Below the pieces are notes generated by a model. It saw nothing but the letters and a program-made list of their open reading frames with translations, was not told the origin of the DNA and searched no databases. Positions 1 to 64,000 of a stretch of 64,000 bases of DNA are shown here, piece by piece. Positions within the stretch are counted from its first letter, which is position 1. Each line of letters starts with the position of its first letter. A program made the position numbers and the translations under genes. The DNA lies in assembly GCF_963921235.1 (NCBI RefSeq), contig NC_086108.1:51400001-51464000 (forward strand). Direction: 5' to 3'. The DNA is from Mobula hypostoma. Lineage: Eukaryota.

Positions 1-134
1 CGCTGTGGATACTGCTGGGGAGGACAACCTACCAGGGGAAAGCCACAGTGTCAGGGTCTCTGGCATTAGGTCTGGCTCTGTGGCTCAGAAGGAAAGAGAG
101 GGAGAAGGGGAGTGCGAGTGCAGTAGTGATAGAC
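1..134 (+). mobile_element. CR1 LINE ORF1 (esterase-type) fragment
   Basis: Reads like AVDTAGEDNLPGESHS..GSVAQK; resembles the CR1 ORF1 region at about 39060-39150 on the minus strand. Confidence 0.55.
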
Positions 135-545
135 ACCTTCCCGACTGGTATCCCTTGCCATCGATGACCACAGCTTTCTAGCTGCAGCAATCTTTATTTA
201 AACAGCCCTCCGGAACACATACAACCTGGTCCACGTTGGGAGGGGGGGGGCAGGAGTTGATGAATGGAAGTCTGCTTTTAACAGCCCCACTGGCCACTAT
301 GCGATGCCGTTTGGTGTCATTAATAACCCTGCAGTGCTCAAGGCCCTTATCAATGACGTTCTCCGAGAGATGCTAAATCACTTTGTCAACATGCACCTGG
401 ATAATAAACTCATCCTCTCCAAGACCTACCACAAACACATCAAACATGTTCGACGGGTCCTTCAATGTTTACTCCAGAACCAACTAATCATGAAGCTGGA
501 GAACAGTCTCCTTCCTCAGGTTTACTGTCTCTAAGGGGAATCTGT

Positions 546-623
546 CAAGGGTTCCCAACCTGGGGCCCGCAGACCCATTAGTTAATAGTAAGGGTCTATG
601 GCATAAAATATGTTGTGAACTCG
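546..623. mobile_element. About 80 bp mini-MITE inserted in the Gypsy RT
   Basis: Imperfect inverted ends caagggttcccaac...gttgtgaactc; a reverse-orientation relative lies at 25970-26049. Confidence 0.6.
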
Positions 624-1819
624 ACCAGGACACAAGCATCAGGGATTAGCCACAACCCACCATGATCAAGTAGCTCCAGCGGTTTCTGGGATTCATAAGT
701 TTTTCCTGGAGATTCTTTCCACTACAGCGCCCCTTACTGCTCTGAACAAGGGAACCTCTGGCCCATTTCACTGGACCCCAGAAGCTGAGGTAGCTTTCCA
801 GGAATTGAAGCGTAGCTTCACAACAGCTGCTGTCCTCTTTCTCCCTGACACAGAGATGCCATTCAGCATTGAAGTGGACTGGGCAGGGTAGCTCATCACG
901 AGCTGTGTCACAATCTATGGATGTGTCTGCCTTTGAGTGTCAGTTTGGTTATCTCCCCCCTCTATTTCCCGAGCAGGAGTCTGAAGTGGGAGACCCATCT
1001 GTTGAACAGCTGGTTTGTCATTGCCGGCAGAAGTGGGAGAAAGCTTGGACAGCTCTGCTGAAGGCCTCTCTGCAGCAACAGTGGCATGCCAACCATCAAA
1101 GGCAGCTGGGGCCTTTGTTTCATCATGGTCAAAGGTCTGGCTCCTTATCAAAGATCTTCCACTGCGGGCTGAGTCTCGGAAACTGATGTCATGCTACTTT
1201 GGACTGTTCAAGTTTCTCTGTCACTTACTGTGTCCAGTTGCCATGCGCCATGTTTATCAACCCAACCATCTATGTCTCCCATTTAAAATTCCTTTGGTGC
1301 AGTCCACTGACAACTGTCCCCAGACTGCCTCCAGCTTATCACATCATTGACAGTCAGCTGGCGTAGACCGGCCGTTGGTGTGGTTGGTGGCTGGCTCCAG
1401 TACCTGGTGGAGAGGGAGGGTTACAGCCCAGGGGAAAAGTCGTGGGTTCCCTGCTGTAACATCCTGGTCCCGGTCCACTGTCACCACCTGGACCGTCCTG
1501 GGCCGTCAGGTGCTTGCCGGAGGGCGGAAGGTTGCTGTCATGCTTCTGACTGATCACCAGGGGGTGCGAGAGTCCTCCAGATTCTGATGTTCCTCCTCCC
1601 TGATTACTAGTTGATTATTCCTACTTGTGTCTCATTTCAGTTATCAGTGCCCCTGGGCCTTGTTAAGTTTCTCTGTTTAAGTTCCCTCTGTGTTGTTTGC
1701 CTTTGCTTAGTCTTGTGTTTACCTACACTGTGTGCAGTGATTCTTGAGTTCCCTACAAAGCAATCTGCAAGTGAAGATTCTTTATTCAACTCCATCATTG
1801 TCCCTGGTCTCCTCTGCAC

Positions 1820-2166
1820 CAATATTCCCTCTAATTTGTAATGACCAGTGTGCACGAAAATCTTGTGCTGTGCAATTTTTTGCCCGGTGACAACAATGTG
1901 TGTGCACTGAATACTGTCTTCAATAAAAACAGTATAAATAAGCCAGTTCTACAATCTATAGATAGATCATTGCAAACTTCACATTGTCAACACTATCTGC
2001 ATCAGAAACCAGAAAAGGAAATGTGATTGTGTACGATCATGAAATATACTTAACATGCCAACACGGTGGAGAGTGACAACCTTTTGTATGTCGTTTAAAT
2101 TCCTTTGTCCGCTAGTAGCAAAAGATGCGTGCGCATACACATGTGCACACCTTAGAGGGAACATTG
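1820..2166. mobile_element. hAT-type MITE, 347 bp
   Basis: 15 bp TIRs caatattccctctaa (1820-1834) and ttagagggaacattg (2152-2166), one mismatch. 8 bp TSD ctctgcac (1812-1819) / ctctgcat (2167-2174). Confidence 0.9.
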
Positions 2167-2197
2167 CTCTGCATTTGGGTCTGTTTGGTCTATGTCT

Positions 2198-2575
2198 CTC
2201 ACACAGAACACTGGAGGAACTCAGCAGGTCAGGCAGCATCTGTGGAAGAGAGTAAACAGTTGACGTTTTGGACCATGACCCTTCTTCAGGACCGAGGAGG
2301 AAGAGGGAAGATGCCAGAACAAAGAGGTGGGGGGGGGGTGCGGAAGAGACTAGCTGGAGGGTGATAAGTGAAGCCAGGTGGGTGGAAAAGATCAAGGGCA
2401 CGAGAAGAAAGAATCTGATAAGAGAGGAGAGTGGACAATAGGAGAAAGGGAAGGGGGGGTCACAGGGGGAAGTAATAAGGAGGTGTGAAGAAGTGGGAGG
2501 TCAGAGTGGGGAACAGAAGTGGGGGGGAGTTTGTTTCCCGGAAGGAGAAATTGACACGTATGCCATTTGGTCGGA
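2198..2575 (-). mobile_element. PLE 3' end/pseudo-LTR, older subfamily
   Basis: Similar to the termini at 10202 and 58846; degenerate hammerhead motif at about 2257-2292. Confidence 0.8.
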
Positions 2576-3129
2576 GGGTCCTTCTGGTAAACAAATTCCA
2601 GCGCGCCCCGCCCCCACCCCCCCCCCCGTAGAAGGGCCTCAACTCAAAAGGTCGGCTGTACTTTTTTCCAGAGTAAGGGGTGAGGAATCTACTGAGAGTG
2701 ATGACATATTCAAAATAAACCATGGCTTTTATGAGTATTTCAAGAAGCAAGCAAACCTACATAATATGCTCCAAGCTGGGTAGAGAGCAAGACAAATAAC
2801 ATGGCAGGAGAAATTTTTCCAACAGACCTAAAATTAATCATTAAGAAAGATGGCCTTTATCCGAAAACATGCCTCTTGAGGATTCAGTGGTGCTGTTTAT
2901 AAGAAGGTATCCCCACACACAGTCAGCCTGATGGATGAGAAACCTGCATCTGGCCTCAAGACTTTAGGGTAGCTTTACCTTTCTCATGAAAGGCAATGAC
3001 GTGAGGGACTATACATTATTGGAACTTAACTTATAAGTGTACAGGATGATCTAGTACTTAAAAGAGGTGGTGCATGGAGAACCAGCCAGTATTGCACTGG
3101 AGCATGTTGAATCTGCCCGTGACAAGGCA

Positions 3130-4797
3130 GTGAATAAGAATAGAGAATAAGGTGAATGAGTTTAAAACCCCACCCTGGCAAATTGTGAAATTGGACTCAA
3201 TAAATCTGACTAATACACAAAATTGACAATGAAAGTTTCCAGATGGACATAAAAACGGAAAACTAGTTTGCTATTTATCTGCAGAGAAGTGGCCTGACGC
3301 TCGACCACACTGGCCTACATTCCTCTCCTATACCATGAACTGATTGTCTTCTGAAGCCAATAGTCCACTTACAACAATTAAAATTAAGATTCATCCCTAA
3401 TATGGCTTATGTACTGGATGAACCAAACCCTGCTCAGCCTTTCTCATTAAAACTGGGAACTCTTGCCAATGCCAAAGCTGGAAGAGTTGTCATAGGATGT
3501 TGTTAAACAGTCTGTTGTCGATGTCAAGGTGGCATTTGACAGAACGTGGCATCAAGGCATTGTGGTAAAACTGGGTCATCAAGGGGAAAACATTTCAATA
3601 CCTTGCACTAAAGGGAAATCGTTCCAATTGTTGGAAGTCAGTCATTCCAGCCCCAGGGCATCACAGCAAGAGTTCACTAAGGTGCTATCCTAAGTCCAAA
3701 TAGGCAGGGCTGTAGCTGAGGCAGCAGAGAAAGGATCAGCATGGGTGTGGACCAAGTATGTCCAGAGGGGCAGATAGTCAGACAGTGTATACATATCTTG
3801 CAAACCCTTCAGTAGTTGCATAGACACCTGAAGAGCAGACTATCTGTTGGGTGGAAGCAACCAACAACTCTGATAGAGGCAGATGCCAAGTTTTTAAGCT
3901 CACCAGTGGGAGGTGGTGCTTTAGCACTGCTGGCCCACCACTTCGAGGGAGTCTTGATCATAGCGGGCCGAGACTCCTGAAGACAGGTGGCAGATCAACT
4001 GATGGTCCCACTGGTGATAGCACAGGACAGTTAACATCTTAGTCCAAATGTACTTTGTAACTGCTAACATTACGTTTGAAGTGGGAATGCCTGACGTGGC
4101 AGCACAAAGCTCAATTCAGTTAATAACCCTTGACATTCAATGGCATTAGCATTGTGGTATTCTCATATCATCAACATCCAGGGAGCCACCATTGACCATA
4201 AATTCAACTGGACTTTCGCCATATGCCCCTTAAGGATGAGATCTATATGAAGTGGTCAGAACTGACTATGCTGCAGCATGTGACTGGCTCCCTGACATCG
4301 CAGGGAATTTCTGACTTCTGCAAAGCACAAGTCTCGAGGGTGACAGAATATCTTCCACTTTCCAGGGTAAGCGCAGCCCTAACAACTCTCCAGCCGTTCA
4401 ACACTATCCAGGACAAAGCTGCCTGCTTGATTACCATCCATACATCTCCAGTAACATTCCCTGCGTATGCCACTGGTGCAGTTACTCACTCAGCCTACGC
4501 AAGCAGTAGCTTCAAATCCATGACTGCTACCACTAATGACAAGGGTAGCAGGAGCCTGAACACACTAACGCCTGCAGATTTCCTTCCAACTCATACACCA
4601 TCCTGAACTGGGAATAGAGTATCTCTCTTTCATCATCTTTGAAACTACATTTGGCAACTCCCTCCCCATCAGCTCTGTAAATGTACCTTCACCAGCAGAA
4701 CTGCTACAGTTCGAAAAGGTGACTTGGCACCATCTTAGAAGGGGCAATTAGCAATAGGGTCTTACCAGCAACACCCAGATCCTGTAAAACCAAAAAA
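3130..4797 (+). mobile_element. Ancient CR1/L2-group LINE remnant, interrupted at about 3700-4100
   Basis: Degenerate RT stretch VDVKVAFDRTWHQG followed by a GVPQG-like motif (3516-3700); 3' region ends A-rich; related to 42520-43640. Confidence 0.6.
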
Positions 4798-5133
4798 TAT
4801 AAACATCTACTGAATCCCAGCCTAGCATAATTAATATAAAAGGACTATATCTATCAATCAATGTATCAGATTATTCAATTTCTATCTCTGAGTGTTCATT
4901 GGTACAACTGACCTGTTACAGGTTGGAACAGAGTTTCCAAAGTTTGGGCACCTTTGCTGCTGTTCTCCTGTTGCTCCTGCAATAAATGATAGGTATGCCT
5001 TTGCATCTGGAATTTCAAGGCTTGGCACAATTTTCCAGCCCTATCAAATTATCCTTAAACCAAGAGATAAATCTTGGGTCAATAGGAACTGAAGAAGAAC
5101 ACACCAATGGCATATTGCATACCCTCTATCACA

Positions 5134-5398
5134 TACCATAAGACCATAAGAATTATGAGCAGAATTAGGCTATTTGGCCCATTGTGTCTGCTACGCCATT
5201 TCATCATGGTTGATCCAATTTTCCTCTCAGTCCCAATCTCCTGCCTCCTCACCACATCCCTTCATGCCCCGAACAATCAAGAATCTATAAATCTGTAAGA
5301 CTTAAATATACATAAAGACTTGGCTTCCAAAGCTGCCTGTGACAAAGAATTCCACGCTCTCTCCACTCTCTGGCTAATGAAATTCCTCCTCACCTTCT
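5134..5398 (-). mobile_element. CR1 LINE 3' fragment
   Basis: (ccataaga)2 tail and antisense VRRNFISQRVERAWNSL; similar to 6820-7070. Confidence 0.85.
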
Positions 5399-6817
5399 CA
5401 GACCCTCCTACTACTTTCATAATTGTTATCTTTGTACATTGTGGACTCATGTTTCTTAAGAAAAAAATCAAAATTATACGTAAAATTTTATTTTACAGAT
5501 TCAAAAAAAAGTTGGATGTCATTTATGTATTCATGCACTTATTTAAGCACGAAGACTCTAATAAACACTTTGCGATCTGTCAAATTTACTCCTGGTTGTT
5601 ACACTTTTGTCAACGGAAGATTGATTGCTTTCTTACAGAATTTTACAGCCACAATATGGATCAGTTTTATCACTGTTCAAAAGGCTGCTCTGGAGATGAA
5701 ATTTTACACAGTTCCCATTTCCCATTTTTCAAATCCAGTTACATTCCTGTAGTTCTTTGGGAATTGTTTAGTCCACAGATAATGCTGTTCTTTGTTCTAA
5801 TCTTTGTGACTGGTTATTGACTTGCCTCAAATATGATTTCTATACCTTAAATTTATAGACCACAATGCCATAACACAGTCTTGTCCAACTGGGGTTCACA
5901 AAATAAAAAAGCAGAGAGACCATTTGTTTCATCACATAATGGATGTCACCCAAGATGGAATGAATCTTGAGTGAAGATACCAATACTTCGCTGCAGCAGA
6001 AAGCAAATAGGCACACAGTTCACCATTGGTGCCCTCTAATAATTTCCTAGAACTTAATCTTTACCTGGCAGAAACAGTTAAAGAAGGCAATATGTCATAG
6101 ATACCCTGAATATCCAAGCATACTGCTTTGGTTTCCTCAATGTAGCAACAAGCAAAAAATCCAAACTTAACTACCAGCATCCTGTTATAACTTTTAAGTT
6201 TCCATTAGTACAGAGCTGCCCATTAGCATCATTAGATAATTTCTACAGCCTGTGCTTTTCCTTTAGAACATCTGCAACACCTTTAGCCTTCTTGGATCCC
6301 AATGGGAAAAGCCATATTTTTCCAGTCTATCCATATAATTGCAAAATCTTTTAAGGCTACATGCATTTTTGAACCACAGGTAAATAAAGGGCAATGGAAA
6401 TCATGCTGATAAATGGACATGAGTTCAAAGATCAAATCTGACATGATGCTACTGAATGGAAGACTGGCTACAGGAGCTTCATGACTCTCTGGTACTCTTT
6501 TATGTATGTTTTATATTTAAAGGCTTTACCAACAGAACAGCTGAGGTGCGCTGCTGAGATATCATTGCTGAAGATGTGTAAATAAGTGACCTTGGGTATG
6601 AATATGATAAGGATATGAATATGAAATATAGTTTATTTTAGGTTGAAGAATATATCGAGGTAGTAAACTGTCATAGTCGGTCCAAGATAGTGATCAAAAG
6701 GAGGAATGCTAAATGTAACAGAACAAAAATTATGACCACAGCTTTACAACTGATGAAGAAACAATAAAAGAGACCTTATCAATGCATATGAGCACAAAAA
6801 CAAATTAAAAACGTTAA

Positions 6818-9800
6818 AATCATAAGGTATAGGAGCAGAAGTAGGCCATTCAGCCCATCGAGTCTGCTCCACCATTCAATCATGGGCTAATCCAATTCTT
6901 TCAGTCATCTCCACTTCCCTGCCTTCTCCCCATACCCTTTGATGCCCTGGCTAATCAAGAATCTATCTAACTCTGCCTTAAATGCGCCCAATGACTTGGC
7001 CTCCACAGCCACTCATGGCACCAAATTCCACAGGTTTACCACCCTCTGACTAAAGTAATTTCTCTGCATCTCTGGTCTAAACGGACATCCTTCAATCCTG
7101 AAAGTTGCGCCCTCTTGTCCTAGACTCCTCTACCATGGGAAATAACTTTGCCATATCTAATCTGTTCAGGCCTTTTAACATTTGGAATGTTTCTATGAGA
7201 TGCCTGAACTCCAGGGAATACAGCCCAAGAGTTCCCAGATGTTCCTCATACGGTAACCCTTTGATACCTGGAATCATTCTTGTGAATCTGCTCTGAACCC
7301 TCTCCAATATCAGTATATCCTTTCTAAAATAAGGAGCCCAAAACTGCACACAATACTCCAAGTGCAGTCTCACGGATGCCTAAAAGAGCCTCAACATCAC
7401 ATCCCTGCTCTTATATTCTATACCTCTAGGAATGAATGCCAACATTGCATTTGTCTTCTGCACCACGGACTCATCCTGGAGGTTAACCTTTAGGGTATCC
7501 TGCACAAGGACTCCCAAGTCCCTTTGCATCTCTGCATTTTGAATTTTCTCCCCATCTAAATAATAGACTGCCCATTTATTTCTTCCACCAAAGTGCATGA
7601 CCATACACTTTCCAACATTGTATTTCATTTGCCACTTCTTTGCCCATCCCCCTAACTATCTAAGTCTCTCTGTTTCCTCAACACTATCCGCTTCTCCACC
7701 TATCTTTGTATCATTGGCAAATTTAGCCACAAATCCATTAATCCCATAGTCCAAATCATTGATATGCATCGTAAAAAGCATTGGTCCGAACACCCAACCT
7801 CTGTGGAACTCCACTGGTAAACGGCAGCCAGCCAGAATAGGGTCCCTTTATTCCCACTCTCTGCTTTCTGCCGATCAGCCAATGCTCCACTCCCGCTAGT
7901 AACCTCCCCATAATTCCGCAGGCTCTTATCATGCTAAGCAGCCTCATGTGAGGCACCTTGTCAAAGGCTCTCTGAAAATCCAAATACACCACATCTACTG
8001 CATCTCATTTGTCTACCCTGTTTGTAATTTCCTCAAAAAATTGCAGTAAATTAGTCAGGCAGGATCTTCCTTCCAGGAAACTGTGCTGGCTTTGGCCTAT
8101 CTTGTCATGTGCCTCCAGGTACTCTGTAATCTCATCCCTAACAATATTTTCCAACAGCTTCCCAACCATTGATTACAGGCTAACAGGTCTATAGTTTCCT
8201 TTCTGCTGCCTCCACCTTTCTTAAATAGCGGAGTAACATTGGCAATTTTCCAGTCATCCGGTACAAAGCCAGAATTTATCAATTCTTGAAAGATCATTGT
8301 TAATGCCTCTGCAATCTCTCCAGCTACTTCCTTCAGAACCCAAGGGTGCATTCCATCAGGTCCAGGAGATTTATCCACCCTCAGACCATTAAGCTTCCAG
8401 AGCACCTTCTCAGTTGTAATTTTCACTGCACATACTTCACTTTCCTGACACTCTTGAATGTCCGGTATACTGCAGATGTCTTCCACTGTGAAGACTGATG
8501 CAAAATACGCACTCAGTTCCTCGGCTATCTCTGTGTCTCTGATTACAACATCTCCAGTGTCATTTTCTATTGGTCCTATATCTACTCTCAACTCTCTTTT
8601 ACCCTTTTTATACTTAAAAAAGCTTTTAGTATCTTCTTTGATATTAGTTGCCAGCTTCCTTTTAACATTCATCTTTTCCTCCCAATGACCTTCTTAGTTT
8701 CCTTCTGCAAGTTTTTAAAAGCTTCCCAATCCTCTATCTTCCCACCAGTTGTGGCTTCCTTGTATGCCCTCGTTTTTGCTTTTACTTTGGCTCTGACTTC
8801 ACTTGTCAGCCACGGTAGTGTCCTTCTTCCATTTGAAAATTTCTTCTTATTTGGAATATGTCTGTCTTGCACTTCCTCCTTTTTCACAGAAACTCCAGCC
8901 ATTGCTGCTCTGCTGTCCTTCCTGCCAGTGTCCCTTTCCAGTCAACTTTGGCCAGTTCTCCTCTCAGGCCATTGTAATTTCCTTTATTCCAGTGAAATAC
9001 CAACCCACTGGAATTCAGCTTCTCCTTCTCAAATTTCAAAGTGAACTCGATCATATTGTGCTCACTGTTCCCCAAGGATTCTTTAACCGTGAGCGCTCTT
9101 ATCACCTCCAGATCATTGCACAACACCCAATCCAACACAACTGATCCCCTAGTGGGCTCAACAACGAGCTGATCTAAAAAGCCATCCCTTAGATTTTCTA
9201 CGAATTCTCTCTCTTGAGGTCCAGTACTGGCCTGGTTTTCCCAATTCACTTTCATGTTAAGATCCCCAATGATTATCATGACATTGCCCTTCTATCTCCT
9301 GCAGTAATTTGTAATCCACATCCTGCTGCTGTTTGGAGGCCTTTATACAACTGCCATTAGGGTCCTTTTACCTTTGCCATTTCTTAACTCAACCCATAGA
9401 GACTCTACACCTTCCAATCCTATGTCATCCCTTTCGAATGATTTAATATTATTTCTTATATACAGGGCCACATCACCCCCTCTGCCTACTCACCTATCTC
9501 TCCGATACACTGTATATCCTTGGAAGTTCAGCTCCCAATGGCAGCCATCCTTTAGCCAAGTTTCAGAGATGGCCACAACGTCATACTTGCCAATTTCAAG
9601 ATCGCCCATTTTATTTCTTATGCTGTACGCATTGAAATATAACACTTTCAGTCCAGTATTTGTTGCTTTCTATTTTACCTGCACCATGCCTCTCTTGCCC
9701 TGTAACTCATTCTACTGGCTGTGATTATGCTTCACCCCCTGCCTGTTCTTTCAATCATCTCTGTTGCACACTATCTTTGATTTATTTCTGTTTCCCCCTT

Positions 9801-10015
9801 CCTCAGCTTGATCACTCCAGTTCCAATCTCCCTACCAAATTAGTTTAAACCCTCCTAAACACTCTATTAAACCTGCCTGCTCAGATATTGGACCCCTTTG
9901 GGTTCAGGTGTAACCCATCTTTTTTGTACAGGTCGTACCTCCCGCAGGAGAGGCCCCAGTGATCCAGGAACCCAAAGCCCTGCCCCCTACACCAATCTCT
10001 CAGCCACGCATTAAT
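6818..10015 (-). mobile_element. CR1 LINE, about 3.2 kb, decayed ORF2 (APE endonuclease + RT)
   Basis: Collinear minus-strand ORFs with IIGDLN..VNW, KSPGPDG, DWKIANVTPLFKKG, YLDFQRAFDKVPH, SGVPQ, HLEYCVQFWAP. Confidence 0.95.
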
Positions 10016-10201
10016 ATGCCTGATCATACTATTCATGCTATGATAGGCAGGAAAATATTGCTATCTCATCCAGCTCACCCAAAACATCTGCAACTTGTGG
10101 TCTATCACACCATTGAGAAGAAGAAAAGATTTGGATGGGGGCATCTGGAAAATTCATCTCCTACTTCAAAATAACTCAACAACTGAACACTATATGAAGC
10201 T

Positions 10202-11310
10202 TAAACACGAGGAAATCTGCAGATGCTGGAATTTCAAGCAACACACATAAAAGTTGCTGGTGAACGCAGCAGGCCAGGCAGCATCTATAGGAAAAGGTAC
10301 AGTTGACGTTTTGGGCCGAGACCCTTCGTCAGGACTAACTGAAAGAAGAGCTAGTAAGAGATTTGAAATTGGGAGAGGGAGGGGGAGATCCGAAATGATA
10401 GGAGAAGACAGGAGGGGGGAGGATGGAGCCAAGAGCTGGACAGTTGATTGGCAAAAGGGATATGAGAGGATCATGGGACAGGAGGCCTAGGGAGAAAGAA
10501 AAGGGGAAGGGGGGGGGAAATCCAGAGGATGGGCAAGGAGTATAGTGAGAGGGACAGAGGGAGAAAAAGGAGAGAGAGAGAAAAAGAATGTGTGTATATA
10601 AATAAATAATGGATGGGGTACGAGGGGGAGGTGGGCATTAGCGGAAGTTTGAGAAGTCAATGTTCATGCCATCAGGCTACCCAGATGGAATGTAAGGTAT
10701 TGTTCCTCCAACCTGAGTGTGGCTTCATCTTTACAGTAGAGGAGGCCGTGGATAGACATATCAGAATGGGAATGGGATGTGGAATTAAAATGTGTGGCCA
10801 CTGGGAGATCCTGCTTTCTCTGGCGGACAGAGCATAGGTGTTCAGCGAAATGATCTCTCAGTCTGCGTCCGGTCTTGCCAGTATATAGAAGGCCACATCA
10901 GGAGCACTGGACGCAGTATATCACCCCAGCCGACTCACAGGTGAAGGACTGTCTGGGGCCCTGAATGGTAACGAGGAAAGAAGTGTAAGGGCATGTGTAG
11001 CACTTGTTCCACTTACAAGGATAAGTGCCAGGAGGGAGATCAGTGGGGAGGGATGGGGGGGACGAATGGACAAGGGAGTTGTGTGGGGAGCGATCCCTGC
11101 GGAAAGCAGAGAGAGGGGGGAGGGAAAGATGTGCCTAATGGTGGGATCCTGTTGGAGGAGTTGGAAGTTACGGAGAATTATATGTTGGACCCGGAGGCTG
11201 GTGGGGTGGTAGGTGAGGACAAGGGGAGCCCTATTCCTAGCGGGGTGGCAGGAGGATGGAGTGAGAGCAGATGTGCGTGAAATGGGGCAGATGAGTTTGA
11301 GAGCAGAGTT
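10202..11310 (-). mobile_element. Neptune-type PLE, 5'-truncated
   Basis: Highly similar to the 3' part of 58846-61276. Perfect 12 bp TSD ctatatgaagct (10190-10201 / 11311-11322). Confidence 0.95.
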
Positions 11311-12127
11311 CTATATGAAGCTGATTGTAAAATGAAGATGAAGCCAATATCAATTCAATTAAACTGTGCAACCAACAATAGCTTGGTTGGGTAAGTCAAA
11401 TTCTTAGTTATTGCACCATCTCTAAGTCTATGCCAACATTGCTCCCATCAAATCTCAGATCAACCTTGGTTGCTGGTATGTTTTTCAGCTTGTAGTTCAA
11501 CATCCACTAGACTCGATGCTTCACAGGCTCCAAAACCTGCTACAATTTGCAAGGATTTCATGTGTAAAGATGCATAAGCTCTCAGTGTACCATGGGCACT
11601 GCTCAACTGCATACAGCCTGCAGTTAGTCTTCAGCTGGATCCATTCTGATTCAGATTCATACTTTCACATTGTAGTGGTTTCCTTTGTTCTGATGCCATT
11701 CAGATGGATTTTTAATGCAGCATTTGGCAGAATGCAAAGGAATCCCGGTATCAAAATATAGAATGCACCAGGGAAAATGAACCTCACAGCAGTTCTACCT
11801 CCTGGAGAAGGAGCAATGTGGAAATGAGCCACGCAGATGGGGAAGATTGCAGTCCTCAGGGAGGGGGAAATGGGAAAGCCGAGGATCCCCTCCTGCTTGC
11901 TATTAAGACTCATGTGGCCTGCGTCACCATTCATTTAAAGGGCCTGCCAATGCTCATATTCTGATCGCTCCCCTGAAAAATGAGCAGTGAGTAGTCAAAA
12001 GAGCAGGGTATTGGATGGCAGCTGGCACCTACTGAATCATACCGCAGCCGGGGTCAGCATTGAGGGAAGAGAACAACTAATAAGGCAAGAAAGGTAAATG
12101 AAAAGGATAAAAAAAATCATATAGATT

Positions 12128-12130
<3 letters not shown>

Positions 12131-12171
<41 letters not shown>
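12131..12171. repeat. (AT)20 microsatellite
   Basis: Perfect dinucleotide run. Confidence 0.99.
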
Positions 12172-12172
<1 letters not shown>

Positions 12173-12484
12173 CTAAATGTAAAAAGGTGTTATATTGGCC
12201 AGATATTAAATTTGACAGATATGCAGGGGTTTGATGCCTGCTGTGACAGACTTCTAGTAATGAAGGGTTAAGGTGTTTTGCAAAGTCACATGATATCAGG
12301 GAACTGGCTCATGGTACAAACACGAGCCCCCCCCTCCAACAGCCGAGGACGAACATCTTGCATACAGATGTTTCAGGACCGCAAATACTTCAAAGTGCCT
12401 CGATCAAACCAGGAGAGAATTCTGGTGCCAAAAGTAAATGTCCTGAGCATGCTGAGTGGAAAATGTTAAGCATTCAAAGATGAG

Positions 12485-12490
<6 letters not shown>

Positions 12491-12517
<27 letters not shown>
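12491..12517. repeat. (CA)13 microsatellite
   Basis: Perfect dinucleotide run. Confidence 0.99.
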
Positions 12518-14108
12518 GTAAAGACATGGGTAAAAAGACAAAGTTAGATACATACATACCTGCACTATAGCTCACAGATGCACACACACACATACGCACT
12601 TACATATAGAAAATCACATACACAAGAACAAAAATGTGCTGTACCTTATACAAAAACAAATATGCACACACAAGCACTTACTTAAGACATTTTAAAGAAA
12701 TACATCTTAATCAAAAGATGCTGTTTGATAACTGATGGATTTTAAACAGGTTATTCATTTTGAAGTGACTCAACTTTCTACCTTAGTCAACCAGGAATAT
12801 ATTTCTCCTAACATGTAACTTTATATTGCATTCTTGGAACGGCGTGACCCAAGCACATAGTCTGACACAGAGAATTAAAAATGTACAAAACACTGGCAAA
12901 TTCATTATGTATTCCACATGATTCACTAACCAAAGACACATTTTTATTCCATACAGTATAATCGCATAAAGAAATGAGAGATATTGGACTGGCCGCTGCA
13001 GTGTTCCACTAATTTTCATCACCTTTGCTTCTAAGACTAAAATAATGTTGTTCACTTAGTGTGCCATAAACATGTAAATAAATCACCAGTTTTCAGTCAT
13101 ACTTTTATAAAATCCCTGTCTGGTAGCATCTTACTAATTTGGAGAAGTCTGGTCATGCTTCACCAAGCCAAAACAAAGAAAATTATGGAAAGATGGATTA
13201 TATGAACGAAGTGTGGATGGATAATGAACCATTGTACTGAGATACCATACATGCAATTCCTCGGCAGCCCTATTGCGCTGATACCACAATGGAGTCCATT
13301 TTATTTGTTGTGAATGGAGGGATAAAAATGTGGCAGAGGGGAAGACAAAGCTCATTAAAGGGGAAATCAACTGGTAATTTATCATTTTCAAGAATACTTT
13401 ACTTGCCATTTTTTTCTCATCACCTCCAGCCAACCCCACAGCAAAGAAGACCCAAAACAACGCTCGTCAAATTTTTGCAACTATTAGACATTAGATATTT
13501 TGCAGCGAATAGATTAAACTCATATTGCTAAATATTGAATATTGTCTGGCAAACATATGACGAAGCTTACCCAGTTGGGAAACTAAACCCATAAGGTCAA
13601 TAACCCAATTGTATCTTAGATCTGTCATAAATTGGAGTGCATTGTTGCTGAGTGTGGAAAATGCCTTCCCCACATCATGTTAAATTATTAGACGGTCCAC
13701 AAAGTGTAAAACATCACACCAGGGAGCACAGCTCACTCAGTGATTCACAAATTAAGTCAATTATTTTGAGATGGCTTTCATTTAAACAAATAGGACTGGT
13801 ATTGTTAAATCATTCTTCATTTCTAAAAATGCTATCTAAATTGAATTTAATATCTCCCACTGACTTACTCATAGTAGTTGGTTACAGATGTCCCATCATT
13901 TTTTCTGTAAATATAAATCCGATGTGAATCTTTCAACAGTAGGAATTTATTAGAAGTCAGGAAGGAATCAGAGAATTTTGTAACGAAGTGTAATGGATTA
14001 AATTCAGTTACTTTATATTACAAACAGAATAGTCATGAAAATCACCCTTTCGGGGTTCCTGAAACCATTAACTGGATTCTGCACATAGCTGAGTTTTATG
14101 GGTTCCAA

Positions 14109-14263
14109 CACACATCAAAGTTCCAACACATCAGGACTGACGAAGGGCCTCGGCCTGAAACGTCGACTGCACCTCTTCCTACAGATGCTGCCTGGCCTGC
14201 TGCGTTCACCAGCAACTTTGATGTGTGTTGCTTGAATTTCCAGCATCTGCAGAATTCCTGTTG
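14109..14263 (+). mobile_element. Solo PLE terminal repeat with hammerhead core and short inverted stubs
   Basis: CTGACGA (14137-14143), GAAA (14157-14160), CGTC. 14 bp TSD tttatgggttccaa (14095-14108 / 14264-14277). Confidence 0.9.
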
Positions 14264-14620
14264 TTTATGGGTTCCAATTTCAGTTCTTGTTCTGCACTAA
14301 GTAAGCTGACTTTAAATAAGAATTCCTAGAGTTACTGAACCACATTTTTTTTTAAATGATGTTGCCACTGCTTGCTGTTGTGGACATTCCAAGATGGAAC
14401 TGAGCACCATTGGAAAATCTTACCTTTAATTGGTGAAGAAAGCTTTGGTCTCAGTAGCCATTGATGTCAGTGAACAGGATAGACCTGACTTCCATCATTA
14501 CCAATGGGAAAGAAACAGTCCTGGAAGACTGTTTACTACTTATTCCCATGCACTTACTTCTACCTGTAAAATATGAAACATCAAGTTTAGAGAGCTACAA
14601 GACGAACTTGAAAAGGGTTT

Positions 14621-14853
14621 AAAAACGCAAACACGAGGAATTCTGCAGATGCTGGAAATTCAAGCAACACACATCAAGGTTGCTGGTGAACGCAACAGGC
14701 CAGGCAGCATCTCTAGGAAGAGGTACAGTCGACGTTTTGGGCCAAGACCCTTCGTCAGGACTAACTGAAGGAAGAGCTAGTAAGACTGTACCTCTTCCTA
14801 GAGCTGCTGCCTGGCCTGCTGTGTTCACAAGCAACTTTGATGTGTGTTGCTTA
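14621..14853. mobile_element. PLE insertion made of two inverted terminal-repeat arms
   Basis: 14662-14730 is the reverse complement of 14784-14852 (a few mismatches); flanked by aaaagggttt (14611-14620 / 14854-14863). Confidence 0.9.
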
Positions 14854-15031
14854 AAAAGGGTTTGACTGCTTTTAAAGTTGAACCTTTTTAGTGTATTGTT
14901 GAGATGCAGGAGCATTGTTTTCCTAAACTGAGCCTTGCTCCATCAAATGTACAAAATGGTTAGTTTACTTATTTAGCCTTCAATGTCTGCCTACAGTCAT
15001 TCCTTGAGAATTAATGATTAGAACTTCATCA

Positions 15032-15134
15032 AAAACACAAGAAGTATCTCTTTCCAAAACATCAATTGTTCAATCATCTTCATAGATGCTGCCTGACCTG
15101 TTGAGCTCCTCCAGCATTTTGTGCGTGTTGCTCA
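15032..15134 (+). mobile_element. Degenerate PLE terminal fragment
   Basis: catagatgctgcctgacctgttgagctcctccagcattttgtg; 12 bp TSD agaacttcatca (15020-15031 / 15135-15146). Confidence 0.75.
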
Positions 15135-15199
15135 AGAACTTCATCAGTGTGTTTTATATTTATCTTACAGGCTCAGCTGATTGCAATCTTGAACATGAG

Positions 15200-15510
15200 G
15201 TTGAACATTGAATGTACAGATTGTACTCCAGGGACATGATGATATAACAGAGACTAAGATATTGATGCTGAAGGAGTCATTTTTCAAAGTGAATGTCAAA
15301 CTGTACACCCTTATATCCCTCTCTGGTGAATGCAAAAGATCTAATGAAACTATCTGAGAAAAAATGAAGATCTTTTCCCCCAGTTTGCTGGCCAGTCCTC
15401 CATTTTCTTAGCATCACTCTCTTCTCTGGGTATAGTGTTAATGAAGCTTTACTTTTCATTGGTGTAAGTAAGCACTGCTCTGTATGCACCAGCCAAGAAG
15501 CCTCACCCAC
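15200..15510 (+). mobile_element. Possible ancient Deu-domain SINE remnant
   Basis: ctctctggtgaatgcaaaagatctaatgaaactat...gctggcca resembles the DeuSINE core as recalled; highly diverged. Confidence 0.4.
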
Positions 15511-16229
15511 AATGCTTTTGAAAATATTGTTCACAAAGGAATTTATGGTTCTTTTACCATGGAGGTGATGTTAGTATGGTTCAAACGTGTGACATCACTT
15601 TGTAGTTGGAGTAATTCTTTATCTCTAACTTTCTCCACTTCCGCTGTCTTTGTTAGTGTTTTAGTCAAGGATTTTTTTTACTATCCTTTTCTTCTTATCA
15701 GGCAGTTTTTCAGCTGCTTTCTGCTTTTAAAATCCTACTGTCATTGGGATTTCTCAGCAATTTCGCATCAAATTACCAACCCTATTTGTACAAACCTCAT
15801 CTGAAATTGTTCCATTAAAATCTAACTGTACTTGGCATCACAGTGACACAATTTTGGATTGGATTAACAAATTGTATTAAATAATCCAAATTTTAAATAA
15901 CTTGATGCAGAGGGCATCATAAATAAAAAATACCCTCTGTGTAGAACTGTAACTCAGAAGCAGATTGCATGAATGGTGCAAAATTGCACATTTGGTGCAG
16001 ATATTAAAAGATAACATTCTATCTCTCAGGATGGAAGCCTTTACTAGCTCATTGGAAGTTACCTTATCTTTGAAATTTTCTACTCATGTAAATATGCATT
16101 TCACTCTTGAAAGTTAGTATTAAATCTCAATTTTCTGGTTGTGCATTCCAGAGCATTCATGTATAAAATTACCCCTTCATTTTTTTTGATTCTTTTGCCA
16201 ATTATCATAAATCTGTCCTATGATTAGTA

Positions 16230-16460
16230 ACAAAATTAGAGTTGAAATAATTTCTCTTTATTTATTTTTACAAAATTCTTAATAATTTTGAACACCTCTA
16301 TTCAATCTCCCTTGAAATGTTCCCACTGTAAGAAGAGAATGCCCGACTCTCCTGTAAATGGCATCCTTCATCGTTGGTATCATCACTATCAAGTTCTGTA
16401 GATCGTGATGACTGAAATATAAATCTGGATACAATACTCCAGCAAGGTCATTACTAGTGA
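16230..16460 (-). mobile_element. Highly decayed CR1 fragment
   Basis: Antisense LLEYCIQ motif; weak similarity to 7130-7370. Confidence 0.5.
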
Positions 16461-16621
16461 TTTAGCATCACTTGATAAAGAACAAATCAATAAACAGGCA
16501 CAGAGGAATAAGCTGCAAAACATGCAAACGGTATTTACTGAATACACAAAAGACATCACCAATATAATTTCAATTCCTTTTAACTTAACTAACAATAAAT
16601 ATACAGGTGTAAATACCTTCC

Positions 16622-17332
16622 AGTAAGATGGCAGCACGCTTGGACGCAGCAGCTTCTACACGGTTAATCAGGTGCTATTTTCTTCTCCCAACATTGTTTA
16701 CCATTGCAAGACCCTGCTGGACAATAAGAACTAAAAGTACTGCATGTCTACCCCATCAGTGAGTTGCTCGTTGGCGGAGAAACGTCAGTGCACAAAGGAG
16801 TTGTGCGGTCTATCTACAAGTGATCGTTTTGGTTGCTTTTCTTGTGATCGCAAAACCCTATTGGACATTGGTGGTGTGGTATGCTGCAAGTCCAATTCAT
16901 TAGTTTATTGACAAATGGTTGGGGCGGACGGCAGGGAAGCTGTGTGGCCTTGGCCATCGTGAGGACTTGGCCTCAAGCTGCAGTGTCGGCTGTTTGCAGC
17001 CACCCATGGGGAGGCATTGGTGTCAGGCGCTCCACCAGAGTGCAGGACGCGGTGTGGTGAGGCGTCCATGCTGGAGTCCAGTGTTTGTTCAGCAGAAGAC
17101 AAGCTATATCGTGTTCAACTGCAGACTGCTGCAACATTCATGGATTCAGGGACTTGGACTATATTTTCTCTGTGACTGTATTTTACTGCTGTTTTATATG
17201 TGCTCTATGTGCCCTGTGCTGTTTATAACTTTGGTACTGTGTTTTGCACCTTGACCACAGAGAAATGCTGTTCGTTTGGCAGTATTCATGGGTGTTCATG
17301 ATTGGTTGACTGACAATTAAACTTGAACTTGT
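16622..17332 (+). mobile_element. Non-autonomous retroelement with Rex1/Babar-type 3' tail
   Basis: Starts aagatggcagc and ends tgacaattaaacttgaacttg, the same tail type as 53690-53714; no RT motifs. Confidence 0.55.
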
Positions 17333-17334
17333 AA

Positions 17335-17420
17335 TAAAAACTCAAAGTACTAGAAATACTCAATGGGTCAGGTAGCATGTATAGAGAATTAATATTTCAG
17401 GTAGATGATATTCCATCAAA
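17335..17420 (-). mobile_element. Very old PLE terminal-repeat remnant
   Basis: tactagaaatactcaatgggtcaggtagcat is collinear with other PLE termini. Confidence 0.45.
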
Positions 17421-19829
17421 TAAAATTTAAAATAAATGAAAATCTACTTGCAAACAAGACCACTTACAGAGTTTGGCCAGACAACAGCTTGAAGCCAACA
17501 AAATAACTTATATTAACCAATCGTTATCATTCTGAGAAACAAACATCACAGTGTGTTTAAATAACAATTTCACTCTTTCTCAAATTCCATTGTCAGAGCC
17601 CTTTTTAAATTTTATTCTTCTTTTGCTTCAGTTTCAATGGACTGTCATAACATACTGTTCCTTCCTACTGTATTTCTATTTCCTTTCCTTCCAATCTCCT
17701 CGTGTACTAATTATTTTAAGAAAGATATTCCCCAAGGTTTCTGCTTTCCATATACAGCAAATGTGGGAGTGGGGAAGATGCTGGAAGCTCAAGAAAGAAC
17801 AGTAGAAATAGCACACAGAACCTTCATGGGAATTCTTCTCATAAAGTATCAGCAGTCCATTGTACAAAGTTAAAATTAAATGAAGCTTCAAATACAGGAA
17901 TGAAATTCCATGATTATGCTGTCTCAGTGTAAAGTATATGATCAGATAAATTTAGTCAGTCACCTCCCACTCATTTTCCGCTCATCACCTGCAGCCTACT
18001 TAAACCCATGGAATTCAGGACCCTCACTGCGTAGGGCAGCTAGAATATGGAGGTGCTGCTGGCCCATTACCATCACATCCTCGCAAAGTGCTTGAAAGAC
18101 AAGCTGCCTACCTGGAACATGTCCACCGACCTTGAAAGCCTCATCACCCTGGCCCTCTGTGTTGACAAGTGTCTTATGGAGTGACCCTCGAGATTGTCAA
18201 CAAGAATCCCAGTTCTGTCCCCAGAAGCATTTCAGGCTGCAGACGCTCAATGTCCATGCCTCCAAAATCCATGCAGTTAGGGAGAGCTCCCTTAATCCCC
18301 CCTCCCTTCAAAAGAGTGTGAGCATTGGTGGAGAAACAACATGTGCACTTACTGCAGAGCCACTGATCACCCACGCATCGTGCCTATTGCGACCGTCAGG
18401 TAGAGACGAGGGGCCTTCTATCTAGTAAGCTCCCTCTGGCCTCTTGTTCCAGCACCATAGATCGACTCAGTCTCTCTGTCCTCCCCCACACCCCGACAGC
18501 TCAACGCACAAAAGAGGCTCCGGTGGATTCTGACACAACAGGCAACTTTCTGGACCGGACTCTGTGTGTGCAACTTGGACTCCCCATTGAGCTTATCTCT
18601 TCACCCCTTTTGCATCATGACCATTGACAGATGTCCTTTGGGGTCTGAGGTGGTCAGAACATGCACACAGCTTGTGCACATGAGCCTCAGAGGGCACCCC
18701 AAGTCCACCCAGTTTCTCCTGATTGACTCACCCAAGACTCCTCTCATCTTGGGTTACTAGATCTTCACCAAACTGGATCTGTGGAATGTGTACATCCTGC
18801 TCCACACCTGCCAGGAGGATGAGTGGAAGATGGAGCTTGTCATGCCCACTGGCCACTATGAATACCTGGTGATGCCTTTTGGACTTTCCAACAATCCAGT
18901 CATTTGCTAAACCTTCATCAGTGAGTTCCTCAGAGATATGTTACCCAGGTTAGTGTTTGTCTACCTGATCAACATCCTTATCTTCTCCAGGACCCCCAAG
19001 ACCATGTCTGATCAGTCCTTTAGCATTTCCTCAAAAACCAACTGTACTGCAAGTTAGAAGATGACGGTTCCACACCCCTGTCATTTCCTTCTTGGGTTAC
19101 GTCCTTTCACCCTAAGGCATAACCTTGGACCTAGAGTAAGTACGTGCCGTTATTGAATGACCCTGACTGTTCTCCCTCAAATAGCTACAGCAATTCTTGG
19201 GCTTCACTAACTTCTACCACCTGTTTATCAGGAACTACAGTCAAATCACCACTCCTCTCCTCCCTCACTAAATCACCTACCTCATGGAAAACCTGGTCTT
19301 GCTGCCACAGATCACACTATCAAGAAGCTCAAGCGATTCTTCACGACTGCTCCCATTCTCCACCACACGAACTCCTCCGAACTTTTTGTGGTAGAGGTGG
19401 GTGCATCTGACGTGGGTGCTTGGCCATTCTCTTGCAGGGAGGTCCGAATGGAAAGACACATCCTTGTGCTTTCTTTTTGTGCAAGTTCAACTCTACGTAG
19501 CAGTGTTATGGAGTAGGAGACAGGGAGCTACTTGCCACCAAATGGGCCTTGGAGGAAGGCTGATGAGAAACACAAAGCCCTTCCTGATCTGGGCTGACCA
19601 CCAAAACGTCGTATCCATTCAACAGATCTGCCAACTCAACCCATGTCTGACTTTCTGGGACCAATTCTTCGAACAATTCAATTTCACCATCTCCAAGAAC
19701 CAGCTCCAAGAACTCTAAGGTGGATGCCCTGTCATAACAGTTCAAACCAGTTGAAATGGGGATCAACCCTAAGTTCATCATTCCATCTTCGCAGATCCTT
19801 GCCCTGATCTCTGAACAAGAAGGTGTCTG

Positions 19830-22800
19830 TGAACCATGGTGACTTGTTGTGGGCTGCTTATAAAACTTCTAAATATATGTCTTTTGAATTACTCTCATTG
19901 CGATCTGCAGCCTGTAATTTCCTTTGAGGCAACGCACTTTTGAACTGCCTTAAAGAAGGACTCGGTGGAATTAACCCCCAAGCATGCAGGTACAGCATCT
20001 TTAAGTAGACAAAGGTACATCACCATGGCATAAGAGAGGGGGAGGGGAGGACTCCAAGCTAGGCTGAGATTCAGAGGAATGAAACTCCATCCAACCAGCA
20101 TCTTGTTAGCAAATGTACAGTTGTTGGAGAACATGACTGAGGACATAAGCGCAAGATTGGTCTATCGGAGAGAAATGGAGAATTGTTGTGTTCTGCTTTT
20201 CGTGGAGACATGGCTCACTCTGAACACACCGGCTGCATCAGTAAGACCTGAGGGCTTCTCAATACACAGTTTGGACTGAGATGCTGATTCAGAGAAGGCA
20301 AAAGATGAGTGTGTTTGTTTCATGATAAACCCTTTGTGGTGCTTGGATGTGGCAGTTTTGTTGTACTCTCGTTCCCCCGACCTGGAACATCCAATGATTA
20401 AGTGCCAACCCTTCCACTTACAAAGAGAATTCTCCTCCATGACCCAGACCACAGCTTACGAACGGCCAAAAGACGACATTAATCAGACACTTGAGATATT
20501 GAATGCTGCCATCACCGATCAAGAAATAGCCAACCCCAATGCATTTCAAATCAATGTCAGGGACTTCAATAAGGTTTGTTTGAAGAAATTTCTTCACTAT
20601 TATCATTAACGGATAATATGCAGCACCAGGGGCCCCAACACGCTCAACCACTGCTATACTGTGATGAGGAATCCCTTCTGTTCCATGCCTAGACCGCATT
20701 TCAGGAAATCTGATTACTTAGCTGTCCTCCTACCTGCATACAGGCAGAGGCTAAAGAGCAAGGCTCCAGAGATAAGGACAAAAAAGAGGTGGCCGGGGGA
20801 GGCAGAGGAATGGCTACGGGATTGCTTCGAGTCAGTGAAATGGGCCATGTTCAAGGACTCTTTCGAGGATCTGAATGAACACACCAGGGGTTTTCAGTCT
20901 TCATAAAAACAGTCGTCGAAGAGTGAATCATTCAGATTCCTCCTCAACCAGAAGCCCAGGATGAATTATGAAATTGGCAATCTGCAGATCAATGGCATTC
21001 AGTTCTGGCAACCAAGTCAGATACAAGAGGTCCAGGTACAATCTCCAGAAAGCCATATCACATGCAAAGTGGCAATTCCAGACCAAACGTGAATTACTGA
21101 AAGATAATGAAAGCTGTGGAAGGGCTTGAATGCTATTACAAAGTGAAGCCAAGCGACATAGGTGAAAACCAGGCTTTGCTCCCAAATGAACCCAGTGCCT
21201 TCTGTGCTCACTTTGACTCAGAACAAGGGCATCACAAACTCCCACAGTCTCTGATGACCCTGTGATTTCAGTCTCTAAGGCTGATGTGAGAACACACCTC
21301 AGGAGGGGGAACACACAGAAAGCATCCAGCCCAGATGGGGTATGTGGTTGAGTACTGAAGACCTATGCTGATCAACTGACTGGAGTATTCACCAACATTT
21401 TAACCTTTTGCTTCAGCAGTCTGAGGTATCCACCTGCTTCAAGCAGGCTTCAGTTATACTGTTGCCCAAGAAGAACTTGGCAACCTGCGTCAATGACTAT
21501 CATCCAGTACCACTTAATGAAGTCTTTTGAGAAGCTGGATTTGAAACATATCAACTCCTGCCTAAAAAGTAATTTGGATCCATTCCAATTTGCCTACCAT
21601 CACAATAGGTCAAGATCAGATGCCATTTCAATGGTTCGTTGTTGAACCCTGGGACGTCTGGACAGCAAGGATGCATAAATCAGGATGCTCTTTATCGACT
21701 ATAGCTCAGCATTCAAAACATCGTCGGCTCAAAACTAATCAATAAGCTTCAAGATGTTGGCCTCAATATCTCCTTGAGAAATTGGATCCTTGCTTTCCTC
21801 ACTTGCAGACCCCAGTCAGTTCAGATTGGCAATATCTCCTCCACAATCTCCATCAGCACAGGTGCACCACGAGGTGTGCTTATCTCCCTGCTCTATTCAC
21901 ACTATACTTGTGACTGGGAGGCTAAGCACGGCTCCAACACCGTATTGAAGTTTACCGATGACACCATGTCAAAGGTGAGAACAAATCAGAATTTAGGAGG
22001 GAGATTGAAAATCTGGCTAAGTGGTGCCATAACAACATTTCTCACTTAATGTCAGCAAGACCAATGAGCTGAGCATTGACTTCAGGAGGAGGAAACCAGA
22101 GGTCCATGAGCCAGTCCTCATTGGAGGATCAGAGGTGGAGAGGGTCAACAGCTGTAAATTCCTCGGTGTTATTAATTTGGAGGACCTGTCCTGGGCCCAG
22201 CACGCAAGTGCAATTACAAAGAAAGCACGGCAGAGCCTCTGCTTCCTTAGGAGGTTGCAGAGATTTGGCATGACATCTAAAACTTTGACTAACTTCTATA
22301 GATATGTAGTGGAGAGTAGATCGGCTGGCTGCATCACAGCCTGGTATGGAAACACCAAAGCCTTTGAATGGGAAATCTTTCAAAAGGTAACAGATATAGC
22401 CCAGCTCATCACGGGTAAAGCTCTCCCACCATTGAGCACATTTATACAGGGTGCTGTTGCAGGAAAGCAGCATTTATCATCGAGGTCCCTCACCACTCAA
22501 GCCATGCTCCCTTTTCACTGCTGCCATCAGGAAGAAGGTACAGGAGCCTCAGGACCCATGTCACCAGGTTCAGGAACAGTTGTTACCTCTCAACCATCAG
22601 GCTCTTGAACCAGCGGGCACAACGTCACTCAGTGTCACTCACCCCAACACTGAATTGTTCCCACAACCTATGAACTCACTTTCAAGGACTTTTCATCTCA
22701 TGTTCTTGGTATTTATTGCTTACTTATCTATTATTATTATTTCTTTCTTGTCTTTTGTATTTGCACAGTTTGTTGTCTTTTGCACATTGATTGTTTGTCC
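19830..22800 (+). mobile_element. Rex1/Babar-type LINE, about 3 kb, decayed
   Basis: ILLANVQLLEN..CCVLLFVETWL (endonuclease), LDPFQFAY, MLFIDYSSAF, KFTDD, FLGVINLEDLSW..KKARQSLCFLRRL. Confidence 0.88.
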
Positions 22801-23622
22801 ATCCTATTTGGATTTCATCATGGCTTTGCCACCTTCCGATGTGGCCACAGTGATCATGACCATGGTGAACCAGTCCTCCATGGCAACCCACTTCATTACT
22901 CTTCCCATATTTCTGTTGGCCATTGAGACGGTGGGTCTGGTTCTCCAACATGTACTCCACCTCCACGGCTTCACCCAGGACCTTGTATCAGACTGAAGCC
23001 CACAATTCATCTCCCACATCAGGAAAGCCTTCTGCCCCCTTCTCCACACCTCAGTGAGTTTCTCCTCTGACTACCATTCGCAGACCAAAGGTCAATCAAA
23101 AAGAACCAATTAACAAATGGAGAAGTTTCTGTGATGCTTCACTTCCTCTAACCTTTCCACATGGAAAAGGTATCTACTCTGAGCCGAACTGTCCCACAAT
23201 CCAAATATCTCCTCTGCCACAAGTATGGCACCACTTGAAGTGCCTCATGGCTACCAACCCCTGTTGTTCCCCACAGAGGAACCAACAGTGGAAGTCCTGT
23301 CCGCCATGGCCCTGATTCACCGCAACTGGAATGCAGTGGGCCATCCTAGCTGCCAACCGCACTGGCTGCCTCTAGACCAATCACTGGCCGTGCACAGTCA
23401 GACTGCTCCAGCCTGGGGATTATGCCCCGTGCAACAACTCCCGCAAGCTCTCGCCCCAGATCACTGATACCTTTAAGATTACTAATTGCATTATCCAGTC
23501 ACTTACCGTCTCCATCTGCTACTGTCTGTTAGGATACATCCACCTTTCATATGTCCTGCCTCAAGCTTTTTGTCCATGGGCTACTCAGCCAGCCTAGGCC
23601 TGCTGCACCTCAGATGGTGGAA

Positions 23623-24190
23623 GCAACACACATCAAAGTTGCTGGTGAACGCAACAGGCCAGGCAGCATTTCTAGGAAGAGGCGCAGTCGACGTTTCAGG
23701 CTGAGACCCTTCGTCAGGACTAACTGAAGGAAGAGTGAGTAAGGGATTTGAAAGTGGGAGGGGGAGGGAGAGATCCAAAATGATAGGAGAAGACAGGAGG
23801 GGAAGGGATGGAGCCAAGAGCTGGACAGGTGATTGGCAAAAGGGATACGAGAGGATCATGGGACAGGAGGCCCAGGGAGAAAGATACGGGGGAGGGGGGG
23901 GAAACCCAGAGGATGGGCAAGGGGTATAGTGAGAGAAAAAGGAGAGAGAGGAAAAGAATGTGTGTATATAAGTAACTAACGGGTGGGGTACGAGGGGGAG
24001 GTGGGGCATTAGCGGAAGTTTGAGAAGTCAATGTTCATGCCATCAGGTTGGAGGCTACCCAGATGGAATATAAGGTGTTGTTTCTCCAACCTGAGTGTGC
24101 TTCATCTTTACAGTAGAGGAGGCCGTGGATAGACATATCAGAATGGGAATGGGACATGGAATTACCGTTTGTAAAATGTGTGGCCATTTT
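23623..24190 (-). mobile_element. Neptune-type PLE, 5'-truncated, inside the Gypsy element
   Basis: 9 bp TSD atggtggaa (23614-23622 / 24191-24199). Confidence 0.93.
23685..23721 (-). ncRNA. Minimal type I hammerhead ribozyme motif
   Basis: Minus strand AGUC-CUGACGA-AGGGUCUCAGCCU-GAAA-CGUC-GACUG; core intact. Confidence 0.75.
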
Positions 24191-25149
24191 ATGGTGGAAT
24201 GATGGTCCAGCGTACATGGATTGCCAGTTGATGGATTTTCAGCATCATGAATGGGGTGTGCAGCACCTGGTTGACTTGGAAGAGCACGGACAGGAGGAGA
24301 GGTCTTCTGCCATCCAGTTTCATCTTGGGTCAATTGCTTATTGAGGAGTTGCACTGGACCCATCCACATCATCCTGGGCCATCAGGTGCCAACCGTAGTG
24401 GGTGGGGGGGGGGGCCTGGGGTGCTGTTAGCTTTGCACAGGCAGGCACTTTCCAGTCTCCACCCAGCTAACAGGAATGACTCATTTCCAACTCATCATCT
24501 GCAGCCTATTTAAACTCTGCTCTCGCCCCACAGCCTGGTTCACGCATATGAACCAACCAGCCTCAACCAATTGCTCTCTGTCTTCAGCTGTCTGTTCTCT
24601 CTTTTTTTGTGCCCCACCTTGACTTGCTACTTTACAGTCTATTATTAAAGCTATCGTTCACAGCTGAATTGTCTCCGTGTTTCATTTAGGTTAAGATCAT
24701 CGACATTTCTTCACATATCCAGAATTCTAACCTCATTCACTCCTGTGCAATAGTAATTTTCAAATTAACTCCAAGTTATACATTTGGCATCAGGAATTTT
24801 GAGATGATGTTTTATAATACATCTTAATGTTGAATAAATATTGATTCATTTTCCATGATTTTTATATATGAAAAATTAATTCCAAGGATGCTACCCATGT
24901 CCAGTGGAGTTGCATAAGAAACGCATAGTTAAGCCAAAGCTTGGTAGAGTGAGAAAGAGGTAAAGGCTAGGAAGGAGGAAAAGGATGTGGATAAGGAAAC
25001 AATTACTCAGTAAAACAAATAGACCATATCTGGACAAATCGGATGGAATCCAACAGAAAATAATTCTCTCTATGATACTTGAGTCTTGTCATGGTTATCA
25101 GGTTTTGGCTAGGTAAAGACCCAATCTCATTTGTAAAATTTTGTAATTT

Positions 25150-25440
25150 ACTTTCTTAGGTGTCTGAGAAGATTCAATATGTCCACCAAGATTCTCTCGA
25201 ACTTCTACAGATGAGCAATGGAAAGTATTCTGACAGTAGCATCTCAGAATAGACAGCTATGGCAACTACCTTGCTATTGACTGACGGGAACTTCAGAAAA
25301 TGGTAAAGTCAGCACAGTTCATCACCTTCTCATTCTATTTATTATTACTACCAGGTACACTGTATATACTGTGAGATTTATGTGAACAGAAATTTCATTG
25401 CATCCTGCTGTATATGACAATAAACTAATCTGAATCTGAA
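25150..25440 (+). mobile_element. Rex1/Babar-type LINE 3' fragment
   Basis: NFYR..MESILT-like remnant; ends aataaactaatctgaatctgaa. Confidence 0.7.
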
Positions 25441-25769
25441 ATGGTGTCTATTAGCATTAAACCCAACCTACTGAACAGTAAACTAACATTACTCACTTTA
25501 TCATAATGAAGTAACAGCTCTCTGGTTGGTGCTGGATTCTTGTCTAAACTTCAATCTTGTTGGCTTACAGATGAATTGTACTTTCCTAGCCTACCACCAG
25601 TTTTTGGTTTCCTTCATTCGTTATTCCTCTTCATTTGTCACCTGCACTGATTTTTTTAATTGAACCATGGGAACCATGGGAAACTGAAATGAAATACGAT
25701 AGGACAGGAATTAAAAAGTTCCCTTGTAAATATTATAACAGGGAAGTCTTAGTCACAGTTAAAAAGACC

Positions 25770-25838
25770 ATTGAAACAGTAATTCTGGCTCAACAGATGC
25801 TAGTTGACCTGCGTATTTCTAACATTTTCTGTTTTTAA
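25770..25838 (+). mobile_element. Very old PLE terminal-repeat remnant
   Basis: gaaacagtaattct..acagatgctagttgacctgc..aacattttctgttttt. Confidence 0.45.
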
Positions 25839-25969
25839 TCTTTGTTCACAGTTGCAGAGAAGAACCTTCAACCATTAAATTATTTTCTAATATCACACAA
25901 TTTCAGTTCCATTCATGAGTGCTGACTGAGATCAAGTGCATGTCTCAGCTACTTCTAAAGACAGTAGAG

Positions 25970-26049
25970 AAGGGGTTCCCAAACATTTTTAATACCATGG
26001 AGTCCTACCATAACTGAGGGGTCCATGGACCCCAGCTTGGAATCCTATG
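25970..26049. mobile_element. About 80 bp mini-MITE, reverse-orientation relative of 546-623
   Basis: aggggttcccaaac...ggggtccatggaccccagcttggaatcc. Confidence 0.6.
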
Positions 26050-26056
26050 AATCTTA

Positions 26057-26197
26057 TGACAGCAGAGTAGCAATGGCGTGAGTTTCTGGGAAAAATGAGG
26101 AAAGTGCAGGATATATGTATTCCAAAAATGAAGAAATACTCAAATGGCAAAACAATATAAGTAAAGACTACTATTAAAGCACCTGAAAATCCTCACT
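26057..26197. repeat. Locally templated inverted insertion with 11 bp flanking duplication
   Basis: 26057-26160 is the reverse complement of 27047-27150 (3 mismatches); 26162-26192 is the exact reverse complement of 26954-26984. Flanked by tatgaatctta (26046-26056 / 26198-26208). Confidence 0.92.
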
Positions 26198-28078
26198 TAT
26201 GAATCTTACCACTTTGCTTGGACTGCATTGTTAAAAAAAAGTTTAGGTAGAAAGAAGTACTGAAGCATTTCATTCTGAAGAGTTCTTTGCTCAGATAAAA
26301 TGATGAAATTTAAAACATAAGGTTCAGACTAGTGTACCTCTACAAATATCAGTTGTTTCATGTGTCTTAATCCAATGATAGAGCTATTTAAAACAATGGA
26401 AGCAAAATTACCTCTGGTGATATTACCACAGTAATTCTTACCACATGCATCAAATTTCTCTCCCCCAATTTAATAGAAGCACTAATCCATTTATTGTAAC
26501 CTGGTTAATGGCTTCATTAAAGTAGAGGAGAGGGGAATTTAAGATAAATGTGTTCAATATCCATAAACGACATGAATTTCTGCTCTTTGATAACAACAGT
26601 AATTGGATTTGAATACAAGACATTTTTACTCAAAAATATTTACTCTATACATTAGGTTGGTGGAATTTATTGTATTATTTTTCAGTGTAAATTCACAGCA
26701 GACAGTATTTTAGTTCTTCTCCTTTCTGCTGTCCAAAACTATCTCAAAGTGCTGTAGGTCTTCTTAGGCACAATCATACCATATGTGAACAATCACGTAA
26801 ACTGCAGCACAATATTACCCTGAAGCTAAGTGGCAAAATGCATTACATACTAGATGAAAAATCAACCACCATTATGCAAATTGAGTGGTGCGGTGCTTTC
26901 AAACACAATTCTTTGAGCTCAAGGATCAAGATATGAAGTCGGCTGCGTCTCCCGGATTTTCAGGTGCTTTAATAGTAGTCTTTATTTCCACTTGTGACAG
27001 TCATCTCTATGGTACAATCCTCTCTGACTTCCCTTGTCAGCCACGGTTATATTATTTTGCCATTTGAGTATTCCTTCATTTTTGGAATACATATATCCTG
27101 CACTTTCCTCATTTTTCCCAGAAACTCAAGCCATTGCTACTCTGCTGTCACTCCTACAAGCATTTCCTTCCAAGTTACTTTGGCCACCATAATTTCCTTG
27201 ACTCCACTGAAATATTGCTACAACAGAATTTACTTTCTCCCTATCAAATTTCAAGTTGTACTCAATCATATTGTGGTCACTGCCTCCTAAAGGTTCTTTC
27301 ACCTTAAGCTCCCTAACCACCTCCAGTTCATTACGTAACACCCAATCCAGTATAGATGATCTCCTTGTAGGCTCAATGATGAACTGCTCTAAAAAGCCAT
27401 CTCGTAGGCATTCAGCAAACTCACTCCCTTGAGATCCATTACCAACCTGAATTTCCCAATCGACCTTCATGTTGGAATCTCCCGTGACTATAATAACATT
27501 GCCCTTTTGACACGCCTTTCTATACCCATTGTAATCTGTGGTCCACATTTCAGCTACTGTTGGAAGGCCTGTATATAACTGTCATTAGGGTCCTTATACC
27601 CTTGCAGTTTCCTAACTCAGCTCACAAGGATTCAACATAAACTGGGCTGAGAAGTGGCAGATGGAGTTCAATGCAGATAAGTGTGAGGTGCTTCACTTTG
27701 GTAGGTCAAATATGATGGCAGAATATATAATATTAATGGTAAGACTCCTGACAGTGTGAAGGATCAGAGGGATCTTGGGGTCCATGTCCATAGGACACTC
27801 AAAGCTGCAGGTTGACTGTGTGATTAAGAAGGCATACAGTGCATTGGCCTTCATCAACCGTGGGATTGAGTTCAAAAGCTGAGAGGTAATGTTACAGCTA
27901 TATAGGATCCTGGTCAGACCTCACTTAGAGTGCTGTGCTCAGTTCTGGTTACCTCACTACAGGAAGGACTTGGAAACCATAGAAAGAGTGCAAAGGAGGT
28001 TTACAATGATGTTCAAGCAACATACATCAAAGTTGCTGGTGAACGCAGCAGGCCAAGCAGCATCTATAGGAAGAGGCG

Positions 28079-28115
28079 CAGTCGACGTTTCAGGCCGAGA
28101 CCCTTCGTCAGGACT
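28079..28115 (-). ncRNA. Minimal type I hammerhead ribozyme motif
   Basis: Minus strand AGUC-CUGACGA-AGGGUCUCGGCCU-GAAA-CGUC-GACUG. Stem I is AGUC/GACU, stem II AGG/CCU; predicted cut between 28084 and 28083. Confidence 0.78.
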
Positions 28116-28410
28116 AACTGAAGGAAGAGTGAGTAAGGGATTTGAAAGCTGGAGGGGGAGGGGGAGATGCAAAATGATAGGAGAAGACAGGAGGGAGAGG
28201 GATAGAGCCGAGAGCTGGACAGGTGATAGGCAAAAGGGGATACGAGAGGATCATGGGACAGGAGGCCTAGGGAGAAAGACGGGGGGGGGGGGTGACCCAG
28301 AGGATGGGCAAGAGGTATATTCAGAGGGACAGAGGGAGAAAAAGGAGAGTGAGAGAAAGAATGTGTGCATAAAAATGAGTAACAGCTGGGGTACGAGGGG
28401 GAGGTGGGGC

Positions 28411-29484
28411 CTAGCGGAAGTTAGAGAAGTCAATGTTCATGCCATCAGGTTGGAGGCTACCCAGACGGAATATAAGGTGTTGTTCCTCCAACCTGAGTGT
28501 GGCTTCATCTTTACAGTAGAGGAGGCCGTGGATAGACATGTCAGAATGGGAATGGGATGTGGAATTAAAATGTGTGGCCACTGGGAGATCCTGCTTTCTC
28601 TGGCGGACAGAGCGTAGATGTTCAGCAAAGCGGTCTCCCAGTCTGCGTCGGGTCTCACCAATATATAAAAGGCCACATCGGGAGCACCGGACGCAGTATA
28701 TCACCCCAGTCGACTCACAGGTGAAGTGATGCCTCACCTGGAAGGACTGTTTGGGGCCCTGAATGGTGGTAAGGGAGGAAGTGTAAGGGCATGTGTAGCA
28801 CTTGTTCCGCTTACACGGATAAGTGCCAGGAGGGAGATCAGTGGGGAGGGATGGGGGGGACGAATGGACAAGGGAGTTGTGTAGGGAGCGATCCCTGCGG
28901 AATGCAGAGAGAGGGGGGGAGGGAAAGATGTGCTTAGTTGTGGGATCCCGTTGGAGGTGGCGGAAGTTACGGAGAATAATATGTTGGACCCGGAGGCTGG
29001 TGGGGTGGTAGGTGAGGACCAGGGGAACCCTATTCCTAGTGGGGTGGTGGGAGGATGGAGTGAGAGCAGATGTACGTGAAATGGAGGAGATGCGTTTAAG
29101 AGCAGAGTTGATAGTGGAGGAAGGGAAGCCCCTTTCTTTAAAAAATGAAGACATCTCCCTCGTCCTAGAATGAAAAGCCTCATCCTGAGAGCAGATGCGG
29201 CGGAGACGGAGGAATTGCGAGAAGGGGATGGCGTTTTTGCAAGAGACAGGGTGAGAAGAGGAATAGTCCAGATAGCTGTGAGAGTCAGTAGGCTTATAGT
29301 AGATATCAGTGGATAAGCTGTCTCCAGAGACAGAGACAGAAAGATCTAGAAAGGGGAGGGAGGTGTTGGAAATAGACCAGGTAAACTTGAGGGCAGGGTG
29401 AAAGTTGGAGGCAAAGTTAATAAAGTCAACGAGTTCTGCATGTGTGCAGGAAGCAGCGCCAATGCAGTCGTCGATATAGCGAAC
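28411..29484 (-). pseudogene. PLE ORF C-terminal half: RT (YIDD onward), Cys linker and GIY-YIG endonuclease
   Basis: RYIDD, LPFLDL, YYKPTD, CKRNKCYTC, VIYCVRCSRCGLLYIGETRRRLGDRFAEH, EEQHLI..GMN; no stops but lacks the N-terminus. Confidence 0.93.
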
Positions 29485-29928
29485 ACAATGATGTTGCCTG
29501 GATTGGGGAGCATGCCTTAAGAGAATTGGTTGAGTGAACTTGGCCGTTTCTCCTTGTAGCGACGTATGATGAGAGGTGACCTGATAGAGATGTATAAGAT
29601 GATGAGAGGCATTGATCTTGTGGATAGTCCGAGGCTTTTTTCCGATGGCTGAAATGGCTAGCTGAAGAGGACACAGTTTTAAGGTGCTTGGAAGTAGGTA
29701 CCGAGGGGATGTCAGGGGTAAGTTTTTTATGAAGAGAGTGGTGAGTGCATGGAATGGGCTGCTGGCGACAGTGGTGGAGGTGGATACAATAGTGCCACAT
29801 CTTTCTACTGATTTGATGCCATTCTTTACCAGCAGAGCCATGGAACCCCCTCTGCTTACCTTCCTATCCCTCTGATACAATGCGTAACCTTGGACATTCA
29901 GCTCCCAACTACAACCATTCTGCAGCCA

Positions 29929-30435
29929 TCATGCAGTTGTCAGATGTTCCAGGGTTGAATGAAGAACCGATGAAATGGCACCTGATATTGACCAGTTGTG
30001 ACAGTAGGAAAATTGGAGCAGATCCAAGTCACTCCACAGACAGGAGCGGTTATGTTTCATCACCAACCTGCCAAAGCACTTCATCACAGTGGATGTAAGT
30101 ACTACTAGACGATAGTCAGTGAGGCAGTTCATCACATTCTTCTTTGGTACATGTATAATGGAAGCCTGCTGGAAGCAGGTTGATACTTAGGCTGCAGAAG
30201 CGAAAGGTTTAAGATATTGGTAAATACTCCAGCCAGTTGATCAGCAGAGGTCTTTAGTGCCTGGCCAAGTACCACATCTGGGCCGGATGCTTTCTATGGG
30301 TTCACTAAACTGGAGGATGTTCTCATGTCGGCCTCAGAGACTAAAATTACAGGCCATTGGGGTCTGAGGGAGTTCGTGAAGGTTCCTCTATGTGTCGACA
30401 GTCAAAACAAATATAGAAGGCATTGTGCTCGTCTG
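29929..30435 (-). mobile_element. Rex1/Babar-type LINE RT fragment
   Basis: DYRLVVLTSTVMKCFGRLV..DLDLLQFSY. Confidence 0.85.
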
Positions 30436-31827
30436 GTTTATAGTGGTAGGTGTAAGACTAGGCCATTAGTTTAAAGTTCAATCTATTGTCAGTTTGTCAC
30501 AACAGAAAGTGTCAACAGAATTATAAAAATAATAATTAGTACTTGATATTTTCTTAAAGCTCCTCCCATCTTCAAACCCTGCTTCTTAATCAATCGCAAA
30601 TAATTGTTCTTCGAGTTTAGAATTTTGAGCAATTGAATTTCATTAATTCAGGTGAAACAGTTGCATATTATACATTCAGTCTGCTTAATTAAAATAACCG
30701 CAAGTACTGCTACATGATTATTTTTGCGTACTCTCATGCATATGTTTTTACTAAAGTTAACAAGTAATGGAAAATATTGCCTTAAGTCCTTTGTTGAGGA
30801 AATCTTTGGTGGTTTATCTGTTTCTAATTGGCTATATGGTTAACAAGGCTTATTCTGAGGTTTGGCTGTTTCTCACAGGGTACTTAGAAATGATTCTTTA
30901 TTGGTTCGGCTATTTTTAAGAAATGCTTCAATTAAGATTTTTATATTTATCTGCAGAATAATACGTTGCACACAGAAACAACATATGGAGGAAAATTTGT
31001 CAAGATTTGATCTTAAAAGTTACTAGTAAGACAGAAAACTTGCAAATCTTAGACCAGGTTATTAGAATACAAGTCATAGATTATTTTTAATCAAATGTAC
31101 ACTTCAACATGCATAGTTTATCAAGCAACCTCACTTCCTGGAAGTGGATTCCACCTCATCATTCATGATGAAACTTTGCTGTTGGTACCACATCCAGATT
31201 TAGCTCACCAGTTCTTACTTTCCTGATAGAAATTTGCAGCTCCACTTCAAACACCAGCAATTTTGATGGTTTTGCTTCAGAGTTTTTTATTTAATTTTGG
31301 GTTGAAAATTTAGTGACATTTCAGTAATGCTGCAAAGAGGAAAAACTCTAGTTTTAAGCAGACCAAATCAGCAAGCCCACCTATCTGCTTGCCCCTAAAT
31401 CTAAGAACAAATGAAAAATAGCAGAACAAAGTGGTTGTCAGTGACCATTATGTGTGAGCTTGCATGAGGACTTCCAGCTCCAAGTGCACCAACAAATCAA
31501 CCGCCACCTTAAATGTACCCAGTGAACTGGCCTGCACAGCTGTCCGTGGCAATGAATTCTACAGATTTACTATCCTCTGGCTAAAGAAATTTTCCCAAGC
31601 CTCTCTTCTAAATGGACATCCATCAATTTTGATGCTGTGTCATCTGGTCCTAGACTCCTACATTGTAGGAATATCCTCTCCTCATCCACTCTGTCTAGGT
31701 TTTTAAGTATTCAATAGGTTTCAATAAGATCCCTCTCTTTCTTCTAAACTCCAGCAAGTACAGGCCCAGAGCCATCAAACACTCCTCATATGTTAACCCT
31801 TTCATTTCCCGGAATCATCTTGTAAAC

Positions 31828-32003
31828 TGTTGTATCTGCACAACGACATATCAATTAAATAAAAGCATGCACGAGGAGGTGAGGTTAACTGGCATAGTCA
31901 CTTTGCAGAGACAAGAACAAGTCAATGTGCATGGGAAGTTATCAGTCAATAAGCCGTGCAAAGGGGAATCATTGCACTAAAAGCAATAGTTCCATACATT
32001 ACA
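31828..32003 (-). repeat. 3' LTR of the Mag-clade element
   Basis: tgttgt...ccatacattaca, direct repeat of 36244-36420, adjacent to the PPT. Confidence 0.92.
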
Positions 32004-35000
32004 CTTCCACCCCCTTTAGATTAAAACCATAAATGTAACAAAACATTAAATTTCCTTTAACAAACCATATTCAAATAATCATGCTTTAACAATAATAGTC
32101 CAGAACTAACTTCACTATATTAAAGATTCAGTCTTTTGGGTGGGGCTGTTTCTTTCAGGATAGCACCTCTGGACCTGTGGAGTGGCATTAGGTTTGACAG
32201 GTGTCTTGTCATAGACAACTTTCTCTGTTACAGGTGCGGTGTTGCTGTTAGTGATATGATCATCACTGAGAGGTCAGTCTGGTGGATGCAATGTGTCCCT
32301 CTTGTTGGATGCTGTCGACTCAGGTGTGTTCTTCGACTGAGCATCTGGTATCTGATCCACATGACGTCTTCATGTATGATCACCAACATCCACTGTGTAT
32401 ATCAGTGGTCCGGTTCTTGTAGATATCCTATCAGGTGTCCTCTTGTCTTCTTGCTAATTACATGCTAGGACTCCCTGTCCAACTTCAAAGCCCCTTGCTG
32501 ATTTAATTGGCAACTGGCTGAATTGTTTATTGTGTACTTCCCTCTGTAGATCTGGTTTCGGGAGGTCTACGTGAGATCTCATATTCCTGCTCATGAACAG
32601 GTGTTTGATTTGTCATCGCATGAACCGAGTTCCGATACACAAAAAGGAAGTTGTCCACTTCATGCTGTAGAGAAGAGTCCTCCTTGATCATCACTTTAAT
32701 GTACTTCTTGAAGATCTGCACAAACCTTGCGGGTAACCCATTGCTTGCTGGGTGGTGAGGTGCTGACTTGAAACGTTTGATGCCATTTTTCTTTGTGAAT
32801 AGTCTGAACTCTTCTGACGTATATTGTGGTCTATTGTTACTCACAATTTGTCCAGGTAAGCCATTTCTGGAGAAGATAGTCCTCAGAGAAGAAACAGTCT
32901 TTTCTGAGGTGGTTGACTTCATTTGGATGAGCTCTGGCCACTTCGAATGAGCATGCACAGCAATCAGAAACTTGGAGTCCATGAATGGCCCAGCAAAAGT
33001 CAATATGCACTCTTTGCCATGATGAGGATGGCCACTCCCATGGGCGTAATAATGCGTATTGGGGTGCATTTAGAACCCTGTGGCATCCTGAACAGCTTTT
33101 AGTCAAGCCCTCAATCTATCTATCTACTCCTGGCTGTCACATGTAGCTCCAGGCAAGATTCTTCATCTTGTTTGTACCCAGGTGTCCTTCATGTAGATTT
33201 TCTAACACTCTGGAGCACAGTTTAGAGGGAACCACATCATGAGATCTACACATTACGGCTCTTTGACATACAGACAGTTGGTTTCGTCTCACTGAGAACT
33301 CTAGAAACATAGGATTACCATGAGCTGGCCATCCATGCATGGTGATATCACAGACTTTTGACAATGTTGAGTTATTCCTTGTTTCTCTTTGTATTTCAGA
33401 ATTTGTTACTAGCAACTGGTCCATCAATGGTGTGTGGAACACCTCTGCTGGGTCACAGAATGAAGACTTCTCTTCTTCAATTGCCAACAGTAGAAGATGT
33501 GACAAGCCATTAGCATTGCCGGGTTGTTTTGTACCCTTGAACGCTATGTCATAAGAGTGGGCTCCTAGGAAAAGTGCCCAACATTGTAACTGGGTAGCAG
33601 TTATCACTGGGATTGAAAATGGGCACAAGGGGATGGTGGTCTGCCACTAGAGTAAACTTTTGTCTGTAGAGGTAGTGGTGGAACTTCTTTACTCCCCGTA
33701 TTAGACTAAGGGCCTCTCAGTCGAACTGTGCATAGTTGCATTCTGGGGGCATCAGTTGGACTGGTCAGTCAAATGCAATTGGACGTTCACATGCATCTTT
33801 CATTGTAGGTGACAAAACAGCATCAATGCCATAAGGGGACACAGCGCACATCAGTCTGATGAGCGGTGATGGTCGCAGTTCATCTGATGTTAGTAGTCTC
33901 TTTGATTCTTTAAATGCTCTTTCACATCTTTCTGAGCATTCCCATTTTGTTCCTGTCTGCAGCAGTGTGTTCAATAGGCGCAGCACTGTAGCAATGTTTG
34001 GGAGCAACCAGTTGTCATGGAAGAAAAGCCCAAGTATGATCTGAGTGCTATATTTTCTGGTTTGGGTGCCTATAGCACTGCTTCACTCCTCTCTTGTGAC
34101 TTGTGTAAGCCATGCTTGTCAATGACATGTCCACAAGATGAGATTTCATTCTTGAAAAACTCACTTTTCTCTCTCTTTGCACGCAGACGATACTCACTCA
34201 ACCTGATAAGCACATTACTGAGATTCTGGAGATGCTCTTCATCATTCTTGCCAGTCATGATGATGTCATCAAAGTAACATAGTGTTCCTGGGATATGTTG
34301 GAGCAATTGGTCCATTGCTCTTTGCCAAATTGTTGGAGCTGATGCGACGCCAAAGACAAGACAATTATACCGGAACAGTCCCTTGTCAATGTTGATTATG
34401 AGGAACTTCCTGCTTGACTCCTTGATCTCCATTTGCAGTGACAAGTCAATCTTTGAAAACCTCTCCCTACCTGCCAAAGATACAAAAATGTCTTCTATTC
34501 GTGGCAGGGGCTACTACACAGTACGCAGCACAGGGTAGACGCTCACTTTGAAGTCCCCCGCATATGTGAACGGCTGCGACCTTTCCTTTCTTGATCACCA
34601 GGACAATGGGTGTGGCCCAATCACTCCATTCAACCTTGGAGAGAAAGCCAGACACCTCCAAGCTCTGAAGGATATCATCCACTTCAGGACATAGTGCGTA
34701 AGGCACTGACATCGCTTTATAGAATCTTGGTGTTGCTGCTTCATCCAGTTCAATTCTGGCCTTTTGAGTTTACTGATACCCTTCTCAAACACCTTGTCAT
34801 TAACATTGAGCACTGTGACAGTCCCTGGTTAGTGCTACCATTTGGGCTGCAGTTGCCTGTCGATGGCACATTGAGAGCTTCATTTGAGTGCCAGTCAGTT
34901 GGATTTTTCCCAACCACTCACTTCCAAAAAATGCTGACCCTCCACTTTTCAACACATAAAGCTCTAACTGCTATGTTTTCCCTCCATACATCACTTTTAC

Positions 35001-36243
35001 TTTCAGTTTGCCTTTGGGAGACACTTTTTCACCTGTGTAGGTCTTTAGCATCATCAAGGTCTTCTCTAATGGTAGCTTTGAAGACAGTGTGTGGAGTCAG
35101 CCTCTGAAGTGATAGACAAAACTGCCCCTGCATCCAGCTCCCTTTTCAGTTTTACACCAGACACATCTATTGTGATCCATATGTGTTTGCAATCTGCTTC
35201 AGTAATGCTATGCAGTTTTAGGCATGGCAGCTCACCATTGTCAGACTCTATGTTGTCTTATTCAGTTTCACATTCAGTCACTTTATGCATTTGTTTAGTT
35301 TTGTGTTTGAAACTTTTCACTCTGTGTGGTTTGTCTCTTTGGTTGTTTTTTTTTTTGTCTGACTTGCACACTCTCTCTATGTTACCTTGTCTGTGACACT
35401 TTCCACAAACCTTTTCTTTGAACCAACAGTCATTTGCATCATGGGAGGATTTGTCACATCGATAAAGTTTTTAGCTTTTTGTACCATTCAGGGACATTTT
35501 GAGTGTTTCACATTCTGATTCCTTTTTCTGTAGTTCTGACGCAACCTTTTCTGCCGTCTCCAATGATATTGCAATGGTCAATGCACGTTCTAAGGTTAGG
35601 TCTCTTTCTGATAGTAGCCTCTTTTGAATGCTTTGACTATGCATGTCACACACAAGCCTGTCCTTTAATGCATCAGAAAGTCACAGTATTGGGAACATTT
35701 GTACAGTTCTGCAATGTATTGAGAAATGTTTTCATCCTTTGACTGGTTCCTTTTGTGAAATCTAAATTTCACAGCTATTGTTTGCAGTTTAGGGCTCAAG
35801 TGATGTTGTATAATTACAATCATTTCGTCGAACATCTTGCTTGCTGGCTTTTCAGAAGTTACTAAGTTGTGTGAAGGCCTGTACATTTTAGCATCCATGA
35901 AACTAAGAATTGTGGAGACTTTCTTTTCTTCATCCATGTCATTCACATTACAGTACAGTTCAACCCTTGAAATTTTCGATTCTCAGTCCTCATTAACATT
36001 ATCAAATTCATCAACTTTCCTGACTAAGGCCATTGTCATGTTATTTTCACTTTAACATTGCGAGTTGGACATCTTTCACTATTACCCACGCATCACTTTG
36101 TTAGCATCCATGACGGCCTTCTCCATACTGATTCACTCTTTCTTCTCACTGACTCTCTCCCTTCTTCCGAATTCTGTCATCTCATAACTGTTGGTGCAAC
36201 TGGTGATATCCACTGACGTTCAGTTTCCTACTCATTGCCAATT

Positions 36244-36420
36244 TGTTGTGTCTGTTCAACTAAATGTCAATCAAATAAAAAGCACACAGGCAGAGGTGAG
36301 GTTAACTGGTGTGTTCACTTTGCAGAGAGAGAACTACAGATCAATGCACATGGATAAGCTATCAGGCAATAAATAGTGCTAAGGGGAGTCATTGTGCTTT
36401 TAAAAAATCCATACATTACA
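36244..36420 (-). repeat. 5' LTR of the Mag-clade element
   Basis: tgttgt...ccatacattaca, adjacent to the PBS-like motif. Confidence 0.92.
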
Positions 36421-39400
36421 TACACCTCCTCTGAACCCTCTTAAATGCCAACACATAAAGAGACAAAACTGCTCACAATATTTCAAGTGCAGTCTGACCA
36501 ATGCCTGATAAAGCCTCAGTATTATATCTTTGCTTTTATATTCTAGTCCTCCCTAAATGAATGCTGACATTGCATTTGCCTTGATTAACACTGACTCAAC
36601 CCGTAAGTTAACCTTTCAGAAATCCTGCGCAAGGACTCCCAAGTCTCTTTGAACCTCTGATTTTTGACTTTCCTCCCCCATTTAGAAAATAGTTCATGCC
36701 TTTGTTCCTTCTGCCAATGTACGTGACCATGCACTTCCCTACATTATATTCCATCTGCCAATTCTTTGCTCAGAACCCCATTTTGACTGTGCTTCTGCAG
36801 ACACCCTGCTTCTTGAACACTACCTGCCTCTTCACCTACCTTCACATCATCCACAAAACCATCAATTTCTTCATCCAAATTATTGACATATGAAAATAAG
36901 CGATCCCAACACTAACTCCTGCGACACACCATTAGTCAGCGGCAACCAATCAGAAAAGTCCCTCTTTATACCTACTCTTTGCCTCCTAGCAGTCAGCAAA
37001 TCCTGTATCCATGCTAGTATCTTTCCTGTAATACAATGGGCTCTTATCTTGCTAAGCGGCCTCATGTGCAGCACCATATCAAAGGCCTTCTGCAACAGGT
37101 TTGTCAGGCAAGATTTCCCCATCCTGACCTTGGCATATTTTATCAAGTGCCTCCAAATATCCTGAAACCTCATCCATAATTATAGACTCCAACATCCCTC
37201 CAACCACTGAAGTCAGACTAACTTGCCTAAAATTTCCTTTCTTCAGCCTCCCTCCCTCCTTAAAGAGTAGAGTGATATTAGCAATTTTCCAGTCCTCCAG
37301 AACCATTCCAAAATCTAGTGAATTCTTGAAAGGTGGGTATTAATACTTCCACAATCTCTTCAGCTACCTCTTTCAGTATCCTGGGTGTAGTCCATCTGGT
37401 CCAGGTGATTTATCTACCTTCAGACCTTGTAGCTTCCCAATCACCTTCTCCTTATAATAGCAACTGCACTCACTTCTGCCCCTTGACATCCTTATATTTC
37501 TGGCATTCTGTTAGTATCTTCCACAGTGAAGACTGATGCCAAATACTGATTAAGATCATTTCTTTGTCCCCATTTCTATCTCTCTAGCATCATTTGCCAG
37601 CAGTTGGATATCCACCCTTGTCTTCCTGTTAATCTTTATATCTGGAAAAACTTGTTGAATCATCTTTTAAATTAATGGCTAGTTTTCCTTCATATTTCAT
37701 CTTTTCTCTCTTTATAGCCTTTTTAGTTGCCTTTGTTGGTTTTTAAAACCTTCCCAATCCTCTAACTTCCCACTAATTTTTGCTATATTATATGCCCTCT
37801 GTTTTGTTTTCATGCTGTCTTTGTCTTTCTTTATCAACCACATTTGCTTCATTTTCTCTTGAGAATACTTCTTCATCTTTGGGATGCATCTTTCCTGTGC
37901 CTTCCAAGTGTTCCCCAGAAACACCAACAATTGCTGTTCCTCCATCATTCTTGCTAGTGTCCCCTTCCTATCAGCTTTAGCAGCTCCTCTTTCATGCCTC
38001 TGAAATTCCCTTGACTCAACTATAATACATCCAAATTTAGCTTCTCCTCCTCAAATTGTACGGTGAAATCTACTATATTATCATCACTGCCTCCTGAGGG
38101 TTCCTTTACCTTAAGCTGCCTAATCAAGTCTGGTTCATTACATCACACCAAATCCAGAATTTCTGTTCCCCTAGCGGTCTCAAGCACAAGCTGCTCTTAA
38201 AAGCCATCCCGTTGGCATTCTATAAATTCCCTCTCTTGGGATCCAGCACCAACCTGATTTTCCCAATCTAACTCATATTGAAATATCCCATGAGTACTGG
38301 AATATTGCCCTTTTCACATGCCTTTTCTCTCTCCCAATGTAATTTATAGCCCACATCCTGGATACTGTTCGGAGGCCTCTAAATAACTCCCATCAGAGTT
38401 TTTTTTACCTTTGCAATTTCTGAACTCTACCCACGAGGATTCTACATCTTCCAGTCCTATGTCACCTCTTTCTAAGGATGTGATATCATTTTTTACCAAC
38501 AGAGCCACCCCATCATCCCTCCCACTGTCGATCTGCCTGTCCTTTCAATACAATATGTATCCTTAGATGCTAAGCTCCCAACTATAATTTTCTTTCAGTC
38601 ACAACTCAGAAATGCCCACAACATCATACCTGCCAATCTCTAACTGCGCTACAAGATCATCAACCTTATTCCATATACAGTGCACATTCAAATATATCTA
38701 ACACCTGTATTCATCATCCTTTTTGATTTTGGTCCTCTGTTAAACACATTAATTCATCCTACTGACTGCAGTTTTGCCCTGACATCTGCCTGTCCTTCAT
38801 AACAGTCTCACTGCCCCATCCTCAGCCCTATCACTCCAGTTCTCATTCTCCTTCCAAATTAATTTAAACACTTCTCCCACAGCTCTAGCAAACCTGACCA
38901 TAGGGATATTGGCTCCCCTTCAGGTTCAGATGTCACCCATCTTTTTTGTACAGGTCATACCTTCTCCAGAAGAGATCCCAGTCTTCCAGAAATCTGAAAC
39001 CCTGCCTCCTGCGCCACTTCTCCAGCCATGCATTCATCTCTTTTTCTCCCTTCTTTTCAGAGTCACAGAGCCAGACTCATTGCCAGAAACCCAGTTGCTG
39101 CAGCTTCCTTCAGGTAGGTTGTCCCCCTACCCCCAATAGTTATCCAAAGTGGTGTACTTATTATTGAGGGAAAGGGCCACAGAGATACTCTACATTGGCT
39201 ATCCATTTGCCTTCTGATAGTCACCCATGTACCTGCCTCCTGCAACTTTGGGTTGACTACCTCCCTGTAGTTCCTATCTATCGCCTCCCCAGTTTCATGT
39301 ATGAACCAAAGTTCATCCAGCTGCAGCTCTAATTCTGCAGACTCCTTTGATATTCAAGCTTCTTGGCAATGGAGAATGCTTTGCTGGTTTTGTCTGCTTA

Positions 39401-41139
39401 TAACTTCTTTTTCAAATTGAAAACAATATCCCTTGTGCTTTCTTTAATTTTAACCAAGCACTAGATCAAGAAGTAACTATATAATTAGTGACCCGATCTT
39501 CATAATCCATGAATTCATAGTTTAATTCTCCTCTAATGACTAATAACGAGCAATGAATCAAGGCAAAGGAAATTAACAACAATTACTGTTGGTGGTTCAA
39601 ACTTACACATGAGCCACTGCAGACAACCATGTTGAAGACTCAAATAACATTATGTTAATGTACTTCTGTTTTTTGCTGAATCTGCTGTTTAAAGAGCTGT
39701 TAGAACAACCAATTATATTGCCTTTCTTTTGTTTTTATTTTCCCCAAGCTCTTGTGTTTAATGCTCAGACATATTTAATTAATTGTAAATGCCTCCAAAG
39801 AACTAAAGCACGTTGTTACTTATTTTAGCAGTGCAATCTGTAAGCACCCTCCTGAAAGTTCATGGTTGGGATGATATAATTACAAACAGAGACAAGTAGT
39901 TGTCTCCCTTCATAAGGGAAGGTTCTCTGAACTAGTATACTTTGAATTCCCCATCAACTGGCACTCCCATCATGTGCCAACAATCTGTTTATCAACTACA
40001 TTTTTAATTTGTGATAGGTTTGTGAAATGTGCTGAAAACTGATTGTCAAACATCTGTGTAAATAAAAGCTCGCAATGAATCATAGAATGTGTATATTCTT
40101 AAAGCACGTCTGAAATATTGGTAAACAAACTGCGCAATATCTCCCATAAAGTCCAAGTTGGCAGGGGTTCAAAGTGAACAATAAAACATGTTTTATTAGC
40201 ATGCTTAAGAATGGAATTCCTAGATAAAATTACTGGTGCAGTTCTACAATTTTGAAAGTTTTGTCTTGGCAACCACAAAAAGATATCAAGAATTTCAATG
40301 CAATAAAGACTGTTTAGTCAGTGCTGTGCAATTAGAGACATTGTTAAGAAGTAATTGATTAGCAGTGACATGGTCTCTGCAAGTCAATTGCATTCGTGAT
40401 TCCTGGCATAATATCTAATAGGACAGAATGGATTACCAGAATTACAATGGGAAGGTTTCACATCTCTCCTGTCAAAAGGGACAGAATAAGGTATACAGTA
40501 TAAAAGTATAATTAAATATGATCTTCTCCTTTGTGCTCTGGTGTGTGTTGCTATCATTCTGAAGGGGCGTAGTGGAAAGAGAATACACAAACATTACATT
40601 TTGTATTTTAAAAATATGCAATTAATCAAAAATGGGAATTAGGATTGAAATAAATTGGGGATCTAGAGAGAATAATACTAAGGTCCATAGCACGAAGTCC
40701 AATCAGACTGCAAGGATGAAGTACAACGACGAATCATTTAAAGACATTACTCAGAGTTCAGATATAGCTATAAGTTAATTTAATACATTCTCAATTTTCT
40801 ATTGAAAACAGATGCCATACACAACATTTAACTTAATGAGAGATGAAATATAAGCATCCATTAAATGTATCAAGCTTAAATGGGTTGCAGGTGTTCTTGT
40901 AAGCTTTAGCTAATCGCCTAAAGCTAAATTACCTGTTATGAAAGGCGCAATATTTTTAGGTACAGTTTCTGCTCAGTAATAAGCATTCAGTCAAGTTAGG
41001 GTTATTGTTATAAAAAATTGTGAAATATGCATCTTCCTACATGTCTGAAGAGATTGAATTTACCAACAGATTCTAGCTTTGTCTATTCTTCTTTGAGTGG
41101 ATAACTTATCGGAGTTCAGGATTCAGACAGAACAATAAA

Positions 41140-41660
41140 TAAACATACCTATGTCCTGCCTAGTTGTGGTATGACACTTAAGGAAAGATGTAAAAGCTTT
41201 ATAAAGTGTGCAGAAGAGCTTTACTTAAGTGATTCCAGGGATGAGATACTTCAGTTCTGTGGAGACTGTTGAATCTGGGGTTTATTATCCTTGGAACAGA
41301 GACGACTGTAAGGAAATTTGATAGCATTATTTAAAATCATTAAAGATATAGGCTAAGTAGATGGGGAGGATTTGTTCCCATTGATGGAGGAGTCAAAAAC
41401 TGAAGGTAACAATGAAGGCCCATTGGCAAAAGGACAAACCAGATGTGAGGGAAAAAAATCACAGCGATTGGTTCAAGTGTGGAAATCAGTGAACTGTCAG
41501 GGCTAGTGACAAAGACAGATTCCATTGCAATATTTAAAAAGGTATTTGATGAGTTTCTGAAAGGAAAGGATCTGCAGGACTATGGAAAGAGTACAAGATG
41601 GTTGGACTCATTTAATTGCTTTTTAGAGAGATGATAAAGACAATGGACTAAATTTCCTTG
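41140..41660 (+). mobile_element. Old CR1 3' fragment
   Basis: Degenerate LRKDVKAL.SVQKSFT..IPGM and typical downstream 3' sequence. Confidence 0.7.
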
Positions 41661-41904
41661 ATTCCTGCTTCACTTGTGACGTAAGAGGAGAAACCTGCTT
41701 TTAGTCACTCGCATGAAATGTGTGGAGACATAATCATTGCCATTTCTCCTAATCCCTTGAAATTCAGTTCAACTAACTTGCAGCTGGAACAAAATGCAGT
41801 AAGATAAAGCCAACTTATTCCGTCTAAAAATGATTAAGAAGTCTATCATAAAGGCAATGAATAATCCATGCAGATATCTTGGCTTTCCAAAGATCTAAAG
41901 ATTT

Positions 41905-42185
41905 ACAATCATACAACATGGAAACTAATCCCTCAGTTTAACTGAGTCAATCAAACACTTTTGCATTGTAATCCTTTACAAATTTTTATCTTCCCATCAG
42001 ATTCTACCACTTATGCACATGTCAAAACATTGTCCTATAAAACCTCCACCTTTGGAATGGAGGAGGAAACGTCAGTATCCAGTGGAATCCCATGCACTTA
42101 CAGGAGAACATGCAAACCCCACACGTACAGCACCTAAAATTTGTGTTGAACTTGGGTACTAGAGCTTTAAGGCAGCAGCCACTTT
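41905..42185 (-). mobile_element. Decayed tRNA-derived V-SINE
   Basis: ctttggaatggaggaggaaac...ggagaacatgcaaac is antisense to the core at 46577-46650. Confidence 0.7.
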
Positions 42186-42519
42186 GAGGCAAGAAGAGTC
42201 AAGCAAACCAAATGCAAGAGAATACTTATTATTTTACAAGCCAAGGATCTTACCATGGATCTTTAATAAATGGGAAATATATATTTGAAATAGGGTCATA
42301 ATATTATATAAATTAAAACCTATTTCAGTCTTTTGAAACATCATCTCAGAAATTAAGGTCCATAAATTATTCCTTTTATGCTAAAGAGTAGTACATATGG
42401 TCTGTGTATGAAGAAGAATACTGCAAAAAGCTTTATTATTTCCCAAATTTATTTTCAATGCAACAAATCAATAATGAATTATAACATAAAAAAATGATTC
42501 TTCTATTCCTTTCTTGGGA

Positions 42520-43640
42520 TTCAGTTATTACAGGCCAGCGTTAATAGCTTACCCCTCTTTACTCTTGAAAGGATGGCAAGATGCTGCCTTCTTGTGAAGA
42601 TATTCCCACAATGCTTTTGGGCAAAGAATCCAGGATTTAGCCTTAGTGACACTGAAGGAACATCAACTTACTGGCTATTTATGCCACTGTCTGTCCTTGG
42701 CCACTCAGATAGAGAAGGATTCTTCATTGCTGTTTCTGTAACAATTTTTTTTTACCAGTCAGGGTTGTTCACCCTGAGCTGAACCCTCGGACCTGGAGGA
42801 CTGGCCTCTCTTAGTCTGGCCTCTACCCTTTGACCTGTTTGGTATGGATGACACTACCAACAGCCAAAGCATAAAACCCTGACGCCAACCAACATTGCTC
42901 TCTGGATCATCGAGGCACGCAAGCCTCCAAACTATGACAAGGTTGTGTTCCTCTTGAAGGGAAGGAACATCAATATATTTTCAATTCAGGTTGTGTTCCC
43001 ATGCAGCTGCCATTCATGTCCATATGTATGAGGTGCTGTCAAAGTAGTCGTGGTGAGTACCTGCAGTGTATTTCATAGGTGTGACGCTTTACAGACACGA
43101 TAAGTTAGTGTTGGAGTGAGTGGACACCAGAATGTTGATGGATGCCAGTGTCTTATCCATGATGGTGCTGAGTTTCTTGACTGCTGATGGAGTTGTACTA
43201 TTCCCAGAAATTAAAGTGGTTTCCATCATGTTCCTGATGTGTGCCTTGTGGAAAAGCTCCCATCTTTTCTTCGTTCAGAAGTACATACCTGGTCTGACTA
43301 AATTTCAAGTTAATAGCATCTCACAAGATGCTAATGGAAAGGAAGCTAGCAATGCTATTGCCTTTGAACATCAAGGTGGGAGGTGAGGCATTCTCTGAAT
43401 GAAGGTGGTCATTGCCTCACAGTTTTGGAGCACGGATGTTACTTGTCAGTCACCACCAAATGCTGTCTGGCTATTGCTGCGTGCTTCAATTATTGAGAAG
43501 TTGAGAATGAAATTGAACTGTCTGCAAATATTAGACAAGATCCACGTTTCTTATTTTATGATGGGAGGAAGGTTGTTGAAGAAGGTATAATCGGTTGGGT
43601 TGTCACTGCCCTGAAGAACTCTTGTAGTGGTATCTAGGAC
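42520..43640 (-). mobile_element. Ancient CR1/L2-group LINE remnant
   Basis: Antisense similarity to 3660-3700 and 4110-4790; interrupted by 42667-42960. Confidence 0.55.
42667..42960 (-). mobile_element. Non-autonomous RTE-derived short element, 294 bp
   Basis: 13 bp TSD gaaggaacatcaa (42654-42666 / 42961-42973). The minus strand begins aaccttgtcatagtttggaggcttgcgtgcctc, resembling RTE (BovB/Expander) 5' UTRs. Confidence 0.72.
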
Positions 43641-44119
43641 TTGTATATTCGAGTTCCAACAATCAAAACTATTTCCTTTCTCAAGAAATACTATAACTCT
43701 GTGTTATTCTGCTGATTTCTTGATTATACTCAATCTAAATGGAAAAAACAGTATTGTGACATATAATGTAGCCCTTCTATTTTGGCTGAATAGAAAGAAC
43801 ATTGCTGAGATTTTTCAGAACTTTCAGTCATTGCATAAGCAGATACTAGAGATGACTAATTACATTACTTTTCATTTACAAAATGCCTCTGCCTCTTGAT
43901 GAACAAAAGGATGGAACATGAAAGGTCACTGGAAGGAAAATTGACCAGGATGTACAAGACAGCTACTTTTGTTCACTTTCTACCATAATAAGAGATGCAG
44001 TTTTTAATATAGATAGATATTATTGTAGCTGAAGTCTTAGTGCATTCTTGAACCAAAAAAAAATGGAATCTTTCATTGCTTAGCCAACTTATCCTTCAGC
44101 CTTATTGTCTTTTACCTTC

Positions 44120-44440
44120 AGCTGGATGGAGAGGTTGCTTCCTATATTGGGGGACCAGAGGGCACAGCCTCAAAATGGAACATGGACGCAGAGGAATTTC
44201 TTTCACCAGAGAGTGGAGAATGTGTGTCATTCATTACCACAGATGGCTGTGGAGGCCAAGGCATTGGATATATTTAAAATGGAGGTTGATAGATGCTTCA
44301 TTAGTCAGGGTGTTAAAGGTTACAGGGAGAAGGCAGGAGAATAGGGTTGAAAGAGATAATAAGTCAGCCATAATGGAATGGTGGAATAAACTTGATGGGC
44401 CAAATGGTCTAACTCTGCTCCCATGTCTTTTATGGTCTCA
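44120..44440 (+). mobile_element. CR1 3' fragment
   Basis: RNFFHQRVENVCHSLPQMAVEAKALDIFK plus 3' UTR. Confidence 0.88.
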
Positions 44441-44525
44441 TGGTCTAACTGTGTGCAGTTCTAGTCAGCACAATTTTGGAGGAATATGACTGTTGTTCTA
44501 TAGGCAGAGGGCAGACTCGATTGCA

Positions 44526-46150
44526 CATAGAACATAGAACATGGAATAGTACAGCTCAGTACAGGGCCTTCAGCCCACAATGTTGTGCTAACCCTTAAAC
44601 CCTGCCTCCCATATTACCCCCCACCTTAAATTCATCCATATACCTGTCAAGTAGTCTCTTAAATATCACTAGTGTATCTGCCTCCACCACTGACTCAGGC
44701 TGTGCATTCCACGCACCAACCACTCTCTGAGTAAAAAACCTTCCTCTAATATCCACTTTGAACTTCCCACCCCTTACCTTAAAGCCATGTCCTCTTGTAT
44801 TGAGCAGTGGTGCCCTGGGGAAGAGGCGCTGGCTGTCCACTCTATCTATTCCTCTTAATCTCTTGTATACCTCTATTATGTCTCCTTTCATTCTCCTTCT
44901 CTCCAGAAAGTAAAGCCCTAGCTCCCTTAATCTCTGATCATAATGCATACTCTCTAAACCAGGCAGCATCCTGGTAAATCTCCTCTGTACCCTTTCCAAT
45001 ACTTCCACATCCTTCCTATAGAGAGGCGACCAGAAATGGACACAGTGTGGCCTAACCAGAGTTTTATAGAGCTGCATATTACCTCGTGACTCTTAAACTC
45101 TATCCCTCGACTTATGAAAGCTAACACCCCATAAGCTTTCTTAACTACCCTATCTGCCTGTGAGGCAACTTTCAGGGATCTGAGGACATGTACCTTCAGA
45201 TCCCTCTGCTCCTCCTCACTACCAAGTATCCTGCCATTTACTTTGTACTCTGCCTTGGAGTTTGTTCTTCCAAAGTGCACCACCTCACACTTCTCCGGGT
45301 TGAACTCCATCTGCCACTTCTCAGCCCACTTCTGCATCCTATCAATGTCTCTCTGCAATCTTTGACAATCCTCTGCACAATCCACAACACCACCAACCTT
45401 TGTGTCATCTGCAAACTTGCCAACCCACCCTTCTACCCCCACATCCAGGTCGTTAATAAAAATCACGAGAAGTAGAGGTCCCCAGAACCGATCCTTGTGG
45501 GACACCACTAGTTACAACCCTCCAATCCGAATGTACTCCCTCCACCACGACCCTCTGCTTTCTGTAGGCAAGCCAATTCTGAATCCACCTGGCCAAATTT
45601 CCCTGGATCCCATGCCTTCTGACTTTCTGAATAAGCCTACTGTGTGGAACCTTGTCAAATGTCTTACTAAAATCCATGTAGGCCACATCCACTGCACTAC
45701 CCTCATCTATATGCCTGGTCACCTCCTCAAAGAACTCTATAAGGCTTGTTAGACATGATCCACTTCACAAAGCCATGCTGACTGTCCTTGATCAGACCAT
45801 GATTCTCTAAATGCCCATAGATCCAACAACTTTCCTACCACAGATGTAAGGCTCACTGGTCTATAATTACCCGGACTATCCCTACTACCTTTTTTGAACA
45901 AGGGGACAACATTCACCTCCCTCCAATCCTCCGGTACCATTCCAGTGGACAACAAGGACTTAAAGAGCCTAGCCAGAGGCTCAGCAATCTCTTCCCTCAC
46001 CTCGTGGAGCAGCCTGGGGAATATTCCATCAGGCCCTGGGGACTTATCCATCCTAATGTATTTTAACAACTCCAACACCTCCTCTCCCTTAATATCAACA
46101 TGCTCCAGAACATCAACCTCACTCATATTGTCCTCACCATCATCAACCTA
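44526..46150 (-). mobile_element. CR1 LINE, 5'-truncated RT half
   Basis: (catagaa)n tail; KSPGPDG, NYRPVSLTSVVGKL, SGVPQGSVLG, KFADDTK. Confidence 0.95.
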
Positions 46151-46159
46151 TACGGGGGG

Positions 46160-46475
46160 GGGGGGGTGCTATCAGGAAAGGTAAGAAACTTTTCTTCATG
46201 TCAGAAGTGTCACAAACCAGTGAACATTGTTTTAGGGTGAGTGGAAAGAAATCTAGAGAGGATCTGAGAAAGATTTTGTTCTTCACTTGGAATCCACAAC
46301 CCAATGCCTGAATAGGTGATGGAAGACGAAACTCTCACAACATTTGATGAAATAGTCAGACGAGCACTTGACTTATCAAATCATGGATCACTACCAACCA
46401 AATACTGGTAAATGAGATTAGTGTAGGTGAGTGGCGTAGAGACAATAGATCAAAGCCTGTTTCTATGCTGTTTGA
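46160..46475 (+). mobile_element. Old CR1 3' fragment
   Basis: Degenerate CR1 C-terminus/3' UTR ending cctgtttctatgctgtttgac. Confidence 0.6.
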
Positions 46476-46479
46476 CTTT

Positions 46480-46780
46480 CAGCACAGTAGTGTAGTGGGA
46501 AGCTCCACTCTAGTGTGTTGGTTAGTGTACACTGTACAGACTGGGGTGTCGGAGATTAGAGTTCAATTCTGACGCTGTTTGCACGTTCTCCCCATGACTA
46601 CTTGGTGTCCTCCGGCTACTCCAGTCTCCTCCCACGTTCCAAAGACGTACCAGTTAGTAGGTTAATTAGTCACTGAAAATTATCCTGTGATTGGGCTGTG
46701 GTTAAATGGGTAGTTTGCTGGATGGTGCCGCTTATTAGGCTGGGAGGGTTCGTTCTGTGCTGTATCTCTAAATAAATAAA
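46480..46780 (+). mobile_element. tRNA-derived V-SINE with CR1-like tail
   Basis: B box gagttcaattc (46559-46569), V-domain-like tttgcacgttctcccc..ctcctcccacgttccaaagacgt, tail gtgctgtatctctaaataaataaa. Confidence 0.85.
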
Positions 46781-46812
46781 CAGATAGGCAGATAGATAAA
46801 AGACAGACAGAC
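46781..46812. repeat. Imperfect (GATA/GACA)n repeat
   Basis: cagataggcagatagataaaagacagacagac. Confidence 0.7.
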
Positions 46813-47039
46813 AAACTTAACTCCTGTTATGTCCAGGGAGAACAAACCCACTTTCATCAAAGGTGGCAATGTGTCATCTTTTTTGATGGTTGGTATTGGT
46901 ATGCATCTGTTTCTATATTCAATGCCTCTGTGAGCCTATGATGTCTAAAAGGCAGTTTAGAGCTGATGCAGAGAACTGAAGCAAAGAGAATGTTGGAGTT
47001 AACCACAAGTGAGGCAATGCAAGTGGAAAGACAAATGCT

Positions 47040-47570
47040 GAGTAAGTATGACAAAAGCATAACCTTGCAGCATAATTGGGCGATTCTGATAAGTTACATG
47101 AAAACTTGATATTGAATTACCGAAGGCTGTGAAGTACCCAGAAGGAAGGCAAGGTGCTGTTCCACAAGCTTACACTGAGCCTCATTGAAATGGTGCAAGT
47201 GCGAAAGACAAATGGGTTAGTGTAGAAGTGGTTCAGACATCTGGAAGTTCAGCATCACTCCTTGGAAATGAACAAAGGTGCTCCACAAAGCAGTTATAGT
47301 TTCTGTTTGGTTTCTTCAACACAAGAGAACACCCAAATATGTGCACCAAAATTAATAGACAAGATTTAAATAAGTACAAATGAATTCCAGCTTCACTTGG
47401 AAGGATAGATTGGGTCCCTGGGTGGTATGAGGTGAAACAGCAGGTGTTGCATGTCCTGTGCTCATATAAGAAAACAGTTTCCAGAATGGGAGTTATTAGT
47501 GGAAATGGAAGAGCAGACCGGGAGAGTTGTGAAGGAAATGCTCCCTTCATAACACCAAAAGAGGAGAGAA
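47040..47570 (-). mobile_element. Old PLE GIY-YIG region remnant
   Basis: aaggtgctgttcc, cttcacttggaagga..tgggtccctg are collinear with 28470-28900. Confidence 0.65.
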
Positions 47571-48089
47571 AGCCATTGACTGTTCCTTAATCCTGCTTCC
47601 TCTGTGCACTCCCTGTGCTCTTTTCAACCACAACAACTGTGCTCAAATTTGACTACTGAACTGGACTCCTCTGACATCATAACTATACTGCCCACTCTAC
47701 ACTGTGAGGCCTGTCTCCTGTAATTTTGCTCAACATCATTCACAGCAAGTTATAAGAAAGCTGCAGACTTAATCTTAAATTTGGCTTCCAAATTCCTGGC
47801 ACTGTCTAAACATCCAGATAACATTTCTGCACTGGATTACACTGGATGCAGGGCTCAGCACCAGTCTCTTTTCTGTTACTTGGTCACTTAAATTCAAAAA
47901 ACTTAACTTTGATTGAATTACAGCCGTTACATCATCATAGTTTTGACTGTGACTCACCTATTGCTTCCACTCGTCCATTTATCCATGCTCTTGAGCCAGC
48001 TTGGCTGCTGATCGGTGGAGTGGCCTCTTTCTGTGTCATAATATGTAACTGAGCAACAATATCGGACTTCACAGTTTCCATTCATTCAT

Positions 48090-48210
48090 GACTTTATGGT
48101 GTCTTTCACGCAGATGCTGCTGCTGCCCAGGTTGGGACCCGGCTGGGTTTGAACTCAGGACTATCTGCCTTGAAGTCTAGTGCTGATACCGTTACACCAT
48201 TAGCCAGCCC
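48090..48210 (-). mobile_element. tRNA-derived SINE head
   Basis: Minus strand has A box tggtgtaacgg and B box gagttcaaaccc; no complete cloverleaf. Confidence 0.7.
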
Positions 48211-49694
48211 AAGCAGCATGTGTTTAGTTTTTTGCAACCAATGATGTAGTTCTGTTGTTCCTGTGGAAACACCTCCATCAATATGTTTTACAATTACATA
48301 TTTTGCAAATTGCTCATCATAACTGTCCACTCAATGCTTCATCCAGCCTCTACACTGTAAACATCAATACAGACTCATCATGAAGCTCTAAAATTATCTG
48401 GATATCTTCCTACTGTCTCCTCTCTTTTTCCGATTTACTCCAAGAAAAGTGTACTTCAATATTTCCCCAACGTACATAAAAAATCAATCCTTTCATATCA
48501 TAAACCATTCAGTTTGAAAAGGAAAAATATAATTAAACCTGATCATTATCTGCAAAGGTACATATTCCCAGTAATGCCTCTAACTCTGGATGAACAATAA
48601 TTTTTGGCATTACCATTGTATGGACTTAGTCAAAAAGCACACTTGTCCAAAACTTCCCATCAACATCTGGTCTGAAAACTGTGGGAATGAAAGAAGGATG
48701 TGAGAATATAGTATCTGCAGTACTGCTAATGGTGTGCAGATGTGTACGAGGGTGGTTCTAACTGGGGGAAACCCTTCGCTGAATTTTCATAAAATCGGTT
48801 GCAAATTTCATTTTTTGCATCTGCTTTATGCTTTGATATTATTGTAAATGAATACTAAAGATTAGAACCAACCACATTCTGAGTTGCCCATTAATGCTGA
48901 AATGCTTTACTAATAACAGAGCTAAAGAGTAACATATTAGAAACATGTGGGAAAACAGCAACATGAGAATCACATGTCATTTCATCAGGAATTTTAATAT
49001 AAATCAGAGTGTTCAAATTCTCATTCAATAGTGTAAGGTCACAGGTTAATATAATAAGTCTTCAATAATCACTCCTTAAATCTAAAAGCAAATAGTTAAA
49101 CCATATTGCAAGTTAGGCCTACTTGCCTTTAAAAGAATTACCCTTAAGCAATATTTGAACTGAGCAAAAGTATAAAAGAACACTGAAATATACAATGCTG
49201 AATGGATTTATTTGTATTTGTATTTCCATATACATAAAATCATACAGAGGGCTTGATGCTGGACTTGATTTACCAGTACTTGCCTTTCTATAGTATAATA
49301 GATTATATGGATTAGTGGTCAACAGACGCTACCAACAATAAGTTGATTTATATGAGTAAAATATAAGTAGTTAAAAGTTTAGCTGTAAGGTTTCAGAGTA
49401 AATAAAAGAATTTTTTTTATTTTGTTAAAATACAGTGTCACATAAAAACAAAGATTTTGACTTTTTGTGGTAATTGGAAATTTCAACAAGGATGAAATTG
49501 CAGCAAAATAATGTATCAAGATGAATAAAGGCTTGAAATATTTTTGAAATAAATATTCCCTTTAAGAATATCTAGACCAATGTAACATGCCAATGAGCTA
49601 TATGTTTGCCTTTTGGCCAAAACGGACCTAAATTAATTAACAGCACTAAATAAGCCTGATGCACAACATCCAGAATATGTCGCCAGCTTTCCGT

Positions 49695-51907
49695 TGTTGT
49701 GTATTTAATATTTCAGTAATATTTGACTAATCTTGTATATATATCACTTCATTAAGCATTCTTGTTCATTTAAAAAACTAATTATGAGCTCTATGTATAA
49801 ATACGTGAATTTCATACATCATCACGCTACTATGTGATACGTGTGCACCTTGCTTAAAGTATACTTGAAGTTAGACTCACATTTTCAGACTCCTGTTTCT
49901 TCCTTTGAATTAGTTTAATGTTTTGAAGTTACAAAATATAATATTGGTGATCAGGTATATTTAAAAAGAAGCTATTAACCCATTGAAGTATAGTAAGACA
50001 TTCAAACTAAAAAAAATGCAGTGAAGAATGGTGAGTGAAAAAAAAACATCCCAGCATGCGCAAAAATAGCTGACTTTTTTTAGAAAAAAAGGCAGTAAAT
50101 GGAAGAATTCATGGGTTCATAAAGAGTGAATACTGTGTGAAAATAATCAAAAAAAGAGCAGAAAAAACTGGCTACATTGGAAAGTTTGATCACATAACAG
50201 ATAACTAGATGTTATATATTGAGCAAATTGAACAGTATCTTGAAACAAATTAAATAGCTAATAGGAAAGGAGTATCAATTTTGCTGATTGCATGGGGTTT
50301 AAAGACATACAGTTTGTTTCAAAGTTTGACTGCTCCAACTAAACCATCACCATTGTTAAAGTAATGTGGGAAAATTTAAAACTAAAGTATTTGTTGATTA
50401 CAGAATGCTTTAGATTTTATTTCAGAGAATGTGACATTTTGAAGAAGTTGGCTGAGCATTGTCAGTTCAGTAATGGGCTTAACAATGCCCTGAGAGATCA
50501 TTTAGTTCGTGGAATCTTACAAGAAAACATTCAAAAACAGTTCCTAATTGAAGCACAGCTCACATTTGAAAGAACAGTTGAAATTGCTGTTTCAATGGAA
50601 ACAGCAGCCAGAGATGAAATTGAGTTGCAGTCAGGAATGAAAGTGAGCATGAATAAAATTGCAATGTCTGACCAGAAACCTGTCTGGTTGAACAAATTGT
50701 GTTACTATTGGTTCAGGGGCTCACATACATCAATGTAAGTTTAAGTGCAAAACTTGCTGAAAATGCAACAAAGTATGGCACTTACAAAGAGAATGTTGGG
50801 CAAACAAAAATAAATGGACTGCACAGGGAATAGAAAAAGCTAAAAACTCAAGTTGTAGTTTCAGAAAGAATAATAATCTACATGCTGTTGATGAAAAATC
50901 TGGTAATGATGAGCAGGTTGTGTAGCCTTGATATTTACAGTGGGCGAAAACTAAAAATAGACAAGCAGTATGGTTTACAACAAAAGCGAATGGCAAATTA
51001 ATTAAAATGGAATCAGACACTGATTCAGCTGTTTCAGACATTCCACAAAATGAGCTTGAGAGGCATTTCAAAGACACTAAACTGAAGCTTGCAGATATCC
51101 AACTAAGAAGTTATAGTGGAGAAAAAAATAGCTCCTGTGGGAATTGTAACAGTGAAATACAACAACCAACAAGTCACATTGGGCTTGCATGTGGTAAAAA
51201 TGGAAGGACCAGCTTTGTGAGGATGTGATTGGCTGAAACAACTACAAATTGATTGAAGATGCATACACGATTTGCATGCCACATCCCCTGCAGTGAAGCC
51301 AACTGAAAGCAGTTAAGAAAGGAATTGGATGGTGCCACAACTGTCTCCATGCTGTACACCATGAACCGCTCCCCGACAGAGTGCAAACAAGCATTGATGC
51401 CAACTTCTGTGTCTCTGGTTGGAAAGCATATTGGACCAAGGAAGTGTGCGGTGAGGGAAAATGAAAGTGACAAAAGCAGTGGTCTGACTACATTAGCTTT
51501 TGAACCGCTTCCTGCAGTCTCAGAGTCAACTCCTACAACCACCACGAAGGAGGCCCCAGAACCTGAGATTGTTTCACAGCCACAAGTCTCATTTACCAAA
51601 CAGAGTGATTCTCCCTTATCAAGAAAGATGTTATCCCACAAGAAATCCTCCACAGTGATTAAATCTTTAGGCCCAAATGGGACAATTTAAAATTTACTGT
51701 GCTGTGGATGTCTGTAAATAATAGTTGTATTTTATAGTACACTGTGTGTATAGTTGGAATGCATGCTATATTGATTTGGGGTTTATAGCTAAGCAAGGAA
51801 GAGTGTTGGGTATTTAATATTTTAATAATATTTGAGTAATCTTGTATGTATATATATATATAATTTGATATAGTGTTCTCTTTTGTTTAAATAACTCATT
51901 CTGAGTT
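49695..51907 (+). mobile_element. Internally deleted Mag-clade Ty3/Gypsy element
   Basis: 5' LTR 49695-49943, PBS-like tggtga, gag (LAEHCQF..LRDHLVRGI), protease (MESDTDSAVS), PPT 51791-51803, partial 3' LTR from 51804. RT, RNase H and integrase are absent. Confidence 0.88.
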
Positions 51908-51934
51908 TGCTTGTTAGCTGTGTAATAACCATGT

Positions 51935-53714
51935 TTTACGAGTGGTAGGATCTGCCTTCAGATCTAGGGATAAGATGGCTCTCAGGTCAGCAAGAGCTGT
52001 GCTTTCCCATGCCATCAGGAGGGAAAAATCAGATTATTCACAGAGAATATACAGGCAGAGAAACAGGAGTCATATGTGGCACCACATCCAGATCATAATG
52101 GAATACAAGTCCACTCTGTGCATCAACAATAGTGATGCTTCTCTTCTTGATAGGCTGAATGTCCTTTACGCATGGTTTGATGCGCAGGACAATGTGCCAG
52201 TGAGGAAGGCTCTGACCTCCCCTCCTCCCAAGGAATAGACTCTCTGTCTGGCTGTAGCTGATAGGAGGAAGACCCTAGCCAGAGTCAAGCCATGTAAAGC
52301 TGTGGGTCCTGATAACATACCTGGATGGGTGCTAAAGAACTGTGCAGCCTAGTTAACGGAGGTTCTAACAGACATCTTCAAAATCTCTCTGGAACAGTCC
52401 ACAGTCCCCATAGGCTTCAAGACAACCAATGTCATCCTGGTGCCCAAGAGGATGACAGTAATCTGCCTTAATGAAAACTGTCTGGCAGCACTGACCTCAG
52501 CAACAATGAGGTGCTTTGAACAGCTGGTTATGGACCTCATTAAGTCCCATTTTCCTGCCACTTGGACCCTTTCCTGTTTGCTTATTGCTCAAATCGATCC
52601 ACTGGTGATGCCATAGCTTCTGCCCTCGACTCCGACTCGTCCTACCTGGAAAATGGTGCCACAAACTCCAAGGTGCTCCTTATTGACTTCAGCACAGATT
52701 TTAATAAATCATCCCTCATAAGCTGGTGGATAGACTGTCCTCGTTGGGTCTCAACGCCTCTCTCTGTAATTATATCTTGCACTTCTTGACAGCAACATCT
52801 CTAGATCCATCGCACTGAGCCCCGGTGCCTCCCAGGGCTACATGCTCACCCTGCAGCTGATACACGACTGTACTGCTATATCCAGTTCCAACCAAGTCAT
52901 CACATTCGTGGATGATCCAATTGCAGTTGTCCTTGTCAATAACAATGCTGAGACAGTGTAGAGAGGGGAAGTAGAGTGGCTGGTAGAGTGGTCCAAGCAC
53001 AACTTGAGTCTCAATGTGGAGAAGACTAAAGAACTGATTCTGGACTTTAGGAAGGTGCAGGCTGATCACTCCTCACTGCACATAAAGGGTTCCTCCATTG
53101 AGAAAGTTAGGAGCACCAAGATTCTGGTAGTGAACAGAACGGACGATCTCACCTGGTCCCTCAACACCACCTCCTTCATTAAGAAAGCACCGCAGCATCT
53201 CCACTTCTGGAGGAGATTTTTCAGATGCGCCATTGAGAGTGTCTTGACCAGCTGCATCACCAGCTGGTACGAGAATTGCAAGGCATCTGACCGCAAAATC
53301 CTACAAAGGGTTGTGAGGACTGCTGAGAGGATCATCAGGGTCGCTCTTCCAGCTAGCCAAGATACTTATCAGGAGCGCTGCGTATGCAGGGCCCTTTGCA
53401 TTGTCAGTGATTCCTCCCATCTGAACAACAATCTCTTTGACCCTCTACCATTAAGCAGAAGGTACCATGGCATTAGCACAAGGACTTAGGATGGGAAACA
53501 GCTTTCTCCCCCAGGCTGTGAGACTGTTGAACTCCCTGCCACCCAGGTTTCACCATGTAAGTATAAAGCCCTAGTAGAATTATACTATTTACTTCTTAAC
53601 TTGTGATGTAAAAGTACCTTATTATTTGTTAATTTATTTGTGGTCTGGAGGAATGTTGTTTCATTTGGCCATATACTTCTGTTCAGTTGAAATGACAATA
53701 AACTTGAACTTGAA
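51935..53714 (+). mobile_element. Rex1/Babar-type LINE, 5'-truncated
   Basis: KAVGPDNI, DPFLFAY..NRSTGDAI, LLIDFS, SLNVEKTKELILDFRK; tail aataaacttgaacttgaa. Confidence 0.9.
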
Positions 53715-54329
53715 TGTGAAGAAAAGAAAACTTAGAGCAGCTACTGATATGACTTCCTCCCTGCAGCCAATTTCATTTTCTGCCATGTATCAAATTTACA
53801 AAACCATTTTTATTTGGGTATTTTCCATCAAAAGGCAAACTACACCTAGGAAAAATTTTACATTCTATCCCACTGGAAAAATTCCACTCTGAATCACAGT
53901 GCAAGTTGAATTAACTGATTTCACACAGGACTAACAGAGGGGATTTGTAAATGGCCTTAGAGACCAGAATTAGGAGAAAAGTTTCCTCTATTTTTTTTAC
54001 AGCTACGCTGATAAACCATTGCTTTGAGCAGAAAAATTTTACATGGCCTGAAAACTGCATGGTACATTATCTGAATAAAATTCCCGCTGCACAGCAACAA
54101 AGGCTACGTGCATGGAAGCATTTCAGTTATTGCACGGCTGGATACCCGTGCAGCTTAGAGGGGACAGTGGTTAGGATAGGATCTCAGTCAGGTATCTTAC
54201 AAAAGATTACAATTTAGTGATCACTGCTGAAACAGCAGTAAATCTATCCTCATGTATGAATAGTGTTTGGTTTCATCTTCCTCCATTCTTGAATATGATG
54301 TTAACGCTCTACTTCTCATCTTGAGACAT

Positions 54330-54494
54330 AAATATACCGTATTCTGTGTTAATTGATCTGTGGTATTATTACTTTAGGTGTTGTGTGTGAGTTATATGTA
54401 CTGTGTTGTGCACCTTTGCCTGGAGGAATGTTGTTTCATTTGGTGGTATACATGTGTATGATTGATTGACGATAAATTTGAACTTGAACTTGAA
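54330..54494 (+). mobile_element. Rex1/Babar-type 3' UTR fragment
   Basis: ctggaggaatgttgtttcatttgg and a (ttgaac)n tail, matching 53645-53714. Confidence 0.8.
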
Positions 54495-55062
54495 GAAAAG
54501 AAAACATGAACCTTCCTGCCGATAGCTAATTTCATTTTCTGCCATAAATTCAGCTTACAAAACCATTTACTTCTTAATCACTTCAAATAATTAACTGGAC
54601 ACCACACCCAGCAGCCAATTTTGGTATTTTTCACTCATCCAGGGAAAATCCGCCATTTACCTTGCTTTAATATTTTTGTCCAAGCTCTAAATTTCCATAA
54701 AACCTTGGTCAGAAGAATAAGTTATAATTATATTTTCCTCTCTCATGTTGTGCTGCACAGAAGTAGTAATCTTAGCAGACTTTGCATGCAGTTCTCATTG
54801 AAGAACTTCGATTTTGTCTTAAAAATTGTTAAGCCCTCTGTTTTTTTCTATTGAACAGTAGCCCCATCACTGATCTTTATGATTGGCATATAATCTCAAT
54901 GATTTACTTATCAGTCTTCCTAACTTAGCAAAAGAAACAGTCTTAGATTCACTCTGGACAAGGGGTGAGATAGATAATCTGCTCAGGTAATATATAGAGT
55001 ATTATATAATCTGCTCATTGGAACAATATCGCAACAGCTCAGCATGTGCTTGCTGTTTTTCT

Positions 55063-55200
55063 TTACTTAGAGATACAGCTTGGTAACAGGCCTGTCCAGC
55101 CCAATGAACCCACACTGCCCAATTATACCATGTAACCAATTAGCTTACTAACCTGAATGTCTTTGGAATAATCAAATTCAGAACATGCAGTCACCATGAG
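55063..55200 (-). mobile_element. V-SINE 3' fragment
   Basis: ttagagatacagc..aaccaattagcttactaac..gtctttggaa is antisense to 46640-46775. Confidence 0.7.
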
Positions 55201-57509
55201 ATTATCCCACAGCTTGCATTTTGATTTCTTGTTGTTGGATCTGATGGGGAAGTGGAGAGGTTGAGGAGAAATATGTAGGCCCTTACACAGGCATACAAAG
55301 AGTAAAGCCAACTTGTGATGAAATGATGGCTAAGAAGAATATCAGTTATGAAATGGACATTTTGGAGCAGGAGGCTTTCTCCGTTATGAATGATTGTAAA
55401 CTTGGAATATAATCTCATTCTATACTGGGTGCAGTGGCTGGACAGCAAGGTATTGTGGAGGATGAGGGATGGGAGAATGGTCAGGTGTGATGACATGAGA
55501 AATTATGTGTGATCACAGAAGTGAAAATCTATTTATCCTGTTTTTTTTCTTGTTTGCTTAATTTAAAATTTTCTTCAATCAATGATCAATTGTGAAATAC
55601 AAAATAATAATAGATTAATTATAGCACATCATTTGAAATGTAAAGATTCAAGATTTTTCAACATTTACTTTCCCTCTTCAATTTAGCAGTTGACACATAT
55701 TCTAATGGAGAACCACTGAATTTCAGACAACAAGATTTATAATTAGTCAGTATAATGTTGTCAACTTTTTAAAAATATACACTTTCTGATTTAAACCTTA
55801 ACAACCAGTTGTTGATAAATTTTCAACTCATTTTGTTTTTAATTCATTCCCAGAGTGTGGAAATCACAGACAGTCAGCACTCAATGCTTATCAATAAATG
55901 TCATTGAGAAGACAATGTCAAGCTGCCCTGTTGTTATTGTCAAACTATTCCTATAGTGCTAATTGGTAGTAATTTCAGGTATTCTAACCCACTGATTATG
56001 AAGATTGTGCGTTCCTATGTCACAACCATGTTTGACTAAGAGAGGAACTCACGGGTGATAGGATTCCCATTTACCCGCCACCCATGTCGATCAGTTTGTG
56101 AGCTGCCATCGAAGAAGACTTGGCAAACTGCAGTGGTGCCCTTTTGGGTGGCACACATTATAGTTACATTGCACCAGTGGTGGGTGAGTAAATATTTAGG
56201 CAATCACACTCGCTGTTTAGTGATATCTATGTGGAATTTCATTTGCTGTGGAATAAATTTGGGCACCATGAAGAAAGAAGAGAAATTGACATGATCAAGG
56301 AAAAGAAGCCCTCTCCTTACCACCAAAGTGAACTGTTTTATTTGTTGTCTGGATGAGAGGCTAAGACCATTGAACAAAGACTTTAGCTAGGTTGTGAAAA
56401 GGCCAGATAAGTAATTAGGGAGTGAAAAGTTGTGTTCTGTTCAGTTATGTTCAATTGAACCAAATGAGCAAAGTAAGTAAAATAGCAGCCAAAATCTGTT
56501 ATATTTTATACAGATAGAGAATCATACACTTTAAAAATGAAGGAAAGACAAGAAAGGTTGAAATGAAGACATTTTGGAGAATTTTGATACCGAAGGATTA
56601 GTGGACAAGAATGTGAAAACTGAAGAAATGACTACAGCTGGATCGTCTCATCTTCCCTGACTGAGGTGCAGAGTGTGGTGTCGATTGTGGAATTAGCACC
56701 ACTCCTGTTACCTCATTGCTTTAACTTCAGTTGTGAACAAATACAAAAAATATTATCAAAGACTTTGCAAGGCACATGATGTCATTCTGAGAAGTCTGCA
56801 AAGGCTTAAGGCAATTTCAAATTATGCACTATAAAATAGAGGATTTCTTCCCAAAACAAAGTTGCTTTGTGTGAAGTATTTACAAGACTGACAGTTAAAT
56901 CTCACATCTGACTGCAATCAGTTAGCAGCATACTGCTGACAAGTAATTAAAAGTTGTTAAAATGTTCACTTTGCTGACAGGGCACTCTCAAATCAACACC
57001 ATGCATTGCTAAACTTCTTATAGAAGCTCTTCCGAAGTGTAAGATTAAAGTCAGCTACAATAACAGAAGGAGCTAATGTGTTTGAATATGAAAAGTTAGA
57101 TTATTTAGGCAAAACCCAAGTTACTTGTTTTCTCAAATGATCTCAGTGGAGGCCACTTGATAAAACTGATTCCAATGATGATCAGGAGATGGGACGAACA
57201 AAAGAATGGAAAGAAGAAGTTCAAGCAAAGTGGACTGAAAATGGGAAAAGTAGGTTTTGGCAGCAAACAAGAAACGCAATAGTACTGACAGATTTATGCC
57301 ACAGAAAAGAAAGATAAGAATGCACCGAGGAACATAAAAAAGGAAATGTTTTAAGATGTATTTCAATGAATTCTTGAGGGAATTACATAGCTGGGAAAGC
57401 AAAATAATGCTGGCCAGGAAACAAGATGACTTGAAAAGCAAGATTGCTAAATTTTTAGAACTGCCAGAGTGAAAATATTGTGTCCTATTTCAAAGACATT
57501 GAAAAAGTA

Positions 57510-58640
57510 AATGACATTGTGTCCTTGCACTTTGGACAATAGCAAGCTACAAGTCAAACTATTGTTTATTGACTATAGCTCAGACTTCAAGACCATAATT
57601 TCAAGCAAATTGATCTCAAGATACCCAGACTTGGGACTCCACACCTTCCTTAGCAACTGGATCCTTGACTTTCTTATCAACAAACTGCCATCTATAAGGA
57701 TAGCCAACAAGTCCCCACAAGGCTGTGTTCTCAGCCCCCAACTCTACTCCCTATACACTCTTGACTGTGTGGCCAGGTTCTGCTCTGACTCCATCTACTA
57801 GTTTGTAGATGACACCGCTGTCATAGTTCAAAGCTCAAATAATGATGAGGTGGAGTACTGGAAGGAGAAAAAGAGCCCAGTGGTGTGGTATCATGACAGC
57901 AACCTTTCCCTCAATGTTGGCAAACCAAAGAACTGGTCATAAACTCAAAGAATAGGCGGGGTAAGGGAGTGGTGCACATGATGCTATTAACATCAACAGA
58001 GCAAAAGTCTGGAGAGTTGAGAGCTTCAAGTTCCTAGGAGTGAACATTATCAATAGCCTTGTTGGTCCAAATGCATGGACCCCAAGGCCAAGAAATCACA
58101 GCAGTGCTTCTATTTCTTCAGGAGGCTAAAGAAATTTGGCATGATCCTGTTAATCCTCACTGATTTTTACAGATACACAATAGAAAGCATCCTATCCAGA
58201 CTATCACAGCATGGTATGGCAACTGCTGTGCCCAAGACCACAACTCTGCAGAGAGATGTGGACACAGCTCAGCACATCATGTGAATTCTACCATGGATTC
58301 TTGTCTACACTTCTCAATGCCTCAGTAAAGCAGCCAATGTAATCATGAAGCCCACCCATTTCAGACATTCAGTCTCTCCTGTCAGGTAAAAATGTATAAA
58401 TGCCTGGAAGTATGTACCTATCAGCTCAAGGACAGCTTTGGTCCTACTATTATAACAGTGATCCCTTTGTACAAAAGGACGGATTCGTGACCTCACGGTC
58501 TACCTTATCATGGTTTTCTTCCTTATTGTCTACATCCACTGCACTTTCTCTGTAACAGGGCACTTTATTCAGCTTTCTGTTATTGATTTTCCCTTATCCT
58601 ACCTCAAAGCACTGATGTGATGAAATACTCTGTATGATTA
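57510..58640 (+). mobile_element. Rex1/Babar-type LINE 3' part
   Basis: LLFIDYSSDF, NWILDFL, PQGCVLSPQLYSLYT.DC, FVDD, YFFRRLKKFGM. Confidence 0.88.
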
Positions 58641-58845
58641 TAAGGTGAAAATGTGAAAAACAAAAATAAATTAACCAATTTACCAATTTAAAACTATTTA
58701 CACTAGTCAGACATCATTATTAAAATAATCAAACATATGGGCTGATCACAAAATTAAAAGTTACAATGTTATAAAGGTAGAGATTATATGTAAGCATTTA
58801 AAGATCCAAACAGGCTAAAAACTAAAAAAAACAAATAGAGTAACT

Positions 58846-61276
58846 CAAACAACAGGAATTCTGCAGATGCTGGAAATTCAAGCAACACACATCAAAGTTG
58901 CTGGTGAACGCAGCAGGCCAGGCAGCATCTGTAGGAAGAGGTGCAGTTGACGTTTCAGGCCGAGACCCTTCGTCAGGACTAACTGAAGGAAGAGTGAGTA
59001 AGGGATTTGAAAGTGGGAGGGGGAGGGGGAGATCCAAAATGATAGGAGAAGACAGGAGGGGGAGGGATGGAGCCAAGAGCTGGACAGGTGATAGGCAAAA
59101 GGGGATACGAGAGGATCATGGGACAGGAGGTCCGGGAAGAAAGACAAGGGGGGGGGGACCCAGAGGATGGGCAAGAGGTATATTCAGAGGGACAGAGAGA
59201 GAAAAAGGAGAGTGAGAGAAAGAATGTGTGCATAAAAATAAGTAACAGATGGGGTACAGAGGGGGAGGTGGGGCCTAGCGGAAGTTAGAGAAGTCGATGT
59301 TCATGCCATCAGGTTGGAGGCTACCCAGACGGAATATAAGGTGTTGTTCCTCCAACCTGAGTGTGGCTTCATCTTTACAGTAGAAGAGGCCGTGGATAGA
59401 CATGTCAGAATGGGAATGGGATGTGGACTTAAAATGTGTGGCCACTGGGAGATCCTGCTTTCTCTGGCAGACAGAGCGTAGATGTTCAGCAAAGCGGTCT
59501 CCCAGTCTGCGTCGGGTCTCGCCAATATATAAAAGGCCACATCGGGAGCACCGGACACAGTATATCACCCCAGTCGACTCACAGGTGAAGTGTTGCCTCA
59601 CCTGGAAGGACAGTTTGGGGCCCTGAATGGTGGTAAGGGAGGAAGTGTAAGGGCATGTGTAGCACTTGTTCCGCTTACACGGATAAGTGCCAGGAGGGAG
59701 ATCAGTGGGGAGGGATGGGAGGACGAATGGACAAGGGAGTTGTGTAGGGAGCGATCCCTGCGGAATGCAGAGAGAGGGGGGGAGGGAAAGATGTGCTTAG
59801 TGGTGGGATCCCGTTGGAGGTGGCGGAAGTTACGAAGAATAATATGTTGGACTCGGAGGCTGGTGGGGTGGTAGGTGAGGACCAGGGGAACCCTATTCCT
59901 AGTGGGGTGGCGGGAGGATGGAGTGAGAGCAGATGTACGTGAAATGGGGGAGATGCGTTTAACAGCAGAGTTGATAGTGGAGGAAGGGAAGCCCCTTTCT
60001 TTAAAGAAGGAAGACATCTCCCTCGTCCTAGAATGAAAAGCCTCATCCTGAGAGCAGATGCGGCAGAGACGGAGGAATTGCAAGAAGGGGATGGTGTTTT
60101 TGCAAGAGACAGGGTGAGAAGAGGAATAGTCCAGATAGCTGTGAGAGTCAGTAGGCTTATAGTAGACATCAGTGGATAAGCTGTCTCCAGAGACAGAGAC
60201 AGAAAGATCTAGAAAGGGGAGGGAGGTGTCGGAAATGGACCAGGTAAACTTGAGGGCAGGGTGAAAGTTGGAGGCAAAGTTAATAAAGTCAATGAGTTCT
60301 GCATGCGTGCAGGAAGCAGCGCCAATGCAGTCGTCGATGTAGTGAAGGAAAAGTGGGGGACAGATACCAGAATAGGCACGGAACATAGATTGTTCCACAA
60401 ACCCAACAAAAAGGCAGGCATAGCTAGGACCCATACAGGTGCCCATAGCTACACCTTTAGTTTGGAGGAACTGGGAGGAGCCAAAGGAGAAATTATTAAG
60501 AGTAAGGACTAATTCCACTAGACGGAGCAGAGTGGTGGTAGCGGGGAACTGATTAGGTCTGGAATCCAATAAGAAGCGTAGAGCTTTGAGACCTTCCTGA
60601 TGGGGGGTGGAAGTATATAAGGACTGGACATCCATGGTGAAAATAAAGCGGTGGGGGCCAGGGAACTTAAAATCATCAAAAAGTTTAAGAGCGTGAGAAG
60701 TGTCATGAACATAGGTCGGAAGGGATTGAACAAGGAGTGATAAAACAGTGTCGAGGTATGCAGAAATGAGTTCGGTGGGGCAGGAGCAAGCTGAGACAAT
60801 AGGTCGGCCAGGACAGGCAGGTTTGTGGATCTTGGGTAGGAGGTAGGAGGTGTGGGAACTATAAGGTTGGTAGCAGTGGATGGGAGATCCCCTGAGCGGA
60901 TAAAGTCGGTGATGGTGTGGGAGACAATGGCCTGGTGCTCCTTAGTGGGGTCACGATCGAGGGGTAAATAAGAGGAGGTATCCGCGAGTTGTCGCTGTGC
61001 CTCGGCAAGGTAGAGGTCAGTACGCCAGACTACAACAGCACCCCCCTTATCGGCAGGTTTAATAATAAGGTTAGGATTAGTGCGGAGGGAGTGGAGAGCA
61101 GAGCGTTCTGAAGGAGTGAGGTTGGAATGGGGACAAGGTGCGGTAAAGTCGAGACGGTTGATGTCCCGTCGGCAGTTAGCGATAAAGAGATCCAGAGCAG
61201 GCAGAAGACCAGAGCGGGGTGTCCATGAAGAAGAGGAGGGTTGAAGACGGGAGAAGGGGTCATCGGTGGGGGTGGA
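58846..61276 (-). mobile_element. Neptune-type PLE, 2.4 kb, 5'-truncated with frameshifts
   Basis: MDVQSLYTS, KGVAMGT, YIDD (59598-60635) and GIY-YIG (59275-59601). 9 bp TSD agagtaact (58837-58845 / 61277-61285). Confidence 0.97.
58944..58980 (-). ncRNA. Minimal hammerhead ribozyme motif with one stem I mismatch
   Basis: Minus strand AGUC-CUGACGA-AGGGUCUCGGCCU-GAAA-CGUC-AACUG. Confidence 0.65.
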
Positions 61277-61842
61277 AGAGTAACTGTTGTGATAGATTGA
61301 TTGATCCTAGTAAAACTCACATAACTTCTCCATTTGATGTATTTGATAAGCAAGAACGTTAGTTTCAACATAAGTAAGAAAGGTGGTCGCAATACAATAA
61401 CAGTGCTCTGAGCAAACTAGATCCCTGGGATAAAGGTATCTTTGTGTTACGGATATCTGTTAAGTAAGCTGTTTTCTAAGAAAGCAACATCCAACCTCCC
61501 AGTAACATGTGGGTTGCATCTAGTGGCTCTTAAAAGTGGTGTGAAATTTTGTCCCCCTCCCCATAAAAAACTGTCTTTGACTTCATGGGGAACAAGGCCT
61601 CAGTCCTAGACTTAAGGTTGATATATCTAACTCATATTCTGTATACAATAACGGAATTTCATTTCAATTACATAAATGTAGAATAGCAACCACGTCAACA
61701 TAGTAACATGGGGTTAGAAGAAGAAAAGTAGTTTGAGTTAATCTCCTTAATTGCAATGAGGAGGTGACAATTGATAGGAGGCCTTAACATGTTTTTGATG
61801 AAGTTCAAAATAATTGAGTGCTAAATAAACTCAAAACATTGG

Positions 61843-63061
61843 TTCAAAGTATATTTATTATCAAATTACTACACTGTATGGTACGATATGCTACCTTGAG
61901 ATTCATTTACTTGCAGGCATTTACTGGAAAAGTAAAGAAATACAATACAAATTATGGAAAACTACACATAAGCGAAGACTGACAAATAACTAAGGTGCAA
62001 ATGAAGACAAAATATGCAAATAAAAAACCCGAGAACTTGAGTTGTATAAAGGGTCCTTGAAAATGATTCTATCGGTAATAGAATCAGTTTAGGGTTGTGA
62101 TGGGTGAAGTTATCCTTGCAGGTTCAGGAGCTGATGGCTGTCGGGTAATAAGTGTTCCTGAACCTAATGGTGAGGGACCTGAGGCTTCTGTACCTCATGC
62201 CCAGTGGTAGTGGCAATAACAGAGCATGGCCTGGATGGTGCGGGTCTTGAATGCTGCTTTCTTGTGGCAGCACTCCATGTAAATGTACTGAATTGTAGGG
62301 AGGGCTTCGCTTTTGATGGAGTTTGCTGTATCCACCACCTTCTGTAGTGTCTTCTGTTCCTGGGCATTGGTGTTTCCATACCAGGCCATGGTGCAACCAG
62401 TTCAGGTACTCTCCACCTTGCACCTATAGAAGATTGTCAAAGTTTTGGTGACGCACCAAATCTATGCAAACTTCTAAGAAAGTAGAGGCGCTCTTGTGCC
62501 TTTTGTGCGATGGCAGCAATGTGCTGGTCCCAGGACAGATACGACCACTGACCCTCTCCACTTCTGACCCCCTAATTAGGACTGGCTGATGGACCTCAAG
62601 CTTTTCTCTACTGTTGTTGATCATCAGCTCTTTGTTCTGCAGAATTTGAGTGAGAAGTTATTATACTGGCCCCACTTAATCTGATTTTCAGTCTCGCTCC
62701 CATATATCAATTCATCACCACCTTTGATTCAGCCACAATAATGCTGTCAAAACAACAATTTAAATATGACATTGGAGCTGCTTATGGCCTCACAGAATGT
62801 ATAAAGTGAGTAAAGCAGGGGGCAGGGAACCCAACCTTGTTGTGCACCTGTGCTGATTTTTGCCAGTCAGTACTTACTGGGGTCTGCCAGTGAGGAAATC
62901 AAGTATCTGGTTACACAGGGAGATGATAGTATTGAATGCTGTAATCAATGAAGCTATAGTCCTAATGTGTGCATCATCGTCATCCAGGTGTACCAGAGCT
63001 GAGTGAAGGGCCAATGAAATGGCATCTACTGTTGACCTGCTGTGACGGTAAACAAGCTGGT
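61843..63061 (-). mobile_element. Rex1/Babar-type LINE, cut off by a hAT element
   Basis: SRSTVDAISLALHSALVHLD, ILDFLTGRPQ, AWYGN..KTLQKVV. Confidence 0.88.
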
Positions 63062-64000
63062 CTCTGTTCCCTCCAAGCTGTGCGCGTGCACACACGTTTT
63101 TCAACCAGCACAGTAAGGAAATTAATGTGTGCACAAAAGGTTAGTTATCTAAAATAATGTCGTAATTAATAATTATACTTACTGAAAATAATCTCTTAGC
63201 TAAATGTTTCTGTTAACTAGTTAGTGGGTTTTTCAAATACCACAATGAACATCACTAACTTACGTCACCTCCCCTTTCCTGTTCCAGTTTGTACAGCTGC
63301 ATCACGGCAGCAGCCATCTTTGGCGGACAGTGTTCATATCGTAAAGTTTACAAAGATCTGTTTCAAATCCTGTAGATAGCTTACTAAGTTTTTATTGAAA
63401 AAAATCAGTCAAATGACCCTGTGGCTAAATACTGTCACAAGAAATTGATAAACATCACATGCTAAGCAGCTTTACAGGTTTTAAGTGATGCTTTGATGAA
63501 CTGGCTGCACTGCGCAAGATTCTGCAAAAGAGAGGCCTGACACTGATTGATTCACTTCATTTTGCGCAAGGCAAAATTAACAAGATAAGAAAGCAGTATC
63601 TGGGAGACTATGTTTCATGAAGTGACAAAGTTAAAGTTTTGCTAAGCCAACAACATGAAGAAAACATCACAGTAGATACAAGTTCGCTGTTGACTTTTAT
63701 AAATAGTCTTTGTGTTCATTTAGAAGAAAGGTTTCCTGAAGATGAGGTACAAGAATGGTCAGTTTTTGATTTCTCCACAATTGCAGATTGTGACTTCACA
63801 TTTGGCGATGAAGAAGTTAATGCCTTATGTCTAAAATATCATGATTTTCTAGCTGAAAATACTGTAATAGTTAGACAGTTTAATGATCTCAAATTTTCCG
63901 TGCAAGAAAAAATTAAATCCAAACTGATTTCAAACTTTGCTCAAATGGTGGCATTTGTACTTCAAAATGAACAGTTTTGCAACCTTGCACAGTTGATGGA
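63062..64000 (+). mobile_element. hAT DNA transposon with decayed ZNF862-like transposase, continuing past the window end
   Basis: TIR-like ctctgttccctccaa matches the MITE TIR at 12/15. My translation from about 63495 gives DELAALRKILQK..(stop)..FINSLCVHLEERFP..FCNLAQLM, typical of the hAT C-terminal region. Confidence 0.75.

What the first reader, a model, noticed from the sequence alone, without database searches (positions are those of the whole stretch)
14611..14863. Inverted PLE arm starts at the predicted hammerhead cleavage site
Seen: a TSD-flanked insertion with a minus-strand terminus (about 14626-14785) fused to a plus-strand 69 bp arm starting gactgtacc at 14784. That is the first base after the GUC triplet (GAAACGUC/GACUG). 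The junction has a 2 nt GA microhomology, so the position is ambiguous by 2 nt. Established: PLEs often carry an inverted 5'-truncated pseudo-LTR. Inference: a DNA footprint of a ribozyme-cut RNA 5' end used as RT template, which would be in vivo evidence of cleavage. This rests on one case.
Basis: partly seen in the sequence, partly recalled or inferred. Interest (0 to 1): 0.7.

Follow-up and report, generated by a model that had tools for sequence, protein, structure and literature searches.

The report
Two-armed Penelope insertion, weak ribozyme footprint
This is one of about 14,000 back-to-back mini-copies of a Penelope-type jumping gene in this genome; its short arm does start at the predicted ribozyme cut, but most arms start 17-36 bases further upstream, at a likely RNA start, and the cut site is only mildly favoured, so it does not show that the ribozyme cuts in living cells.

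Summary
The structure is real: target-site duplication, a minus-strand arm with tail, and a 69-bp plus arm starting at the base after GUC, with a 2-nt overlap. It is ordinary here: about 14,000 such insertions occur genome-wide.

I ran the proposed histogram on 199 clean junctions not selected for breakpoint. 221 of 398 arm starts lie 17-36 nt upstream of the cut, from an initiator-like TCAGTT; only 9 of 398 lie at the cut. That is 5x the neighbouring positions and about 2.5x a microhomology-aware null (P about 0.01).

Against a cleavage footprint: about half of cut-site arms use 3-4 nt microhomology, including the ribozyme's own stem I. Nearby palindromes and a hairpin are equally hot or hotter. 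Non-inverted truncations show no clear peak (1-3 of 26), and 0 of 7 full-length 5' ends start there.

Best reading: both target strands likely primed reverse transcription at the element's two internal start sites, and the copies were joined by microhomology near the RNA start. A small cleaved-RNA class remains possible (about 30%). Earlier scan notes describe the same pattern in this and other genomes.

The parts
14611..14620 (+). Left copy of target-site duplication (AAAAGGGTTT; 14607-14620 if the 14-nt form is taken)
   Evidence: (D7)
14621..14785 (-). Long arm: end of 3' UTR, hammerhead motif, pseudo-LTR terminus and tail of a Penelope-like element (ref 2998 to tail end)
   Evidence: 91.9% over 161 nt to the 2.5-kb ORF-bearing copy at 58842-61298
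14763..14768 (-). TCAGTT, initiator-like (A = 14766, ref 3017); also the CAG of a polypyrimidine-AG 3' splice-site-like motif; upstream edge of the genome-wide pile-up of arm starts
   Evidence: sequence; histogram; Inr and splice-site consensus recalled, function untested
14727..14762 (-). Minimal type-I hammerhead layout: stem I 14762-14759 with 14730-14727, CUGACGA 14758-14752, stem II, GAAA box 14738-14735 (here AAAA), CGUC 14734-14731; predicted cut between 14731 and 14730
   Evidence: sequence; conservation table; layout from PMC4209133; no Rfam hit
14784..14785 (.). 2-nt GA overlap shared by the two arms (head-to-head junction)
14784..14852 (+). Short inverted arm, from the first base after GUC (ref 3053) to the inner outer-end site (ref about 3121); no tail
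14854..14863 (+). Right copy of target-site duplication (14850-14863 in the 14-nt form, its first bases shared with the arm end)

Best explanation
This is a non-coding, two-armed insertion of a Penelope-like retrotransposon, likely made when both cut target strands primed reverse transcription on the element's RNA and the two DNA copies were then likely joined at short shared sequence, with this arm's start at the ribozyme cut likely being one of several sequence-favoured join points rather than a record of cleavage. Shown: one arm ends at about ref 3117-3121 and the other at about 3153-3159; both carry the same subfamily alleles; most start at 3017-3036; joins carry 0-4 nt overlaps or short insertions; a 13-14 nt duplication flanks the unit. 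Inferred: (1) the element's endonuclease nicks both strands about 14 nt apart; (2) each 3' end primes at one of two internal start sites lying 100-140 nt from the transcript's 5' end; (3) both cDNAs usually run off that 5' end, probably the A of TCAGTT (ref 3017); (4) they are trimmed and joined by microhomology-mediated end joining, which favours self-complementary spots, among them stem I (AGTC/GACT), whose 3' strand begins exactly at the cut. The long arm here runs to ref 2998, past both the ribozyme and the likely start, so its template was uncut at that ribozyme and began further upstream.
For: Abundance: 12,184 head-to-head pairs with symmetric anchors; 14,128 matches with a tail anchor, gaps 30-400. 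Two outer ends: short arm at 3116-3121 in 128 of 199, long arm at 3153-3159 in 167 of 199, matching two internal RT start sites and extension of both strands in vitro (PMC11167929). Same template: alleles shared at 93-95% of sites against 39-76% if paired at random; 2 of 136 pairs differ at 2 or more of 4 sites against 84 expected. Start pile-up: 221 of 398 in 3017-3036, 11 per position, against 1.6 just upstream. Joins: 77 of 199 with overlap, 27 blunt, 95 with inserted bases. Cut-site arms: 17 of 28 scored loci have 3 nt or more of overlap, 9 of them stem I, as the null predicts (0.48-0.51). Rival hot spots: 3057 12 and 3050 10 against 3053 2 of 190 ends; 3048 14 and 3050 15 against 3053 6-9 of 92 (by eye; that pattern's filter excludes stem-I joins). 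Non-inverted ends flat: 1-3 of 26 at the cut, mean 1.5 (by eye). Full-length 5' ends: 0 of 7 at the cut. In Anolis the ribozyme was dispensable for insertion in vitro and no RNA-seq reads ended at its site (PMC11167929).
Against: A residual excess at the cut survives the null: 9 observed against 3.3-3.7 expected (P 0.007-0.014); 5 against 1.5 among joins with 2 nt overlap or less (P 0.02; two of the five share an identical junction). Genome counts 330: 205: 82 for arms ending at 3053, 3045 and 3060 give 1.6 raw, about 1.9 after removing false matches by eye, against 1.1-1.3 predicted. This copy's own join has only 2 nt of overlap and does not involve stem I. The RNA start at 3017 is inferred from DNA only. 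The census covers the first 51.7 Mb of one contig and requires exact anchors, so it favours young copies.
Confidence: 0.62

Rival explanations
1. The same twin-priming mechanism, but a small share (about 1% of arms) were copied from RNA that the hammerhead had cut, so the cDNA ran off at 3053. This copy would be one: short arm primed near the cut 5' end, long arm primed at the downstream tail of the same or a sister RNA.
For: Residual 1.5-2.5x excess at 3053; 7 of the 9 census cases are short arms; clean examples without inverted partner or overlap exist (L143; C1:156851760); the catalytic boxes are 91-100% conserved across copies; the Anolis ribozyme cuts in vitro when the element's protein is present (PMC11167929).
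Against: No step at 3053 among non-inverted ends (12 in the 9 positions upstream, 14 in the 8 from the cut on) or among pairs with two short arms (2 of 190). Partners reaching upstream of 3017 are no commoner for 3053 arms (about 13 of 97) than for 3045 arms (about 13 of 85; by eye). Other positions are as hot or hotter. 0 of 7 full-length 5' ends start there.
Confidence: 0.27
2. Fold-back or self-priming: one cDNA (or an antisense RNA, as proposed in PMC3846280) folds on a stem such as stem I and copies itself, so the second arm starts at the 3' strand of a hairpin.
For: Hairpin-closing joins are frequent: stem I about 36 of 100 cut-site rows (by eye); the 3057/3074 GCA/TGC pair 8-10 of 98, which closes a predicted RNA hairpin. 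Shared alleles between arms fit.
Against: The short arm reaches 10 nt or more further upstream than the long arm in 81 of 199, and the long arm further in 52; the long arm also has a tail the short arm lacks, so in those 81 neither arm can be a copy of the other. The 3057/3074 pair occurs in both polarities (5 and 3 exact). This copy's join is not a hairpin closure.
Confidence: 0.08

Closest known systems
Canonical endonuclease-positive Penelope-like elements: partial tandem, inverted 5'-truncated copy, 30-40 bp tail at one end (PMC8557442 passages; PMC3846280 passages)
   Same: RT followed by GIY-YIG, partial-tandem full-length copies, head-to-head inverted arm, tail on one arm only, target-site duplication, hammerhead in the pseudo-LTR.
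   Different: Here the unit is reduced to two arms of about 70-165 nt and occurs about 14,000 times, which allows breakpoint statistics; I found none for this structure in the searches.
Poseidon element of Anolis carolinensis, PAc (PMC11167929, parts 1-3 of 4 read)
   Same: Two adjacent internal RT start sites bounding the tail, both strands cut and extended in vitro, hammerhead just upstream.
   Different: In PAc the ORF starts inside the hammerhead; here the first ATG of the long frame lies about 36 nt after the tail, and a CxxxxCxxC linker suggests the Neptune side. That paper does not treat inverted arms or their 5' breakpoints in the parts read.
Minimal type-I hammerheads of metazoan PLEs (PMC4209133, parts 1-2 of 4 read)
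   Same: 4-bp stem I, palindromic ACGU in place of helix III; a splice-acceptor-like motif abuts the 5' end of helix I, as the intron end does in Drosophila virilis.
   Different: Short stem II; 77% of aligned copies have T at ref 3044, changing the closing pair. Activity untested.
LINE-1 twin priming (recalled, no call)
   Same: Second target strand primes a second cDNA; inverted piece; microhomology at the join.
   Different: In L1 the two cDNAs cover adjacent parts of the RNA; here they cover the same stretch and start at two fixed internal sites.
R2 retrotransposon, whose HDV-like ribozyme cut defines the 5' junction (PMC3774820, start of abstract in search listing only)
   Different: In Drosophila R2 the cut is the 5' junction; here only about 2% of arms and 0 of 7 full-length 5' ends start at the cut.

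Membership tests
Endonuclease-positive Penelope-like element | Single ORF with RT and C-terminal GIY-YIG | tested here: met
   792-aa frame of family copy L210 hits RVT_1 (E 3.9e-5) then GIY-YIG (E 8e-4), both below Pfam's curated cut-offs; GIY-YIG in window 28414-29928; no Pfam hit on a 447-aa fragment. The insertion itself is non-coding.
Endonuclease-positive Penelope-like element | Pseudo-LTR by partial tandem upstream of the ORF | tested here: met
   7 of 8 fetched ORF 5' regions continue through the tail into a terminal repeat; 4 extend over 760 nt upstream.
Endonuclease-positive Penelope-like element | Inverted 5'-truncated copy and a 30-40 bp tail at one end | tested here: met
   outer ends about 3119 and about 3155.
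Endonuclease-positive Penelope-like element | Target-site duplication | tested here: met
   No empty allele was available.
Neptune/Nematis clades | Zn-finger-like motif between RT and endonuclease | tested here: inconclusive
   CKRNKCYTC is seen; criterion from PMC8557442; no tree was built.
Minimal type-I hammerhead | Core boxes CUGAnGA and GAAA, stems I and II, palindromic 15.2-16.2, NUH triplet | tested here: met
   Family profile; this copy's long arm has G12 changed to A, and the short arm holds only the 3' strand of stem I. The lowest-energy folds do not adopt the hammerhead.
Minimal type-I hammerhead | Self-cleavage at the predicted site | not testable with these tools
   Only assembled contigs were offered; they cannot show RNA ends.
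Ribozyme-defined insertion end (R2-like) | Element 5' ends coincide with the cut as the rule | tested here: not met
   9 of 398 arm starts, 0 of 7 full-length 5' ends, 1-3 of 26 non-inverted ends.

The most novel reading that the evidence does not exclude
The thousands of two-armed stubs record two RNA 5' ends in a vertebrate germ line: a major one at the transcription start just upstream of the hammerhead and a minor one (about 1% of arms) at the hammerhead cut. They would then give DNA-level evidence that PLE hammerheads cut in vivo, and that the long-unexplained inverted structures of PLEs come from twin priming at the two internal start sites.
Probability: 0.3. Interest if true: 0.62.

Novelty: new member of a known kind. 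Interest (0 to 1): 0.36.

Why it matters
Whether PLE hammerheads cut in vivo is open: PMC4209133 says in vivo evidence is absent, and PMC11167929 found no RNA ends at the site. How the inverted arms form is also described as undefined (PMC8557442). This copy does not settle the first question. The genome-wide pattern bears more on the second: two fixed outer ends, shared alleles, and either arm reaching further upstream favour twin priming over self-priming, and the pile-up predicts the transcription start to within a few bases. It also shows a trap: the 3' strand of stem I starts exactly at a hammerhead's cut, so microhomology joins mimic a cleavage footprint.

Tried and rejected
Rfam scan: no match. 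RNA evidence: no RNA holder listed on record; contigs of four guessed-RNA runs hold the family but gave no start or end sites; uninformative either way. The first genome search had 8 or so of 29 hits starting at the cut, but it was ranked by likeness to this very junction and was not counted; partners of arms ending at 3060 start at 3053 in 10 of 82 rows, which looked like two arms from one cut RNA; rejected as specific, because 3072 is raised about as much relative to its overall share and arm lengths correlate generally (Spearman 0.25). Spliced template as cause of the 3017-3023 edge: no shared upstream exon is seen at those junctions. The predicted hairpin at 3007-3039 as cause of the pile-up: joins closing it are only 2 of 199. 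The automatic 'solo' class (68 arms, 1 at the cut) still held misclassified inverted arms and was used only qualitatively. PDB sequence search: no match. An empty allele of this site could not be sought (no relatives held).

Full report
Coordinates. 'ref' numbers count along the reverse complement of window 58842-62000, a natural ORF-bearing copy. The hammerhead C3 is ref 3025, the C of GUC is 3052 and the first base after the predicted cut is 3053. In the finding's long arm, window = 14785 - (ref - 2998).

The observation. The duplication, the minus arm, the 69-bp plus arm and the 2-nt overlap are as described. The family is a Penelope-like element: RT then GIY-YIG (both below Pfam's curated cut-offs), partial tandems upstream of the ORF in 7 of 8 fetched 5' regions, and the tail running on into the ORF. 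So the tail is not an RNA end but an internal site. This agrees with the internal initiation shown for the Anolis element (PMC11167929, parts 1-3 of 4 read; supplements not read, and its Fig. S2 may bear on RNA ends). An inverted 5'-truncated copy with a tail at one end is the published norm (PMC8557442 passages; PMC3846280 passages).

How common. Exact-anchor patterns give 12,184 head-to-head pairs, and 3,136 + 6,389 + 2,835 + 1,768 matches with a tail anchor for gaps of 30-400; the reversed-pattern controls gave 0. I took the listed matches in the first 51.7 Mb of contig C1. The script scored 224 junctions, dropped 2 duplicates, 9 beyond the census limit and 14 with over 15 unexplained bases, leaving 199.

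What the census shows. Short arms end at 3116-3121 in 128 of 199 and long arms at 3153-3159 in 167 of 199. Duplications are 13-14 nt in 100 of 199. The two arms share subfamily alleles at 93-95% of diagnostic sites (random pairing 39-76%), and only 2 of 136 pairs differ at two or more of four sites (84 expected). Arm starts: 69 of 398 upstream of 3017, 221 in 3017-3036, 39 in 3037-3052, 9 at 3053, 27 in 3054-3073, 33 beyond. The edge is sharp: 0, 2, 3, 6, 15 at 3014-3018. It falls on TCAGTT, an initiator-like word (consensus recalled). An internal TATA-less promoter with Inr is reported for Drosophila Penelope (PMC2377424 passages). The same bases also look like a 3' splice site, and the D. 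virilis intron ends at helix I (PMC4209133), but no shared upstream exon appears at these junctions. 77 joins have overlaps, 27 are blunt and 95 carry inserted bases, some visibly copied from nearby sequence, as expected of microhomology-mediated end joining (established knowledge, no call).

The test of the cut site: for. 9 of 398 against 1.8 per neighbouring position (P 1e-4). A null with a smooth end distribution and fitted microhomology weights expects 3.3-3.7 (P 0.007-0.014). Among joins with 2 nt overlap or less it is 5 against 1.5 (P 0.02), two of the five being identical junctions. Genome-wide, arms ending at 3053, 3045 and 3060 under two-base mismatch filters number 330, 205 and 82. 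About 15 of the first 100 rows at 3045 are false by eye, so 3053:3045 is 1.6 raw and about 1.9 corrected, against 1.1-1.3 predicted.

The test of the cut site: against. 17 of 28 scored cut-site loci are joins with 3-4 nt overlap: 9 by stem I (AGTC/GACT), 7 by GTC at 3035, 1 further upstream; in the first 100 rows about 36 are stem I (by eye). Removing joins of 3 nt or more from both sets leaves roughly 155 against 135 (my estimate from by-eye shares). Among 98 short-gap junctions (98 of the 100 listed; 95 clean), 3053 has 2 of 190 ends, 3050 has 10 and 3057 has 12, mostly one hairpin-closing pair. In the first 100 of 1,194 rows of a pattern catching any end in 3044-3060 (read by eye; 8 false rows dropped; its filter excludes stem-I joins), 3048 has 14, 3050 has 15 and 3053 has 6 plus 3 ambiguous, mean 5.4. 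Of these rows 26 join unrelated genomic DNA, where self-complementarity cannot act: 1-3 at 3053, mean 1.5, with no step across the cut. That sample would reveal a peak of 5 or more, not a twofold one. None of 7 full-length 5' ends starts at the cut (3000, 3026, 3083 with an inverted arm from 3029, and 4 long tandems).

Mechanism. The simplest account is twin priming: nicks on both strands, one priming at each internal start site, both cDNAs running to the RNA's 5' end about 100-140 nt away, then trimming and microhomology joining. Arms that pass upstream of 3017 (69 of 398, including this long arm) would come from the downstream repeat of a longer RNA. Self-priming (PMC3846280) cannot be the rule, because the tail-less arm reaches at least 10 nt further upstream in 81 of 199 (this count is somewhat raised because the long-arm anchor allows shorter long arms). 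All steps at RNA level are inferred; the sequencing runs offered were contigs only.

Literature and earlier notes. Searches listed no paper with breakpoint statistics for PLE inverted arms or twin priming in PLEs; most listed papers were seen as titles and abstract starts only, and the library lacks most subscription journals. bioRxiv 10.64898/2026.07.22.740005 (parts 1-2 of 5 read) concerns tandem retrozymes and did not bear on the junction in those parts. Earlier scan notes, read after my census, describe the same two-class pattern here and in other genomes; they are unchecked and not counted as support.

Verdict. A real but ordinary copy. The cut site is mildly over-used, much of that is explained by the ribozyme's own complementarity, and a small cleaved class cannot be excluded (about 30%).

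Noticed in passing
window 14095-14277: A second two-armed insertion of the same family about 330 bp away: 14-nt duplication TTTATGGGTTCCAA, a 17-nt inverted arm (14106-14122), a 14-nt insert that looks copied from both arms, and a long arm starting at hammerhead C3 (14137-14266).
   Followed up: partly
window 10200-11310, 23621-24186, 28012-29928, 58842-61298 (all minus strand): Longer 5'-truncated copies of the same element; two end at the tail and two at the inner site; 28411-29928 holds an open 505-aa frame with GIY-YIG.
   Followed up: partly
window 2217-2305 and 15054-15132: Older related pseudo-LTR fragments (74-82% alike) with a similar hammerhead layout; such families would give an independent test of the cut-site peak.
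   Followed up: no
L388, L390, L415, L416, L422, L441, L442, L212 (ref 3057/3074): One junction closing the hairpin GCA-CCTCTTCCTAGAGA-TGC recurs in 8-10 of 98 short-gap insertions, in both polarities; by extrapolation about 200 genome-wide, more than the stem-I join.
   Followed up: partly
L162 and L167 (C1:28958622, C1:30295849): Identical junction (3022, one extra base, 3053) with different flanks; in both, the arm starting at the cut differs from its partner at subfamily sites, which is otherwise rare. Could be a second RNA molecule or a copied junction.
   Followed up: partly
window 14763-14783, minus strand (ref 3000-3022): Branch-point-like word, pyrimidine tract and CAG/TAG directly before hammerhead stem I, recalling the D. 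virilis intron end; splicing not shown.
   Followed up: partly
L451 (C2:47176038-47177558): A full-length 5' end where the inverted arm is the tailed one (3029-3155) and the direct arm starts at 3083 and runs on into the ORF.
   Followed up: no
window 32527-33646, minus strand: Two frames that resemble a broken Gypsy-type integrase region (motifs recalled, not searched).
   Followed up: no
window 7329-10015, 21768-22717, 26057-27640, 36244-39037, 44191-45511, 52962-53489: Many decayed LINE-like RT fragments (self-BLAST 66-75% alike; frames); family not determined.
   Followed up: no
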